From positions 1 to 56,336 of the forward strand of contig DATCTT010000298.1 of the NCBI GenBank assembly GCA_036567845.1: DNA of 56,336 nt. Direction: 5' to 3'. This stretch comes from Candidatus Ozemobacteraceae bacterium (GTDB lineage: Bacteria > Muiribacteriota > Ozemobacteria > Ozemobacterales > Ozemobacteraceae). The translations under genes were made by a program, and so were the position numbers. Under the pieces are notes generated by a model that was not told where the DNA came from, did no database searches, and saw nothing but the letters and a program-made list of their open reading frames with translations. This document shows, one piece after another, positions 1 to 56,336 of the stretch (positions are counted from its first letter, which is position 1; every line of letters begins with the position of its first letter).

Positions 1-25
1 TCGGGTTATACCTGCAGCGAATGAG

Positions 26-526
26 CTAGCGGCGCGCCTCCCGAACCATATGCGGGAGCTGTGGCACCAGCAGGCGCAGGGCGGCGAGCCGGACGGCCTT
101 CGTCGAACCGGGCAGGCAGACGAGGATCTTCCCCGCGGCCAGGCCAGCTGTCGAGCGGCTCAGCATTGCCGCAGGGCCAATCTGCTGGAAAGACAGGAGC
201 CGGAACAGCTCGCCGAACCCCTCGAGCTCTTTTTGCATCAGGCTCCGGGCGACCTCGATCGTCCCGTCACGGGAGGTCAGGCCGGTACCGCCGTTCGTCA
301 CGATCGCATCAAGAGAGCTGTCCAGCCATCCGCTCAGGGTCGACCGGATGAGCTCCGGCTCCTCCCTGATGACGGCATAGCGATCAATATAGTGCCCGGC
401 GGCGGTCAGCAGCTCTTTCAACACGGCGCCCGACCGGTCCTCGGCCTCGCCGCGCGTGTCGGACAGGGTGAGAATGCCCAGGGACAGGGATTTCGGCGCC
501 TCGGCCTCGTGATCATGATGGGACAT
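26..526 (-). CDS. moaB: Molybdenum cofactor biosynthesis protein MoaB/MogA family
   Basis: Motifs ILTLSDTR..EDRSG, TNGGTGLTSRDGT, KELEGFGELFR, AMLSRSTAG, CLPGS match MoaB/MogA. Confidence 0.92.
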   Translation of the reverse strand: MSHHDHEAEAPKSLSLGILTLSDTRGEAEDRSGAVLKELLTAAGHYIDRYAVIREEPELIRSTLSGWLDSSLDAIVTNGGTGLTSRDGTIEVARSLMQKELEGFGELFRLLSFQQIGPAAMLSRSTAGLAAGKILVCLPGSTKAVRLAALRLLVPQLPHMVREARR

Positions 527-542
527 CGTCGTTCCTCCCGGT

Positions 543-1772
543 TCACCGAAGACCGACGGCCAGAAGCGACACGTCGTCGTGGAATCCGCCGGCCCCGGAC
601 CAGGCCTCTGCCTCGGCGATCAGGCCGGCAACGCACTCTTTCAGACTGCACTCCGCCAGGCGGCCCAGCGCCCCGATCATCCCGAAGCGGCCAAACTGCC
701 GGCCATCCTCGCCATGCGCCTCGGCAAGACCGTCCGAGAACAGGAAAAGGCGGTCGCCACGTCGCAGGGCTACCTCCCGCTCCTCGAATATCGCGTTCTC
801 GACGAAGCCGATCGGATATCCGCCCCCCTCCAGGCTCGTCGAACCCTCCCCCGGGCGGAACACCACGGGCAGCGGATGCCCGGCCGATGCATACCGGAGG
901 CGGGAGGTCTTCACATTCAGGACGCCATAAAATATTGTAAAATATTGTACGAGATCGGCTTCGAAGGGGAACTGGTCGTTCAGCTTCCCCAGAACCTCCG
1001 CAGGCGGGCTCAGTCGGTATCCGGGCGCGGCATCCGTCAGGGATTTGAGCAGCGTCGACTGGATGGGAAACGGCGAGATCGTCCGGCTGAGCGAGACCGA
1101 CAGAAGGGCCGCGGCAGTTCCGCTGCCAGAGACATCGAGCACGTAGAATCCGACATGATCCTCATCGAGCCGAAACACGTTGAGGCCGTCGCCGGCAAGT
1201 TCCAGACGTGGCCTGTAGGTCCAGGCAAACTCGGCTTCGGAAACCGCCGGAAGCGAACTCGGGAGAAGCGAGGTCTGGATTTTGGCGACGGCATACAGAT
1301 CCTGCTTCATCAAGGCGTTCGCACGCGCGATTGCCCTGTTCGCCTCCTCGAGTCGTGTCATCCGCTGGCGGAGCTCGCTTTCGAGGTCGAGCAGCCGCTC
1401 GGCGACGGCAAGCCGGGCAAGGACGTCCGCCGTGCGGAGGGGACGCACCAGAACGTCGTCGACGTCATCTTGCCACCCCGGCGGGAACCGGTTCATCGTT
1501 TCCGGCCGGACAACGATCACCCGGTGAATCAACAAATTCCCGATGCTGCGCAGGAGAGCAAAGGCGCCATGCGGGTCGGCATCGCCGTCGAGAATCACGA
1601 CGGCGGGGTGATGGCGCATGATCCGCTCGGCATGACTCTGACCGGGGATCTCGTGGAACACCTCGTATCCATTCTCGGAAAGGCGTTTCGCGAGAGAGGC
1701 GGATGCGCGGGAAGCAGCAAAACCGAGCACAGCCGCGCGTGTCTTCCCGGGAGAAAGCTTCCCGCAACTCAT
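543..1772 (-). CDS. Atypical receiver domain + coiled coil + PP2C/SpoIIE (RsbU/RsbP-like) phosphatase
   Basis: N-terminal VVILD and DDVLVRP receiver-like segments, then coiled coil, IQTSLLP, AGDG, LDVSGSG, YFTIFY, SAGHP, FSDGLAE, DDVSLL. Confidence 0.85.
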   Translation of the reverse strand: MSCGKLSPGKTRAAVLGFAASRASASLAKRLSENGYEVFHEIPGQSHAERIMRHHPAVVILDGDADPHGAFALLRSIGNLLIHRVIVVRPETMNRFPPGWQDDVDDVLVRPLRTADVLARLAVAERLLDLESELRQRMTRLEEANRAIARANALMKQDLYAVAKIQTSLLPSSLPAVSEAEFAWTYRPRLELAGDGLNVFRLDEDHVGFYVLDVSGSGTAAALLSVSLSRTISPFPIQSTLLKSLTDAAPGYRLSPPAEVLGKLNDQFPFEADLVQYFTIFYGVLNVKTSRLRYASAGHPLPVVFRPGEGSTSLEGGGYPIGFVENAIFEEREVALRRGDRLFLFSDGLAEAHGEDGRQFGRFGMIGALGRLAECSLKECVAGLIAEAEAWSGAGGFHDDVSLLAVGLR

Positions 1773-2494
1773 CCGGCGCCCCCGTCATCGACGCGGATGC
1801 CGATCCCGCGCACGAGCTCCGCGAGCTCGGGATCATCGAGCAACAAAAAGGCAAGACTCGGTCGGCCCAACGGACGGGCAGAGTCGGATTGAAACGCCGT
1901 GTTGGCGCGGCTCTCCAGTAGCACGGCATCCGTGGTGCCATCCGGTTCGATACCGAGGCACAGCTCCCCCTCCTTCCCTCCAGGCAGGATCATGTCGAAC
2001 AGCCAGGCCGCACGATATGTCCCCCCCTGCCGCAGAGACGTGCTCAGGGTCGCTATGAAGGTCAGAGGCGGAACCGGATCGGGTGTGGCGATGATCATCT
2101 CGTCCCCCCTGTCGCATTCCACCATTTCGATTCCGCTACCGGACGCAACGGCCTTTTCGAGCTGGTGCTTCAGGGCCGCGAGATCATTCCCCCGCACGGG
2201 AAGCCGGCGGTCCGAGTCGGGATCGATGATGAAACCGTTCCGCCCCTCCCTGACCACACGATCAATCAGTTCACGGACGGACACCTCCTGCCACTCGATT
2301 CCGGTCCGGCGGGCGTCTTCCCGCCCGGGGCCGGTGTATACCGGCAGCAGTTCCGGCGCCCGGCCCTCATCGGGGGCGGCAACAAACAGCATCTGCCGTC
2401 CCAACAGCGGGAGCAGACAGTGAGGAACGGCTTCGACGCCGGCGATGGCATCGAGCGCCCGGGCCAGATCGTCCCGATTCGAGGAAGTGGTCAT
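1769..2494 (-). CDS. SseB-family-like protein
   Basis: LPVYT and FIIDPDS segments followed by a C-terminal AWL..LCLGIE domain resemble SseB/SseB_C. Overlaps both neighbours by 4 nt. Confidence 0.5.
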   Translation of the reverse strand: MTTSSNRDDLARALDAIAGVEAVPHCLLPLLGRQMLFVAAPDEGRAPELLPVYTGPGREDARRTGIEWQEVSVRELIDRVVREGRNGFIIDPDSDRRLPVRGNDLAALKHQLEKAVASGSGIEMVECDRGDEMIIATPDPVPPLTFIATLSTSLRQGGTYRAAWLFDMILPGGKEGELCLGIEPDGTTDAVLLESRANTAFQSDSARPLGRPSLAFLLLDDPELAELVRGIGIRVDDGGAG

Positions 2495-3126
2495 GCCCTG
2501 TTCTCCATTCCGGCCCGCATCGATTCAGGCAGCAGCGGGCCAAGCCGGAACCGGATCCAGGAGTCCAGCTCCTGAAGCGTCCGGTCGTTGTCGCAGAAGA
2601 TCACGCGCCCATCGTCGACGGGCTCACGGTCCTGAGCCAGCAGCCGGACCCGCGCCAGCTCGACCGGCAGTCCCCGTGTCGAGACGATCCGGTTGAGGCG
2701 CATCAGATCCGGTGCCCGCACATACAAAATCACCTGGCACAGACGGTCGAGACCCATCGTATACAGCAGCGCCGCGTTAACGAGAACGAGCGGGGCCCCT
2801 TTCCGGTGCTCCTCCTCGAGGAGCTCCTCGACCTCCCGATTCATGGCCGGGTGCATGACCCGGTTCAGCGAGGCCGTCGCCTCCGATGAAGCAAACGCCA
2901 GCTCTCCGAGGCGGCGCCGGTCGATTCCGCCGTCTTCCCGGAGAATGGAGGGGCCGAAGATCCGTGCCAGCCGCTGCTGGATCCCGGGGCGGGTCAGCAC
3001 CGTATGGCCGACCTGGTCGACCTCGAGATTGACGGCTCCGAAACCGGTGAGGATCCCGGCCAGGGTCGTCTTGCCCGAGCCGATGGGGCCAGTGATCCCC
3101 CAAACGGCAAAACGCGGATCATGCAT
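2491..3126 (-). CDS. coaE: Dephospho-CoA kinase
   Basis: GITGPIGSGKTT P-loop, IDRRRLGELAF, MHPAM, AALLY. Start set at MHDP (3126), which overlaps the upstream kinase stop. Confidence 0.9.
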   Translation of the reverse strand: MHDPRFAVWGITGPIGSGKTTLAGILTGFGAVNLEVDQVGHTVLTRPGIQQRLARIFGPSILREDGGIDRRRLGELAFASSEATASLNRVMHPAMNREVEELLEEEHRKGAPLVLVNAALLYTMGLDRLCQVILYVRAPDLMRLNRIVSTRGLPVELARVRLLAQDREPVDDGRVIFCDNDRTLQELDSWIRFRLGPLLPESMRAGMENRA

Positions 3127-5128
3127 GCTGAGCGGCCCCCTGAGCTTCGGATTGGAGCGGCAGAAACACCGAGAAGGTCGAGCCCTGGCCCAGAACGCTG
3201 TCGACCTCGATCCGTCCCCCATGCTCCTCGACGATGCGAAGAGCGGTCGACAGCCCCAGCCCGGTGCCGTCCTCCTTCGTCGTCATGAACGGGTCGAAGA
3301 TGGTGCGGAGCCGGTCGGCATGGATGCCGCAGCCGGTATCCTGAAAGGCCGTAACGAGACCGTTCGGCCGCGACTCGATGCGCACCGTCAGCTTTCCGCC
3401 AGCTTTCATCGCCTGGATCGCATTGGTGAGGATGTTCAGGAACACCTGCTTGAGCTGGTCGGAATCCCCGACCACGGTCGGCAGCTCCTCCGGAAACTGT
3501 TTCTCGAGCGCGACGCCGGCTTTCTTGAACTGGTTCCGGATCAGGAGGAAACAGGCATCGAGAATCTCGGGCAGATCGAGCGGCACGGCCTTGGGCTTGG
3601 TCGGCCGCGCGAAATCGAGCAGATTCGCGATGATGCGCTCCAGACGGTCGATCTCGTTCTGGATGATCGTCAGCGGCTCGCGCTTCGGGTCGCCGTCCTG
3701 GAACTCGGACATGAGAAGCTGGACGATCATTTTCATCCCGGTGAGGGGGTTGCGGATCTCGTGGGCGATGCCAGCCGCCAGAACCCCAAGCGCGGAAAGC
3801 CGGTCGGCCCGCTTCAGCTGGTCCTCGAGCCGCGACACCTGGGTGACATCCTTGCAGAAACAAGCCGTTCCCAGCATCATGCCCTGCTCGTCCCGGAACG
3901 GGAAGGCGTTCACCTCGAGGATACAGGGCGGGGAAACGTGCTCCAGACGAAGTTTCCGGTTTTCCAGGGTAACCTTGCCTTCGAGCGCCTCGTTCACCAC
4001 GGCCAGCAGCGGGGGCGGCATGATCTCACCGCCGCGTTCCGCCGTCCAGCCTTCGGGAACGGGCCGTTCGAGAATGCGCGCCATTTCGTGATTCGCGAAG
4101 GTGACCACGCCGTTATTGTCGAAAATGAGGACCCCCGAGGTCATCGACTCGAGGATGTGCTGCGTGAATCCGCGCAGCCGCAGCAGATCACGGAACAGGT
4201 GATCGATCGAGGCAATCTGGGTCGTGATGATGCGCAGTCCGATGATGTCCTCGTCTCGATACGCGTAGGACTTGCGGCTCGCAACCATCACGACACCCAT
4301 CAGACGGCCCGAAACGACAACGGGGAGGACAAGAACGGATTTATACTCTTCCGTATACGTGAGATAGGGTTTCTGCTCACGGGCGGCCTTGCCGATCTGG
4401 CCTTCGCCGATGGCAACCCGAGTCGGGTATGGTGCGTTCGTGGCCGTGCTCCGGGCCTCGAGCGTCGTGCCGTCGGGGCTGACGAGATACAGCAGATACA
4501 CGTCGAAGTCGATGAAGCTCTGGATCACCTTTCCCAGGGCATCGTAGACGTCGCGCAGGTCGATCATCGACTCGGCCCGCTGGGAGATGTCATACAGGGC
4601 CGAGAGGCGCGAGTTCTTGTGGATCATCTCGGTATGCAGCCGGAAGTTCTCGAGCAGCGAGCCGAGGAACGGCGTGAGGATCTCAAGAAAGCTCTGATGC
4701 TCCGGCGTGAAATCCCCGTCGGCCGGCCGGCGGAAGATGAACAGCAGGGCGACAGGCTTTCCGGCAAGCTTGACGGGCATCAACAGGACCGATCCGGCTT
4801 CGGGACCGGGGGCGAGTTCTGCCGGCAGGGGCCGGTCGGGGGTGTAGCGTTCCATGATGCCGCCGTGGAAGGCACGAAAGCACGAGCCGAGGAAGGCGCC
4901 GGTCCAGGCCGGCCGGTCATGATCGTGGGGAAGGCTTTCGATCATCGGGACCATCTCGCGCAGCTTCTCATGCGGCGTCAGCAAGACGGCCCCGCGGGAC
5001 TCGGTGACCGCAACAGCGCTGTCGACAAGGAACCGCATCGCCCGGTCGGGACTGAGGTGCGAAATGGCCTGCGCGATCTCCCGAAGCAGGGAAATGGCGA
5101 TGACAGGCTTATCTCCGGTCACGGACAT
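3119..5128 (-). CDS. Soluble GAF-GAF-PAS sensor histidine kinase (NtrB-like core)
   Basis: H-box [13 protein letters not shown]-box [32 protein letters not shown]; two GAF-like and one PAS-like region; no TM helix. GGGAG RBS upstream of MSVTG (5128). Confidence 0.9.
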
Positions 5129-5167
5129 CGTTGGCTCCCGACAGCATGCACGTGTGGTATCGCCCGG

Positions 5168-5176
5168 AGCATAGCA
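5168..5176 (-). promoter_or_regulatory. Candidate extended -10 (TGCTATGCT) for the kinase operon
   Basis: TGnTANNNT match 40 nt upstream of the 5128 start. Confidence 0.4.
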
Positions 5177-5230
5177 CATCCCGCCCCCGAAATGCGAATC
5201 CGCCGGCCGGGTGACGACCTGCGCCGAACA

Positions 5231-5239
5231 TGCTATAGT
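5231..5239 (+). promoter_or_regulatory. Candidate extended -10 (TGCTATAGT)
   Basis: Lies about 30 nt upstream of the GAGGT RBS and ATG at 5271. Confidence 0.55.
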
Positions 5240-5270
5240 GTCGGGCAGCGCCTATACGTCGAGGTATACC

Positions 5271-6890
5271 ATGGTTCGTTTTCCCTCCCTCCGGGGGTCT
5301 TTTGCCCTTCTGCTGCTCACGGCGGTTTTGTTCCTCCCCTCCGCCCTTCCGGCTGCTGCCGCCGGAACGGCAACGTCCCCGTCAGCGCTCCCCGTCACGA
5401 TCCTGTATACAAACGATCACCACTCGCATCTCACCCCCACCGACCTCCCCGAGTTCGGGGCCCAGCTGGGGGGAATGGCCCGGCGATACGAGATGATCCG
5501 CGCCATCCGGGCCAGCGAGCCGCGTGTCCTTCTCCTCGACGGAGGCGACATATTCCAGGGATCCCCCTTCTACTCGTTCTTCAAGGGCAGGGCCGATATC
5601 GCCGCCTACTCCCTGTGTGGCTACGACGCGACGACCCTCGGCAATCACGATCTGGACGACGGTCTTTCGAACAATATTGAACAGTATAAAAAAGCGGAAT
5701 TTCCTCTGCTCTGCGCCAACGTGGCGAACGCCTCGGATGGTAGCCTCGTGTTCCCGCCGTTCCGGATCATCGAGCGGGGCGGTCTACGCATCGGCGTGGC
5801 CGGCATCATCGGCAGCTCGGCCTGGGAGGTCATTGCGCAGTCACTCCGCCGCGGATTGCGGCTGATCGATCCCACGCTCGCCGCCACCGCCGTCGTCGCG
5901 GTCCTGCGCCCGCAAACGGATCTGGTCGTTCTTCTCTCCCACTCGGGCTACGAACGCGACCTGGAGCTCGCGGCACGGGTGCCGGGCATCGACGTGATCA
6001 TCGGCGGCCACACGAACACCTACGTCGAATCCCCGACCGTGGTGCGCCAGGATCCCGTCGTCGTCCCCTCGCCGACCGGCAGGGGCTTCGGAACGATCGT
6101 GCTCCAGGCGTTCAAGTGGGGCGCCTTCCTTGGCCGGCTCGATCTGCTCGTGGAGCGGGGCGGCCCAGTGGTCCAGGCCCACGGCGGCCTGATCCCCCTC
6201 TCGGCCTCCGTAACGGTGCCGCTCGATTCCCCGATGACCCCGCTCATCGAGTCTTTCGCCGAGCAGATCAGGGCCAGGACGACCCAGGTCGTGGGCCACT
6301 GTGCGGTCAGCTTTCCCTATCCCGAGAAGCGCAAACACCTCGAATCCCTGCCGCTGGGCAGCCTCGTGGCCCAGAGCCTGATCGAGTTCACCGGAGCCGA
6401 CCTCGCGATCATCAACTCGGGCTGCATCCGTGAGCCCCTTCCCGAGGGGCCGGTCACGATGGGCCGGATTTTCAGCATTCTGCCGTTCGACAACACCGTC
6501 GTGACGATGGAAATGCGGGGCGCCGACATCCTCGATATGCTCGGCTTCATCTGCGCCCAGTATGGGGCGATCACCGGCTACCAGTATGCCGGCGCCACCT
6601 TCACCTTCGACGTGGCCGCCCGGAAGCTCTCTGATGCGCGCATCGGCGGGAAACCGATTGACCCCGGCCACACCTACCGGGTCGTCACCATCTCCTACCT
6701 CGCGGACGGCAACCAGCACGGGACGGTTTTGTTCCGCAACGCGACGAACCGCAGGGACGACGGGTATTACTACCGGGAGGCCTTCCTCGACTACGTCCAT
6801 CGGCACGGCACGATCTCCCTGCCGCCCGTTCCCTCGCCGCTCCGTCTGGTCGGCGCCGAGGGTCTGGTTCCCACATACGACAAAAAATAA
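5271..6890 (+). CDS. Secreted 5'-nucleotidase / bifunctional metallophosphoesterase (UshA-like)
   Basis: Signal peptide; TNDHHSH, LDGGD, GNHD, LSHSG, GGHTN motifs; C-terminal INSGCIR..LPFDN and SYLADG of the 5'-nucleotidase C domain. Confidence 0.9.
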   Translation: MVRFPSLRGSFALLLLTAVLFLPSALPAAAAGTATSPSALPVTILYTNDHHSHLTPTDLPEFGAQLGGMARRYEMIRAIRASEPRVLLLDGGDIFQGSPFYSFFKGRADIAAYSLCGYDATTLGNHDLDDGLSNNIEQYKKAEFPLLCANVANASDGSLVFPPFRIIERGGLRIGVAGIIGSSAWEVIAQSLRRGLRLIDPTLAATAVVAVLRPQTDLVVLLSHSGYERDLELAARVPGIDVIIGGHTNTYVESPTVVRQDPVVVPSPTGRGFGTIVLQAFKWGAFLGRLDLLVERGGPVVQAHGGLIPLSASVTVPLDSPMTPLIESFAEQIRARTTQVVGHCAVSFPYPEKRKHLESLPLGSLVAQSLIEFTGADLAIINSGCIREPLPEGPVTMGRIFSILPFDNTVVTMEMRGADILDMLGFICAQYGAITGYQYAGATFTFDVAARKLSDARIGGKPIDPGHTYRVVTISYLADGNQHGTVLFRNATNRRDDGYYYREAFLDYVHRHGTISLPPVPSPLRLVGAEGLVPTYDKK

Positions 6891-6898
6891 TACGGTCG

Positions 6899-8281
6899 TC
6901 AATAATACCAGAGGTTCACGGCATAAACGGCCGCCGAGGCCCCGACGACCACAGCCATCCCCATCCGGAGGAAGGTTTTCCGGTCCCAGGTGCCGTGCCG
7001 CGCTCCACCGATCAGCCAGTAGACGCGATCCGAAAGCCAGGTGCCGAGAATGAAGGTGGCCACCGACAGGCCCGGCGCGAGGCCGAACCCGCCCAGCAGA
7101 TGGAAGGGCAGGAAAATGCCCGCGAGCAGGGTGGCCCGGGCGATCGGCCAAATGCCAACGAACCATGGCGGAAGCCACGTTCCCCCGCCGTCAGGATGCG
7201 TCCGGCAGTACCATCCCCAGCGGATGCAGAGGTTGCCGGCGATGCTCACCATATAAGGAATGATGTACATGTGATCCGCCCCCGTGCCGGCCTCCATATT
7301 CGCCGCCAGCACCCACAGGAACGAGGCGATGAAGGTGTAGAAAACGGGCCGGATACGGTGCAGCTCACCATGCCGGTCGGGCCGTTCGAGGAACACGTCG
7401 ACCCAGGAGAGGAGGATCGTCGTCAGGAGCACGGGGATATACCAGTCCCAGGTCACGAGGCTCCAGGCCGCGTATCCGGTCAACGCGATGCCGATGAGCC
7501 CCGAAGAGCCCAGCTTCCCTGATGGCCGGGCAATCAGATAGGTCGTGAAGAAGATAATGCCGGCGAGACAGTTCTGAAAGGCCATCTCGGGCACGGACTG
7601 GCGCGTGATCTTGACCAGCACGAACAGCGTGCCGACGGGAACGATCAGGTTGTCGGCCCCATCGAGCGAGACGGCCTCGAACGCCGTGGCCAAAAGCGCG
7701 ATCAGAAGTGCCGAGAGCACGCTTCCCGTGCGATCGATGTCGGTCAGGAGCAGCAGGCAGAGATGGACGATCAGGAACGTCGAGAGAAAAAAGATGATCG
7801 AGCCCTCGACGCTTTTCTTGTCCTCCTCAACCTCGTACAGCTTGAACCCGTAGGACTTGCCGATGATGGCGGCAAGCGAATCCGAGACAGAGAGAACCGC
7901 GATCGCAATGGCGTAGAAGTGCGGTTTGTCGAATTTCATCGCGAACAGATAGGTGATATAGATGGCAAGCGGATGCAGCAGATCCCCCGCCGACTGGCGC
8001 GCGACGCCATGCACGGCGGTCATCAGATGCCAGCGTTTTCCGAGAATGATCATCGAGATGAAGCCGGTCAGCATGGCCAGCAGCGTCCAGTGGGATTTGA
8101 ACACGTAGGCGAAGCTCAGCGAGACGAGGCCGGCTCCGAGATGGACGGTTTTGCGCGTGATCTCCTGCGGGGCCAGATCGAAGCCGCGCAGCAGCTCGGC
8201 AACGCCGAAAATGGCGAGAAAAACCGCACTGACGAGGAGGGCGGAGCTGCATTCGGCATAGAAGAGGTAGAGCGGATCCAT
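6899..8281 (-). CDS. Phytol/dolichol kinase-like (CTP-dependent) membrane protein with an extra C-terminal membrane region
   Basis: RKTVH, SDSLAAIIGKSYG, KKSVEGS, E...GADNLIVP motifs; about 240 further hydrophobic residues. Confidence 0.8.
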   Translation of the reverse strand: MDPLYLFYAECSSALLVSAVFLAIFGVAELLRGFDLAPQEITRKTVHLGAGLVSLSFAYVFKSHWTLLAMLTGFISMIILGKRWHLMTAVHGVARQSAGDLLHPLAIYITYLFAMKFDKPHFYAIAIAVLSVSDSLAAIIGKSYGFKLYEVEEDKKSVEGSIIFFLSTFLIVHLCLLLLTDIDRTGSVLSALLIALLATAFEAVSLDGADNLIVPVGTLFVLVKITRQSVPEMAFQNCLAGIIFFTTYLIARPSGKLGSSGLIGIALTGYAAWSLVTWDWYIPVLLTTILLSWVDVFLERPDRHGELHRIRPVFYTFIASFLWVLAANMEAGTGADHMYIIPYMVSIAGNLCIRWGWYCRTHPDGGGTWLPPWFVGIWPIARATLLAGIFLPFHLLGGFGLAPGLSVATFILGTWLSDRVYWLIGGARHGTWDRKTFLRMGMAVVVGASAAVYAVNLWYY

Positions 8282-8330
8282 TACCGATCAGGGTAACCGG
8301 TTTTCGCCCCCTTCTGCAATCAGAATGATG

Positions 8331-8361
8331 TTGACCCCGGCGCGGGCAGGTATCGTATAAT
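8331..8361 (+). promoter_or_regulatory. Candidate sigma70 promoter TTGACC-19-TATAAT
   Basis: TTGACC 8331-8336 and TATAAT 8356-8361; the spacer is longer than optimal. Confidence 0.4.
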
Positions 8362-8370
8362 GCCGGAGCC

Positions 8371-10002
8371 ATGAGTTCGTACACACCCGATCCGCGATCC
8401 ATCCGGCCGGTCCTGGTCGCTGCGGCCCTCATCTGCCTGCTCGGCGTCCTCCATGCGGCGCCGGAACCGGCCGCGATCAGCCGCGTGGTGGTAACCGTGC
8501 CAGCCGTTCTGGCTGACGACGGGGCATCGACGCGGGGCATCACCCGCCAGTTGCTCGACCTGTGCAAGGCCGCCCCGGGCACCTTAGAGGACCGCCTTCG
8601 CTCGGCCGGAGGCGAGTGGCGTCTCCTTGAAACCCCTGTCGCGGCGCATCTGGTGATGCTCTTTCCCCAGGCCGCATCTGAAGCCGAATCGCTTCTCACC
8701 GGGCTGGCAGCGGCCATCCAGGCGAATCTCCGGCGTCCCCCCACGGGACCGGACCGCGTAACCCTCCAGGAACGCCTTCTCGGGGCGGCTATCGAAACAT
8801 ACCGGGGTCCTGAGGCTCAGCCCTCCCTCTGGATCGACGGCCCTCTTGCCAGCTCACAGGACAGGATCGAAGCGCTTTTCGTGCCGACCGCCTCAGGGGA
8901 AACCCCGACACCGGCCCCCAACGGCGACATGCTGGTCCATCCGGGCAGCCTCCCGGCTGTCGCCCGCCTCCTCATCTGGGAGCCCTCCACCCCGAGCGCC
9001 CATTTCACGGCACGCTATCTGGGCGAGGCATTTTCCAACCTGCCCAACCTGCCGCAGGGTGGAACGGCCTTCGACCTCTGGGATCTCCCGACCCGCACGT
9101 TCCTCGTTCTTCTGGCGTCGGCCCCGCTTCACGAACTGGAGCACCGGGAGCGGATCATCGACTCGTTCATCCGGGACAAGTGCGCCTCATCGACCCATGA
9201 TCCTCGGTGGATCAGCTTCGCTTCGGCATCCCTCGAACTCATCGCTCTCGATCGCCGGGACCTCGCGAAATCAGCGCTCATTTCGGCCCTCGCCACGCGC
9301 AACCGCTGGAACATCGCGCCCCCCGTCACCCTGAAGAATCTGAGGCCGACCTCCATCAGGTCATTCACCATTCTTCCCGACGCTTCCTGGGCCAATCTCT
9401 TCCAGGAGCAGGGCCCTACCCTCCGGCTCATCGCCGCCACAATTCCGGCCAGCTCCGGCTCGACGAACATCGTCGATGCCGTTCTTCTCATCCGCCCCCT
9501 TCCCTCCCATGCCCAGGCCACCATTGACACGATCCACCGGCTGCTCGATGAGGATGTCATCCCCTCCGCCCAGCTGCTGGCCGACTCCCCGACCGAGCTC
9601 CAGCTTTCGATGAGTCTTCCCCTCGCCGAGCTCACCACTGCCCTCACCACGATCCGGTCGCGTCTTTCGGCTTATTTCCAATCCAGTCCGGCCAATCCCG
9701 CCGGAACCGCCACGCTCGCGGTTGTCGGAAACGGCATCCCGCCGTACCGGATTGTCGGAAGGGTCCATGAGGCCTGGCCAATGGGTGAACAGCCGGCTCA
9801 GCAGACCAGCCAGCAGCTCACAGCGGAGCTGGTGAAGGCCCTTCTGAGCGCTCCCACGGCCGGGAATCAGGAGCTTCGCGGCCGCTGGACGCTGTGCGCG
9901 GCCTCCCAGAACACACTCGCCGCCTTCCTCGCGCGACTCGCCGCGGCCGACGTGACGATCCGGTCCCTGAACGAGATCGACCGGCTCCTCATCCAGCCCT
10001 GA
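8371..10002 (+). CDS. Hypothetical exported protein (possibly degenerate M16-peptidase-like fold)
   Basis: Long ORF filling the gap, with signal peptide (RPVLVAAALICLLGVLHA). No catalytic motif recognised. Confidence 0.6.
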   Translation: MSSYTPDPRSIRPVLVAAALICLLGVLHAAPEPAAISRVVVTVPAVLADDGASTRGITRQLLDLCKAAPGTLEDRLRSAGGEWRLLETPVAAHLVMLFPQAASEAESLLTGLAAAIQANLRRPPTGPDRVTLQERLLGAAIETYRGPEAQPSLWIDGPLASSQDRIEALFVPTASGETPTPAPNGDMLVHPGSLPAVARLLIWEPSTPSAHFTARYLGEAFSNLPNLPQGGTAFDLWDLPTRTFLVLLASAPLHELEHRERIIDSFIRDKCASSTHDPRWISFASASLELIALDRRDLAKSALISALATRNRWNIAPPVTLKNLRPTSIRSFTILPDASWANLFQEQGPTLRLIAATIPASSGSTNIVDAVLLIRPLPSHAQATIDTIHRLLDEDVIPSAQLLADSPTELQLSMSLPLAELTTALTTIRSRLSAYFQSSPANPAGTATLAVVGNGIPPYRIVGRVHEAWPMGEQPAQQTSQQLTAELVKALLSAPTAGNQELRGRWTLCAASQNTLAAFLARLAAADVTIRSLNEIDRLLIQP

Positions 10003-10087
10003 CCTTTTTTCCTCTCGGTTTTCTCCCGTTATCTGCCGATAACAGATGTGGATCTTTTTTTGTCCGCCAGGCAGGCAGGAGGAAACC

Positions 10088-12526
10088 ATGGAAGTATCGA
10101 ACCGGTCCGGATTGCGGGAACTTCAGATCGCGCAGGGGCTCGTCGCCCTGCGTTGGGCCGCCATTCCCATTCTGTTCGGATTTGCCCTGATGTCCACCCG
10201 GCTTCTGGGAATGAGCTTTCAGATCACGCCCATCTATGTTCTCTGCTGCCTGCTGGCCTGCATCAACGTGTATTTCACGGTGCATATCTCGATGCTCACC
10301 CGTCAGGTCGCGCTACGCCACGGCGTGCCTGCCCTGCGCCGACTGCTGAATCTCCTTCTGAGCCGCCATATCGGAGAACTACGAACGGATGCGAAACGGG
10401 CATTCACCGTTATTCCCCGGCTGGTGTTCAAGCTGGTGAGCACGGTGTATCTGCTGGTTCTCGAAATGGTCAAGGGAATCCGGTTCAATCTGCTGTCCCT
10501 CGACAACGTGATGCATACCCAGGTGATCGTCGATCTGATCATGATCACCCTGCTGGTGCGCTACACCGGTTCGCCGGAAAGCCCCCTGATGCTGCTGGCC
10601 GTCATCCCGATCATCGTGGCCGGCGCCGTGATGGGCTTTCACAAGGGTGCCCTGTATGCGGCGGCGACGGGCGGCGGCTATCTGCTCCTGTGCCTGCTCG
10701 TCCACTTCAAGATGATCATGCATATCAAGTTCTATGGACCCCAGTTCGGGGATCTGAGCATGTCGCTCGGCTGGGCCGTGGCCAGCTTCGCCATGATCGT
10801 CGTCGCCCTGCTCGGGACGGCGTATCTGGCCCACAACCTCACCTCGGTCTTCAAGGAGCGCATCTACTATCTGCAGCAGCTCCTCAACCAGAGCCGCCGC
10901 GACAATGTCGCCCAGGGCCACGTCGCCGACAATGTCACCTCGGCCTGGTTCATCCTTGATGCCGAAGGAACGGTCCTGAAATACCGGCGCGGCCGCAGCG
11001 GCCTGATCGGTCCCAATTTGGCCGGCCGGAACCTGCTCGAGTCGATCCCCGCGTTCAAACAGTATGGGATGGGCTATGTCATGCAGTCGGTCCTGACGGG
11101 CGGCCGCGCGCGAGAGATCGAGCGAATCCGCGTACAGTCCCCCGAAGGCCTTTCCCATACTTTCACCTGCCGCCTGATTCCGATGACGGGTGAGAGCCAG
11201 GAACCCCTTATTCTGCTTCTCACCGATGACCTGACCGAGTCGCTATTCCTCAAGGACCGCATCGAGGAGATGAAGCAGGCGCTTGACACCACGCGGGTGG
11301 AGCTCGAGAAGGTGACTCTCGACGGCAAAGAGCTGAACCAGCAGCTGATGAAGAGCCTGAAACAGGCAAACGAGCGTACACAGGAAATCGACCGGCTCAC
11401 ACAGGAAATCCGGAGTCTCGAAACGATCCGGGGCGATCAGGAGAACCAGATGGCCGCCCTGATGACAGAGCTGGCCTGCGTCAAATCCTCGAACGATGCT
11501 CTCACGGCCGACATCACCTACAAGCAGATGATTCTGGAGGAAGTGACCGAGCTGCTCAAGAACTGCACCCATCTCGAGACCCTCTCCTCGATGATCGAGC
11601 GCCGCACCAAAGCCCTGTTCAAGCTGGAAGACGCTTGTCTGCATATTTTCCGCTCCCCGAACGGCACGGGGCGTCTCAATGAGCTCCTCGACACCCGCAA
11701 GGCCCCTCCGCGCCTGCTGGACATGCCGCGCCGCAACCCCAAGCTGCTCGAACCGGTTCTCGCCGAAGGCCAGCCAGTGGTCATCAAGGCCGAGGTGCAT
11801 CCGGAAAAATCGGCGACTGTTGAGATCACGAATGGCCCGATCCAGCGCATGATTGCCTACATTCCGGTGCGCCACGAGTCCGAACTGCTCGGCATGATGA
11901 TGCTCGACCGGTTCGGCTCGGACGAGAATCCCGAAAAGATGCTCTCAATGCTGACCTACTACCTCTCCCACACCGCGATCGCCCTCAAGAACGCGATCAT
12001 GTCCCAGGATCTCGAATCCCAGCGCCAGAACCTCACGACCACGATGTCCTCCCTCGAATCGACGATCTCGGGCCTGATGGATCTGGTGCGCCTCACTCCC
12101 GGGAACTGCGAACTCCCCTTCCAGACCTATCTCAAGACACTCGGAAAACTGTGCGGCGCCTCGGATGCCGCAATGTTCCGGGCCAACCACGACGGCACGA
12201 TCCAGCCGCTGGGCCGCATCGACACCACCCGCAAGCTCGAGATGCGGAGTATCGAGGAAAAAGTATTCAAGGCCCTCCAGACAAATCCGGCCCACAAGGC
12301 CACCGTCAAGGATCCGGCGGACGGCTCGATCCTCATCTCGTATCCCCTGAATCAGGGGTCCAAGCTGATCGGGGCCCTGTTCATCCAGATGCCCGACGCC
12401 TCCTCGGCCGCCGCCCCCATCGTGGATATCACGGCCAAGCTCGCTTCGGATCACCTGACCATGATGGTGCTGAACGAGGAAAAGGAGCTGTGGGAGAACT
12501 TCTACCGCGAAAACCTCGTGGCCTGA
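10088..12526 (+). CDS. Multi-TM protein with PAS, coiled coil and two GAF-like regions; no output domain
   Basis: Strong AGGAGG RBS before ATG 10088; hydrophobic N-terminal third with DLIMITLLVRYTGSPESP; FILDAEGTV PAS start; heptad region; GAF-like IAYIPV..LLGMMML and SYPLNQGSKLIGALFI. Confidence 0.75.
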   Translation: MEVSNRSGLRELQIAQGLVALRWAAIPILFGFALMSTRLLGMSFQITPIYVLCCLLACINVYFTVHISMLTRQVALRHGVPALRRLLNLLLSRHIGELRTDAKRAFTVIPRLVFKLVSTVYLLVLEMVKGIRFNLLSLDNVMHTQVIVDLIMITLLVRYTGSPESPLMLLAVIPIIVAGAVMGFHKGALYAAATGGGYLLLCLLVHFKMIMHIKFYGPQFGDLSMSLGWAVASFAMIVVALLGTAYLAHNLTSVFKERIYYLQQLLNQSRRDNVAQGHVADNVTSAWFILDAEGTVLKYRRGRSGLIGPNLAGRNLLESIPAFKQYGMGYVMQSVLTGGRAREIERIRVQSPEGLSHTFTCRLIPMTGESQEPLILLLTDDLTESLFLKDRIEEMKQALDTTRVELEKVTLDGKELNQQLMKSLKQANERTQEIDRLTQEIRSLETIRGDQENQMAALMTELACVKSSNDALTADITYKQMILEEVTELLKNCTHLETLSSMIERRTKALFKLEDACLHIFRSPNGTGRLNELLDTRKAPPRLLDMPRRNPKLLEPVLAEGQPVVIKAEVHPEKSATVEITNGPIQRMIAYIPVRHESELLGMMMLDRFGSDENPEKMLSMLTYYLSHTAIALKNAIMSQDLESQRQNLTTTMSSLESTISGLMDLVRLTPGNCELPFQTYLKTLGKLCGASDAAMFRANHDGTIQPLGRIDTTRKLEMRSIEEKVFKALQTNPAHKATVKDPADGSILISYPLNQGSKLIGALFIQMPDASSAAAPIVDITAKLASDHLTMMVLNEEKELWENFYRENLVA

Positions 12527-12541
12527 CATCCGCATCAAACG

Positions 12542-12576
12542 AAACACCCCCGGCTCGGGTTGGCCGGGGGTGTTTT
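12542..12576. terminator. Probably bidirectional intrinsic terminator
   Basis: 13-bp stem AAACACCCCCGGC / GCCGGGGGTGTTT with 8-nt loop, between convergent genes. Confidence 0.85.
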
Positions 12577-12589
12577 ATCGTTATTCGTA

Positions 12590-13597
12590 TTATACGTTGT
12601 AGTATTCCCGATACCAGTCGATGAACCGGCCGATCCCGGTTTCGAGGGGGGTCGCGGGGGCGAATCCGACATCCCGGCGCAAATCCTCGACGTCGGCGTA
12701 GGTCGCCGGCACATCGCCCGGCTGCATCGGCATCAGCTTCTTGACGGCGGTGCGGCCGAGCTTGCGTTCGATGTGGCCGATGAACTCGAGCAGCTCGACC
12801 GGCTGGTGGTTCCCAATGTTGTAGACGCGGTAAGGCGCCGAACTGGTGCCCGGATCGGGCTGGTCGCCCGACCATTCGGGGTCGGGCTGGGCGATCCGGT
12901 CAGAAACGCGCATGACCCCCTCGACGATGTCGTCGACATAGGTGAAGTCGCGCTGCATCTTCCCGTGGTTGAACACCTCGATCGGCTCGCCAGCAAGGAT
13001 CTTTTTCGTGAAGCCGAACAGGGCCATGTCGGGCCGGCCCCACGGGCCGTACACCGTGAAGAACCGCAACCCCGTCGTCGGCAGCCGGAACAGGTGCGAG
13101 TAGGTGTGGGCCATCAGCTCGTTCGCCTTCTTCGTCGCCGCGTACAGCGAGACGGGGTGATCGACGTCGTGATGCACCGAGAACGGCATCCGCGTGTTCG
13201 CCCCGTAGACGGAGCTCGACGAGGCATACGCCAGATGCGGCACCTTCGCGTGCCGGCAGCATTCGAGGATATTTACGAACCCGACGAGGTTCGAATCGAC
13301 GTAGGCATGAGGGTTTTCGAGACTGTACCGGACACCGGCCTGCGCGGCGAGATGCACGACCCGATCGAACCGGTTCTTTGCGAACACCGCTTCCATCGTC
13401 GCCCGGTCGGCCAGATCGGCCTTCACGAAGCTGAAACCCGGTTTCTGCTGCAAGCGTGCGAGCCGCGCCTCCTTGAGGGTTACTTCGTAGTAGGCGTTGA
13501 CGTTGTCGTAACCAACGACGGTGTCGCCACGGGCGAGCAGCCGCTCGCTCAGGTGGTAACCGATGAATCCGGCGGCGCCGGTAACGAGAACATGCAT
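12590..13597 (-). CDS. NAD-dependent epimerase, UDP-glucuronate 4-epimerase type
   Basis: [60 protein letters not shown]. Confidence 0.92.
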
Positions 13598-13670
13598 GTC
13601 GTGTCTCCAGGTATGAGAGGATTGCAGGGATGATACAGACATACGGGGAAAAATGCCATCGGGAGATTTG

Positions 13671-13679
13671 TGCTATAAT
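13671..13679 (+). promoter_or_regulatory. Extended -10 promoter element TGCTATAAT for iorAB
   Basis: Perfect TGnTATAAT about 57 nt upstream of the iorA ATG. Confidence 0.65.
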
Positions 13680-13736
13680 CCCGGCGCTTGCATCACGGCC
13701 CGCCTGCATTCCGGGCCGTCCAGAGGAGAAGACAAG

Positions 13737-15515
13737 ATGAAAAGCGGAACCAGGGAAAGGGCCTTCCTGTCGGGAAACGCCGCCATCGCGCGCGGCGCAT
13801 GGGAGGCGGGTGTGCGGTTCGCCGCCGCCTATCCCGGCACCCCGTCCACCGAGATCCTCGAATACTGCGGCCAGTATGACGAGATCGACGCCCAGTGGGC
13901 GGTCAACGAGAAAACGGCGATGGAAACGGCGATCGGCGCGGCCTATGGCGGCGCCCGCGCCCTGTGCGCCCAGAAGCACGTCGGCCTGAACGTCGCGGCG
14001 GATCCCCTCTTCACCGTCGCATATACCGGCATCAACGGCGGCCTCGTTCTCGTCACAGCCGACGATCCCGGCATGCACAGCTCCCAGAACGAGCAGGACA
14101 ACCGGCATTACGCTCGCGCCGCCAAGCTGCCCCTGTTTGAGCCGAGCACCAGCCAGGAGGCGCACGACATGACGATCGCCGCCTACGCGCTGTCGGAAGA
14201 GTTCGACGCCCCCGTCATGCTCCGGACCACCACCCGCATCTCGCACTCCGAGGGCATCGTCGAGCTGGGCAGCCGCGCCGAGGCGCCGGCCCGTGAGTTC
14301 GTGCGCGACATGGCCAAATACTGCGTCCTGCCGCACAACGCCCGCCGTCTCCACGGCAAGGTCGAGGAGCGGATGACGAAACTCGCGGCCTGGGCCTCGT
14401 CCTGCCCCTGGAACCGCATCGAGGCCGGCGATCCGTCGGTCGGCATCATCGCCTCGGGCATCGCGTATGTTCACGCCCGCGAAGTGTTCCCGCAGGCGTC
14501 GTTCCTCAAGCTCGGCTTCACGAATCCCTTCCCGGCCGATCTGGTGCGCCGGTTTGCCACCACGGTGAAGACGGTCATCGTCGTCGAGGAAAACGAACCA
14601 ATCCTCGAGGAACAAGTGCGCGCCCTCGGCATCGCCTGCATCGGCAAGGACCGCATCCCGATCTGCGGTGAGCTGAACCCCGACATCCTTCACGCGTCGC
14701 TGAAAGAGTTCATGAAAGCCCCGGCCCCGGCCAGGGTTCGCATGCCGGACGTCGCGATTCCCCAGCGCCCCCCCGTGCTCTGCCCCGGCTGCCCGCACCG
14801 CGGCGTGTTCTTCACACTCCGCAAGCTCAACTGCACGGTCACCGGCGACATCGGCTGCTACAGCCTCGGCGCCTTCCCGCCCCACAACGCAATGCACACG
14901 ATCGTCTGCATGGGTGCCTCGATCACGAACGCCCTCGGCATCGAGAAGGCGATGAAAGAGAAGATCCACGGCAAGCTCGTGGCCGTGCTCGGCGAGTCGA
15001 CCTTCATGCACTCGGGCATCACCGGCCTGATCGACACGGTGTACAACCAGGGCCGCCATCTGACCATGGTGCTCGACAACTCGATCACCGCGATGACCGG
15101 CCACCAGCCCAACCCGGCGAGCGGAACGACCCTCAAGGGCAAGCCGACGAAGGCGCTCGATCTGAAGAAAATGTGCGAGGCCACCGGCGTCGAGTCGGTC
15201 GTCGACGTCGACCCGTTCGACCTGAAAGCCCTCGAGGAGGCCGTCAAGACGGCTCTCGCGAAGCCCGAGCCGACCGTCATCATCACCCGCCGGCCCTGTA
15301 TCCTGCTCAAGGGGTACAAGCCCGAACGGCATATCGTCTCGATCGACCGCGCCAAATGCGTGAAATGCGGCCAGTGCTGGAAGCTGGGCTGCCCGGCCAT
15401 CGAGCGTGACCAGATCGACGGGAAAACCCGCATCAACGCCACCCTCTGCGTCCACTGCGGCCTGTGCGCCCGCACCTGCCGCCCCGGCGCGATCACCCAG
15501 GAGAAAGGAGCCTGA
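13737..15515 (+). CDS. iorA: Indolepyruvate:ferredoxin oxidoreductase alpha subunit
   Basis: LSGNAAIARGA, YPGTPSTE, CPGCPHR, GDIGC, LDNSITAMTG and a C-terminal 2x[4Fe-4S] ferredoxin domain; GAGGAG RBS. Confidence 0.93.
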   Translation: MKSGTRERAFLSGNAAIARGAWEAGVRFAAAYPGTPSTEILEYCGQYDEIDAQWAVNEKTAMETAIGAAYGGARALCAQKHVGLNVAADPLFTVAYTGINGGLVLVTADDPGMHSSQNEQDNRHYARAAKLPLFEPSTSQEAHDMTIAAYALSEEFDAPVMLRTTTRISHSEGIVELGSRAEAPAREFVRDMAKYCVLPHNARRLHGKVEERMTKLAAWASSCPWNRIEAGDPSVGIIASGIAYVHAREVFPQASFLKLGFTNPFPADLVRRFATTVKTVIVVEENEPILEEQVRALGIACIGKDRIPICGELNPDILHASLKEFMKAPAPARVRMPDVAIPQRPPVLCPGCPHRGVFFTLRKLNCTVTGDIGCYSLGAFPPHNAMHTIVCMGASITNALGIEKAMKEKIHGKLVAVLGESTFMHSGITGLIDTVYNQGRHLTMVLDNSITAMTGHQPNPASGTTLKGKPTKALDLKKMCEATGVESVVDVDPFDLKALEEAVKTALAKPEPTVIITRRPCILLKGYKPERHIVSIDRAKCVKCGQCWKLGCPAIERDQIDGKTRINATLCVHCGLCARTCRPGAITQEKGA

Positions 15516-15517
15516 CC

Positions 15518-16099
15518 ATGAGTATCACGAACATCCTGCTGTGCGGCGTGGGCGGTCAGGGAACCCTCCTGGCCAGCAACCTCATCGCCGAATGCGCGAT
15601 GGAGGCGGGCTTTGATGTGAAGAAGTCGGAAGTGCACGGCATGGCCCAGCGCGGCGGCAGTGTCGTCAGCCACGTCCGATTCGGCCCCGCAATCCACTCG
15701 CCCCTGATCCGCATTGGCGAGGCCGATCTGCTGCTCGCCTTCGAACAGCTCGAAGCCCTGCGCTGGAGCGAGTTCCTCAAACCCGGCGGCCTGGTGTTGA
15801 TGAACACCCAGAAGATTCTGCCCATGTCCGTCTCGGCCGGCGACGGTGTGTACCCCGAGGATATCGCCGGGAAACTCGCCGCCCTGCCCGCCCAGGTCAC
15901 GGCCGTCGACGCGCTCGGCGCCGCAGAAAAGCTCGGCAACGCCAAGTGCCTGAATGTCGTCCTCGTCGGCCTGCTGGCAAAGCGGCTGCCGGCCATCAGC
16001 CGCGAGATCTGGCTTGCCGGCCTGAAGAAGCGCATCCCGGCCAAGCTGCTCGAACTCAACCAGAAGGCCTTCGAGGCCGGCTGGAACCTCGCGGCATGA
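15518..16099 (+). CDS. iorB: Indolepyruvate:ferredoxin oxidoreductase beta subunit
   Basis: GVGGQGTLLAS, SEVHGMAQRGGSV, NVVLVG, NQKAFEAG. Confidence 0.93.
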   Translation: MSITNILLCGVGGQGTLLASNLIAECAMEAGFDVKKSEVHGMAQRGGSVVSHVRFGPAIHSPLIRIGEADLLLAFEQLEALRWSEFLKPGGLVLMNTQKILPMSVSAGDGVYPEDIAGKLAALPAQVTAVDALGAAEKLGNAKCLNVVLVGLLAKRLPAISREIWLAGLKKRIPAKLLELNQKAFEAGWNLAA

Positions 16100-16130
16100 T
16101 TCCCCGCCTCTCACGGCCAGCAGGGCACCG

Positions 16131-17027
16131 ATGAAATACACACTTGCATATATATACGTCTGTGTTCTTTCTCTTCTCCTGGCGGCCCCTCTTGGGGCCG
16201 AGGAGAAGAGGAACGTGAAAAGCGTCGCCTGCACCGTGTATCCGGTCTACCTGATCGCCCGGGAGATCGCATCTGGAACGGGTCTGCCGGTGGCCCTCCT
16301 GCTTCCGGCGGACCTGGGCTGTCCACACAACTACTCCCTGACGCCGGCCGATATGGCCCGGCTCGAGCGTGCCACCGTGATCCTGGCCAACGGCCTGGGG
16401 TTCGAGCCGTTCCTCGGCCGCCTTGCCGAAGCCGGCTTCAAAGACCGCATCCGCGAGGTAGCTCCGGCATCGGCTCGGGCCCTGGAGCATGGGGAGGGCC
16501 TCAACCCGCACCTGTTCACGACGCCGGCTGGCGTGTCGGCGATGTCCGACCGGATCGCCGGGGAAATCACCGCCCTCTTTCCCGCGGAGGCGGCGGCACC
16601 GGTGCGGAGACGCGCGGAGGCTCTCCGCACGCGCCTCGCGGCGATCGCCGGTGAGTGGAAGGCTCTCTCCGAGCGGCTCCGTGGAATCCCCGTCCTGATC
16701 ACCCACGACTCCCTCGAGTATATCGCCGAGGCTTTCGGCCTCGAGATCGTCGGCCGGCTCGAATCCGACGACGGGCACGAGCACTCGGCCCATTCCCGCC
16801 TCGAGATCGAGAAGACGATCCGCGATCGACATCCGCGCGCCATTCTGTCCGATCGATCGGGTCAGAATGACGAATTGGACGCCCTCGGGCGCGAACACAA
16901 CCTTCCCGTGATCGGCCTGCCGACGCTCACCTCCGGCCCGGCCGACGCAGCGCCGGATGCCCTCGAAGCAAGCCTGAGGACCATCGCCTCGGGGCTCGAA
17001 CCCCTCACGGCGATTCCAGCCCGATGA
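16131..17027 (+). CDS. Zn/Mn ABC transporter substrate-binding protein (ZnuA/TroA-like)
   Basis: Signal peptide, CPHNYSLTP, ANGLGFE, NPHLF, HDSLEY. Confidence 0.88.
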   Translation: MKYTLAYIYVCVLSLLLAAPLGAEEKRNVKSVACTVYPVYLIAREIASGTGLPVALLLPADLGCPHNYSLTPADMARLERATVILANGLGFEPFLGRLAEAGFKDRIREVAPASARALEHGEGLNPHLFTTPAGVSAMSDRIAGEITALFPAEAAAPVRRRAEALRTRLAAIAGEWKALSERLRGIPVLITHDSLEYIAEAFGLEIVGRLESDDGHEHSAHSRLEIEKTIRDRHPRAILSDRSGQNDELDALGREHNLPVIGLPTLTSGPADAAPDALEASLRTIASGLEPLTAIPAR

Positions 17028-17815
17028 AAGGCTCCCCGGCGATCCGCCTTTCGGACGTCTCGGTCACGGTCGGCCAGACCGTGATTCTCGAGCACGTCGA
17101 AGCCACGATCATGCGCGGTCACATCACCGCCCTGATCGGGCCGAACGGTGCCGGCAAGACGACCCTACTGCAGGCGATTCTCGGCCTGCGCCCCTTTTCT
17201 GGCACTATCATGTTCCTCACCCCCGATGGAAAGCCGCACCGCCCGAGGATCGGCTATGTCCCCCAGAGCTTGTCGATCGACCGGCAGGCGGCCGTCACAG
17301 TGCTCGAGTTCTTTGCCTTCGAGTTCCAACGCCGCCCCGTCTGGCTCGGTATCACCCGCAAAGCCCGCGAAAACGCGACTGCAGCCCTCGAAAGGCTCGA
17401 AGCTGGCCACCTGATCGACCGCCCCCTCGGTCGTCTCTCGGGAGGCGAACTCCAGAGGGTACTCCTGGCGCTTGCCCTGCACCGCAATCCCGAGATTCTC
17501 TTCCTCGATGAGCCGGTTTCAGGGGTCGATGTCGCGGGCGGCCACCTGTTCTGCGACGTCCTCGAGTCGCTGAGTTCACAGCAGAACCGCACGATCGTGA
17601 TGGTCAGCCACGACCTTTCCGTCGTGTCGCAGCATGCATCCCACGTGCTGTGCCTGAACCGCACGATCGCCTGCCAGGGCGAGACTCCCGAGGTTCTCAC
17701 CTCGGAAAACCTCCTCCAGATCTACGGTCTCCACTCCGGTCTATATGAGCATGCCCCGTCATCTCATCTGCATTGCAGTCACCACCATACCCACGACGAG
17801 GCGTCTCATGCCTGA
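17024..17815 (+). CDS. Metal ABC transporter ATP-binding protein (ZnuC-like) with His-rich tail
   Basis: GPNGAGKTT, LSGGELQR, LDEP, SHD; tail HAPSSHLHCSHHHTHDEASH. Confidence 0.92.
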   Translation: MKGSPAIRLSDVSVTVGQTVILEHVEATIMRGHITALIGPNGAGKTTLLQAILGLRPFSGTIMFLTPDGKPHRPRIGYVPQSLSIDRQAAVTVLEFFAFEFQRRPVWLGITRKARENATAALERLEAGHLIDRPLGRLSGGELQRVLLALALHRNPEILFLDEPVSGVDVAGGHLFCDVLESLSSQQNRTIVMVSHDLSVVSQHASHVLCLNRTIACQGETPEVLTSENLLQIYGLHSGLYEHAPSSHLHCSHHHTHDEASHA

Positions 17816-18662
17816 CCCCCTTCTCGAACCCATCTACGGACTGCTCGCCCACCTCCCGTTCGAGGCGTTGCAGGCAAGGTTCATGCAGCGCGCCGTCCTT
17901 CAAATCGCCCTGCTGACGCCGCTCTGTGCCCTCTGCGGTAGCCTCGTTGTCCAGTTCCGCATGGCCTTCTTCTCGGACGCCGTCTCACATTCCGCCTTCA
18001 CGGGGGTCGCGCTCGGCCTCCTGATCGGCATCGATCCATGGCTCGCCGTCATCTTCTTTGGCCTGTTCACGGGCATTCTGGCCGTCCAGCTGCGGCGCCA
18101 CGGGGATCTCGCCATGGATACGAGCCTCGGCGTGCTGTTCTCGACAGCCGTCGCCCTGGGCCTGGCCATCATCAGCATGAAAAAAGGCCTGGCCCGGACC
18201 CTCCCCGGTTTTCTGTACGGTGACATCCTCGCCATCACCGACCGAGAGATCATCCTGACGGCCCTGCTACTGGTTGGAACCCTCCTTTTCCTGCTCCGTT
18301 TCTTCAACCAGCTGGTGTACACCAGCTTACACGAGCATCTGGCGCATATCAGCGGGGTCCGAACCTCGGCTCTGGAAATGGCATTCGCGGCGCTTCTCTC
18401 TCTCGTCGTCGCCTTTTCAATCCGGGCCGTCGGCATCCTGCTCGTCACTGCGCTGCTCGTCATTCCAGCGGCGGCGGCCCGCAACATCGCCGGCAATCTG
18501 CGGCAGCAGGTCTGGTATTCCGTGGCGATCGCCCTCATCTCGGGCTTCACCGGCCTCGCGCTATCCCTCGCCTGGGATGCAGCAACCGGAGCCGCGATGA
18601 TCCTCAGCTCGGCCACCCTGTTCCTGGCCTCGCTCCTCTTCCGGTCCCTCCGCCGGAGCTGA
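17808..18662 (+). CDS. Metal ABC transporter permease (ZnuB-like)
   Basis: FFSDAVSHSAFTG, LYGDILAI, VGILLVTALLVIPAAAAR. Confidence 0.92.
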   Translation: MPDPLLEPIYGLLAHLPFEALQARFMQRAVLQIALLTPLCALCGSLVVQFRMAFFSDAVSHSAFTGVALGLLIGIDPWLAVIFFGLFTGILAVQLRRHGDLAMDTSLGVLFSTAVALGLAIISMKKGLARTLPGFLYGDILAITDREIILTALLLVGTLLFLLRFFNQLVYTSLHEHLAHISGVRTSALEMAFAALLSLVVAFSIRAVGILLVTALLVIPAAAARNIAGNLRQQVWYSVAIALISGFTGLALSLAWDAATGAAMILSSATLFLASLLFRSLRRS

Positions 18663-18712
18663 ACGGTATCCCCCGGGGTTTCCCGTGAAACGGAACGCTG
18701 CCACCCGGCGAC

Positions 18713-21010
18713 TCAGTTCTTGAGCCGCTCGAGCAGGTCCCGCAGATTGCGCTCTCCCGGAGCGCCAGGAGGAACGTCCGCCAGAGCTTTTTTCAGCACG
18801 TCCTTCGCCTGATCTTTCCGGCCCTGCCGTGCAAGGATGAGCGCCCAATTGTAATGGAGCCCCGGATCCCGCACGTTTCCATCGGCCGCTTCCTCGTAGA
18901 TCGCGAGGGCTTTCTCATACTGGCCGGTTTTCTGGTAGGCAAACCCCAGACTGATCAGGACCTTCGCCGGCGCCGGCTGGCGTCGCCGCCCCTCCTCGTA
19001 ATGCTTCACGGCCTCTTCCCAATGCTGCTCGCGCAGGAACAGGTTCGCAAGATTGAAGTGGAGAGCCGACAGGTCGGGTTGGATCTTGAGCGCCTGCTTG
19101 AAATAGTGCACGGCCTCCTGGAGGCGGTTGCACCGGTGGCAGCAGACACCGAGATTCGCATATCCCTGAATATGGAACGGATCGATTTCGACGACCTTCC
19201 GATAAAAGGGAATCGCCTGGTCGAATCGGCCCTGGTGCTGGAACAGATTCCCGGCAAAGAAGTTGGCCATCAGGTCATGCGGATAGACCGTCAGATAGGC
19301 CTGCACCCCCTGAATCGCCTCGTCGATGCGGCCAGCCTTGAAGGCGGCCGTGAACCGCTCGCGCATCGCGTCCTTTCCCCCCTCGCGGGGTTCCATGTCG
19401 GCTCCGAGGGCTTTGCTCGCAGGATTCGACGCTGCGGATGCTGGCTGAGCCGTCATCGCCGGAGCTGGCCGGATCGCAGCCGCGGCGGCGTCCGGAAGTC
19501 TGACACCGGCGAGCGCCTGTTTGAGAGGTGTCGAGAGCGGCGTCCGGTCGAGGACTCGCAGCGCCTTGCCGATCTCCCCCAGCGCGTAGGAAGCAGAAAC
19601 CTTCGTCGTGTTCTCGGCATCCGACAGCATCCGCTCGAGCTGGAACAGAACTCCGAGCTCTCCGATACGGAACAGGGCTTTCGCGGCATTGGCCCGCGTG
19701 CGGTTGTCGGGATCCTGGAGCATCGGCTTGAGGGACAGCGAAGCCCCTTCCCCGAGAATCGCCTCGAGGGCTTCGACGGCGTTCGCCCGCACCCGTGAAT
19801 CCCGGTCCTTGAGGGCATTCTGCAGAATGGGAACAGCCGCCGGGTCGCCGATATCCCCGAGGGCGGAAATGATGGCCGACCGGATCTTGAAGTTCCGCTC
19901 GCTCCCAAACAGCCGCGAGAGGGCGGTGACAGCCGGAGCCGCCTTAAGCCGCCCCAGCGCGGTGACGGCGTGGAGACGGACAAACGAAGCCGTGTCGCTG
20001 AGCAGTTTCAGCAGCAACTCCAGATCCCCGTCGCCAGCCCGGAGCGCAAGCGCGCGGGCCGCGTTTTTTCGGACATCGTTGTCCTCGTCCCGCAGGAGTT
20101 CGACCAGCAGAGGCAGGGCACGCGGATGTTCGAACGCGGTCAGGACGTATCCGAGGGTGGCCCGAACCCATTTGTCCGGATCATCCCGCATCTCGTCAAG
20201 ATCCGAGGTCAGATCCTTGGCCCCCGCAAGCGCGACGGCGATAATGGCATTGCCCCTGACGCGATGATTGCCATGCCGAAGAAACGGCTGGATCAGGGAA
20301 AGCAGCTTTTCTTTCGGCAGGTCGAGTTTGCGCAGACTCTCTATCGCGTTCGCCTTGACGCGGTCATCACTGTCCCGCAGGGCTTTCGACAACGTCGTGA
20401 CGGCAGTGAGATCCTTCAACTGGCCGATCGCCGTGATCAACGCCGAGCGTTTGCGCTCGTTCGGCTCTTTGAGAAAGAATGCTGTCAGCGGATTCGTTGC
20501 ACGGTGATCTCCGATCCGGGCAAGGGCATCCACCACGTTCAGGAAGATCCATTCGTTGGCTTCGCCGAGACAGCCCAGCAGGGGCGATACGGATGAAGCA
20601 TCGCGGCGTTTTCCCAGCGCATTGGCACATTGGAAGCGGACATTCGAGTCGGCATCCGACAGACCGGCATTCAGGGCAGCCGTCACCCGGGAGTCCTGAA
20701 ACGCGCCGAGAGCGGCCGCGATGTTCGGCCGAACTTCCCTGTCCGCGTCACGGAATGCGGCAAGTAGGGAACCGATAGCGGAAGGATCCCCGATCTCGGC
20801 GAGGGCCGAGGCGAAAGCCTCATCCTGAACCTGGCGGCTCAGTCCATCAACCAGAGGCACAACCGCCTCGGGATCGCCGATGCTTCCCAGGGCCCGAGCG
20901 GCTTCCTCTCGCAGATGGGCATCCTGGTGATGCAGAAATCCGATCAGTTTGCGCGTGCATGGCTTGATCAGCACCAGGCCGCGTTTTCGCAGGTCGTGTT
21001 CGTCCGGCAT
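18713..21010 (-). CDS. HEAT-repeat (about 15) plus TPR-repeat protein
   Basis: Repeated L.D.D..VR.NA..AL units, then TPRs (ANFFAGNLF..G.FDQAI, YANLG, LHFNLA, LGFAYQK, LHYNWA); AGGTGAGAGG RBS before 21010. Confidence 0.85.
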   Translation of the reverse strand: MPDEHDLRKRGLVLIKPCTRKLIGFLHHQDAHLREEAARALGSIGDPEAVVPLVDGLSRQVQDEAFASALAEIGDPSAIGSLLAAFRDADREVRPNIAAALGAFQDSRVTAALNAGLSDADSNVRFQCANALGKRRDASSVSPLLGCLGEANEWIFLNVVDALARIGDHRATNPLTAFFLKEPNERKRSALITAIGQLKDLTAVTTLSKALRDSDDRVKANAIESLRKLDLPKEKLLSLIQPFLRHGNHRVRGNAIIAVALAGAKDLTSDLDEMRDDPDKWVRATLGYVLTAFEHPRALPLLVELLRDEDNDVRKNAARALALRAGDGDLELLLKLLSDTASFVRLHAVTALGRLKAAPAVTALSRLFGSERNFKIRSAIISALGDIGDPAAVPILQNALKDRDSRVRANAVEALEAILGEGASLSLKPMLQDPDNRTRANAAKALFRIGELGVLFQLERMLSDAENTTKVSASYALGEIGKALRVLDRTPLSTPLKQALAGVRLPDAAAAAIRPAPAMTAQPASAASNPASKALGADMEPREGGKDAMRERFTAAFKAGRIDEAIQGVQAYLTVYPHDLMANFFAGNLFQHQGRFDQAIPFYRKVVEIDPFHIQGYANLGVCCHRCNRLQEAVHYFKQALKIQPDLSALHFNLANLFLREQHWEEAVKHYEEGRRRQPAPAKVLISLGFAYQKTGQYEKALAIYEEAADGNVRDPGLHYNWALILARQGRKDQAKDVLKKALADVPPGAPGERNLRDLLERLKN

Positions 21011-21142
21011 CCTCTCACCTCGTTTTCCACAGATCGGCAGGATGCGAAGCTTTCCGAAGGAAACGAGGGCGCCGGTGAGAAGCGGCCAAAAACAAAACAC
21101 CGGAGCCCTTTCGGACTCCGGTGCCAGTCATCGTGTGATCGT

Positions 21143-21406
21143 TCAGGAGGTCTGACTCATGCGCAGATTCTTGAGGCCGACCTTGTCGAAGTGAACCTTC
21201 ATCTTGCGGATGCCGTCTTCGGTCATACCGACCTCGACCACTTCGCCTCTGTCATCCCAGATCTTGTGGTAGATGATTTCGCCTTCTTCGTAGGTTTCGG
21301 TGGCTTCGTAATCCCGAGGAGCGCCCTGAGCCGCCTTGTCCTTCTTTCGAACAGGAGCTTCGACCGGCTTCGCTTCCGGCTTCTTTATGGTCTTGGCCTT
21401 TGCCAT
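21143..21406 (-). CDS. Small protein: Lys/Pro-rich tail plus PcrA/UvrD-C-terminal Tudor-like domain
   Basis: YEEGEIIYHKIWDDRGEVVEV...MKVHFDKVGLKNL pattern; GGGAGG RBS; own promoter. Confidence 0.6.
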   Translation of the reverse strand: MAKAKTIKKPEAKPVEAPVRKKDKAAQGAPRDYEATETYEEGEIIYHKIWDDRGEVVEVGMTEDGIRKMKVHFDKVGLKNLRMSQTS

Positions 21407-21436
21407 GCCTCACCCTCCCAATGGAAGTAATACTGA

Positions 21437-21465
21437 ATATTACTATAAGTCAGGCCCGAAGTCAA
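21437..21465 (-). promoter_or_regulatory. Sigma70 promoter TTGACT-17-TAATAT for the small Tudor-like gene
   Basis: Reverse complement of 21460-21465 and 21437-21442; 17-nt spacer. Confidence 0.6.
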
Positions 21466-21515
21466 TCGTGCCCCCGCCAAGGCGTGCCCCCGGCAATTGC
21501 CTCCCCTTCCTCGTA

Positions 21516-21544
21516 TTGACACCCCCCCGCTCCCTCAATATAAT
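21516..21544 (+). promoter_or_regulatory. Perfect consensus sigma70 promoter TTGACA-17-TATAAT
   Basis: TTGACA 21516-21521, 17-nt spacer, TATAAT 21539-21544, upstream of the clostripain gene. Confidence 0.88.
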
Positions 21545-21601
21545 CGAAAAAAGGCTTTCGATCGCAGCTCACAATGGAGGCACAATGCCGTGTTGCCTGT
21601 C

Positions 21602-24307
21602 ATGACAACTCTTCGTCGCCGCAGTCCGGTTCTCCTCCTCCTCTGGCTCGTGCTGGCTGTCGCGTGCAGCGACGTTTTTGCGGCTCAACGCCGGACAACG
21701 GCACGGCGCCCTGCTGCGACGGCGTCATCGACGGCTGAGCCGGGAGCGGCGAAAAAAGACTGGACCTTCATGGTATTCATGGCTGCCGACAACAACCTCG
21801 AGGCCGGCGGCGAATTCGACATGAACGAGATGGAAACGATCGGTTCGACCGACCGGGTCAACATCGTTGTCCAGCTCGACCGAAGCGGCCGGTATTCCCA
21901 GGATTCCGACATGAAATGGTCGGGCTGCCGGCGGTACCTGATCAAGAAAGATTCTCAGCCGAAGAAGGTAACCTCGCCGATGATCCAGGATCTCGGTCAG
22001 ATCGACATGGCTGCCCCCGCGACCCTGCTGAATTTCGTCGACTGGGCGAGCCGGACGTATCCCGCCCGCCGCTACGCGCTGATCCTGTGGAACCACGGCA
22101 CTGGCTGGAAGGAAATTCAGCCCGATGTCGCCCCTTCGATCATGACTACCGAGCCCGGCACGGAAGCCGCCCCGTTCGGTGATATATCATACAATATTTC
22201 CTATGACGACACCGCAGGCTCCTCGATGGACATCCCTACGCTTGGGAAAACCCTTGCCCAGGTAAAGGAGATCCTTGGCCAGCCCGTCGACCTGCTCGGC
22301 TTCGACGCCTGCCTGATGCAAATGCTCGAGGTCGCTCACGAGGCCTCATCCTACGCGCGGTTCCAAGTCGGTTCGGCGGATCTCGAACCCGAACGGGGCT
22401 GGCCGTATGATGCATTTCTGGCCAAACTCGCCGCGAATCCGTCGATGGATGGCCGCCAGCTCGGCTCCGCCATCGTCGACACGTACAAAGCCTCGTATCA
22501 GATGGGCTCGCAGGGCAACACGGCGGTGACCCTCTCACTCCTCGATCTGAGCAAGGTCGCCTCGATCGCCCAGGGGATGAACAGCCTTGTCACTGCCATG
22601 AAGACCGGTATCCGCGAGATCGACCGGATCGAGCATGCCCGCGAGGCGACGCTGAAATACGTGTACAAAGACTATGTCGATCTCGGCCACTTCCTCGAGA
22701 TTCTCGGCAAGACCGTCGAGGCCGCTCCGATCAGGACCGCCGCCACGAAGCTTCTTGCCGCGCTCCAGGGCGAGAACGGCCTGATCGTGAAGCATGCGTC
22801 GGCCGGCGACAAATACAAAGACGCCACCGGGCTGTGCATTTTCCTTCCCGACCGCGCCGGCTTCCGGACCTACAAGAACCGGTACAAACTCCTGAGCATG
22901 TCGAAAAATACCGGCTGGTACAAGCTCCTCGACGAGCTCGAATCCCCTTCCCTGCCGTATGTGAAGCTGGTCGAGGTCGTTCTCGAGGATGAGAACCGCG
23001 ACGGCCGGTTTGCTGCCGGCGAGAAGGTGCGCTCCCACCTCACCATGCAGAACTTCGGCAAGGAAAGCGTCGGCCAGCTCACCGTGACGGCCGAGACGGC
23101 GAGCGGCGGTCTCGACAAGAAAGAGCAGTCGATGGAGATCACCGGTATCCCGGGCCCCGGCAAGAAACAGACGGCCGATGGACCGTCGTTCCAGATCCTG
23201 CCCGACGCGAAGATCGACAGCGAGGTGACCCTCACCTTCACGATCCGCGGCGAGAAGAGCCCTGCATCGACATTCCGCACGACCTTCTACGTGAAGGCCC
23301 CCTTCCAGACCAGCGGTCATGTGCTGCTTGCCTTCACCGACGCGTTCTCCCCCGCTCCCCCGGTTCTTCAGACCATGTTCCGGGACAGCAACATCACCTT
23401 CGACCCCTGGGACCGCATGCTTGACGGAGAGCTCAAGCCCGACGTCCTCAAACGGTACACCGACGGCTGGGTGTTCGTCTCGGCCCAGGACTCCTCCGAC
23501 CAGCAGCAACTGAGCGCCGCCGAACTCGAGGCGCTGACCGGGTATCTCAAATCCGGCGGCCGGCTCGTGCTAAGCGGCCAGGATCTCGCCTTCTCGCTGC
23601 GCGACTCGGCGTTTCTGAAAACGATGTGCAAGGCCGGTTTCGTCCAGGACGACACGAACGTGCATGTCGTATCGGGGCTGACGGGCGGCTACAAGGGCCA
23701 GACCTACCAGATCTTCGGGGGAGACGGCGCCAACAACCAGAAGTGGCCTGACGAGATCGATCCGCTGACGGGGGCGAAAGCCATCATGAAGTTCGACAGT
23801 GCCGCCCGCGACCTTGCCAACGATCACGACATGAACGGCCCCGACCTGAAGCCCAGCTCGCCGACACGCGGTATCAAGTCCTCGGGTGCAGCCGCGATCG
23901 AGGTGATCGATGGCTACCGCCTGCTGTTCTTCGCCTTCGGAATCGAGGCGATCAACGATGCGGGCCAACGGAACGCCGTGCTGAAAAACATCGCGGCCTT
24001 CATGACCCCCACACTCGACTCGCAGGTGCGCGATCTGGCCGGAGCGGCCTCACGACGGCCCGCCCGACGCAGCACGAGCAACACCCGGCAGTATCTCGAC
24101 GACGTCGACTTCCTGACAGAGGTGCGCCAGAACATCACCCGCCGGGTGAAGCGCGAGATGGAGCGCAAGCCGGAAACGGCAGCCGCGCTTCTCGAAACAA
24201 TCGAACGCCTGCCCGCCGAACAGCGCGAGGGTGTCTCGGAACTCGAAAAACAGTTGCATGACCTCTTGGAATTCCAGCGCCAGCATGGTACGTTCTTGAA
24301 CCGGTAA
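21602..24307 (+). CDS. Secreted clostripain-family (C11) cysteine peptidase with C-terminal accessory domains
   Basis: Signal peptide; WTFMVFMAADNNLE, LWNHG (catalytic His), GFDACLM (catalytic Cys), GWPY. Start could alternatively be GTG 21590. Confidence 0.87.
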   Translation: MTTLRRRSPVLLLLWLVLAVACSDVFAAQRRTTARRPAATASSTAEPGAAKKDWTFMVFMAADNNLEAGGEFDMNEMETIGSTDRVNIVVQLDRSGRYSQDSDMKWSGCRRYLIKKDSQPKKVTSPMIQDLGQIDMAAPATLLNFVDWASRTYPARRYALILWNHGTGWKEIQPDVAPSIMTTEPGTEAAPFGDISYNISYDDTAGSSMDIPTLGKTLAQVKEILGQPVDLLGFDACLMQMLEVAHEASSYARFQVGSADLEPERGWPYDAFLAKLAANPSMDGRQLGSAIVDTYKASYQMGSQGNTAVTLSLLDLSKVASIAQGMNSLVTAMKTGIREIDRIEHAREATLKYVYKDYVDLGHFLEILGKTVEAAPIRTAATKLLAALQGENGLIVKHASAGDKYKDATGLCIFLPDRAGFRTYKNRYKLLSMSKNTGWYKLLDELESPSLPYVKLVEVVLEDENRDGRFAAGEKVRSHLTMQNFGKESVGQLTVTAETASGGLDKKEQSMEITGIPGPGKKQTADGPSFQILPDAKIDSEVTLTFTIRGEKSPASTFRTTFYVKAPFQTSGHVLLAFTDAFSPAPPVLQTMFRDSNITFDPWDRMLDGELKPDVLKRYTDGWVFVSAQDSSDQQQLSAAELEALTGYLKSGGRLVLSGQDLAFSLRDSAFLKTMCKAGFVQDDTNVHVVSGLTGGYKGQTYQIFGGDGANNQKWPDEIDPLTGAKAIMKFDSAARDLANDHDMNGPDLKPSSPTRGIKSSGAAAIEVIDGYRLLFFAFGIEAINDAGQRNAVLKNIAAFMTPTLDSQVRDLAGAASRRPARRSTSNTRQYLDDVDFLTEVRQNITRRVKREMERKPETAAALLETIERLPAEQREGVSELEKQLHDLLEFQRQHGTFLNR

Positions 24308-24329
24308 TCCCTTCGCTTCAGACCGACCA

Positions 24330-24355
24330 GGGAAGAAACCTCCGGGTTTCTTCCC
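24330..24355 (+). terminator. Hairpin/terminator after the clostripain gene
   Basis: 11-bp perfect stem GGGAAGAAACC-TCCG-GGTTTCTTCCC; weak U-tract. Confidence 0.65.
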
Positions 24356-24493
24356 CTCGTTTGTACGTACCATCCACAAGCCACACGGGGAGACGATGAA
24401 CATTCACCTCTCATGCATGCAGGGCAGGATGCCGATGGTTTTCCTGACACAGAACGAGATCTGTTCCGGCAATTTTCACATTCGGGAGTCGGC

Positions 24494-24877
24494 ATGAAAC
24501 GTTCACACTGGTTCGTTCCGCGAAAGGCGGATGTCACGGCAACCCGCCTGGCCGGCAGGGACGACGCTTCCGCATCGGCCGACCTCCGGCGCCGGAAGAT
24601 GTTGCGTCTCTACATGACCGCCATCCTGCTGGTCAGCATGATGCTGACCATGTATATCTGGCAGCAGACCAAAATGGTCGAGATCCGAATCAGGATCCAG
24701 CAGTCTGAAAAGCGGTGCGACAGCCTCGAGACGAACAACGCGGTGGTGCGTGCCGAGATCTCGAAGCTCCAGTCGATCGCCCGGATCGAGAAGGTTGCCC
24801 GGAACGAACTCGGCATGGTTCCACCGCAACGGATCTGCTACATTCCCCTTCCAATCGAGTTCGCGCAGCAGCGCTGA
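24494..24877 (+). CDS. ftsL: Cell division protein FtsL-like
   Basis: Short basic N-terminus, one TM helix, coiled coil, LQSIARIEKVARNELGMVPP; next to rsmH and ftsI. Confidence 0.8.
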   Translation: MKRSHWFVPRKADVTATRLAGRDDASASADLRRRKMLRLYMTAILLVSMMLTMYIWQQTKMVEIRIRIQQSEKRCDSLETNNAVVRAEISKLQSIARIEKVARNELGMVPPQRICYIPLPIEFAQQR

Positions 24878-24879
24878 TT

Positions 24880-25833
24880 ATGGAACAGACAGGACATACT
24901 CCGGTTCTCGAGGCCCAGGTGGCCGGACTTGCGCTCCCCGAGGGGGGCCAGGTATTCGCCGACGTGACGTTTGGTCTCGGTGGCCACACCCGTGCGGTCC
25001 TTGCCGCCTATCCCTCAATCCGGCGCGTCGTCGCCATCGACCGGGATCTCGACATCCTTCACCGTTCAGAACAGGGGCTTCCGGATCCACGGATCATCCG
25101 CGTGCACGGCAGGGCGATTGAGCTGCCGGAGATCCTCGTCCAGCTGGGTTTGTCGGGGGTCGACGGGATCCTGGCCGATCTCGGCGTCTCCTCCCCCCAA
25201 CTCGATGAAGCCGAACGGGGGTTCTCGTTCACCCGTGACGGTCCTCTGGACATGCGCATGGATCGGTCATCCGGCGGCGTCACGGCGGCGGAGCTGGTGA
25301 ATACCGCCCGGGAGGACGAGCTATCAAGAATCTTCCACGAGTATGGCGAGGAGCGGCACTCACGAAGAATAGCTTCAGCTATTGCAAGACGTCGGGATTC
25401 CCGTCCTTTCGCGACGACGCGGGATCTTGCGACCTTCATCGAGGGAGTCGCGCCGAATCGAGGCAGCATCGGCATCCACCCGGCCACGCGCGTCTTTCAG
25501 GCTCTCAGGATCGCGGTCAACGATGAGTTGCGCGAACTCGAGCAGTTCCTTCCACGCGCCCTTTCCCTGCTGAACCCGGGGGGCCATCTGTCGGTCATCT
25601 CATTCCACTCGCTCGAGGACCGCATCGTGAAAACGTTCTTCACGGCCCAGCAGAAGGGTTGTACCTGTCCCCCGAAGTTCCCCGTCTGCGTTTGCGGCAA
25701 CCGCCCCACCATCGAGATTCTCACGCGCAAGCCGGTCACGGCTGACGAGACGGAAATCGCCGCCAATCCGCGTTCTCGGTCGGCGAAGCTCCGGGTGGCC
25801 CGACGCATCGGAAAGGACGAGACCAGATCATGA
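24880..25833 (+). CDS. rsmH: 16S rRNA m4C1402 methyltransferase RsmH (MraW)
   Basis: HTPVL, DVTFGLGGH, DLGVSSPQLD..ERGFSF, PLDMRMD, HPATRVFQALRIAVN, FHSLEDR, NPRSRSAKLR. Confidence 0.96.
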   Translation: MEQTGHTPVLEAQVAGLALPEGGQVFADVTFGLGGHTRAVLAAYPSIRRVVAIDRDLDILHRSEQGLPDPRIIRVHGRAIELPEILVQLGLSGVDGILADLGVSSPQLDEAERGFSFTRDGPLDMRMDRSSGGVTAAELVNTAREDELSRIFHEYGEERHSRRIASAIARRRDSRPFATTRDLATFIEGVAPNRGSIGIHPATRVFQALRIAVNDELRELEQFLPRALSLLNPGGHLSVISFHSLEDRIVKTFFTAQQKGCTCPPKFPVCVCGNRPTIEILTRKPVTADETEIAANPRSRSAKLRVARRIGKDETRS

Positions 25834-27887
25834 AATGGCGCGGACTCCGGACGCGCACGATGCGCGCGCTCATTGCCTGCGGGGTCATGGGAGCGATTCT
25901 CGGGCTGTATTCCCTCCGGCTGTTCCAGCTCCAGGTGCTCCAGTTCGATGAATGGTCACGCCGGTCCATCCAGAATCATCGCACCCAGCACACGCTCGAG
26001 ATGAAACGCGGGACGATCACGGACCGGAACGGTGTCGAACTGGCCCTCTCGGTGGAAACCTACACGGTTTTCCTGTACACCCGCGAAATCCGGTCGATGC
26101 AGGAGACGGCGGCCCAGCTTTCGACAATTCTGCCGATGAACACCGAGGAGATCCTCGCGAAGGTAAAGGGCCGCAAAGGGTATTTGCCAATTTTCAAGAA
26201 TCTCGAACGCCATCTGGCGATGAAGATCAATGAGTTGAATCTCCCGGGGGTGATCCTCGAGGAAAACTACCGCCGCGTGTATCCCCAGAATGCGCTCGCC
26301 TCGAATCTGCTCGGCTTCGCCGGCGGGGAAGGTCATGGTCTCGAAGGCCTCGAACTCTCGTTCGACCGCACCCTGCGAGGATATGCGGGCCTGGCCGTAG
26401 AAGAGGATGTGAGCACAAGCGAGGACGGGCCAGGCCGGATGCGGATTGTCCGACCGCCGATGGGCGGCAGTAATATGGTGCTCACGATAGATTCGATTAT
26501 CCAGCACATTCTCGAGACCGAGCTGGCCAAGCTGATGGAACAATGGAAGCCGATCGACGCGATGGCGATCGCGATGGACCCGTACACGGGTGAGGTGCTC
26601 GGCATGGCGGTCCTGCCAAACTACGATCTCAACAAGTTTGCCGACTCCCCGCCAGAAGCGCACCGCAACAGGCCGGTGACGGATCTGTTCGAGCCGGGCT
26701 CGTGCATGAAGATTTTCGCCACGGCGTGCGGTCTGATGTCCGGCACGATCACCAGTGGGACGCGGTTCTACTGCAAGGGCGCTGGGGAAGTGGCCGGAAA
26801 ACGCATCAAATGCCACGGTTCCCACGGGCTGGTCGACATCGAAGAGGCAATCGCCGAGTCCTGCAACGCTACGATGGTGCAGATCTCGCAGGCCCTCGAC
26901 CAGCGCACGCTGTACCGGTTTTACCGCCAGCTCGGCTTCGGAGAGCCGACCGGTCTCGAGGTTCCTGCCGAGACCCCAGGGATGTTCAGTTCCCCGTCGA
27001 AATGGTCGGCCCTCTCGGCGGCATCGCTGTGCATCGGTCAGGAAATCGGCGTCACAGGCGCGCAGCTCGTTGCCGCCTACTCCGCGATCGCGAACGGCGG
27101 CCGGCTTCTCCGCCCGCACCTCGTGAGGCGCATCGAGTCTCCGAACGGGGATCTGAGCGAAGAGTTCGGACCCGAGGAAAAGCGTCAGGTGATGCCTCCC
27201 GAACTCGCGCGGCGTCTGCGCAAGATGCTGGCGGGCGTCGTCGATCACGGGACAGGAGAGCTCGCTGCCGTCGCGGATTACACGGTCGGCGGCAAGACGA
27301 GCACCGCGCAGAAGGCCAACCCGGCCGGCGGCTACTTCTGGGACAAGGTCGTCACCTCGTTCATCGGGATGGGCCCCGCCATGAATCCGCGCATCGTGCT
27401 GTTCGTCGCCGCCAACGAGCCGCGGGGTGACAACCGGACCCTCTTCGGCGGCAAGGTAGCAGGCCCTTACTTCGCCACAATGATGGATCGCATTCTCAAG
27501 TATCTCAAAGTCCCGCCCGACAAGGGCAGCCACGCGGTCGCAGCAACCGGAACCCCCATCGTCACGAGCCTGGGAACCGATGTCGCGGTGGAGCAGCAAG
27601 CCCCACCGATAAAATCCGTTGCCCATCTGCCGCTATCGGCGTTCGTGCCGCCCGCCTCACCCTCGGCATCCGGAACCCAGAGCGGGTCATTCCCGCTCAC
27701 CTGTGATCTGGTGCCTGACTTTTCGGGAATGACGCTGAAGGAAGTAGCCAGTCTCGCCCGCCATCTCGATCTCGAACCAACCTTCGACGGGAACGGCATC
27801 GTTGTCGATCAGTTCCCGAAACCCGGCGCCTCGCTGGCCGAAACGCGGACGGTGCAGGTGAAATTCTCACCCACCCCGCGCCCCTGA
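25830..27887 (+). CDS. ftsI: Class B penicillin-binding protein FtsI with C-terminal PASTA domain
   Basis: RGTITDRNG, RVYP, EPGSCMK (SxxK), SCN, GKTSTAQK; VPDFSGMTLKE PASTA. Confidence 0.93.
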   Translation: MKWRGLRTRTMRALIACGVMGAILGLYSLRLFQLQVLQFDEWSRRSIQNHRTQHTLEMKRGTITDRNGVELALSVETYTVFLYTREIRSMQETAAQLSTILPMNTEEILAKVKGRKGYLPIFKNLERHLAMKINELNLPGVILEENYRRVYPQNALASNLLGFAGGEGHGLEGLELSFDRTLRGYAGLAVEEDVSTSEDGPGRMRIVRPPMGGSNMVLTIDSIIQHILETELAKLMEQWKPIDAMAIAMDPYTGEVLGMAVLPNYDLNKFADSPPEAHRNRPVTDLFEPGSCMKIFATACGLMSGTITSGTRFYCKGAGEVAGKRIKCHGSHGLVDIEEAIAESCNATMVQISQALDQRTLYRFYRQLGFGEPTGLEVPAETPGMFSSPSKWSALSAASLCIGQEIGVTGAQLVAAYSAIANGGRLLRPHLVRRIESPNGDLSEEFGPEEKRQVMPPELARRLRKMLAGVVDHGTGELAAVADYTVGGKTSTAQKANPAGGYFWDKVVTSFIGMGPAMNPRIVLFVAANEPRGDNRTLFGGKVAGPYFATMMDRILKYLKVPPDKGSHAVAATGTPIVTSLGTDVAVEQQAPPIKSVAHLPLSAFVPPASPSASGTQSGSFPLTCDLVPDFSGMTLKEVASLARHLDLEPTFDGNGIVVDQFPKPGASLAETRTVQVKFSPTPRP

Positions 27888-27940
27888 ATGCGTTGAAATA
27901 TTATGTAAACTCGCCTTGTGCGAACTCATCCGAGGTAGTC

Positions 27941-29425
27941 ATGAAGTCGTTCCAGATGCTGCTCTCTCCCCCCCCTCTCGCGTGTTCCGGAAATCTCGAC
28001 GTGCCCGTCACAGGCGTCGCCTTCGATTCCCGCAAGGTCGAACCCGGCTTCCTGTTCGTTGCCATGCCCGGATCGGCGAACGATGGCGCCCAGTTCATCA
28101 CTGATGCCGTCAGACGCGGCGCCACCGCCGTCGTGACCCAGGGCCCCCTCGATGGAATTCCCGTTCCGGCCGCGCGCGTGGCGGACGCCCGCCGCACCCT
28201 CTCCTCGATCGCCCGCGCCTTCCATGACGATCCCTCGAAACGGCTGAATCTGATCGCCATCACAGGCACGAAGGGCAAAACGACGACCACGTATTTCGTC
28301 CAGTCAGTTCTCCGCCAGGAGTTCGGCCAGGCGTTCCGATTCGGAACGGTCGAGTATGACCTCGGTTTCGATGTCAGGCCGGCGAAAAACACGACACCCG
28401 AATCGCTCGATCTGACCGCACTCCTCTCGGAGGCCCATGCCCGGGGCATCCGGGCCGGCGTCATGGAGGTCAGCTCTCACGCCCTGAAAACCAGCCGGGT
28501 CGAGGATCTCACCTTCGCGGCCGCAGGCTTTTCGAATCTGTCGCTCGAACACACCGAGTTTCACCCGAACATGGAGGATTACTACCAGGCGAAACGCCGG
28601 TTGTTCCTCGAGCTTCTGCCGTCCGGTCGGGAGGCGGTGATCGGCATCGATGACGCGTGGGGTCGTCGCCTCGCGGACGAGTGCCAGGCTGCCGGCCGCA
28701 AGGTCCGGACGATCAGCGTTCGCGGAGAGGCCGATATAAAAGCAACTAATATAAAACTAGGCGGAATGTCTTCCGAGTTCGAGATCGCCGCTGAGGGGCG
28801 CACGTATCCCTGTCGGCTGGCTCTGGCAGGGGAGTTCAACGTGTTCAACGCGCTCATGGCCGCCGGTCTCTCCCGCGCTATCGGCGTCTCCTGGGAAACG
28901 ATCATCCGAGGTCTGACAGCTCTCACATCGGTTCCGGGACGGTTTGAAAGCATTCCGAATCATCGCGATCTCACCGTGATCGTCGATTACGCCCATTCCC
29001 CGGCCGCCCTCGAAAACCTGTTGGTCGCCGTGCGGCCCCTGGCGGGAAAGGGGCGCGTCATCTCCGTGTTCGGCTGCGGTGGAAACCGCTCCACCGAAAA
29101 GCGGCCGGTCATGGGGCGGCTCTCGGCGACGCTCGCCGACATTACCGTCGTGACCAGCGACAATCCGCGCAAAGAAAAGCCCGAGGAGATCATCTCACAG
29201 ATCGTCGCCGGCATCGAGGCCGTCCCGGCGGACAAACGGCGTGAAGTTCACGTCGAGGTCGACCGGCGGAAGGCGATCGCCATGGCCATCGAACTGGCGA
29301 AGCCCGGAGATGTGCTTCTGATCGCCGGCAAGGGGCATGAAACCGGCCAGACATTCGCGGACCGGACGCTGCCCTTCGACGACCGTCTGGTCGCCAAGGA
29401 ACTTCTCGAAGGAGCGAAGGCATGA
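27941..29425 (+). CDS. murE: UDP-MurNAc-tripeptide synthetase MurE (mDAP-type)
   Basis: DSRKV, GTKGKTTT, TTPES, MEVSSH, DYAHSP, DNPR specificity motif, GKGHE. Confidence 0.95.
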   Translation: MKSFQMLLSPPPLACSGNLDVPVTGVAFDSRKVEPGFLFVAMPGSANDGAQFITDAVRRGATAVVTQGPLDGIPVPAARVADARRTLSSIARAFHDDPSKRLNLIAITGTKGKTTTTYFVQSVLRQEFGQAFRFGTVEYDLGFDVRPAKNTTPESLDLTALLSEAHARGIRAGVMEVSSHALKTSRVEDLTFAAAGFSNLSLEHTEFHPNMEDYYQAKRRLFLELLPSGREAVIGIDDAWGRRLADECQAAGRKVRTISVRGEADIKATNIKLGGMSSEFEIAAEGRTYPCRLALAGEFNVFNALMAAGLSRAIGVSWETIIRGLTALTSVPGRFESIPNHRDLTVIVDYAHSPAALENLLVAVRPLAGKGRVISVFGCGGNRSTEKRPVMGRLSATLADITVVTSDNPRKEKPEEIISQIVAGIEAVPADKRREVHVEVDRRKAIAMAIELAKPGDVLLIAGKGHETGQTFADRTLPFDDRLVAKELLEGAKA

Positions 29426-30828
29426 GCGGAACCCCTGACTGGAGCTTTTCCGATCTTCTCGCCGCGACGGGGGGGGTTCATACCGGTGGCTCCCCTCGGC
29501 CAATCACGGGTTTTTCGATCGATTCTCGCACGCTTGCCCCCGGCGATGTGTTCGTCGCCTTCAAGGGGGAACGCACCGACGGCCACGCCTACATTGCCCA
29601 GGCGATCGCGAAAGGTGCTGCTGCCATCGTTTCCGCGCGCTGGGTCGAGGGAAGCGAGCCTACCGAGAGCGATCCGGCTTGGATCCGCTGTGATGATCCC
29701 CTGCGCGCTCTCCAGGACGCGGCCCGTTTCCACCGGGCGCGCCACAAGGCACTCTTCATCGGCGTCACGGGCAGCAACGGCAAGACGACGACGAAAGAGA
29801 TGCTGCTGCATCTCTTTTCCGGCATTTCGAAGACCTGGGCAACGACGGGCAACTTCAACAACGACATCGGACTGCCTCTCAGCCTGGTACGCATCCCGCT
29901 CGCAACCGAGACTGCCATCATCGAGATGGGGATGAACCATGCCGGCGAGATCCGGTTCCTGGCGGGCATCGCCCGGCCGCATGCGGCAATCATCACCAAC
30001 ATCGGTCCGGCGCACATCGGCAATCTCGGCAGCCTCGAGAACATCGCCCTGGCCAAGGCCGAAATCCTCGAAGGACTCGCTCCCGACGGACTCGCCGTTT
30101 TGCCGGGGGATGACCCCTGGCTTACCTCCCTCCGGGCGAAAACCCGCGCCCGGGTCGCCAGTTTCGGGTTTGGCCCCGGTTGCGACTGCAACGGCCAGAA
30201 CGTCTCAATGGAAGCCGATGCGATCTCGATGGACGTCTCGTATGGCGGCTCCCGGGCCCACGCCCGCTTGGGTCTGCTGGGCAGGCACAATGCGCTGAAC
30301 GCCCTGGGGGCTCTCTCCCTCTTCGTCAGCCTCGGCCGCCGCCCCCTCGCCGAAGGCGTGGCCCTGCTCGAGCGGTTCAGTCCCGTCGCCGCACGCATGG
30401 AGTCGCATGAAATCGACGGGAAACGCGTGATCCTCGACTGTTACAACGCGAATCCCTCCTCGATGAAGCAGGCCGTTGAATATCTTGCCGTATGCAAAGG
30501 CCGCCGCGTCGCGGTGCTCGGTGACATGCGCGAACTGGGCGACCAGTCCGAAGCCCTTCACCGAGACCTCGGCGCAGCCGTCGCCCGGCTCGGCCTCGAT
30601 CGCCTCGTCGCCGTCGGCGAACAGGCGCAGTATATCGCCCAGGCAGCTCTCCAGGCTGGCATGGCCCCAGTTTCCGTCCATCCCTGCGGGGACGTGGGCG
30701 AAGCGTCGAAGCTGCTCGAAACCCTCCTGCTGCGCGGCGACACAGTGCTTCTGAAAGCCAGCCGCGGCATGCATTTCGAATCGATTGTGAAGGCGCTCTG
30801 GCCATCGTTGCCCTGCGATCTTCACTGA
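29422..30828 (+). CDS. murF: UDP-MurNAc-pentapeptide synthetase MurF
   Basis: IDSR, DGHAY, TGSNGKTTTKEM, NFNNDIGLP, EMGMNH, DCYNANPSSM, LGDMRELG, KASRG. Confidence 0.95.
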   Translation: MSGTPDWSFSDLLAATGGVHTGGSPRPITGFSIDSRTLAPGDVFVAFKGERTDGHAYIAQAIAKGAAAIVSARWVEGSEPTESDPAWIRCDDPLRALQDAARFHRARHKALFIGVTGSNGKTTTKEMLLHLFSGISKTWATTGNFNNDIGLPLSLVRIPLATETAIIEMGMNHAGEIRFLAGIARPHAAIITNIGPAHIGNLGSLENIALAKAEILEGLAPDGLAVLPGDDPWLTSLRAKTRARVASFGFGPGCDCNGQNVSMEADAISMDVSYGGSRAHARLGLLGRHNALNALGALSLFVSLGRRPLAEGVALLERFSPVAARMESHEIDGKRVILDCYNANPSSMKQAVEYLAVCKGRRVAVLGDMRELGDQSEALHRDLGAAVARLGLDRLVAVGEQAQYIAQAALQAGMAPVSVHPCGDVGEASKLLETLLLRGDTVLLKASRGMHFESIVKALWPSLPCDLH

Positions 30829-30880
30829 GTCCTGATCCCTGAAGGGAGATACCTGTACGTTCGCAGCCATTTTCAGCGCC

Positions 30881-31954
30881 ATGACCGTCCGCATCCTGTT
30901 CGCTCTTTTGACCTCGTTCCTCGTGGCGGTTTTCATCGGCCCCCGGGTGATCGACCATCTGAAAAACAGACAGATCGGCCAGACGATCCGCGAAGAAGGG
31001 GTTCAGGAGCACAAAAAGAAAGCCGGCATCCCCACGATGGGCGGCCTGATCATCCTGATCCCGTTCCTGCTCACAACCATCCTCTGGGCCCGCTGGCACC
31101 CGGCCGTCGGCATCGTTCTGTTCACCACGTTCGCGATGGCGATGCTTGGGGCGACAGACGATCTCACCAAGGTCATCAAAGCGCGCAGTCTCGGTCTCAC
31201 TCCGCGCCAGAAGCTCGCTGCGCAGATTCTCACGGGGTTGGTGACGGCATACGCGGTCAAGACTTGGCTGGGAACAGGAATCGAACTCGCGACCCCACTT
31301 TCCGGAGAAACGGCCGGCGTTTTCCTGCCTTCCACATGCATTCAGATTCCCTGGGTGGGCATCGTCGATCTCGGATATCTGTACATTCCGTTCGTGACGT
31401 TCGTCATCGTGGCTTTCAGCAACGCGGTGAATCTGACGGACGGCCTCGACGGCCTGGCCGGAAGCGTGACGCTGACCGTGCTCGTTCCGATGATGGTGAT
31501 CACCTTCGTGACGGGGGTTCCGGCCCTCGCGAAGGGGCTGGGCACGGCATTCATCCCCGGCTCAACGGAGCTGACGATCCTGGCAGCAACGCTTTTCGGC
31601 GGCTGCCTGGGATTTCTCTGGTATAACGCGAATCCAGCCCAGGTGTTCATGGGCGACACCGGATCGATGGCTCTTGGCGGCGCGATTGCCGCGCTCGCGG
31701 TCTGCACCCGGACGGAATTTTTTCTTGCCCTGGTCGGTGGGGTGTATGTCGCCGAGGCGGTGTCGGTTGTTCTCCAGGTTTCGTATTTCAAATACTCGGG
31801 CGGGAAGCGCATCTTCCGGATGAGCCCGATTCATCACCACTTCGAACTGTGCGGCTGGGCCGAACAGAAGGTGGTTGCCCGGTTCACGGCCGTCAGTCTG
31901 CTGCTCTGCCTGGGAGGCATCGCGCTTTTCGCCATGCGCCTTGCCGCAGGATGA
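30881..31954 (+). CDS. mraY: Phospho-MurNAc-pentapeptide transferase MraY
   Basis: KKAGIPTMGG, DD, NAVNLTDGLDGL, PAQVFMGDTGS, FRMSPIHHHFE. Confidence 0.96.
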   Translation: MTVRILFALLTSFLVAVFIGPRVIDHLKNRQIGQTIREEGVQEHKKKAGIPTMGGLIILIPFLLTTILWARWHPAVGIVLFTTFAMAMLGATDDLTKVIKARSLGLTPRQKLAAQILTGLVTAYAVKTWLGTGIELATPLSGETAGVFLPSTCIQIPWVGIVDLGYLYIPFVTFVIVAFSNAVNLTDGLDGLAGSVTLTVLVPMMVITFVTGVPALAKGLGTAFIPGSTELTILAATLFGGCLGFLWYNANPAQVFMGDTGSMALGGAIAALAVCTRTEFFLALVGGVYVAEAVSVVLQVSYFKYSGGKRIFRMSPIHHHFELCGWAEQKVVARFTAVSLLLCLGGIALFAMRLAAG

Positions 31955-31978
31955 TGGCTGCGCCGGCCATTTCCCAGG

Positions 31979-32008
31979 AAAAAAGAAACCCCGGCGAAAA
32001 GGCCGGGG
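31979..32008 (-). terminator. Intrinsic terminator for the DUF4382-like lipoprotein gene
   Basis: CCCCGGC / GCCGGGG stem; on the minus strand followed by TTTCTTTTTT. Confidence 0.7.
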
Positions 32009-32046
32009 AGAAGCAATTGGGATGTTTTATGGACGTTTAGAACGTA

Positions 32047-33462
32047 TCAGCGGTAGAAGATCGAGAGCTGGACGTTCTGCATGCGGATGTCGAGAGCATC
32101 TTCATTGCGGGCGGCGAAGAAGTAGGAGGCACTCGGGTTGTTGCGGACGAAGTCCGTGACATCGACCGTGTAGCGGGTCATCGGATTGGTCGCAGCGAAC
32201 TCGCCCAGGTGGAAGCCCAGGAGGGCATTGTTTCCGACCCACCAGCCACCCAGGTTCTTGATGACCTGCACCTGTTGGGCCGAGCTTATATAGGCCTGCA
32301 TGCGGGCGCCGCCGGTGTAGCGGTATTCGGCATCGAACACCATCTCGGCACGGGTGAACGCGAGGCTGACAAAATCGATCGCCACCGGGGTTTCGAGGGC
32401 CATCTCGGCATACGCGCCATTGGCATCGGCCAAAGGGAAGAATTCCGAGAACCAGCCGGTGTTGGCAACCGAGCTGCGGATGACAGCCGGGTTCATCTCG
32501 GCGGTAACCTCAGCAACCTCGCCCCCCTTCACGATAACGGTCGAATTCCGATCGAGATATTCGGGATGAGTGAGTTTCACTTCGTAGGTCCCGTTCGGCA
32601 CCTTGGTGAAGGAGAATGCACCGTTCGCATCAGAGACGGCTTTGAAAGCAGAACCGGACAGGCTGACTGAGACACCAGGGAGAGGGGTCTTCTTCACGTA
32701 GTCGAAGACAATGCCGGACACATCACCATCAGTGGCAGCAACAACCTTCTGGACAAGCGTCGAGCTGATCTTCACGATGGGCAGAAGCATGTATTCCGTG
32801 GTCTTTTTCTTACCAAAACCTCTCACTTTCAGGGAAAGCTTATTGAAGAAGCGAATCGAAACTTCCGTTGAGTAGCCATCCTTGATTTCAAACGAACCGA
32901 AGAACCGGACGCGGTTGCTCGGAATGACAAGCGGGTAGGAGGTGCCGCCAACGACGACGCGCCCGCTCTTGATGCGGAATTCCATATAATTATAGAGGCC
33001 TGCGGCCAGAGGGGTATCAGCCAGAATGTCAGTGATGACGGAGGGATTGCTCAGGTTGATTTCCTTCGAAGTGATATTGAAGGGAATCGGGCTTCCGACC
33101 TTCGGCTTGACCTTCATGGAATCGAGGGTTATAAAGATACTATCCGCGCTCGTGGCGGAAAGAACCCGCATTTTGAGGCTTCCGGGGCCAACCTTGGATG
33201 AACTTCTGACTTTGTGAGCAACAACAAACGAAGGTTCCGCATACGAGTAGCGGCTCTTCCCGAGCGCCAAGGGACGAGCACGCGCAGCGAGAACCTGAGC
33301 GGAGGCGAGCTGTTCTTCCTGCGCAGTCAGGGCAGCGTTCGCCTGCTCCGAGAGGGAGGAATCGGCGACGGGATTGAATCCACCGCTGCCGAGACAGCCG
33401 GCGACCACCAGCGGCAACACACCGAGTATGACCAGGATGATTGTCTTTTTCAGTGTTGTCAT
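32047..33462 (-). CDS. Lipoprotein with DUF4382-like and carboxypeptidase-regulatory-like (beta-sandwich) domains
   Basis: Lipobox VVAG|C; ITLDSMKV..EINL..G.YNYMEF..LVIPSN..LLPIV; SGIVFD..PLPGVSV..SDANGAFSF.KVPNGTY; GGAGG RBS before 33462. Confidence 0.75.
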   Translation of the reverse strand: MTTLKKTIILVILGVLPLVVAGCLGSGGFNPVADSSLSEQANAALTAQEEQLASAQVLAARARPLALGKSRYSYAEPSFVVAHKVRSSSKVGPGSLKMRVLSATSADSIFITLDSMKVKPKVGSPIPFNITSKEINLSNPSVITDILADTPLAAGLYNYMEFRIKSGRVVVGGTSYPLVIPSNRVRFFGSFEIKDGYSTEVSIRFFNKLSLKVRGFGKKKTTEYMLLPIVKISSTLVQKVVAATDGDVSGIVFDYVKKTPLPGVSVSLSGSAFKAVSDANGAFSFTKVPNGTYEVKLTHPEYLDRNSTVIVKGGEVAEVTAEMNPAVIRSSVANTGWFSEFFPLADANGAYAEMALETPVAIDFVSLAFTRAEMVFDAEYRYTGGARMQAYISSAQQVQVIKNLGGWWVGNNALLGFHLGEFAATNPMTRYTVDVTDFVRNNPSASYFFAARNEDALDIRMQNVQLSIFYR

Positions 33463-33522
33463 ATCATTCCCTCCTGCGGGCGAACTGAGGAAAACAGCGC
33501 TCACCGTGATGAACCGCAAGAT

Positions 33523-36500
33523 ATGTACCACCCGCCGTCATGGGCGTTTTTTCTTTTCGGGCCCCTTCTACCTCTGATTCTATCAGAGAAATCAAAAAAC
33601 CGCACGTTTTCCCCGACAGGGATATTTTCCCTCCTGATTGTCTTATTAGGGATTTTTTCCCCATATCCGGCTCTCGCTAAGGGGCCGGTCCCTTTCACGC
33701 AGCCCATCACGACGATGTACGGCGCCTCTTTCTCCTTTTCCGTACCCTTGGAATCGAGAAGGGTGTACATCGACACGGCCTGTTTCAACACAACGGGCAA
33801 GCTTGCAACGACGACCGGAATACCGCCCTTCACGTCAGCCTTTCCTTTCTGGCCAGAATCTCTGACCCAGGCAAGCTGGGGGACATCACCCAAACACACG
33901 TACACGACGACGAACCTTTCCATCGCCTATCAGGCCGGGCAAATCACCCTCAGCGACAATTCCGACATGGAGGTCGGAGATGTCATTTTCGCTTCCGCTG
34001 AATCGGATTCAAGGCTGCGGGTCTATGCTTTCGGCGCTGAAGCAAACATCAATCTTTCTCCGAAAGCCGGATTCCCGGTTATTGCCACGAGCACACCCAT
34101 CTCAAAGCCGTTTGGCATGGTGACCACCACAGGGGGTGTCCAGCTCTTCTGGGGCAGCGGAACGCCCGGGAAACTTTCGCATTCTCTCATCAAAGGCACC
34201 TCGGTTCTGCCCACTCCCACCCCGGTCCTGGCTTCGATGAACAGCAACTACGGCGTGTCTGCGTGCAGAATCGGACAGCCGTCGGACCGTCTTCTCGGCG
34301 TCGCCGTGGTTCTTGGGACAGCAGCGACCGCAAGCACAGCCCAGCTCCTGGTCCTGAACGAGGCAGATCTCTCGATCGCAGCCACGAAGACCCTTCAAAC
34401 CGGCAATATTAAATCCTCCCACGTCGAGATCACCCAGAACCCCCGCAGTGGCGTGATAACCATCGGTTATATATCTGACAATACAGCTTCGGTTTCGAAT
34501 TTTTTGTACTCCGCCGGAACATTCGTTGCGACGACCACCCCGTCGATCGGAGGCGTCTGGTCCGAATCGACATTGACGGGATTCGGCATTGAAGGATATT
34601 CCAACTTCGAAACCTCGTTCGTCGGGAACGACCGGGACACTCCCCTTCTGCGCGACGCTCTGCTTCGTTCGTCGAGTTCCATGGTCAGCGGCACGTTCGG
34701 AACCCCGGGTATCGTTTCCCTGTTTCCCTATGACCGGTCTGGCGTGCTCAGCGCCTGTCTGGTGGTCCGCAAAAGCGACTACAAAAACTTCGAGCTCTGG
34801 ACACGCCCGTTGAACTACCCGAAATTATGCACCTGGGACCAGAGTTCTTCGGTGCTGTATCTGGAAGGGCCGCCCTTCCCCGGAACAACCGTCACCGTCA
34901 CAGCATCGTTTCCCGAGCCCCTCATCGAGTCCAGCACCGCGTCCGCGGTCAATGCTCTCGGAGGGGCTCAGCCGTTTACAGCGCCGACAACACGCCTGAT
35001 CGCGTCCGCCGGGGCCCAGTTCATTCTCGCGTTCACCGACCCCATGATGACCGCATCGTTCCCCGCCTGGGTTGGCGAAACGGCAGGGAAGCAGATCCGG
35101 ATGTTCGGACCGGGCAGCACCTCCGTGAACATCGGCTATACGACCCACACGTCCCGCTCCGTCGTCTGCTCCCTCGAGGAGACGCTTGCATTTGATACAT
35201 TATATTATATCCAGATTGCTAGCGATGTCCTCAATGCGAGCGGAACCCAGCTTTGGGAGCCAGCCACCTTTTCCATCCGCACCCAGCTTGCCAACTCCGG
35301 CATTCTTGCAAGCGAGGTTCTCGCCATCGAGGCCTTTCGGGATGCCGCACGGACAGATCTGATTCCGGCCGGAAGCGATATTTCCGCGACTTCCACCCTG
35401 TATCTCCGCATCCGCGCCAGAGACCCGGCGTTCAACACAATCGACTTCGCCACCGCCACGTATATCGTCGATGGAACGAACCTCGCCACTCTTTCCTTCG
35501 CCCAGCCCAGCGCTTCGACCGAAACGTTTTACACCCCCGCGACGACAACGGCGCTCGCCTGGGGCGTTCCCCACACCCTCCGATTCCAGACAGCTTCACC
35601 GACCGCCTCGGTGACGTTTGTCGTCACCTTTCCCACGACGTTACCGCTCGCCCCCGCCTCGGGAGCCGCAGCCGTCCCCGTCACCTCGACGATCACGATC
35701 CAGGCGAACGAGCCTCTCGACCCGGCTTCGGTCGTCGCAACAACGGCGCGGCTGCTGATCGGCGGCGTTCCAGTTCCGGCAACCCTGTCCTATGATCCCG
35801 CAACCAGGGTCATCACGATCACCCCGGCTGCCAATCTTCTCAGTGAAACTCTCTACACCGTCGAGGTAGGCAGGATTCGGGACGCTGCGGGAAATCCCCA
35901 GGTCGCGACCCTCAGCTACACCTTCACGAGCGCCGACGTGACGCCGCCAGCCCTTCTGGCGTTGTCGCCCGCATCCGGCTCGACGGGGGTCACGATCGAC
36001 ACACGGATCGCCCTGACGTTCTCCGAACAGCTCGCCACCCCCAGCGTGAACCCGGCAACCGTCCGCCTCCTCCGTCCCGATGGAACCGCAAGCTATGCCG
36101 TCAGCCTCAACGGACGCGTCATCACCATCGATCCCGACGATACGCCAGACGGCTTCCTTCGCACGATCACCACCTACACCGTCGCCCTGGGGGCCGGCGT
36201 ACGCGACATCGCCGGCAACTCCTTCACCTCGGTTCCGGCCACATTCACCGCCACCTTCCAAACCCAGGCCTCCTCCACCCCCCCCCTCGCCGTCGCCACG
36301 TTCGGCCTGTATCGCGACGCGGCCCGGACGGACCCTTTCACCGCGGCCGAGGCCGTATCCGGCACCGCCACCGTTCATCTGAGGCTAACCGGCACCGACG
36401 GCGCAACCCAGACAAGGGATATTGCCGATGTCGTGTTACGTACCACGTGGGGTCCTGCCTTCACCCTGCCCGTGCTTGAAATCGCCTCGGACTCCACCGG

Positions 36501-39500
36501 TATCTATCACTATAGTTATATTCTCGCAAGCATACCTGTCTTCGATTTTGCAGGCACACTTCCGCCCTCCCCCGTCGCCACGATCAGCTTCATCCCGGTG
36601 GGCAATCCAGCCGAGGAAGCGACTCTGACGGTCAGGTTTCCGGTCTTTGTTCCGGCTCAGACAACAGTCCAGACCCTTTCGGGAAGCGCGCTTGCCAGCG
36701 GCGCTTCTGGTGTCAGGCTTGATTCCGGTGTTTCCCTGCGATTCACCCTCCCGCTGGATCCGTCAACCATCGACTCCGGCTCGATCCAGTTGATAGCCTC
36801 ATCTGGTCCGATAGCGGCAACCCGCACCCTGAGCCCCGACGGACAGACGCTCGTGATCACCCCGTCGACCCGGCTCACCGCTTCCTCGACCTATCTCGTC
36901 CGGGCGGTCTATGCCGCGACCGGTCTGCGCGGGCTGGACGGGAACCCCCTGTATCGCCCCTTCGAGTTTGCCTTCACGACTCAGCCGTTCCAGACCCCAC
37001 CGCTCTCGGTCGGCAACGCTGCTCTCTTCTCGAAATCCGGCTACACCCCCGCCGACCGGCTCGTCCCGGAAGGGGACGGCCCCGGGAGCGGCACCCTGTA
37101 TCTCGAGTTTCAGGGAATCGACGGCTCGAATCTAACCGTCGACGCAACCCTTGCCTCCCTTTCGACCGGCGGTATCGCCACCCTGACGGAAACCGGAGCG
37201 GCAACGGGAATCTACCGGGGGAGTTTTTCCGTTTCTGGACTTCCCGACGGGTACCGGCTAATCGCCGCCTCAACCGTCTCACCGGCCGCCAGTGCGACCT
37301 TGGTCATCACGTATCCGAAGTTCGTCTCCGTCACCCCGGCTTCGGGCGCCACCGATATCACGATCGACAACCGGATCTTCATCACGCTTACAGAGCCCCT
37401 CGATGCCGCGAGCGTCACGACGAACACGGTGCGTCTGACTCGGCCGGATGGACAGGCCATGTACACCGTCGGCGTCACCGGCAGCAACATCATCATCGAC
37501 CCGAATGATACGCCCGACGGGTATCTGCGGACGCTCACCAGCTACACCGTCGCCTTGGGCGCCGGGGTGCGTGACCTCTACGGCAACCCCTTCATCTCCA
37601 ACCTCGCAACCTGGACGTCCTCTTTCCAGACCCAGCTTTCTTCCACTCCGCCATCCGCCGTAAACACCCTTACGCTGTACAGGGACGCAGCAAGAACCGA
37701 TGCCTACTCTGCCTTCGAAAGCGTTTTCGGAAAAGCTCCGGTATTTTTGAAGCTGACGGGAACCGACGGTGCAACCCAGACCCGGGACATTGCAAGCGTC
37801 ACCCTCCGGACCTCCTGGGGGCCAGAATTCATCCTCCCCCTGCTTGAGACGGCCTCCAACTCGAGCGGTTTCTATTATTATGATTATACACTTGCAAGTA
37901 TACCTGTTTTCGACGAGGTGCTTACGCTTCCGCCGGCACCCGTAGCCACCATCAGTTTTCTTCCACCGACCGGTCCCGCCGCGGGCGCGACCCTGACGGT
38001 GCTTTTTCCGGCCTGGCTTCCAGCCCAGACGACCGTACAGACACTGGTCAGTGCGGTGCCGGCGAGCGGCGCGACAGGGGTGCGGCTCGACTCAGGCATT
38101 TCGCTGCGATTTTCCTCGGGCCTGGCCGCCACGACGGTCGACGAGATCTCACTCCAGCTGCTCGGCCCCTCGGGAGCCATCCCTGCTTCGCGGGTCACGG
38201 CTCCGGATGGTCAGACCATTCAGATCACCCCTGCCGCGCCGCTGGCGGCGGCATCGACGTATCGGGTGAAAGCCGCATCATCCCTTTCCGGAATGCGCGG
38301 AGTCACGGGCAATCCCTTGTATAGAGGGTTCGAGTTCGCTTTCACGACCCAGAATGCCCAGACTCCCCCCACAGCCGTTTCGGAAACCCTTCTGTTCAGT
38401 CTTCCCGGGTATGATCCCTTCACCCGGCTTGCGACCGAAGCCGATTGTCCGAACACCGGCACGCTGTACGTCGAAATGCGGGGAACCGATGGTTCGCCCC
38501 TGACCGTCGACACCGTGGTCGCATCGATTTCCACCGGAGTGGCCGCCACACTGACGGAAACGGGCGCGGCCACGGGCATCTATCGGGGCAGCTTCGCGGT
38601 TGCCGGGCTGGCGGACGGGTTCCGCCTCATCGTGGCCCCGAGCGTCTCACCGGCCGCCAGTGCCACCCTCGTCGTCACGTATCCCACTCTCACCGTCGGC
38701 CTGCCGGCTTCAGGCGCGACGGGCATCTCTGTTCAGACGACGGTCGCCGCCCAGGCCGACGAACCCCTCGCCCCCGCCACGATCGGGACAGCCACAGTCA
38801 GGCTGCGAACGGGAACAACCCTCGTTCCCTCGTCGGTCTCGTATGCCAGCCCGGAACGCCAGGTTCTCCTGACCCCCACCGCTCCGCTATTGTACAATAC
38901 AAACTACATTATCGACATTTCCGGCTTGCGCGATGAAGCTGGCAACCCGCTCTCCGCGCCTCTGTCCTGGAGTTTCCGAACTCAGGACAGCACGGTCCCC
39001 CCGACCAATCTTCTGACCCTGGATGTCTTCTCGGATTCCGGCTATTCTTTACTTCTCGCCTCCGGCAGCCTGGTCACCCCCGGAAGCCGGCTTTTCATCC
39101 GCATCACGGCTACCGATGCCTCACCCGGCACGATTGATGCGACTGGGGTCCGCTGCTCGTCGAATCTGAACGCCTCCCCTATCACCATATCGCTGGTCGA
39201 ATCCGCCCCGGCCTCGGGAATGTTTCTCGGCTCGGTTCCCGTGTTCCCTGAAGCGGGAGCTCTACTGACCATCGAATCCCTCACCGCCCCCGCCCTCCGT
39301 CGGCAGTTTCGCACCCCCACCCGGCCCTCCATCACCAGCCTGGTCCCCGCCTCCGGCTCATCGGATCTCCCCTTTGACACCCTGTTTTCGATCCGGACGG
39401 ACAAACCCGTCGACGGCCTGACCCTGACGGCCGCCACCGTGCGGCTGTCGGACCTCCGGGGCTACCTCGTGGCCAGCATGGCTCTTCGCTCACCGACGGA

Positions 39501-42500
39501 AATCCTCGTTGAGGCCGACCTCGCGACGGATTCCGGGGTCAGCCTTGAGGTGACCAGCGGCCTCGCCGACACCGATGGCATGAGCTTCCCAGCCACCATC
39601 GCATCGTATGCGACCCTGACCCCCTCGTATGGGCCGCTCACGGTGTATGCGGATGCGGGATTCACGCAGGTGCTGCCCACCGAAAGCGTCGTCAAGCCGG
39701 GCGACCTTCTCCGGGTGCGACTGTCCGCGACGGATACCCGGACACGCTCCCTGGAATCGCTTGCCGCTGCGTTCTCGGACGGCATCGCAACGACGGGGTT
39801 TCCGATAACCGAAATCGCGGCGGGGGAGTATCGCGGCGGGTTCGCGGTTCCGGCGCACCCCGGCGCGACGCTGACCATCTCGCTCCCGATCGCTCCCGGT
39901 CTCACGGAACGGCTTCACATCCAGGAGTCGTTCCGGGTCACGCTGGTCGACCCGGCGGACGGAGCGGCGGCGGTTCCGGCCGATGTCTGGCCGACATGGC
40001 GATTTTCCCGGCCTCTCTCGGCCGCGACGACGTTCGACGACACCCGGTTCCGGCTCCGCAAACTTCCGGCAGGGACGCTCGTTTCCGGCAACGTGTATCC
40101 GTCCGCCGATCAGACCGTCGTCGAGTTCCTGCCGGACATGTTTCTCGACCTTTCGACGGCTTATCAGCTCGAAGTGGATGGCGGAATCACCGATACCACG
40201 GGCGCTCCCCTCGGCACCGACTTCATCACCGGCTTCGTGACCCAGCCGCCACCTCCACCACCATCAACCGTCCGGTCGATCGCCCATTTCCGTGACGCGG
40301 GATTCACGACACCCTGGCCGGGAGTGATTCCGGGGGATGCCCTGTATCTCGAGGTCCGCGCCGACGACATTTCGTTCTCAACGGTCGACTCGACGCGTGT
40401 CCGGATCGATGCAACCGATGGCTCGTTCGTCGCGACAGCCGTCATGCTTCTCGAGGAGACGGGTCCCGACACGGGAATATTCCGGCGTGTTCTGCCTACA
40501 ACCACAGCCGAAGGCCAGACAATCACGGTCCGCTCCCAGGCAGATTCGAACTACCGGCTGGACCTGCCGGTCTTTTCGCGGCCCAAGCTTGCCGGAATAT
40601 CGCCGGCTTCGGGAAGCGGAAATCTCTGGCTCGATCAGCCGCTCCGGCTGACCTTCACCAAGCCGCTCGAAGCCACGCTGATCGCCTCGGGCGGCATCAC
40701 CGTCCGCACACAGGCGGGAACCCCGATCCCCCTCACCATCGAACGGTCCGCCGATGGCAAGACCCTCACGCTCAGCCCTTCCGGACAATGGGCGACCGGT
40801 ACGGAACACCTTGTGTCCCTGGGGCTTCCCCTTCGTGATACGGACTGGGTGCCCATCCCGGAGACACGATTCTCGTTCACGACCCGATCCATTGCTCCAC
40901 CGCTCCTCGAGCTGTTTTCAGGCATCGCCAGCCGTGCTGGCACGCCGGTTTCCGCTTTTCATGAATCGCTCCCGGGAAGCATCCGCGCGACGGCATCTGC
41001 AACGGATCTCTTCGGTTTCCGGCCAGAGACACGGCACGTGCGGCTTCAGGGGGCAACCGGTACAGCGGGGTTCGATCTCACGGAGATCGCGACGGCGCCC
41101 GGTTTATTTGCTGGCAGCGGCATCCTGCCCTTCGCGCGCGGTTCGGCAGCCACGGCAACCCTGGAGTTCGGCGCCCGGCCCTCGCTCGGCTTCGTAGTTG
41201 CCCCCCTACCCCGTCTTCTCGGACTTCACCCCGCATCCGGAGCAGCATCGATTGCGGAAGCCGTCGTCATCACCGCTTCGTTCTCACGTCCGATCGATCT
41301 TTCCCCTGCCCCCACTCTCGCGCTGCGCGTGAACGGCGCGGCATCCACCGGCCTTCTCAGCACCTCCGGGGAGTTCGCGACCGAGGTGCAGTGGATCCCC
41401 GACATGGCCCTTCTTCCCGGGGCACGCGTGGAGGCCGTCTTCCCGGTGCTGCAAGACAGACTGGGACAGCCACTCCAGGTGGCGCCAACCGTTTTCTCGG
41501 TCGTCGGCATCCAGGGCATGATCCTGTACACGGATCCGGCGTTCACCCGCCCCCTCGTCGGCACGCTTGTCAGCGGACCAAGCGTCTGGATCGAAGTGGC
41601 CGCCTCGGGCCCGATCATCGTCCCCCCGGCATCTCGCCTTCTTCAGGCTTATGCCCAGCGGAACGCCACGATGCCCTACCTGCTTCCGCTGGATCAGGCC
41701 GAAGCAGCCAGCCGCCGGTTCCGGGGCCGCATAGATCTGGAGCCGGCCCGTGGCATCTCGAGCGTGACGATCCCGGTCGTTCCGGGGGAGCGCATCGACA
41801 TGTTCGCCCCCGTGCTGACCGGCCAAACGAAATATATCTATTACCGTACAACCGGCAACACCCCGCCGGTGAAGATCCGGCGGCTGAGCGCGTTCACGGA
41901 TATGCATTACCGGCAGCCCCTCGAAGGGGGGGATCTTCCCCAGACGACGGTGTATCTCGAGATCGAAGCCGAGGATCTCAACTGGCTGCATGCCGATTCC
42001 ACGGACCTTTCCGTCACGTCGGACAGTGACCCGGCCGGGTTCGAACTGACCCTTCGGGAAACGGCCCCGCACAGCGGTATCTTCCGCGCCGCGCTTTCCC
42101 TGAACCCCCGCACCGGCCTCAGCAATGGAGCCGGCGCCGTGATCGCCGTCCGGCCCGGCGAAAGCATCGTTCTCCGCTCCGCGGCAGACCCCGGGGTGGT
42201 TCTGCGCCTCCGATACCAGCCTCTGACACGGCTGGATCATCTTTCGGTCTGGCCGAGCCCGGTCCGTGGGGACCGGGTCACGTTCAGCTTCTGGCTCACC
42301 ACTGCCGCTTCCGTCGATATCACCATTTTCGACGCGAGTGGAGACGAAGTCTGGTGGCTAACACACGCCTGCCGGACAGGAGAAAACCGGGTCACCTGGA
42401 ACATTCCGCGGCGCATTGCAAATGGGGCGTATCTGTACCGTCTGGAACTGCATCCCGAGACGGATGCGCCGGTTAAGAAGCGAATCTTCAAGGGCAAGTT

Positions 42501-42516
42501 TGCGATTTTACGGTGA
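33523..42516 (+). CDS. Giant (~3000 aa) secreted surface protein: about 10 Big_5/SbsA-type Ig domains alternating with a second repeat, ending in a T9SS/FlgD-type CTD
   Basis: Repeated PASGA..V..D....FS.PL...SV and Y......RD..GN.....F.F.T motifs; signal-peptide-like KSKNR...PALA|K. Start codon uncertain (track start 33214 overlaps the opposite gene). Confidence 0.85.
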   Translation: MYHPPSWAFFLFGPLLPLILSEKSKNRTFSPTGIFSLLIVLLGIFSPYPALAKGPVPFTQPITTMYGASFSFSVPLESRRVYIDTACFNTTGKLATTTGIPPFTSAFPFWPESLTQASWGTSPKHTYTTTNLSIAYQAGQITLSDNSDMEVGDVIFASAESDSRLRVYAFGAEANINLSPKAGFPVIATSTPISKPFGMVTTTGGVQLFWGSGTPGKLSHSLIKGTSVLPTPTPVLASMNSNYGVSACRIGQPSDRLLGVAVVLGTAATASTAQLLVLNEADLSIAATKTLQTGNIKSSHVEITQNPRSGVITIGYISDNTASVSNFLYSAGTFVATTTPSIGGVWSESTLTGFGIEGYSNFETSFVGNDRDTPLLRDALLRSSSSMVSGTFGTPGIVSLFPYDRSGVLSACLVVRKSDYKNFELWTRPLNYPKLCTWDQSSSVLYLEGPPFPGTTVTVTASFPEPLIESSTASAVNALGGAQPFTAPTTRLIASAGAQFILAFTDPMMTASFPAWVGETAGKQIRMFGPGSTSVNIGYTTHTSRSVVCSLEETLAFDTLYYIQIASDVLNASGTQLWEPATFSIRTQLANSGILASEVLAIEAFRDAARTDLIPAGSDISATSTLYLRIRARDPAFNTIDFATATYIVDGTNLATLSFAQPSASTETFYTPATTTALAWGVPHTLRFQTASPTASVTFVVTFPTTLPLAPASGAAAVPVTSTITIQANEPLDPASVVATTARLLIGGVPVPATLSYDPATRVITITPAANLLSETLYTVEVGRIRDAAGNPQVATLSYTFTSADVTPPALLALSPASGSTGVTIDTRIALTFSEQLATPSVNPATVRLLRPDGTASYAVSLNGRVITIDPDDTPDGFLRTITTYTVALGAGVRDIAGNSFTSVPATFTATFQTQASSTPPLAVATFGLYRDAARTDPFTAAEAVSGTATVHLRLTGTDGATQTRDIADVVLRTTWGPAFTLPVLEIASDSTGIYHYSYILASIPVFDFAGTLPPSPVATISFIPVGNPAEEATLTVRFPVFVPAQTTVQTLSGSALASGASGVRLDSGVSLRFTLPLDPSTIDSGSIQLIASSGPIAATRTLSPDGQTLVITPSTRLTASSTYLVRAVYAATGLRGLDGNPLYRPFEFAFTTQPFQTPPLSVGNAALFSKSGYTPADRLVPEGDGPGSGTLYLEFQGIDGSNLTVDATLASLSTGGIATLTETGAATGIYRGSFSVSGLPDGYRLIAASTVSPAASATLVITYPKFVSVTPASGATDITIDNRIFITLTEPLDAASVTTNTVRLTRPDGQAMYTVGVTGSNIIIDPNDTPDGYLRTLTSYTVALGAGVRDLYGNPFISNLATWTSSFQTQLSSTPPSAVNTLTLYRDAARTDAYSAFESVFGKAPVFLKLTGTDGATQTRDIASVTLRTSWGPEFILPLLETASNSSGFYYYDYTLASIPVFDEVLTLPPAPVATISFLPPTGPAAGATLTVLFPAWLPAQTTVQTLVSAVPASGATGVRLDSGISLRFSSGLAATTVDEISLQLLGPSGAIPASRVTAPDGQTIQITPAAPLAAASTYRVKAASSLSGMRGVTGNPLYRGFEFAFTTQNAQTPPTAVSETLLFSLPGYDPFTRLATEADCPNTGTLYVEMRGTDGSPLTVDTVVASISTGVAATLTETGAATGIYRGSFAVAGLADGFRLIVAPSVSPAASATLVVTYPTLTVGLPASGATGISVQTTVAAQADEPLAPATIGTATVRLRTGTTLVPSSVSYASPERQVLLTPTAPLLYNTNYIIDISGLRDEAGNPLSAPLSWSFRTQDSTVPPTNLLTLDVFSDSGYSLLLASGSLVTPGSRLFIRITATDASPGTIDATGVRCSSNLNASPITISLVESAPASGMFLGSVPVFPEAGALLTIESLTAPALRRQFRTPTRPSITSLVPASGSSDLPFDTLFSIRTDKPVDGLTLTAATVRLSDLRGYLVASMALRSPTEILVEADLATDSGVSLEVTSGLADTDGMSFPATIASYATLTPSYGPLTVYADAGFTQVLPTESVVKPGDLLRVRLSATDTRTRSLESLAAAFSDGIATTGFPITEIAAGEYRGGFAVPAHPGATLTISLPIAPGLTERLHIQESFRVTLVDPADGAAAVPADVWPTWRFSRPLSAATTFDDTRFRLRKLPAGTLVSGNVYPSADQTVVEFLPDMFLDLSTAYQLEVDGGITDTTGAPLGTDFITGFVTQPPPPPPSTVRSIAHFRDAGFTTPWPGVIPGDALYLEVRADDISFSTVDSTRVRIDATDGSFVATAVMLLEETGPDTGIFRRVLPTTTAEGQTITVRSQADSNYRLDLPVFSRPKLAGISPASGSGNLWLDQPLRLTFTKPLEATLIASGGITVRTQAGTPIPLTIERSADGKTLTLSPSGQWATGTEHLVSLGLPLRDTDWVPIPETRFSFTTRSIAPPLLELFSGIASRAGTPVSAFHESLPGSIRATASATDLFGFRPETRHVRLQGATGTAGFDLTEIATAPGLFAGSGILPFARGSAATATLEFGARPSLGFVVAPLPRLLGLHPASGAASIAEAVVITASFSRPIDLSPAPTLALRVNGAASTGLLSTSGEFATEVQWIPDMALLPGARVEAVFPVLQDRLGQPLQVAPTVFSVVGIQGMILYTDPAFTRPLVGTLVSGPSVWIEVAASGPIIVPPASRLLQAYAQRNATMPYLLPLDQAEAASRRFRGRIDLEPARGISSVTIPVVPGERIDMFAPVLTGQTKYIYYRTTGNTPPVKIRRLSAFTDMHYRQPLEGGDLPQTTVYLEIEAEDLNWLHADSTDLSVTSDSDPAGFELTLRETAPHSGIFRAALSLNPRTGLSNGAGAVIAVRPGESIVLRSAADPGVVLRLRYQPLTRLDHLSVWPSPVRGDRVTFSFWLTTAASVDITIFDASGDEVWWLTHACRTGENRVTWNIPRRIANGAYLYRLELHPETDAPVKKRIFKGKFAILR
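35968..38703 (+). repeat. Tandem intragenic duplication, two diverged 1368-bp (456-aa) units
   Basis: Equivalent landmarks are exactly 1368 nt apart: PASG at 35968/37336/38704, LTETG at 37183/38551, V/LLE motif at 36472/37840. Confidence 0.9.
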
Positions 42517-42519
42517 GGA

Positions 42520-42528
42520 TGCTACGAT
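42520..42528 (+). promoter_or_regulatory. Candidate extended -10 (TGCTACGAT) for ybaB
   Basis: Lies upstream of the AAGGAG RBS and ATG 42576. Confidence 0.4.
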
Positions 42529-42575
42529 AAACGCGTTATCACCGCCATTTCGACCCGAAAAGGAGCGTATGATCA

Positions 42576-42902
42576 ATGTTTCCCAAAGGTGGCGCCAATC
42601 TCCAGGGGCTGATGCGCCAGGCCCAGAAAATGCAGGAAAAGATGGCTGAGACGCAGGAAGAGCTGAAGAAGCGGACGGTCGAAGCCAGCGTCGGCGGCGG
42701 CATGGTGACGGTCGTCGTGACCGGGGCCCAGGAGCTGCAGAAAATCACCATCAACAAGGAAGCCGTGGACCCCGATGACGTCGAGACCCTCCAGGATCTC
42801 GTCCTGTCGGCCGTCAACACCGGCATCCGAAAGTCCCAGGAAATGGTCCAGGAAGAGATGGGAAAAGTGACCGGCGGTCTGAATATTCCCGGGATGTTCT
42901 GA
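42576..42902 (+). CDS. ybaB: Nucleoid-associated protein YbaB/EbfC
   Basis: LMRQAQKMQEKM, GGGMVTVVVTG, DPDDVETLQDLVLSAVN, TGGLNIPGMF. Confidence 0.95.
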   Translation: MFPKGGANLQGLMRQAQKMQEKMAETQEELKKRTVEASVGGGMVTVVVTGAQELQKITINKEAVDPDDVETLQDLVLSAVNTGIRKSQEMVQEEMGKVTGGLNIPGMF

Positions 42903-42946
42903 ACGCACGGCGGATACGCCCGGGCGCAGTCCCCCCGATTCCCCAT

Positions 42947-42981
42947 GAAGCGAGCCCTCCCTGGGCTCGTTTCGTTTTTTT
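42947..42981 (+). terminator. Intrinsic terminator after ybaB
   Basis: GAAGCGAGCCC-TCCCT-GGGCTCGTTTC stem followed by G and 7 T. Confidence 0.85.
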
Positions 42982-42985
42982 CACA

Positions 42986-43657
42986 TCAATAGTAAATTCT
43001 ATTCCAACTCCGGTAATGCAGGTTCTGATTGATCACGGCGCTGGAGAGGGTGGTCGTGATCTCGAGATCCGGTGTTCCCGGGCCTTTTTTGTCCGCATCG
43101 GCATCGACGACGAGCGTCACGAGAAGCATGGGGGTCTCGGGATTGAGGGGATGTCCATACAGTTCGAACTTCACGTTCCGGATGCCCGGAAACGCCAGCT
43201 CGCGGCCGGCCGTCGTCCGGATCAGGCATTTCCGGGCCTCGTCGATGTGGTAATTGACCTCCTCGAGCACCGGGCTCGTGGTGAGATCAGGCGTGTCGTA
43301 CACCTGCCGGTGGAAATGGAGCTCGGCCGGGGAAACCAGCACCGGCACCGTCACGTCGCCCTTCGTGTAGGCTTTCGCATCGACGATCGGCATCTCGAAT
43401 GCCTTTGCCTTCTGGGCCAGGGTCGCGGATTTCGGAATGAACGGCGTGGCACAGCGGAAATCCCGGCGGAGGTGGTTGATGGCAAACCGCGCCCCCTGGA
43501 GTTCCTGAAGGTCGACCGAGCCGCGCTTTCTCGCATTCGTGATATAGCTGAACACCTTGTAGGTGATCCCGAGCAGGGCAGCGACAAGAATCACACCGAT
43601 CGCCAGCTCGACGAGGGTGACCCCCCGTTTTTGTGTGCCATGGCATGATCCACGCAT
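42986..43657 (-). CDS. Prepilin-type N-terminal cleavage/methylation protein (PulJ/PilW-like)
   Basis: QKRG|VTLVELAIG..., then ARFAINHLRRDFRCA, typical of J/W pseudopilins. Confidence 0.82.
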   Translation of the reverse strand: MRGSCHGTQKRGVTLVELAIGVILVAALLGITYKVFSYITNARKRGSVDLQELQGARFAINHLRRDFRCATPFIPKSATLAQKAKAFEMPIVDAKAYTKGDVTVPVLVSPAELHFHRQVYDTPDLTTSPVLEEVNYHIDEARKCLIRTTAGRELAFPGIRNVKFELYGHPLNPETPMLLVTLVVDADADKKGPGTPDLEITTTLSSAVINQNLHYRSWNRIYY

Positions 43658-43658
43658 G

Positions 43659-44195
43659 TCAGTAATACTCCCGTTCGTCGAACAGGACGGTGGCCAGGGC
43701 GAGTTTACGCATCCGGTCGGGTGTCCCGCCGATCGCATCGATCTTGTCGGGCACGCGTCCCTCGTTCCAGAACACCTCCACGATGAGTTTCCGGAGGAAT
43801 CGCCCATTGGCGGCCTCCCCCTCGAGGGGCTCAAGGCGGAGCTTCCGATAAAAATATGCTTTTGTATATTGTTCTGGATATTTTTTCGTCACCGGTTTCC
43901 AGGCAGACTCCGGGTGGACAGGCAATGCGACGGACTGACGGGTCTGCGAATCCACGAGGGAACCTTCGAAAATCTGCAGTTTTGCATCGGTCAGCTCCCC
44001 GACCGGCATCGACTGGACGAGTTCGATCGTCTCCTGGGCGATCTGGAGGGCGCGCAGATAATTTTCGGCCCGGCTGGTTTCCGAACCGGTCGCCGAGGCA
44101 AAATGAATCAGCCCCGCGAAGAACACGAGGGCCACCCCCGTGGCGATGACGATCTCGACAAAGGTGAACCCCATCCGGTCACTGAAACGCCTCAT
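43659..44195 (-). CDS. Prepilin-type protein (PulI/PilV-like)
   Basis: RMG|FTFVEIVIA..., ALQIAQETIELVQ, LIVEVFW. Confidence 0.82.
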   Translation of the reverse strand: MRRFSDRMGFTFVEIVIATGVALVFFAGLIHFASATGSETSRAENYLRALQIAQETIELVQSMPVGELTDAKLQIFEGSLVDSQTRQSVALPVHPESAWKPVTKKYPEQYTKAYFYRKLRLEPLEGEAANGRFLRKLIVEVFWNEGRVPDKIDAIGGTPDRMRKLALATVLFDEREYY

Positions 44196-44647
44196 CTGGC
44201 CGCCCCCTCCCGCTCCAGCAGGCGCAACGAACTCTGGCGGGCTTTTTCCGCCTCATCTGATGCCTTCCGGATATCTTCGAGCAGGAGCAGGCCGTTCCGT
44301 GTGGTATCGACACTCTGGGGGGCGTAATACTCGGGCGGCAGCTTGTCAAGCTCGGTCATGAACGCCCGGTTGGAATCGAAGAACAGTTCGGAAAGGTCAT
44401 TGGTGCCTGGCCGGATTTGCTTTTCCGATGCCTTCCGCGCGGTGATGGCCGCCGTCAGGGTCTCCTCGTCGGTCGGCCCTGATGATTCCCCGGACACTTC
44501 CTCCTGGGGAAGCAGAACCGGCCGTTCCCCCGGCGACAGTTTCTTCCCGCTGCCAGCTCCGCGAAACACCAGAAACAAGGAGAGCAGAAGCAGGAGGGAA
44601 ACGAGTATTCCCAGCAGCGGGACAAAGCCCTGCGTTCGCCTATGCAT
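44192..44647 (-). CDS. Small prepilin-like protein lacking Glu5
   Basis: MHRRTQG|FVPLLGILVSLLLLL; translationally coupled to both neighbours. Confidence 0.6.
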   Translation of the reverse strand: MHRRTQGFVPLLGILVSLLLLLSLFLVFRGAGSGKKLSPGERPVLLPQEEVSGESSGPTDEETLTAAITARKASEKQIRPGTNDLSELFFDSNRAFMTELDKLPPEYYAPQSVDTTRNGLLLLEDIRKASDEAEKARQSSLRLLEREGAAR

Positions 44648-46814
44648 CGTAGTCGACCGCCATCAGGGATCGCGCTTCGCCGATGCTGACGCGCACGGGA
44701 TATGCAGGGAAATACAGATTCGGATCATGGACGATGGTCAGCTTTCCCCCGTCTGGCAGGGTCCGGAGATCGAAGAGATTGTCCACGAAGAGGTTGCCAT
44801 AGATGTTGACGCTCTTTCCCCCGCAATCGATGCCACTTTCCGCCGAAACCGACGATGACGAATTGTCCCTGAAATTGGTCGATGCAGCAAGCGATGCGTA
44901 GATACTCACGACACTGGCGGAGGATTTGACAACGATATTGCCGAACATCAGGTAGATGCCGAGGGTATCCGCATGGAGACTGATCGGCGACAGATTGCCG
45001 ACGATGCAGTTGCCTCGCTGGAGGATGATCCGGCCCTTGCCGCGGTATTTCTCGACCGACGAGAGGTCGAGGGGGGCCCCCGCCGGATCGAGGATCATCG
45101 AGACCCCATCGAGATCGAGCACCTTTTTGCCGCCGATCATCTTGATGCGCTCATTCACGAAATCCCCGACACTTTTGTAGAGATGCGCCACACTGCGCAG
45201 CGTGGGATCGAAGGCCGGGAACACGTCGTATCCCTCGACGCCGCCACTCACCGAGGTGGGGGTTTTGGGCTTTTTCACATTCGCTCCGAAGAACAGGTTG
45301 TTAACCGAAAGCGACTCGATGGGGGCGGACATGAGCACCTTCGTTCGCTCATCGATCTGGGGGGAGCAGGTCTTGCCGGCGAAGGTCTCGGGCTTCTCTT
45401 CGTAAAACAGCGGTACGGGCGGAAACGTCACGTCCATCGTTTCTCCGCCGAATAGTTCGAACTTCACCTTGGCCTGGTCGAGAAAGGCGATCTTGAAGAA
45501 CCGGAGGAACACCGGCCCCTCGACGTAGACGGGGATATCCCGCCCTTCCCCGAAGAGCACTGGCATTTTTCCTCCAACGAGACGCTGCGGATTTCTGGTT
45601 GAATACTCGACGAAATATTCACCGATGCCAGAAAACGGATGTTCTTTCACGAAGGAGGAGCCGGAATCACCGGCGATACTCGCGTAATCGGTGTATCCGT
45701 ATTGGTATTTCCAGTTTTGCATCAGGGAATAGACCATCGACCGGAACACCTCGGAGTTTCCGGGATTCCCTCCGGCTTTTTGATAATCTTTCGCGATCAT
45801 ATAGCCAAGGGTTCCTTCGGTCCCCGCATAGTTGGAGCTGGTTTTCAGGATCGACTTGTAGATGTTGACCAGCTCGGGAGTGTTGTGAAAGTCCGTCGAA
45901 ACCGAGTACGAATTCGCAATCGTCTTGAAATCGAAGGGCGGAATGACGAAAAAGAAGTTTCCCGCACTCACCTGCTCGAATCTGGGATCGACCGTCTGGA
46001 ACGGGGCCGGCCGGTAGAACGAGCCCAGCAGATGATGGTCATCCCTGAAAAACAGATCCAGGAGGACCGGCGGGGTTTTCGCGCTTTTCGCCCCCTGTGG
46101 GAATTCGGGGCAGGGAGGATACGACCGGTTCCCCAAATATACGTATGAGTATATTCCAGGATCGTCGGGGGCGATGCCCTTGACGATGATCTTCTTCTTC
46201 GGATGGCTCAGCTGGCGGCAGAAGCTTTTCACGAACAGGGCATACTTGTCGACGAAGGGATACGAGAGATCGACGATTCTGATCTCCCGCCGCTCCTTCA
46301 GCCGGATTTCCGGCACATCGCGGGACTTCGCCTTTCCGACGATCTCGAGATATCCGATGTAGGAAGGGCGCGGCGCGGCAATTTTGTCGATCACGGTGAT
46401 GCTGATGCGGCCCGAGATTTCGGCACTGGCCCCGAGATAATCGCGAACGAGGCCGTTCGCGACGGGGAGGCGGGCGGCGGGGATCTCGGCCTCGTAGATC
46501 ACCTTGTTGCCCCCGGCGGGATTCAGCTTCCAGAACTCGGCGATCTCGCGCCCGATCTGAGTGTTACGGTCGTTCACCCCGGCTTTGACCCCGGCGAGCA
46601 TCTCGTTGATTCCGGCCTGGACCAGGAAAACGATCCGTTCCTGTTCGATCGAGCGGCTGAGTTGGAGGATCTCCCCGCTTTTGTGGACATTGAGGCCGAT
46701 GAGCAGAACCATCATCATGAGGGCAAAGACACAAACGAAAAAGAGAACAAACCCCCGGCGGGCATGGGCGCCTGCCGGGAGTGTTTGTGTCTGGCTCTTC
46801 ACCGGGTGTCGCAT
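44640..46814 (-). CDS. Large PilX/PulK-like minor pseudopilin (724 aa)
   Basis: RRG|FVLFFVCVF (no Glu5), LVQAGINEMLA, IVGKAK; long C-terminal extension with beta-solenoid-like end (GRIIL..GN, GNIVV, IYGNLFVD). Confidence 0.75.
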   Translation of the reverse strand: MRHPVKSQTQTLPAGAHARRGFVLFFVCVFALMMMVLLIGLNVHKSGEILQLSRSIEQERIVFLVQAGINEMLAGVKAGVNDRNTQIGREIAEFWKLNPAGGNKVIYEAEIPAARLPVANGLVRDYLGASAEISGRISITVIDKIAAPRPSYIGYLEIVGKAKSRDVPEIRLKERREIRIVDLSYPFVDKYALFVKSFCRQLSHPKKKIIVKGIAPDDPGIYSYVYLGNRSYPPCPEFPQGAKSAKTPPVLLDLFFRDDHHLLGSFYRPAPFQTVDPRFEQVSAGNFFFVIPPFDFKTIANSYSVSTDFHNTPELVNIYKSILKTSSNYAGTEGTLGYMIAKDYQKAGGNPGNSEVFRSMVYSLMQNWKYQYGYTDYASIAGDSGSSFVKEHPFSGIGEYFVEYSTRNPQRLVGGKMPVLFGEGRDIPVYVEGPVFLRFFKIAFLDQAKVKFELFGGETMDVTFPPVPLFYEEKPETFAGKTCSPQIDERTKVLMSAPIESLSVNNLFFGANVKKPKTPTSVSGGVEGYDVFPAFDPTLRSVAHLYKSVGDFVNERIKMIGGKKVLDLDGVSMILDPAGAPLDLSSVEKYRGKGRIILQRGNCIVGNLSPISLHADTLGIYLMFGNIVVKSSASVVSIYASLAASTNFRDNSSSSVSAESGIDCGGKSVNIYGNLFVDNLFDLRTLPDGGKLTIVHDPNLYFPAYPVRVSIGEARSLMAVDYDA

Positions 46815-46849
46815 GGACTACGGCCCCGTGAGAGTTGCCGCGGTCCGTG

Positions 46850-48091
46850 TCACCAGCTGCCGCCACCACTCAGACCTGGCTGAGCATTCGCTTTCGGCTG
46901 GTCCTCTTCGTCCTCGATCGAAAGCGCATCTGTCACACCTGACTTCACGGGATCGAGAGCGACGCCGGCGGCATTGCCGTAGGCATCCGTCACATTGCCG
47001 ACGAGCGCGTCGTATTCCTGCTGCGACCTGCCAGATTTGAGAGCGAGATCGAGGGAGGGATCCGCGAGGTGGGCCTTTGTGATGCTCGTAGCGATCTGCC
47101 CCGTCCCCGCATCGAAAGCGGCACCGACCGTGGCCGAAACCGCCGAGTTGAACATTTCCCTGCCGGCAATCCGGCGGGCTTCCGCGCTGGTCAGGGCCAC
47201 ACCGGCCCGGTTCGTCTCGCGGATCGTACCGGCCGTTCCGCCGACGAGGGCGTCCGAGACGGCCGAGCCGACGGTGCCGAGTCCGACTTTGCTCGTCACG
47301 ATGCCGACGGTCGATTCGGCGGCCTGAAGGGTCGTTTCAAGCGCGGCAGCCTTGATGAAGCTCTTGTCGTCCGTGATCGCCTTTTCCGCGGCGGTGATGA
47401 GGGTGTTTCCGGTGGCTTTCACGACGCCCACCGCGACCGTGATGGCGATCGATATGCCCTTGAAGATCGGCACAGCCGGGGCTACGGCTGGGAAGATCAC
47501 GGCAATCGGAATCAGAATGGCCGTGATGAGACCAATGGCGGTGCCTGCAGCAGCGATCTTGTCACCAACGCTGACCAGGCTCTCGCCAGCTTCGCGCAGG
47601 GCCTTCTGGTAGATGCCCATGGCGCTCGCGTTCTGGTCGAGACTGTTGTAGACCTTGGTCGGATCGGTTTTCGCCGCCGCCTGGAGGGAGCCGCTCTTGA
47701 GCAGCTTCATCGTCGCCTCGGCGTCGGCCTTGAGCTTCTTGATATCCTCGTTGGCCCGGTCGATCTGGGCCTTGTATTTGTTGTATTCCTCTTCCTTCTG
47801 GCGCTTTTCGCGTTCTTCCTTGGACTCGCCCTTGAAAAAACCGGCGATATTGCTGCCCCAGGATTTCACCGTGTCGATGGCGTTGATGGTGAAATTCGCC
47901 ATGCCGCCGAGTTCCAGCGGTTTGATCGCCATGATGGCGTCATACGTTTTCTGATACTCGGCAACCGATTTCTCGATCTGAGCTTTCTGGTTCTGGGCAT
48001 CCTGAGCGTATGTCCAGGTCGGGGCAAAAATCTGAAGGATGAATGCCAGGATCGTCAAAACGGAGATCAGTTTTCGCGAAACCTTTTTCAT
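46850..48091 (-). CDS. Secreted coiled-coil protein with central hydrophobic hairpin and Gly/Ala-rich C-terminus
   Basis: Sec signal MKKVSRK...TYA; charged coiled coil; about 45-aa hydrophobic segment at residues ~179-224. Confidence 0.75.
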   Translation of the reverse strand: MKKVSRKLISVLTILAFILQIFAPTWTYAQDAQNQKAQIEKSVAEYQKTYDAIMAIKPLELGGMANFTINAIDTVKSWGSNIAGFFKGESKEEREKRQKEEEYNKYKAQIDRANEDIKKLKADAEATMKLLKSGSLQAAAKTDPTKVYNSLDQNASAMGIYQKALREAGESLVSVGDKIAAAGTAIGLITAILIPIAVIFPAVAPAVPIFKGISIAITVAVGVVKATGNTLITAAEKAITDDKSFIKAAALETTLQAAESTVGIVTSKVGLGTVGSAVSDALVGGTAGTIRETNRAGVALTSAEARRIAGREMFNSAVSATVGAAFDAGTGQIATSITKAHLADPSLDLALKSGRSQQEYDALVGNVTDAYGNAAGVALDPVKSGVTDALSIEDEEDQPKANAQPGLSGGGSW

Positions 48092-48215
48092 GGATACACC
48101 CCCCGATATTTTATTGCTCTCTCAAGTATATATCCATCTGCGGGGAATTTGTTACAGAGGTACCGCGAAATTCCGGCCCGCCTGTTGCTCTCCGGATAGT
48201 CCTGGGTCCAAAACA

Positions 48216-49628
48216 TCACTTGAACAGCTCTTTCATCCGCCTGATCTGTTCGAGCTCGACTTCGCCCATCTCGGAACTGGCACTCTTTCCGGTGCCGGGG
48301 GTCCCTTCCTGGACGGTCTGAGCCGTCTGGTTCGAAGTCCCGGCGCTGCCGGTGACCGGCTGTTCGCTGACACTCTCGGTTCCCGAGGAGTTCTGGGAGT
48401 TCATGAGACGCTCATAGTTGATGCGATCGATCAGGGTGATCTGGTCAAGCGCCTCCTTGCGGTAGGGATTTCCGTATTCCTTCAATGGCAGGAAGTTCAG
48501 CCGCGCTTCTTCCAGGCGCTCGGCGCGCATGAGCTGCGTCGCCAGTTCGAACCGCATCATTGAATCGTTCGGATTCTCGGCCACATAGGCTTCGAGCCTG
48601 GGTAGGACCTCCTGCCCGCGGCCGGTGGCCTGACAACAGGCCACAAATCGCTGGAGGAACCCCTGATTGCGCGTATCCGCGGCAGAAAGCTCGTCGAAAA
48701 GGGCGGTGGCCGATGCAAGACGGTTCGTCTGGTACAGACTCTCGGCCATGAGCAGCTTGAGATACATGTCCTGGGGCTCAGCCTCCCGCAGCGGCGTCAG
48801 CAGCGTGACCACCTCATCGAACCTGCCTTGGGAGTAGCGGATTCGGGCAAGGGGAAGCGGAGCAATCAGGGATTCCGAAGCCGTCCCCTTCCAGCCGTCA
48901 ACAATCTGCACAGCCTCTTCAGGCTTGTCCATCTGGATCAGCAGGTCGATCAACGCGCGCGGGGCATCGGGACTGTCGGGAAACTCGTCCATGATCGATC
49001 GGAAGACGCGTTTTGCCCCCTCAAAATCCATTTCATCCCAGTGCCGGTAGGCGATACTCATCAGGAACTTCCGGCGTGCCACCGGGTCGGGCTGCTGCCC
49101 CTGGCCGCGGCGCTGCATGATATATTCCGCCAGGGCCGGGAAGCTGCGTGGCTTCGGAAGGCGGCTCATCGATCCGAACACCCGGATGGCGAGATTGCGT
49201 TCCCCCCGGGAAAGCAGGAGCTCGCCCTTGACGAATGCCAGGAGCACTGACCCGGGATACTTTTCCCGAAGCAGATCAAGACGCTTTTCGGCACGGTCGT
49301 ACCGTTCGAGAATCCGGTCGATGAGAACGATGGCGAGATGCGCCTTGTCTGCTTTCGCTGGATCCGCAAGCTCAGCTTTGAAAAAGGCCATCGCGGCCGT
49401 CAGATCCTGGGTTCGGATCGCGGCGGAGAGAGGCAGGTTATCCGTCAGGACGAACCGATAGTATTGCTGGACACCCTTGAGAAAACTCCGCTCCGCGAGA
49501 GCCTGGAGAGCGGCAAAATACGTGTTTCCGGTTTTCGCTTGAACTGCTCCGCCGGCATCGAGTCTCGGAAGGAGAACGCCTGCAGCGACAAAAGCAAGCA
49601 GCACAATATATATCTTATGCTTTATCAC
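48216..49628 (-). CDS. Exported TPR-repeat protein
   Basis: N-terminal hydrophobic signal, repeated TPR-like helices (IRYSQGRFDEVV, AESLYQTNRL, FELATQL), low-complexity tail. Confidence 0.75.
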   Translation of the reverse strand: MIKHKIYIVLLAFVAAGVLLPRLDAGGAVQAKTGNTYFAALQALAERSFLKGVQQYYRFVLTDNLPLSAAIRTQDLTAAMAFFKAELADPAKADKAHLAIVLIDRILERYDRAEKRLDLLREKYPGSVLLAFVKGELLLSRGERNLAIRVFGSMSRLPKPRSFPALAEYIMQRRGQGQQPDPVARRKFLMSIAYRHWDEMDFEGAKRVFRSIMDEFPDSPDAPRALIDLLIQMDKPEEAVQIVDGWKGTASESLIAPLPLARIRYSQGRFDEVVTLLTPLREAEPQDMYLKLLMAESLYQTNRLASATALFDELSAADTRNQGFLQRFVACCQATGRGQEVLPRLEAYVAENPNDSMMRFELATQLMRAERLEEARLNFLPLKEYGNPYRKEALDQITLIDRINYERLMNSQNSSGTESVSEQPVTGSAGTSNQTAQTVQEGTPGTGKSASSEMGEVELEQIRRMKELFK

Positions 49629-50491
49629 TCGGGCTGTCCTCCTTCCACTTCATGCTGCTGGAGCACATCATCCGGGTTGGTCGTCGCCGGAGGCACCGGC
49701 GGCTGCTGGTCGGATTCTGGGGGGGTAGCGCCCCCCTGCTGCCCGGTTCCCGTCGGTGCAACGCCCGGAGTCAGCGGATCGTCCGCCTCGTCCCCTGGTT
49801 CGTTATCCAGAGCAAGCGGGGGGGTATATTCGTGAATCTGGGAGAAGCCCAGATATTCCCCCCAGGCGGCCAGCCTGGCGATGGGCGGATCGGTGACGAG
49901 CCTGCCTTTCTCGATAATCGCACGCCGGCCCGCAGTGAGCGTATCGCCGCTTCCCTGAAGACGTGCCGAGCCTCCCTGCATCGTGACAACGAGGTTTCCG
50001 TCTCTGGGCAGGACGAAATCGGCGGCGGAATCGTGATCGAGGAGAAGCGAAGTCGAGGCGGCTTGGAGGCGGATCGGGAAGAGACTCTTGCCGTGCTGGA
50101 TCGCGACGCCCCCGCGTTCCAGTTCGAGATGGAGGGTGTAGATGCGAATAGCCGAGCCTGGATTCACCCGCAGCAGCGACCGTTCTCCGAGACGGATACG
50201 CGCTGTCTCGTCACGGCCTGTGACGACGAGTGAACCGCTCGGGATCAGCAACTCCGAACGAAGGTTCTTTGCCGCAACACGCGGACTGCCGCCGGGCGGT
50301 TCCAGCATACCGCCGCCGGGCAGCAGCGTCGCCATGCCCGCGACATACATGTCGCCAAAGCGGTATTTCACGGGGTTATCGGCCGCCAGAGCTAACGTAA
50401 CAGACCATACCACCAGAACGACGGCCAGCAGAATGCCCAGCTGGGCATCGCGATCAAGTTTCATCTTGGCAGGACAGGTGTTCATGTGCAT
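49625..50491 (-). CDS. FecR-domain-like exported protein
   Basis: Signal/TM helix, VTGRDETARIRL..SLLRVNPGSAIRI..LELERG..V.MQGGSARL; Pro/Gln-rich tail. Start may be 50464. Confidence 0.7.
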   Translation of the reverse strand: MHMNTCPAKMKLDRDAQLGILLAVVLVVWSVTLALAADNPVKYRFGDMYVAGMATLLPGGGMLEPPGGSPRVAAKNLRSELLIPSGSLVVTGRDETARIRLGERSLLRVNPGSAIRIYTLHLELERGGVAIQHGKSLFPIRLQAASTSLLLDHDSAADFVLPRDGNLVVTMQGGSARLQGSGDTLTAGRRAIIEKGRLVTDPPIARLAAWGEYLGFSQIHEYTPPLALDNEPGDEADDPLTPGVAPTGTGQQGGATPPESDQQPPVPPATTNPDDVLQQHEVEGGQPE

Positions 50492-50576
50492 CCATCCCCT
50501 CTCGCCAGAAAGTTCATCGGGGTATCCCTCTCACGGTATTACCAGCCCGGAGGAGAGAGGTTACACCCCACCGGAA

Positions 50577-51053
50577 TCATTTGATCTTGTCGATGAAGGC
50601 ACTGCCGGTCGGATCGTTCTGCCGATACCCCTTGACAAGGCTGGAACTGCGCCGGATGCGCCTGAGTTCGGCATCAATCCCGGCATGGGTTTCCGCGATA
50701 CGCTTCTGGAACAAGCGATCTGTTTCGACAAGAGCTTCGAGCGCCCCGCGAAACCGTGCAACGGCCTCGAGGGCCGGGAGGGCTTCCCCCTGCAGAACCG
50801 CCAATACATCCGCAAAACCGGCGACGGGATGGTCGGGGCGGCTGGAGGAAAGAGCCTTAACGAGCTCCTGCTCAACATCCTTGACCTCCAGGAGGGCGAG
50901 GTCGCGGTGATCGAGAAGCTGGGCGATCTCTTCCAGGGGCGGGTCAGGAATGTCGAGCAGAGCCCGAGCATGTTCGGTCAATTCGCCGTACAGCAGGCAC
51001 AACCGCTGCAGCCCCAGCAGAAGCCGGTCGCGCAGGGCGGTATCGATCCCCAT
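50577..51053 (-). CDS. FlgN/FliT-like helical chaperone
   Basis: All-helical, 158 aa, with C-terminal GY......SAFIDKIK typical of FlgN/FliT-like proteins. Confidence 0.55.
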   Translation of the reverse strand: MGIDTALRDRLLLGLQRLCLLYGELTEHARALLDIPDPPLEEIAQLLDHRDLALLEVKDVEQELVKALSSSRPDHPVAGFADVLAVLQGEALPALEAVARFRGALEALVETDRLFQKRIAETHAGIDAELRRIRRSSSLVKGYRQNDPTGSAFIDKIK

Positions 51054-51080
51054 GGGCAGCCTCCTTCCGGACGGTCACGA

Positions 51081-52748
51081 TTATTTCGCCGGTTTTGCCG
51101 TCACGAGATTCGTCAGACGTTCCTTGAGCTTCTCGAACAGGTTGTTCGAAAACAGAATCGTTTCCTTGTGCTGGGCGGACACAGCTTGGCCACGCCGATC
51201 GCAGCCAGTGAAGGTTTCGATGATCGAGACGCCGGTCCGTCCGAGTTTGTGAATGGCGATGAGAAATTCGAACGGCCAGAAGAACCCGCGGAATCCATCG
51301 GGAGGCCGGGGCATCGCGGGATCGCCGACCATGACAAAGATGGGAAAATCCTTTTCGTCGAAGGCGTTGAAAAACCAGGTCGACTGATCCCAGCCAAGAT
51401 AGCAATCCTTCTGGTTGAAGGAGTAGACGCGCTTCACCCGTTCGGTGAAGTTGATCGAGCCGACGACAATGTCGGAGCCGTCTGTGTGGGCAAGCTTCTG
51501 TTCGATCGTGTTGATCGTGAAGGGGATGCCCCGCTTCTCGAATGCCACTGTTTCGAGTTTGAGAATGGCGTTGAACCGATCGATGACAAGCGGCTGGCTT
51601 TTGAACCCAAGGGCCATTGCAAGCTGGTTCTGCAACCTTTCATACTCGATCCGGAGCTGCTCGCAGACGGCCTTGAGCTGCTCGACCCGCTCCGGATCGG
51701 TGCGAATCTTGATCGTGGCCTGTCGGAGCTGGTTTTTCGCCTCGACATACTCACTGCGGGATTTCTTGAGCAGCACCTGCTCCTCGGCAATCGTTCGTTT
51801 CTTGAAACCGCGGGCGCCGGAGACGCCCAGACCGGCTTCCCGGATCTCGCTGATGATGCCCGAGAGACCGAGCCCCTCGCGTCCTTGCCGGACGACTTCG
51901 AGCAGCTTCTCGAGTTCCCCCTGGACCATCGCAGCGGTCGGATACCGCGCCGCTGGATCCCGGGAAAGGAGCTTGAGGACGATCTGCTCGAGTTTCTGGG
52001 GAATCTCGGGAACGAGCTGTCGAGGCGGTGGGAAGTTCCAGCGCGTCTGGGAGAGAAAGACCTCCATCTCCTTCTTGCCCTCGAAGGGCAGGCGCCCCGT
52101 CAGTTTCTCGTACATCACGATCCCGAAGGAGAACAGGTCGGATACCTGGTCGACCGGCTTGTTCATCAACTGTTCGGGGCTTGCATAGACAACCGTATAC
52201 AATTTTTCCCCCGGCTGGTCGAGATCGCCGTCCTCGCGGACGTGTTTGGCGATGCCGAAGTCGATCAAGCGTGGCGAGTATTCCGGCCCGGTGAGAATGA
52301 TATTCTGCGGTTTGATGTCCCGGTGAACAAGCCCCTGTTTGTGGACATAGCCGAGGGCATCGAAACACTTAATGAATAGCAGGAGATATTCTTCAATCGT
52401 GGGAAGCGTCTGCTTGATGCCGAGGGTCGTCGCGGAATGGCTGCGGGGAAAGGCGTCGAGCGACAGGCCTTTGACATACTCCATCGCGAGGTAATGGAAG
52501 TCGTTGTCATACCCCGCGTCGACGAATTTGACGATGTTCGGATGCTGGAGGGATCTGAGGATCTGCCCTTCAAGCTTGAACCGCTCGAGAATGGCGGGAA
52601 CCTCGGAGCATTCCGGGGAAAGCAGCTTGATGGCGACAAGCTGCTCGGATTTGAGCTCGTACCCGATATAGACAAAGCCCATCCCCCCACACCCGATCAT
52701 GTCGAGGAGTTTGTAGCGTTTCAGTTCGGGTGCCGAGATCATGGCCAT
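51081..52748 (-). CDS. Soluble Hanks-type Ser/Thr kinase with coiled coil and unknown C-terminal domain
   Basis: IGCGGMGFVY, VAIKLL, HRDIKPQN, DFG, YASPEQ, DLFSFG; no TM or PASTA. Confidence 0.93.
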   Translation of the reverse strand: MAMISAPELKRYKLLDMIGCGGMGFVYIGYELKSEQLVAIKLLSPECSEVPAILERFKLEGQILRSLQHPNIVKFVDAGYDNDFHYLAMEYVKGLSLDAFPRSHSATTLGIKQTLPTIEEYLLLFIKCFDALGYVHKQGLVHRDIKPQNIILTGPEYSPRLIDFGIAKHVREDGDLDQPGEKLYTVVYASPEQLMNKPVDQVSDLFSFGIVMYEKLTGRLPFEGKKEMEVFLSQTRWNFPPPRQLVPEIPQKLEQIVLKLLSRDPAARYPTAAMVQGELEKLLEVVRQGREGLGLSGIISEIREAGLGVSGARGFKKRTIAEEQVLLKKSRSEYVEAKNQLRQATIKIRTDPERVEQLKAVCEQLRIEYERLQNQLAMALGFKSQPLVIDRFNAILKLETVAFEKRGIPFTINTIEQKLAHTDGSDIVVGSINFTERVKRVYSFNQKDCYLGWDQSTWFFNAFDEKDFPIFVMVGDPAMPRPPDGFRGFFWPFEFLIAIHKLGRTGVSIIETFTGCDRRGQAVSAQHKETILFSNNLFEKLKERLTNLVTAKPAK

Positions 52749-52782
52749 GGGGGATGAGCTCCGTCAGTGGGGTGTGGCGTCG

Positions 52783-53331
52783 TTACTTCTTGGTGGCGAT
52801 GAAATCGATGCGCTCCTGGGCGTTTTTCGCGATCTTCGAGCCGGGCTTGAGGCGGATGACTTCGGACCATTCTTTCTGGGCCTCGGCCTGCATGCCCTTC
52901 TTGAAATAACTGTTGGCCAGGTAGTAGTGCTGGTTTTCGTTGTTGGGTTTGATCGCCAGGGCGCGCTTGTAGGTGTCGATCGCCTTGTCGGTTTCATTGT
53001 TGCTGTAATACATGAATGCCAGCCAGTCGAGCAGGTCGACATTGTTGGGGTCGGAGACGAGCAGCTTCTCGACCTCGGCAATTCCCTCGCCGGTGCCAGC
53101 CGTGTATTTGGTCAGCAGCTCCTCTTCCTCTTTTTTCATCTGATTCTGGAGATCGTTTCCGGACAACACCTGCTTGAACCGCTTCGAGGTGACACTCGCC
53201 TTCTCTTCTTCCGACTGGTCGGCGGCAGTCGACTCGGCCGGTGCTCCCTTGTCCTTTGAGACGAGGAGTACGACAACGATGGCGACGAGCACCACCACAC
53301 CCACGATGATCATCAACGTTACGGCATCCAT
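52783..53331 (-). CDS. Membrane-anchored TPR protein
   Basis: N-terminal TM helix, TPRs LDWLAFMYY..AIDTYKRAL.IKP, HYYLANSY..A..EW..VI.L.P. Confidence 0.85.
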   Translation of the reverse strand: MDAVTLMIIVGVVVLVAIVVVLLVSKDKGAPAESTAADQSEEEKASVTSKRFKQVLSGNDLQNQMKKEEEELLTKYTAGTGEGIAEVEKLLVSDPNNVDLLDWLAFMYYSNNETDKAIDTYKRALAIKPNNENQHYYLANSYFKKGMQAEAQKEWSEVIRLKPGSKIAKNAQERIDFIATKK

Positions 53332-53398
53332 ACCCTAATCCCTCCTGCTATGAGGATGTTTTCAACAATTCTTTGGCCCGTCAGGCCATTCCAAACCG

Positions 53399-54226
53399 TC
53401 ACCCGATCCCCCATTCCGCTAGAAATGCCTTGAACCTATTCCAGGAATACCGCCCGGGGCAGGTGACGGGCACTTCGTCAACCAGCACGGCAACGGCCGT
53501 GGCATTGTCGGGGGCGCCGCCGGCGTAGGCATGCCTGACCAGCCGCTTCGCCAGCCCGGTGAACGGCTTCCTGGCCAGCTCGTCCCGGATGGTCTCTTCG
53601 GGAATCGGCCCGTAGATCCCGTCGGAACAGAACAGCAGCACATCCCCCGCGACAAGATCGACAAGCGAGGTGTCGATGTTCACGAACTCGCGCACTCCGA
53701 GAGCGCGGCTCAGGATGTGCCGCGCGGGGTGGTTCCTCGCCGCGGCTGCGTCGAGAAGCCCGGCCCGCACCTGTTCGGCGACGAGCGTGTGATCGTTCGT
53801 CAGCTGGCGCACCCGGCCGTCGCGAAGCAGATACGCCCGGGAATCGCCCACATGGCCGAGAACCAGCTGGCTGCCCGAAATGACCCCTGCCGTCATCGTC
53901 GTTCCCATGCCCTGGCACTCAGGATGTGCCTTCACGTGCTGCCAGATGGCATGGTTCGCCTCGGAAAACGCAGCTTCGAGAGCCGCCAGCCCGGCCCCTT
54001 CGGGACGGGGCCCTCCAAGCCAGCAACGCAGCGAGTTCGTCGCGATCCGCGAGGCGACTTCCCCCGCGGCATGCCCGCCCATTCCATCGGCAACTCCGAA
54101 CAGACAGGCCCCGGCCGTCAACGCCGGCTCGCGCCAGGGCGGGACCGCCAGGGGATTGTCTTCATTGTTGCGTCGGACGAGTCCGCGGTCGGACAGACAG
54201 GAAATCTGCACTTGCGTGCCTTTCAA
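53399..54226 (-). CDS. PP2C-family Ser/Thr phosphatase (Stp1/PrpC-like)
   Basis: DRGLVRRNNED, VADGMGGH, GMGTT, HVGDSRAY, SRALG, CSDG, DNATAV; TTG start. Confidence 0.93.
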   Translation of the reverse strand: MKGTQVQISCLSDRGLVRRNNEDNPLAVPPWREPALTAGACLFGVADGMGGHAAGEVASRIATNSLRCWLGGPRPEGAGLAALEAAFSEANHAIWQHVKAHPECQGMGTTMTAGVISGSQLVLGHVGDSRAYLLRDGRVRQLTNDHTLVAEQVRAGLLDAAAARNHPARHILSRALGVREFVNIDTSLVDLVAGDVLLFCSDGIYGPIPEETIRDELARKPFTGLAKRLVRHAYAGGAPDNATAVAVLVDEVPVTCPGRYSWNRFKAFLAEWGIG

Positions 54227-54248
54227 TCAGCGTCTCTACTTCGGCGGC

Positions 54249-54278
54249 ATTATACCCATCCTGTTCCGGATGGGTCAA
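54249..54278 (-). promoter_or_regulatory. Sigma70 promoter TTGACC-18-TATAAT for the PP2C gene, spacer occupied by an inverted repeat
   Basis: Reverse complement of 54273-54278 and 54249-54254. Confidence 0.7.
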
Positions 54279-54317
54279 GCACGGATACGGGGCCAGGGAA
54301 CGGTCGCACGAGAGTCG

Positions 54318-55103
54318 TCACGGCAGGAAGTTTTTGACGATCAGCGCGACACCACACAACGAAACGACGCCGCCGGCCACGAGCAGCCAGAAGACGCGGG
54401 ATTCGGCATCGGCAACCAGTTCCTCTTCGGACTTGGTCGAGATGACGAACGTCACATCGCTCTTCAGACGCCGGGCGATCGTGGGCGCCTCGCCTCCCGA
54501 GTGCAGTTCCCCGAGCACATAGCCGGGCTGGTTGACGGGGAAAAGGCGCTCCTTGTGCTCGATGCCGAGGATGCGGTGATTCGCGTCAAGGGCGGGAAGG
54601 GCGCTGACGTATCCCATGCTCAGGCTGCCGGTCGCCATGACCTGACCGATCGACGAGGCCGGGGCCGGTTCGAACCGGTCGATCACCTGGATACCGTCGA
54701 TCTCCGCCTCTTCGGGCCGCACCATCACGCGGCCGGTCGAATCCTGGATCCAGAACGGGACCATCGAGGTTTCGGAACGGACCACACGGTGTTCCGTCTT
54801 CGTCTTGCGCTCCTGCTGCTTCGTCTGCTGGTTCGTTTCGAAATAGGTGACCTCGATCCGCTCGCGGCTTTCACACGAGAACCAGACGCAGGGCTTGCCC
54901 GACAGAGGCGCCATCAGCGGGGAATCACACTGGATGGTCCCCTTGACCTCAACAGGTTTACCGGCCGAGACGGCTCCATCCTTCAGCTCCTGGGCCGTGG
55001 ACGTTCTCGTCCCTTTGATCTGGGCCACTTTTGCCTGTTCCAGATGCCGCCAGTATAGGAGCGCCAAACCAATCACGAGCACAAAAATGCCAACAGCCAG
55101 CAT
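54318..55103 (-). CDS. GIDE-domain (MUL1/SP1-like) two-TM protein, no RING
   Basis: TM - VEVKGTIQCDSPLMAPLSGKPCVWF..PFWIQDSTGRVMVRP..E..FPV....YVLG..FVIS.KSEEEL - TM. Confidence 0.75.
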   Translation of the reverse strand: MLAVGIFVLVIGLALLYWRHLEQAKVAQIKGTRTSTAQELKDGAVSAGKPVEVKGTIQCDSPLMAPLSGKPCVWFSCESRERIEVTYFETNQQTKQQERKTKTEHRVVRSETSMVPFWIQDSTGRVMVRPEEAEIDGIQVIDRFEPAPASSIGQVMATGSLSMGYVSALPALDANHRILGIEHKERLFPVNQPGYVLGELHSGGEAPTIARRLKSDVTFVISTKSEEELVADAESRVFWLLVAGGVVSLCGVALIVKNFLP

Positions 55104-55228
55104 ATCGGACCCCCTCCGTCCTCAAATTTTCCGCAACTCGGTCCACGCGGTCTCTGCCCTCATGATGCCCGAGGCAGGAGTCTTCTGACAAGAAAAAGAT
55201 GTATCCCCACGGCTCCCCCACCCCAGCA

Positions 55229-55237
55229 TGCTACCAT
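55229..55237 (+). promoter_or_regulatory. Candidate extended -10 (TGCTACCAT) for the J-domain gene
   Basis: Lies upstream of the GGGAGG RBS and ATG 55269. Confidence 0.45.
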
Positions 55238-55268
55238 TGAAGAGGAACCCTCGGGAGGCATCGACAAC

Positions 55269-55628
55269 ATGGGCATCCGGGAACGTCTGACCCGCGTCGT
55301 GAAAGCGTACGTCAACGCCTGGCTCGGCCGGCCCCTCACGGATTTCGAGTCCGACGACCTGCCCTGGCCCGACGAGGAGGAGCCCGCCCCCAGCCAGGCT
55401 GATTCCCGGGAGCGGGAGCTCGATGACAGGCTCAGGCGCTTCTACAGCCGGCTCGAGATCCCGGCCGGCTCGGACCTGGCGACGGTCCGGAAAGCCTGGA
55501 AAGAGATGATGAAGCGGTATCACCCCGACCGCCACGGGAATGATCCAGAGAAACTGGCCACGGCGACCAGACTCTGCCAGGAACTGACCGAAGCATATCT
55601 TGAGTTATCCCGGTTTCTCAAAACTTGA
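55269..55628 (+). CDS. Small J-domain (DnaJ-like) co-chaperone
   Basis: LEIPAGSDLATVRKAWKEMMKRYHPDRH..ELTEAY with intact HPD. Confidence 0.9.
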   Translation: MGIRERLTRVVKAYVNAWLGRPLTDFESDDLPWPDEEEPAPSQADSRERELDDRLRRFYSRLEIPAGSDLATVRKAWKEMMKRYHPDRHGNDPEKLATATRLCQELTEAYLELSRFLKT

Positions 55629-55653
55629 CACCCGCCCCAGCATGCCGTACAGT
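55625..55653 (+). promoter_or_regulatory. Sigma70 promoter TTGACA-17-TACAGT for the methyltransferase
   Basis: TTGACA 55625-55630 overlaps the J-protein stop; TACAGT 55648-55653. Confidence 0.6.
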
Positions 55654-55723
55654 GCGGGCGTTTGAGTTCGATTCTCCGCCATATAATATATAATAAAGTA
55701 TACACAGGAAAGGATGCGCTCGC

Positions 55724-56336
55724 ATGAGCCGAAACGCCCCCGAAGCGTGGGAAACGGGGAGCCTGGTCGATCATTACAACACCCTGTTTCCATTCGACGA
55801 AAAGGAGATTCTCGCTTATCTCGACCCGCTGGAACTAAGCCGCGATGACGTGTTCATCGATTTCGGCTGCGGCAACGGCGCCGCCCTTGCCGTTGCAGCG
55901 AGGTTCTGCCGCCGGGTGATCGGCGTCGACATCGCCGAAAAGCAACTCGAGCAGGCCAAGCAACGTCTTGCCGCAGTGCCGGCTGCCCGCCTTCTCCAGC
56001 TCCCCTTTCTCGAGTGTCGTCTCGAGGATGAGGAACCGCTGACGAAGGGTTCGTCCCGCAAAGCCCTGCACCACCTGACGGATGCGGAAAAGGTCGCGTT
56101 TTTCCGGCAGATTGGCCCGCGATTTGCGACCGGCGCCCGCTTCGTGATCGAGGATGCCGTCTTCGATTTCGACCGTTCCGAACTTGAAGCCCGCATGCCG
56201 CAGGTCCTTGCCGATGCCGCCGTCTGGTATGGCGAGCGCTGGCCCAGGATACAGCCGGATTTCCTGATCACGATCCGGGACGAGTTCGCCACGGGGCTGA
56301 ACGCCTGGACGGCAGCCCTCGAGGCGGGCGGCTTCA
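55724..56336 (+). CDS. Class I SAM-dependent methyltransferase (runs off window end; absent from ORF track)
   Basis: Manual translation MSRNAPEAW...VFIDFGCGNG..VIGVDIA..ALHHL..FVIED; frame stays open to the end of the window. Confidence 0.85.
   Translation, partial: MSRNAPEAWETGSLVDHYNTLFPFDEKEILAYLDPLELSRDDVFIDFGCGNGAALAVAARFCRRVIGVDIAEKQLEQAKQRLAAVPAARLLQLPFLECRLEDEEPLTKGSSRKALHHLTDAEKVAFFRQIGPRFATGARFVIEDAVFDFDRSELEARMPQVLADAAVWYGERWPRIQPDFLITIRDEFATGLNAWTAALEAGGF

What the first reader, a model, noticed from the sequence alone, without database searches (positions are those of the whole stretch)
42232..42516. T9SS type-A / FlgD-Ig-like C-terminal sorting domain on a giant protein in a genome that looks non-Bacteroidota
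Seen: the final ~95 aa read VWPSP...VTFSFWL...VDITIFDASGDEV...GENRVTWN....ANGAYLYRL......KGKFAILR. Known: this fits the Por secretion tail pattern (YPNP...GxYxY...K.x.I), which routes cargo through T9SS in Bacteroidota and relatives. Inference: either T9SS-like export occurs in this lineage, or the CTD fold serves a different, unknown export or anchoring route.
Basis: partly seen in the sequence, partly recalled or inferred. Interest (0 to 1): 0.72.

Follow-up and report, generated by a model that had tools for sequence, protein, structure and literature searches.

The report
Sorting-type tail on Riflebacteria giant protein
The last 94 residues of a 2,997-residue surface protein from an uncultured Riflebacteria genome are a real but divergent relative of the "type A" tail that Bacteroidota use to export and anchor surface proteins, and it is not known whether this unrelated phylum has the matching export machine.

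Summary
Window 42232-42513 encodes the last 94 aa of a 2,997-aa, signal-peptide-bearing protein with 11 Big_5 Ig repeats (33523-42516). Alone the tail is below every curated cut-off (TIGR04183 18.9/23 bits; PF18962 21.4/27; FlgD_ig 15.5/27). Its 23-member subfamily does belong: 22/23 hit TIGR04183 (best 2.8e-9). hhalign to C-terminal tails that are 49/55 PF18962-positive gives 99.8-99.9%, aligned to the last residue. AlphaFold gives a confident 7-strand sandwich, distinct from the protein's internal repeats.

The genome is Riflebacteria (MraY 94% to an Ozemobacteraceae MAG), not FCB. This tail subfamily occurs only on orthologues of this one giant protein. The gene sits at a fixed place after mraY in the dcw cluster, beside a divergently transcribed lipoprotein, in six Riflebacteria loci.

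No T9SS component appears in the window or in 233 kb of Riflebacteria DNA I could read.

My best reading (0.45) is a surface sorting/anchoring tag used without a canonical T9SS. A true T9SS cargo signal is about 0.25 and a passive structural end domain about 0.2. NCBI already labels one Riflebacteria fragment "T9SS type A sorting domain". I rate it a new member of a known kind, of moderate interest.

The parts
33523..42516 (+). Giant gene (2,997 aa plus stop): a Sec-exported, acidic (pI 5.0), Thr/Ala/Ser/Pro-rich Ig-repeat surface protein. NCBI calls its orthologues 'Ig-like domain-containing protein'.
   Evidence: ORF; gene call of 2,997 aa; Big_5 at 386 bits; composition; orthologue names.
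33523..33681 (+). N-terminal signal peptide (53 aa): a basic n-region (EKSKNR), then h-region TGIFSLLIVLLGIFSPYPALA and an ALA|KG cleavage-type site. It carries the family-wide 'GIFS' motif twice.
   Evidence: Read directly from the sequence. The motif is shared with P0006, P0010, P0020-22 and P0025. No signal-peptide predictor was available.
34978..41499 (+). Stalk: 11 Big_5 (PF13205) Ig-like domains alternating with spacer domains of about 100-130 aa.
   Evidence: Pfam reports 10 stretches. Local jackhmmer maps 11 copies.
42232..42513 (+). C-terminal tail (94 aa, pI 9.4): a 7-strand beta-sandwich of the type A CTD / Por_Secre_tail family. Motifs are WPSP, D..GDEV, GEN..W, ANGAYLY, a basic loop (KKRIFKGK) and a terminal strand FAILR-COOH.
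32047..33462 (-). Divergently transcribed partner: a 471-aa lipoprotein (MTTLKKTIILVILGVLPLVVAG|C) with DUF4382-like, CarboxypepD_reg and C-terminal domains. The family is seen only in Riflebacteria. It lies next to the giant gene in all six loci that cover both genes.
21602..24307 (+). Secreted clostripain-like (Peptidase_C11, clan CD) protein of about 900 aa. Its position upstream of ftsL is conserved in the same locus. Any link to the tail is speculative.
   Evidence: for the protein; for synteny.
24413..31954 (+). dcw cluster context (ftsL/divIC, mraW, ftsI, murE, murF, mraY) directly upstream of the lipoprotein-giant pair.
   Evidence: the same order is seen in L084-L087.
42576..42975 (+). 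ybaB (42576-42902) immediately after the giant gene, followed by a strong terminator-like hairpin (42945-42975). The giant-ybaB order is conserved.

Best explanation
The tail is a genuine, divergent member of the type A C-terminal sorting-domain family. It sits on a giant fibrillar surface protein that is conserved across the phylum Riflebacteria.

Proposed working, with the basis for each step:
1. The protein crosses the inner membrane by Sec. This is inferred from the signal peptide seen in the sequence.
2. Its acidic stalk of 11 Ig domains ends in a small basic beta-sandwich whose last strand runs to the free carboxyl end (GKFAILR-COOH). This is shown.
3. The sandwich is the address and anchor module that fixes or delivers the protein at the outer face of the envelope. 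This is inferred.
4. In this lineage it does so without a canonical Bacteroidota-type T9SS. The most plausible mechanism is docking on a lineage-specific envelope partner, and the co-conserved DUF4382/CarboxypepD_reg lipoprotein encoded divergently next door is the prime candidate. This is inferred.

It works like a T9SS type A CTD in being a terminal beta-sandwich tag on a Sec-exported surface protein. Membership of a T9SS pathway is not shown.
For: Homology: 22/23 subfamily tails hit TIGR04183 and 17/23 hit PF18962. The best PDB sequence match is PorU's own CTD, 6za2. hhalign gives 99.8-99.9% to C-terminal tails that are 49/55 PF18962-positive, aligned through the last residue.

Tag-like behaviour:
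- The tail is at the exact C-terminus in all 24 class-A proteins (23 to 24 clusters at 50% identity), with 18 invariant columns including the final strand.
- It is more conserved than the body: 37-68% identity against about 27-57%.
- It is unrelated to the protein's internal repeats.
- It is basic on an acidic protein.
- The model is confident, with pLDDT 92 and 7 strands.

Against a canonical T9SS:
- The lineage is Riflebacteria, placed among diderm Terrabacteria, while reviews confine T9SS to FCB.
- This tail subfamily occurs only on orthologues of one protein among 1.84 billion representatives.
- No T9SS family was hit in the window or in 233 kb of Riflebacteria loci.

Partner: the lipoprotein is seen only in Riflebacteria (63 clusters) and is always adjacent and divergent.

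Precedent: Por_Secre_tail is a recognised anchor of fibrillar adhesin-like proteins (PMC8286594).
Against: No whole Riflebacteria genome could be scanned, so T9SS genes elsewhere are not excluded. The 233 kb read is largely the same syntenic region.

The 'one cargo family only' result covers only tails similar enough to this query (161 hits). CTDs within one genome are often very divergent from each other.

CTD-tailed genes with a PorV/PorQ-family neighbour exist in non-FCB Endomicrobiia, so T9SS-like parts do occur outside FCB.

Nothing shows that the lipoprotein touches the tail rather than another part of the giant protein.

Foldseek finds only generic Ig-like sandwiches, so the fold gives no functional information.
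Confidence: 0.45

Rival explanations
1. The tail is a true T9SS cargo signal. Riflebacteria would encode a T9SS, or a reduced PorV/PorU-type 'type IX sorting' module, elsewhere in the genome. The tail would be bound by a PorV-like shuttle, passed through a SprA-like translocon, then cleaved and the protein anchored.
For: - Full-length profile homology to type A CTDs, including motifs B, D and E and the terminal basic strand.
- A Sec signal peptide is present.
- NCBI already names a Riflebacteria fragment 'T9SS type A sorting domain-containing protein'.
- The closest non-family relatives come from genomes with T9SS parts: Fermentibacterota PorU-like sortases at 418.6 bits, and an Endomicrobiia PorV/PorQ-family barrel at 104.9 bits (cut-off 90) directly after a CTD-tailed gene.
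Against: - T9SS is reported only in FCB, and no paper links Riflebacteria with T9SS.
- Riflebacteria are placed in Terrabacteria.
- No T9SS component is found in the window or in 233 kb of Riflebacteria DNA, and no PorU or PorV match was found with seeds.
- No PorU-like or other Riflebacteria protein family carries this tail type.
Confidence: 0.25
2. The tail is a passive structural end domain. It would be simply the last Ig-like (FlgD-Ig-type) module of a long stalk, with no sorting or anchoring role. Its resemblance to CTDs would reflect common ancestry of a widespread beta-sandwich.
For: - The same domain family occurs as 5-18 tandem internal copies in monoderm Firmicutes such as Acetivibrio cellulolyticus ('FlgD immunoglobulin-like domain containing protein') and Neobittarella, where no T9SS can exist.
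- Foldseek returns only generic Ig-like folds.
- The window sequence is below all curated cut-offs.
Against: - There is a single copy, always at the exact C-terminus, with the final residues invariant.
- It is closer to the C-terminal class than to the tandem-repeat class (162 against 81; the last strand aligns only with the former).
- It is more conserved than the stalk and opposite in charge.
- It is distinct from the 11 Big_5 repeats.
Confidence: 0.2
3. The tail is a dedicated PorU-like processing substrate. The co-syntenic secreted clostripain-like C11 peptidase (clan CD, the same clan as the C25 sortase PorU) would cleave or transfer the tail, as a lineage-specific analogue of PorU. This is a sub-case of the best explanation.
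For: - The C11 gene keeps its position upstream of ftsL in the same locus in the window, L003, L004, L084, L085 and L087.
- It has a signal peptide and motifs consistent with the catalytic His and Cys, identified by inspection.
- It belongs to the clostripain family.
Against: The evidence is only synteny about 9 kb away, across the dcw genes, plus a clan-level relation recalled from MEROPS classification. There is no sequence similarity to PorU. No conserved Arg is seen at a putative cleavage site upstream of the tail.
Confidence: 0.07
4. The finding is an artefact: a chance motif match, or a mis-binned or chimeric FCB contig.
For: The single-sequence HMM scores are below threshold.
Against: - The family-level statistics are strong.
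- The same gene order occurs in six independent Riflebacteria assemblies, including a 5.2-Mb contig.
- Housekeeping genes on the same contig place it in Ozemobacteraceae.
Confidence: 0.02

Closest known systems
T9SS type A C-terminal domain (TIGR04183 / Pfam PF18962 Por_Secre_tail), e.g. the CTD of P. gingivalis PorU (PDB 6za2) and of F. johnsoniae cargo (8glj_D)
   Same: - An extreme C-terminal beta-sandwich of about 80-95 aa with 7 strands.
- It sits on a protein with a Sec signal peptide.
- Motifs match: (W/Y)P(S/N)P, G.Y.Y and a basic terminal strand.
- Profile-level homology over the full length.
   Different: - The window sequence is below the curated cut-offs.
- There is a conserved basic loop of about 12 residues before the last strand.
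- The end is an invariant GKFA(V/I)LR-COOH.
- The tail is found on only one protein family.
- The host phylum is Riflebacteria, not FCB.
- No T9SS genes were seen in the DNA available.
FlgD Ig-like domain (PF13860), as tandem repeats in Firmicutes surface proteins (e.g. Acetivibrio cellulolyticus WP_010245240)
   Same: The same beta-sandwich superfamily: hhalign 98.4%, and 6/23 tails hit PF13860 weakly.
   Different: Those copies are internal, tandem (5-18 per protein) and lack the terminal basic strand. The alignment stops before the last strand and the score is half that to the C-terminal class.
T9SS type B CTD (CHU_C, PF13585 / TIGR04131) with an adjacent PorP/SprF partner gene
   Same: A cargo gene paired with a dedicated adjacent partner gene. 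There are weak CHU_C hits (14.8 bits for the window; 14/23 family members at E<=0.01).
   Different: The partner here is a lipoprotein with a CarboxypepD_reg domain, not a PorP/SprF beta-barrel. The tail scores better with type A models.
[quoted passage not shown] 2021, PMC8286594)
   Same: A long stalk of repeated Ig-like domains plus a C-terminal Por_Secre_tail-type anchor.
   Different: Those are mostly in Bacteroidetes. Here the protein is a single-copy, phylum-wide gene at a fixed position in the dcw cluster, and no adhesive head domain was identified.
Giant RTX/LapA-type adhesins (T1SS) and autotransporters (T5SS)
   Same: Giant repetitive surface proteins with export information at the C-terminus.
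   Different: This protein has an N-terminal Sec signal. It has no RTX repeats, no C-terminal beta-barrel and no T1SS genes nearby.

Membership tests
Por_Secre_tail / T9SS type A CTD (sequence family TIGR04183, PF18962) | The sequence reaches the curated HMM cut-off | tested here: not met
   Window tail: TIGR04183 18.9 bits (cut-off 23); PF18962 21.4 bits (cut-off 27).
Por_Secre_tail / T9SS type A CTD (sequence family TIGR04183, PF18962) | Profile-level homology of its subfamily to bona fide members, over the full domain | tested here: met
   - 22/23 subfamily tails hit TIGR04183 at E<=0.01 (best 2.8e-9) and 17/23 hit PF18962 (best 5.4e-7).
- PF18962 is precomputed on P0004, P0151 and P0152.
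- hhalign gives 99.8-99.9%, E 1e-29 to 1e-32, to tails that are 49/55 PF18962-positive.
- The best PDB sequence hit is the PorU CTD.
Por_Secre_tail / T9SS type A CTD (sequence family TIGR04183, PF18962) | Located at the extreme C-terminus of the protein | tested here: met
   The tail ends at the stop codon in the window. The C-terminal gap is 0 in all class-A proteins.
Por_Secre_tail / T9SS type A CTD (sequence family TIGR04183, PF18962) | N-terminal Sec signal peptide on the same protein | tested here: met
   Read from the sequence: basic n-region, hydrophobic h-region, ALA|K site. It is conserved in full-length orthologues. No dedicated predictor was run.
Por_Secre_tail / T9SS type A CTD (sequence family TIGR04183, PF18962) | Seven-strand Ig-like beta-sandwich fold | tested here: met
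   The AlphaFold2 model made with the 23-sequence alignment has pLDDT 92, pTM 0.82 and 7 strands. Foldseek finds only generic Ig-like sandwiches (TMq 0.6-0.7) with no CTD entry in the top 50, so the fold is compatible but not diagnostic.
T9SS cargo (functional membership of the secretion pathway) | The genome encodes the T9SS core (SprA/Sov, PorV, PorU, PorK/L/M/N, PorT and others) | not testable with these tools
   Only the 56-kb contig and flanks of up to 10 kb around orthologous loci could be read. None of the genes in the window, or in 233 kb of Riflebacteria DNA in total, hits a T9SS family.
T9SS cargo (functional membership of the secretion pathway) | The host belongs to the FCB superphylum, where T9SS is known | tested here: not met
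   MraY is 94% identical to a Ca. Ozemobacteraceae MAG and 57-58% to two other near hits, one named Rifleibacteriota (L004). Partner and giant orthologues are all named Riflebacteria or Ozemobacter. Riflebacteria are listed among diderm Terrabacteria. T9SS is described as FCB-restricted.
T9SS cargo (functional membership of the secretion pathway) | Many unrelated cargo families in the same lineage share the tail | tested here: inconclusive
   All class-A hits with this tail type and enough upstream sequence (21 of the 24) are homologous to the giant protein upstream of the tail as well; the other three are short fragments. No other tailed ORF occurs in 233 kb. However, the search only reaches tails similar to the query, and no Riflebacteria proteome was available.
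T9SS cargo (functional membership of the secretion pathway) | The CTD is cleaved and the protein is attached to anionic LPS by PorU/PorZ | not testable with these tools
   This needs proteomics or biochemistry.
FlgD Ig-like domain (PF13860) | Reaches the Pfam gathering score | tested here: not met
   15.5 bits against a cut-off of 27. Only 6/23 subfamily members hit at E<=0.01. hhalign to tandem FlgD-Ig repeats gives 98.4%, but partial and weaker than to the C-terminal class.
T9SS type B CTD (CHU_C PF13585) | Reaches the Pfam gathering score, with an adjacent PorP/SprF gene | tested here: not met
   14.8 bits against a cut-off of 27. The neighbour is a lipoprotein, not PorP/SprF.
Big_5 bacterial Ig-like domain proteins (PF13205) | Repeated Big_5 domains above threshold | tested here: met
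   386.5 bits and 10 stretches; 11 copies mapped. This applies to the stalk, not to the tail.

The most novel reading that the evidence does not exclude
Riflebacteria would use a type A CTD-like tail in a dedicated, T9SS-independent envelope pathway. One phylum-wide giant Ig-repeat protein, encoded inside the division/cell-wall (dcw) cluster, would be delivered to or tethered at the cell surface through its terminal beta-sandwich by the co-conserved DUF4382/CarboxypepD_reg lipoprotein. It might also be processed by the co-syntenic clan-CD C11 peptidase, as a PorU analogue. This would be an independent route of surface-protein sorting built on the CTD fold, in a diderm lineage unrelated to FCB.
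Probability: 0.2. Interest if true: 0.75.

Novelty: new member of a known kind. Interest (0 to 1): 0.42.

Why it matters
T9SS and its C-terminal sorting domains are treated as an FCB-superphylum invention.

This tail is a clear sequence relative of the type A CTD. It sits on a single, universally conserved giant envelope protein of a phylum placed among the diderm Terrabacteria. It is encoded at a fixed place in the cell-division/cell-wall gene cluster, next to a lineage-specific lipoprotein.

There are two possible outcomes:
- If Riflebacteria have T9SS genes, the known range of that system grows well beyond FCB.
- If they do not, the CTD fold is being read by something else. That would be a new way of placing proteins on an outer membrane, and a hint about where T9SS signals came from.

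Either answer can be had from one HMM scan of genomes that are already public.

At present it is a divergent family member that public annotation has already partly recognised.

Tried and rejected
- **Word-index homologue search with the tail alone** found nothing. With the 23-sequence alignment it found only 4 short fragments.
- **Foldseek against PDB** returned only generic Ig-like sandwiches (GbpA domain 2, the Wzt carbohydrate-binding domain, complement MG domains) and no CTD structures in the top 50. Fold search cannot decide the question.
- **The single-sequence AlphaFold model** of the last 200 aa was poor outside the tail (pLDDT 54). It was replaced by the alignment-based model.
- **Literature searches** linking Riflebacteria with T9SS or type IX secretion returned zero papers. 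A search for phylum-wide T9SS surveys gave nothing relevant. The Riflebacteria passages read say nothing about secretion.
Looking up the window's end genes gave no DNA beyond the window.
- **PorU-like and PorV/PorQ-like seed proteins** from Fermentibacterota and Endomicrobiia loci, searched against all Riflebacteria DNA held, matched only CTD to CTD.
- **Rejected routes and signals:** T1SS/RTX, autotransporter, LPXTG and PEP-CTERM-type signals. The protein has a Sec signal, no barrel, no RTX repeats and no terminal transmembrane helix.
- **Rejected, 'the tail is another Big_5 repeat':** only the terminal domain matches the tail HMMs.
- **Rejected, 'contig mis-binning':** the synteny is conserved in six assemblies.
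- **Not Riflebacteria-like at this locus:** ADurb.Bin157 (L005) lacks C11, the lipoprotein and the giant gene near mraY.

Full report
**1. The observation**

It is the C-terminus of the longest ORF in the window, 33214-42516 on the + strand. An independent gene call on an identical metagenome contig starts the gene at ATG 33523, giving 2,997 aa.

That start is followed by a typical Sec signal peptide: basic EKSKNR, a hydrophobic stretch TGIFSLLIVLLGIFSPYPALA, then KG. The body is recognised by Pfam only as Big_5 Ig-like repeats (386 bits). I mapped 11 copies between residues 486 and 2659, alternating with spacer domains of about 100-130 aa. The mature protein is acidic (pI 5.0), rich in Thr, Ala, Ser and Pro, and has about 1% Lys. 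The 94-aa tail is basic (pI 9.4).

**2. Is the tail a Por secretion tail?**

Taken alone it is a sub-threshold match to every relevant model:

| Model | Bits | Cut-off |
|---|---|---|
| TIGR04183 | 18.9 | 23 |
| PF18962 | 21.4 | 27 |
| FlgD_ig | 15.5 | 27 |
| CHU_C | 14.8 | 27 |

The CTD segments of PorU (NF033707, E=1.9e-5) and of a T9SS-dependent M6-like protease model also match.

A full HMMER scan of 1.84 billion representative proteins gave 161 hits at E<=1e-3. They fall into three classes.
- **Class A.** 24 proteins with 37-68% identity over the whole tail, always ending at the exact C-terminus. Every one with enough upstream sequence (21 of them) is also homologous to the window's giant protein upstream of the tail; the other three are short fragments.
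- **Class B.** 20 proteins with 3-18 tandem internal copies.
- **Class C.** About 106 unrelated proteins, nearly all with a single copy within 0-7 residues of their C-terminus (three carry a second, internal copy).

The class A alignment (A1) has 18 invariant columns. Its consensus is WPSPxRG..VTF.FYL.F...V.L.IYD.AGDEV....G.EGEN...W..PR.LANGVYFY, then a loop of about 12 residues, then KRK.RGKFAVLR-COOH.

Scanned one by one, 22/23 members hit TIGR04183 (best 2.8e-9), 17/23 hit PF18962, 14/23 hit CHU_C and 6/23 hit FlgD_ig. The A1 profile's best match among solved structures is the CTD of PorU itself (6za2, E=2e-4), and a cargo CTD (8glj_D) is also listed.

Class C proteins are 49/55 PF18962-positive. 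They carry the usual mixed cargo: C25, PAD, esterase, GH130, beta-propellers. hhalign of A1 against class C gives 99.8-99.9% probability and aligns through the final K..v.R strand. Against the class B tandem repeats the score is half as high and the last strand is not aligned.

An AlphaFold2 model built with A1 is confident (pLDDT 92, pTM 0.82) and has seven strands. Foldseek against the PDB finds only generic Ig-like sandwiches, so the fold neither confirms nor refutes. Tail HMMs match nothing else in the giant protein, so the tail is not simply another stalk repeat.

Conclusion: this is a divergent but genuine member of the type A C-terminal sorting-domain sequence family. This one sequence fails the curated cut-offs.

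**3. Whose genome?**

The window contains mraW-ftsI-murE-murF-mraY. MraY is 94% identical to a Candidatus Ozemobacteraceae MAG, 57-58% to the next three hits (one of them a named Rifleibacteriota MAG) and 46% or less to everything else.

The sources name the giant protein's orthologues 'Ig-like domain-containing protein [Candidatus Ozemobacteraceae / Riflebacteria bacterium]'. One 150-aa fragment (MBP5469055.1) is already named 'T9SS type A sorting domain-containing protein [Candidatus Riflebacteria bacterium]'.

One phylogenomic study lists Riflebacteria among diderm Terrabacteria with OmpM-type outer-membrane tethers. Reviews confine T9SS to the FCB superphylum. No paper in the library mentions Riflebacteria together with T9SS.

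**4. Context**

The same gene order recurs: secreted Peptidase_C11 (~900 aa), ftsL, mraW, ftsI, murE, murF, mraY, then a divergent lipoprotein, then the giant gene, then ybaB. The full C11-to-ybaB order is seen in four independent Riflebacteria assemblies, including a 5.2-Mb contig. The lipoprotein-giant-ybaB core is seen in six assemblies, and a Ser/Thr kinase, TPR and PP2C genes lie downstream in most of them.

The lipoprotein (32047-33462, minus strand) has the lipobox LVVAG|C. It has a weak DUF4382 match and a CarboxypepD_reg domain. Its family of 63 clusters is named only from Riflebacteria.

The giant protein is thus a single-copy, phylum-wide envelope gene with a dedicated neighbour. 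It sits where the dcw cluster normally continues.

**5. T9SS machinery**

None of the genes in the window hits a T9SS family in Pfam or NCBIfam. The same holds for Pfam annotations of the flanks of five orthologous loci.

PorU-like and PorV/PorQ-like seeds taken from other phyla match nothing in the 233 kb of Riflebacteria DNA I hold, apart from the giants' own tails. This DNA is small and largely syntenic. Whole genomes could not be scanned. Presence of a T9SS in the lineage therefore remains untested.

Two side results cut in opposite directions.
- The domain family is used as internal tandem repeats in monoderm Firmicutes, where T9SS is impossible.
- In a non-FCB Endomicrobiia MAG, a CTD-tailed gene is followed directly by a PorV/PorQ-family barrel (104.9 bits, cut-off 90). 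T9SS-like parts therefore do exist outside FCB.

**6. Mechanism**

Shown:
- a Sec-type signal peptide;
- an acidic Ig-repeat stalk;
- a single terminal, basic, highly conserved CTD-family sandwich ending in an invariant strand;
- a co-conserved neighbouring lipoprotein.

Inferred: the sandwich is the module that addresses or anchors the protein at the cell surface.

| Reading | Probability |
|---|---|
| Tag or anchor working without a canonical T9SS, probably with the lipoprotein | 0.45 |
| True T9SS or T9-sorting cargo | 0.25 |
| Passive structural end domain | 0.20 |
| Artefact | 0.02 |

It rests only on synteny and clan membership.

**7. Comparison and novelty**

The tail works like a type A CTD and belongs to its sequence family. 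Membership of the T9SS pathway is not established, and one defining feature (an FCB host) is not met.

The architecture matches 'fibrillar adhesin-like protein with Por_Secre_tail anchor' (PMC8286594). Public annotation has already labelled a fragment.

I rate it a new member of a known kind, with interest 0.42. The open question is well posed: one HMM scan of existing complete Riflebacteria genomes decides between a T9SS outside FCB and a new use of the CTD fold.

Noticed in passing
window 33523-33681; also P0006, P0010, P0016, P0020-22, P0025, P0027: The signal peptides of the giant-protein family share a 'GIFS/GIFC/GKFS' motif in the hydrophobic region, often duplicated (window: TGIFSLLIVLLGIFSPYPALA). 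It may be a lineage-specific extended signal-peptide signature. Its function is unknown.
   Followed up: partly
window 24413-42902; L084-L087: In Riflebacteria the dcw cluster runs ftsL-mraW-ftsI-murE-murF-mraY and is then interrupted by the lipoprotein and giant-protein pair instead of murD/ftsW/murG. The position is fixed in all assemblies that cover it, including a 5.2-Mb contig.
   Followed up: yes
window 21602-24307: A secreted clostripain-like Peptidase_C11 protein of about 900 aa, with a long uncharacterised C-terminal half, always lies just upstream of ftsL in the same conserved locus. It belongs to clan CD, like the T9SS sortase PorU (family C25).
   Followed up: partly
window 42986-48091 (- strand); L086 17450-22557 (+ strand): Only in Ozemobacteraceae, a five-gene set lies next to the giant gene. 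It includes pseudopilin-like proteins (weak N_methyl and T2SSJ hits) plus unknown 413-aa and 724-aa proteins. It is inverted between the window and L086, and absent from L083-L085 and L087.
   Followed up: partly
L092 3178-8479 (Endomicrobiia MAG GCA_025060535.1): [quoted passage not shown] T9SS-like sorting parts therefore occur in Elusimicrobiota, outside FCB.
   Followed up: partly
L091 10001-18326 (Fermentibacterota MAG GCA_041686025.1): Two PorU-like C25 sortase genes lie close together, separated by a SIR2-family gene. They score 341 and 418.6 bits against NF033707 (cut-off 420), and each carries its own CTD-like tail.
   Followed up: no
P0003, P0008, P0013, P0023, P0029, P0031, P0032, P0034-36, P0039 and others: The same domain family occurs as 5-18 tandem internal copies in large proteins of monoderm Firmicutes (Neobittarella massiliensis; Acetivibrio cellulolyticus 'FlgD immunoglobulin-like domain containing protein').
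   Followed up: partly
window 50577-54226 (- strand); L083-L085, L087: A Ser/Thr kinase, small TPR protein and PP2C phosphatase module, plus a conserved ~155-aa unknown protein, accompanies the giant gene's neighbourhood across Riflebacteria.
   Followed up: no
window 33463-33522: Only about 60 bp separate the divergent start codons of the lipoprotein (good GGAGGG ribosome-binding site) and the giant gene (no obvious ribosome-binding site). The two promoters must overlap.
   Followed up: no
L005 (bacterium ADurb.Bin157, MraY 57% identical): This relative has the dcw genes but no C11 peptidase, lipoprotein or giant gene next to mraY. The module is therefore not universal among the nearest MraY relatives.
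   Followed up: partly

Follow-up and report, generated by a model that had tools for sequence, protein, structure and literature searches.

Three independently inherited gene units, one of them a probable filament tip cassette, lie side by side in an Ozemobacteraceae genome

Introduction

The co-orientation of 12 genes for a Ser/Thr kinase and its phosphatase, exported proteins, and prepilins raises the question of whether they work together or simply lie together. The genes occupy the minus strand of positions 42986-55103 in the window (the whole stretch of 56,336 nucleotides analysed here), which comes from the chromosome of a member of Candidatus Riflebacteria (Ozemobacteraceae). In the literature on Riflebacteria, Ozemobacter, and Rifleibacterium, we found neither pili nor secretion systems described. 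A preliminary description of the run had proposed a single phosphorylation-controlled system, with a tip cassette using a filament machine encoded elsewhere. We compared the gene neighbourhoods of about 35 related loci. The run is probably a lineage-specific juxtaposition, found in one lineage of Ozemobacteraceae, of three independently inherited units (Table 1): a signalling module (A), a pair of exported proteins (B), and a probable cassette for the tip or the priming of a filament (C).

Results

The gene run

The run consists of 12 consecutive ORFs with coding-type GC3, and a second, independent gene prediction for the contig returned the same 12 genes. This bears out the preliminary description, which had counted 12 consecutive minus-strand genes with overlapping stop and start codons. 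The overlaps are of 4 nt (g06/g07), 8 nt (g09/g10), and 4 nt (g10/g11), and a single nucleotide separates g11 from g12, whose true start is the ATG at 43657 and not the TTG at 43834. The widest intergenic gap, 124 nt, falls exactly at the g07/g08 boundary. Among the labels first given to the proteins, those of GIDE, PP2C, anchored TPR protein, kinase without a transmembrane (TM) segment, and TPR protein stood, and that of FecR is weak in the window itself and above threshold in an ortholog. The Rfam and tRNA scans of the window gave no matches. Searches of PHROGs and PADLOC returned coiled-coil noise or generic kinase and PP2C matches only, and we discarded a defence-system reading.

The promoter proposed between g01 and g02 is indeed the best sigma-70-like site in the region, and the number of such sites is no higher than in shuffled sequence (5 against 3.6 +/- 1.6). 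This site might drive g02 and the genes after it, though taken alone it is not significant. At the other end of the run, the hairpin that follows g12 resembles a terminator.

Table 1. Positions in the window of the 12 genes and of the neighbouring elements.
Feature	Position	Strand	Description
g01	54318..55103	-	GIDE-domain protein; PF12483, E=2.6e-28
Sigma-70-like consensus match	54249..54278	-	g01-g02 gap; best site, 11/12
g02	53399..54226	-	PP2C Ser/Thr phosphatase, Stp1/IreP type; PF13672 and PF00481
g03	52783..53331	-	N-terminally anchored TPR protein; TPR families, TM 6-24
g04	51081..52748	-	Soluble Hanks-type Ser/Thr kinase, residues 1-290; PF00069, E=6e-45
g05	50577..51053	-	158-aa helical protein, always after the kinase
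g06	49625..50491	-	Exported FecR-domain protein; FecR, E=0.031 in the window
g07	48216..49628	-	Exported TPR protein, start overlapping the g06 stop by 4 nt; TPR_19, E=2.1e-21
Cassette promoter-like element	48128..48156	-	TGTAAC, 17 nt, ATATAT; 36 nt lie between its end and the g08 start codon
g08	46850..48091	-	413-aa exported helical protein, first gene of the cassette (alignment and hydropathy)
g09	44640..46814	-	724-aa giant pseudopilin of GspK/PilX type; leader RRG↓F, then a TM helix
g10	44192..44647	-	151-aa bitopic membrane protein, poorly conserved
g11	43659..44195	-	178-aa canonical prepilin, RMG↓FTFVE; I- or H-type minor-pilin size
g12	42986..43657	-	223-aa canonical prepilin, KRG↓VTLVE, PulJ/GspJ type
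GC-rich hairpin	42945..42975		Between the convergent ybaB and g12; 13-bp stem, then a T-run on the + strand
ybaB	42576..42902	+	PF02575, E=3.1e-35

A resident kinase and phosphatase module

Module A (g02-g05), a resident signalling operon with a Ser/Thr kinase and a PP2C phosphatase, occurs across the phylum; only in the Ozemobacteraceae was g01 added upstream of it. The GIDE domain of g01 scores 98.9 bits (cutoff 23.6), and the protein has TM segments at both ends (1-19 and 237-255). It was found by tblastn only at the Ozemobacteraceae loci L008, L009, L011, L013, L015, and L034, the match in L008 being a C-terminal fragment at the start of the contig. The phosphatase g02 is syntenic in 25 loci, the kinase g04 is carried by 28, and g03 retains 59-97% identity across the phylum. 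The kinase ends in a C-terminal domain of about 265 aa that is conserved (mean column identity of 74% over 11 genomes) and for which a profile search against the PDB gave nothing specific and no sequence relative. The start predicted for g05 overlaps the kinase stop by 4 nt in several loci (e.g., 10783/10786 in L027), and its alignment shows an invariant C-terminal motif, GY.Q...GS(C/A)FI(D/N)K(I/V)K. A first likening of g05 to FlgN/FliT found no family or structural backing: there is no Pfam or NCBIfam match, and the profile search against the PDB gave generic helical-bundle noise only.

Module A resembles the Stk1/PknB-Stp1 and PpkA-PppA pairs in that a Hanks-type kinase adjoins a PP2C phosphatase (215 bits for g02 with NF033484, whose cutoff is 230). 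It differs from Stk1/PknB and PpkA in having a kinase without a TM segment, PASTA domain, or FHA partner, and from the known pairs in the unique conserved C-terminal domain of this kinase and in its obligate 158-aa partner. Unlike the T6SS PpkA/PppA/Fha or the Tad regulators, it has no conserved linkage to secretion or pilus genes and no FHA.

Separate inheritance of the three units

The ancestral position of module A is convergent with ybaB, the conserved anchor that faces it in all other Riflebacteria and that comes directly after g05 in 19 loci. At all 19 distant riflebacterial loci that were informative, the convergent ybaB follows the kinase module immediately, and there are neither g06-g12 nor pilin genes. 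The kinase module and the cassette are also on different contigs or scaffolds in five MAGs: SABV01, JAAYVD01, CALEDQ01, QOQW01 (Ca. Ozemobacter sibiricus), and JAACJG01 (Ca. Rifleibacterium amylolyticum).

Module B, restricted to one lineage, consists of two exported proteins, of which g06 has a FecR domain and g07 has TPR repeats. Only six close relatives carry the two families; for g07, an alignment-based scan found the same six only, and a single-sequence scan found none. The FecR domain (PF04773) scores 15.2 bits in the window and 27.0 bits in the L009 ortholog, for a cutoff of 24. No sigma factor gene adjoins g06 in the window.

Module C (g08-g12) is a self-contained movable cassette that has a conserved promoter-like element to itself. 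Of the six close relatives with g06-g07, the window and L006 have it in the same orientation as the pair, three others (L011, L124, L121) have it inverted and convergent, and L008 lacks it. It is sited elsewhere in L002-L005, L125, and L126, namely between flgI and flgH in L004 and L126, after cheR in L125, and between lgt and a DUF2252 gene in L005. Riflebacterial genomes have several paralogous copies with the same layout, and the order g09(K)-g10-g11-g12(J) is held in all orthologous and paralogous cassettes. The pattern TG(T/C/A)AAC-N17-TA(A/T)(A/G)AT aligns upstream of the g08 orthologs in six loci and is kept in the inverted (L011) and relocated (L003, L004, L005) copies; it may act as the promoter of the cassette. 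We found no inverted repeats flanking the cassette that might explain its inversion.

These arrangements bear directly on the idea that all 12 genes make up one phosphorylation-gated filament/effector system, in which the kinase and the phosphatase would control tip assembly or cargo loading. In the window and in L006, the modules share one orientation and the gaps are short, and read-through co-transcription may therefore occur in this lineage. In L035, an ECF sigma factor and two FecR genes precede a paralogous cassette, and envelope-signalling input to the cassettes is therefore plausible in general. Against a single system stand the kinase modules that lack the cassette in all informative distant loci or have it on another contig, the three close relatives in which the cassette is convergent with g07 and the one in which it is missing, and the separate promoter-like element upstream of g08. 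Moreover, none of the 12 proteins has an FHA domain, and Pfam and NCBIfam reveal no other known phospho-target protein. The preliminary description had held that its reading would be contradicted if the signalling and pilin halves never co-occurred in other genomes, or if they were separately transcribed with no predicted interactions, and the gene-neighbourhood comparison came out against that reading. By synteny, the single-system model is already largely refuted, and we give it hardly any chance. The combination of genes went unrecognised because the combination itself is not conserved.

The pilin-like proteins of the cassette

The largest protein of the cassette, g09, has no Glu+5. Alignment of 37 members of its family shows that nearly all have the leader (K/R)(R/K)G↓F, then hydrophobic residues, and likewise lack Glu+5; the exceptions are a few with Ala or another small change at these residues and three that are N-terminally truncated. 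Its AF2 model is confident (pLDDT 85, pTM 0.79): a helix spans residues 21-79, long strands make up a sheet at 104-182, and the terminal strand covers 707-722. This model has no Foldseek match with E<1 in the PDB, GspK and PilX structures included. The sequence has no Pfam or NCBIfam match, its profile finds nothing specific in the PDB, and hhalign gives a probability of 3% with E. coli GspK. The only link to these families is a remote relative, P0165, which matches PilX_N (E=1.4e-4, 22.2 bits for a cutoff of 25.5). The remote relatives are conserved only in their N-terminal (~10-200) and C-terminal (~530-712) parts, much as in GspK and CpaL, in which a strand from the C-terminus completes the sheet of the N-terminal part (PMC13533445). 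The conserved RRG↓F leader without Glu+5, together with the long helix plus sheet of the model, supports g09 being pilin-like.

The motifs of g11 and g12, the latter being (K/R)(G/A)↓F-T-L-V-E, are each conserved in 8 loci, and their Glu+5 is invariant in the alignments. The profiles of both proteins match only the N-terminal helices of pilins in the PDB. For g11, there is no match to N_methyl (PF07963; 19.8 bits in the L125 ortholog), and the hhalign probability with E. coli GspI is 17%. For g12, PF07963 scores 16.0 bits (cutoff 21.2), and many orthologs have a precomputed match. PF11612 (T2SSJ) does not match g12 itself and is on record for the orthologs P0232 and, faintly, P0249; several orthologs bear the name PulJ in their source records. 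The hhalign probability with E. coli GspJ is 86%, over the N-terminal 61 residues only. The conserved motif and the family matches of the orthologs agree with the label of PulJ-like that g12 had received.

The G↓F that the window shows in g10 is not kept in the orthologs, which have no Glu+5 either and share only an N-terminal TM segment; across the orthologs from beyond the species group of the window, identity is 31-38%. We thus rejected g10 as a conserved prepilin. Of the four prepilins originally listed, g11 and g12 are canonical, g09 is retained as a GspK/PilX type without Glu+5, and g10 is dropped.

The protein that opens the cassette, g08, had been described as a secreted hairpin protein, in agreement with its signal-peptide-like N-terminus and the two adjacent hydrophobic segments that form a hairpin at 185-224. 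Its extreme C-terminus is conserved, P..A...P.(L/F)...W, with P399, A401, P405, and W413 invariant and L407 nearly so. The family comprises 19 clusters with no Pfam matches on record, and its few named members are from Riflebacteria/Ozemobacteraceae. A profile search against the PDB gave no sequence relatives. We considered g08 as a tip adhesin of the PilC/PilY1 type, in which there is a C-terminal beta-propeller and a conserved end peptide of about 10 residues adds a strand to the K-type pilin. The AF2 model of g08 is unreliable (pLDDT 44) and predicted all-helical, and therefore no beta-propeller is supported.

The filament machine

Neither the 56-kb window nor the genes directly beside any cassette copy include an ATPase, a platform protein, or a secretin, and the machine that the cassette would serve must therefore lie elsewhere in the genome. 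When we searched the riflebacterial loci (~637 kb) by tblastn with GspD/E/F/G/L/O of E. coli, only two secretins were found. They are of the GspD type, with GspD N0 domains, and lie in the cassette-bearing MAGs L002 and L004, 5-6 kb from the cassettes and not adjacent to them. These loci, which are MAG-contig flanks of up to 10 kb, gave no ATPase, platform, or peptidase, and the major pilin was not located either. PilT-type ATPases are near one remote cassette. With the PilT of the remote locus L039, tblastn found nothing in the riflebacterial loci, and a genome scan gave matches in other phyla; L039 is nearest to Wallbacteria, and the scan was uninformative on Riflebacteria.

Discussion

The comparisons demonstrate that the modules are independent of one another and that the cassette proteins have pilin-type features. 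The reading that best fits the cassette is that of a minor-pilin set with a priming or tip role in a type IV filament (T4P or T2SS-like). The part of the preliminary description that has fared well is that of a tip cassette using a machine encoded elsewhere: the cassette has a K-type, I-size, and J-type minor-pseudopilin set with a conserved non-pilin partner. In the mechanism that we propose, a prepilin peptidase would cleave the cassette prepilins, which would form a K-I-J-like initiation complex in the inner membrane. This complex would cap a filament built by the ATPase/platform/secretin machine encoded elsewhere. We take g09 as the putative giant K-type pseudopilin, g11 as the candidate of I/H size, g12 as the likely J type, and g10 as a predicted small bitopic membrane protein. 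The presumably Sec-exported g08, with its membrane hairpin, could be a tip-associated partner or a membrane assembly factor. The paralogous riflebacterial cassettes probably give alternative tips. Several observations run against this reading: the g09 model has no Foldseek match to GspK/PilX, the hhalign comparisons with E. coli GspK and GspI are weak, the gene order is K-x-I-J and not the known one, and, of the machine, the same genomes yielded secretins only, with no ATPase, platform, peptidase, or major pilin.

One close comparison is with the T2SS tip GspH-I-J-K (GspIJK in E. coli, XcpVWX in P. aeruginosa). Both have a large subunit without Glu+5 and smaller Glu+5 prepilins in one tight operon, J-type family matches (in the g12 orthologs), and a conserved C-terminal strand in the large subunit. 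The cassette differs in its order, the I-J-K order being almost invariably conserved in known systems (PMC13533445), in its location outside a gsp operon, and in two extra conserved genes, g08 and g10. At 724 aa, g09 is also far from the ~330 aa of GspK, with no sequence or Foldseek similarity beyond the N-terminal helix. A second comparison is with the T4aP minor-pilin/PilY1 sets, of which Myxococcus xanthus has multiple paralogous ones (PMC7541494, PMC8833165). Here, too, several paralogous cassettes per genome lie away from the core machine, each with minor pilins and a single large protein that is variable or not a pilin, and the role proposed is in priming and at the tip. However, the cassette has no PilY1 beta-propeller, g08 being predicted all-helical with a membrane hairpin, and it has two canonical prepilins plus a K-type giant instead of four minor pilins. 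Finally, in the tip complexes of Tad and MSHA, the large proteins CpaL/TadG and MshQ contribute a terminal beta-strand (PMC13533445). These proteins (600-1200 aa) carry a pilin-like domain at the N-terminus, their middle is dispensable or variable, and their extreme C-terminus is conserved; the relatives of g09 likewise conserve the two terminal parts only. In contrast to CpaL/TadG, g09 lacks the TadE/TadG Pfam signatures and has a leader of T4P/T2SS type.

These likenesses leave two other readings of the cassette to be weighed. It might serve a T2SS-like pseudopilus, with a GspK-I-J piston tip that selects exoproteins, rather than an extended pilus for adhesion or motility. The T2SSJ records and PulJ names of the g12 orthologs point this way, as do the GspD N0 domains of the secretins, the lack of Glu+5 in g09, as in GspK, and the long conserved end strand of g09, which could act in cis as that of GspK does (PMC13533445). 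The multiplicity of paralogous cassettes per genome, each with a large variable protein, is more reminiscent of alternative T4P minor-pilin/PilY1 sets; moreover, the remote relative of g09 is PilX-like, PilT-type ATPases lie near the remote cassette, and T2SS L/M/C genes were not seen. We regard a pseudopilus as possible, though on balance unlikely. Alternatively, the products could be envelope proteins with prepilin leaders that are anchored or released without any filament, g08 being a toxin or pore former that inserts into membranes. No similarity to known pilins is detectable in the globular parts of g09, g11, and g12, and g08 does have a hydrophobic helical hairpin between long helices. 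Yet one K-type and two Glu+5 prepilins co-occur in fixed order, the hallmark of an initiation complex, the Glu+5 of g11 and g12 does not vary, and no toxin/immunity signature was found. We think a role without a filament very doubtful.

A bolder version of the tip reading is that g08-g12 represent an undescribed class of type IV filament tip modules, found to date in Riflebacteria and one neighbouring lineage. The g09 fold, absent from the PDB, and g08 would then make a membrane-active or novel tip, the paralogs would be interchangeable, and in the window's lineage read-through could secondarily have brought the cassette under the control of the FecR/TPR and kinase modules. We consider this conjecture improbable as a whole.

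What the analysis removes is a false lead: phospho-switch, pilus tip, and pore former look like one system only because of how the genes happen to be ordered in one lineage. What it leaves beside ybaB is a well-defined yet uncharacterised signalling unit of kinase, PP2C, TPR protein, and 158-aa partner that is found across the phylum. The cassette is the only mildly new element of the run. The families of its 724-aa and 413-aa proteins have no Pfam or PDB-sequence relatives, and the 724-aa family has no fold relatives either. Riflebacteria have this minor-pilin cassette in multiple copies, and no characterised relatives exist for the families of its largest subunit and its partner protein; the copies may offer a divergent test case for the recent model in which filament assembly is licensed by a terminal beta-strand in the K-I-J tip complex.

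Gene order divides the 12-gene run into three modules

The window is a chromosomal fragment (GC ~62%), also present in identical sequence on a Logan contig from SRR2059973, and the genomes nearest to it are Candidatus Ozemobacteraceae and Riflebacteria MAGs. Besides the tabulated features, it contains zinc ABC transport genes, an oxidoreductase, and sensor kinases. Two more Riflebacteria have a giant ORF ahead of ybaB (2531 aa in locus L027, 1430 aa in L008). In the window, the GTG at 33214 overlaps a minus-strand ORF (32047-33531), and the true start of the giant gene is therefore probably more downstream. The run of 12 minus-strand ORFs across 42986-55103 (g01 to g12) was borne out, with GC3 of the coding type. 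The intergenic gaps from g01 to g06 are 91, 67, 34, 27, and 85 nt; g06 and g07 overlap by 4 nt; 124 nt separate g07 from g08, and 35 nt g08 from g09; g09/g10 and g10/g11 overlap by 8 and 4 nt; and the g11/g12 spacer is 1 nt. The biggest gap is thus the one between g07 and g08.

Features of the window, with g01 to g12 numbered in transcription order
Feature	Position	Strand	Description
SpoIIE-type phosphatase and GAF-PAS histidine kinase	543-1772 and 3119-5179	-	
826-aa protein	10046-12526	+	sub-threshold, weak PilS-like 6TM and GAF matches
C11 peptidase gene	21497-24307		clostripain family
dcw cluster	24413-31954		ftsL/DivIC-like gene, mraW, PBP, murE, murF, mraY
Giant surface protein	33214-42516	+	Ig-like (Big_5), ~3000 aa
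ybaB	42576-42902	+	59 nt after giant Ig-like gene
g12	start ATG at 43657	-	223 aa; canonical prepilin motif
g11		-	178 aa; canonical prepilin motif
g10		-	151 aa; no family
g09		-	724 aa; no family
g08	46850-48091	-	413 aa; signal-peptide-like N-terminus; hydrophobic hairpin 185-224
g08 promoter-like element	48156-48151 and 48133-48128		
g07		-	exported TPR protein (TPR_19)
g06		-	FecR-domain protein
g05	50577-51053	-	158-aa helical protein; no family
g04, C-terminal domain	51081-51878	-	265 aa; no family assignment
g04		-	Hanks kinase; no TM segment
g03		-	TM-TPR protein with a single TM segment; matches TPR families
g02		-	PP2C phosphatase, close to Stp1/IreP model
g01		-	GIDE-domain protein (PF12483)
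DnaJ-domain protein	55269-55628	+	small; divergent from GIDE gene

We searched all collected loci by tblastn with the 12 proteins, YbaB, and the DnaJ-domain neighbour. A scan with the kinase C-terminal domain yielded 28 riflebacterial loci, and the PP2C, the TM-TPR protein, the kinase, and g05 are present in all those of sufficient length. In 19 out of 19 informative distant loci, whose kinases are 58-75% identical, a convergent ybaB directly follows g05, with no room left for g06 to g12 between the two genes. The GIDE gene was detected upstream by tblastn in Ozemobacteraceae only. Judged by this gene order, module A (g02 to g05, plus g01 in Ozemobacteraceae) is ancestral and terminates at ybaB; it is a resident signalling operon. 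The kinase C-terminal domain has a mean column identity of 74%, and g05 ends in an invariant tail, GY.Q...GS(C/A)FI(D/N)K(I/V)K. Neither has characterised relatives, and the kinase domain has no Pfam or PDB relative. The two make up a putative, uncharacterised kinase-partner pair, with g05 the predicted obligate partner. The kinase stop and the predicted g05 start have a 4-nt overlap in several genomes. The pairing of the DnaJ-domain gene with the GIDE gene is retained in L009 and L011.

Module B (g06-g07) is limited to six close relatives, in which kinase identity is at least 85%, and an alignment-based genome scan found no further g07 loci beyond these. The FecR-like assignment of g06 is weak in the window itself; the L009 ortholog passes the threshold. 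The third module, a cassette of pilin-type genes (g08 to g12), is co-oriented with module B in two of the six relatives (the window and L006). In CAYMEN (L011), JAGOCE (L009 and L124), and JAKJFL (L010 and L121), its orientation is reversed, so that g12 and g07 lie tail to tail and g08 adjoins ybaB; CAZQYQ (L008), where g07 faces ybaB, lacks it.

A scan with g09 yielded five loci. The five-gene cassette lies between flgI and flgH in L004 and Ca. Rifleibacterium amylolyticum (L126), adjoins cheR in Ca. Ozemobacter sibiricus (L125), and is flanked by lgt and a DUF2252 gene in L005. In the two Rifleibacterium-type genomes (L004, 7294-17400; L126, 4137-19520), its strand is opposite to that of flgI and flgH-flgA-flgG-flgF; by its position it splits the flagellar basal-body cluster. 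Five MAGs (SABV01, JAAYVD01, CALEDQ01, QOQW01, and JAACJG01) carry the kinase module and the cassette on separate contigs or scaffolds. Riflebacterial-type kinase modules or pilin cassettes (60-66% identity) also occur on contigs labelled "Erysipelotrichia bacterium" (L002 and L023, SABV01) and "Candidatus Methylomirabilis sp." (L017, DYKG01); these MAGs are probably mislabelled or come from mixed bins.

The preliminary description had proposed that all 12 genes form one phosphorylation-controlled filament/effector system, which the separation of the signalling and pilin halves in other genomes would contradict. The two halves do separate, since module A occurs without the cassette, the placement of the cassette varies, and the two can lie on different contigs. 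On the comparison of loci, the 12-gene system is not a real unit.

The regions upstream of g08 orthologs in six aligned contexts, inverted and relocated copies included, share the element TG(T/C/A)AAC-N17-TA(A/T)(A/G)AT, about 35-60 nt ahead of the start codon. We infer that it is the cassette's own promoter-like signal. A generic sigma-70 scan of the region showed no enrichment (5 sites versus 3.6 +/- 1.6 in shuffled sequence), and the internal promoter suggested at 54249-54278 is therefore no evidence on its own.

Two canonical prepilins and a divergent K-type protein

The cassette had been credited with four prepilins, of which g11 and g12 stand. Theirs are the sole canonical motifs in the window, with a canonical class III leader and a Glu+5 that is invariant across the examined orthologs and paralogs. 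By contrast, g09 lacks Glu+5, and g10, a bitopic membrane protein, is poorly conserved and does not keep the G|F of the window in its orthologs. The g12 family comprises at least 178 clusters, and its named members are riflebacterial except for one labelled Erysipelotrichia. PF07963 is recorded for many of these relatives and PF11612 (T2SSJ) for two orthologs, including OZSIB_0686 (marked faint), and several are named PulJ/GspJ by their sources. The match of the g11 and g12 profiles to the PDB and to E. coli GspI and GspJ is confined to the N-terminal helix.

The g09 leader is conserved as (K/R)(R/K)G|F followed by a hydrophobic stretch, and such a leader without Glu+5 is the hallmark of GspK/PilX-type subunits. 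Exhaustive profile searching turned up 134 relatives, with strong scores for about 40 full-length representative clusters; weaker relatives of 600-950 aa align only at the N-terminal (~10-200) and C-terminal (~530-712) parts. One of the weak relatives, P0165, is named PilX in IMG and has a PilX_N match below threshold. The family has no Pfam match. The AF2 model of g09 is confident (pLDDT 85, pTM 0.79) and consists of an N-terminal helix of 59 residues, a long-stranded sheet (104-182), a mixed middle, and a beta-rich C-terminal part with a final strand of 16 residues (707-722). Foldseek found no match to the model in the PDB at E<1. The conserved ends and variable middle of the g09 family resemble GspK and CpaL/TadG, whose pilin-like N-terminal sheet is made whole by a terminal strand that licenses the assembly of K-I-J (PMC13533445).

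The g08 family has 19 clusters, whose few named members are from Riflebacteria/Ozemobacteraceae. g08 itself combines long helices with a hydrophobic hairpin of two helices, and its extreme C-terminus is conserved. The last ~15 residues are kept in 15 out of 15 aligned members, down to ~40% overall identity, with P399, A401, P405, and W413 invariant and L407 nearly so; this stretch could be a docking peptide. Structure prediction was poor (pLDDT 44) and the PDB holds no sequence relatives, which reduces the earlier "pore-former-like" label to an impression from hydropathy.

The cassette as a probable tip or priming complex

The arrangement of a large K-type protein, then a small one, then proteins of ~180 and ~220 aa is retained in paralogous and remote cassettes; their first or last gene varies. 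The L037, L038, and L039 cassettes share this plan. In L035 (4615-16776), one paralogous cassette comes after genes for an ECF sigma factor, a pair of FecR proteins, and a protein of the EEP family (Exo_endo_phos), and a second, inverted cassette (695, 148 [N_methyl], and 182 aa) lies behind a pair of OmpA-domain genes. Input from FecR/ECF may recur among cassettes. The unassigned metagenomic contig L038 (621-13280) carries two remote cassettes in tandem (696, 747, 156, and 264 [N_methyl] aa; then 964, 775, 141, 192, and 211 [TPR] aa), followed by a HAMP-SpoIIE phosphatase. None of the cassette copies has an ATPase, platform protein, or secretin gene next to it. In L002 and L004, GspD-type secretins lie 5-6 kb away from the cassette, and in L039, from a lineage nearest Wallbacteria, two PilT-like ATPases lie ~8 kb off the remote cassette.

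The cassette carries prepilin leaders, and it does not match GspK/PilX in fold, sequence, or gene order. We take it to work like a K-I-J minor-pilin set, with prepilin cleavage and trimer formation presumed. g08 would be either a tip partner or an assembly factor in the membrane, and the filament motor and conduit would be encoded elsewhere. Such a role would be analogous to that of GspH-K in the T2SS and, in T4aP, of the alternative sets of minor pilins and PilY1. Independent of the kinase operon and present in multiple copies, the cassette most probably encodes a priming or tip complex of a type IV filament.
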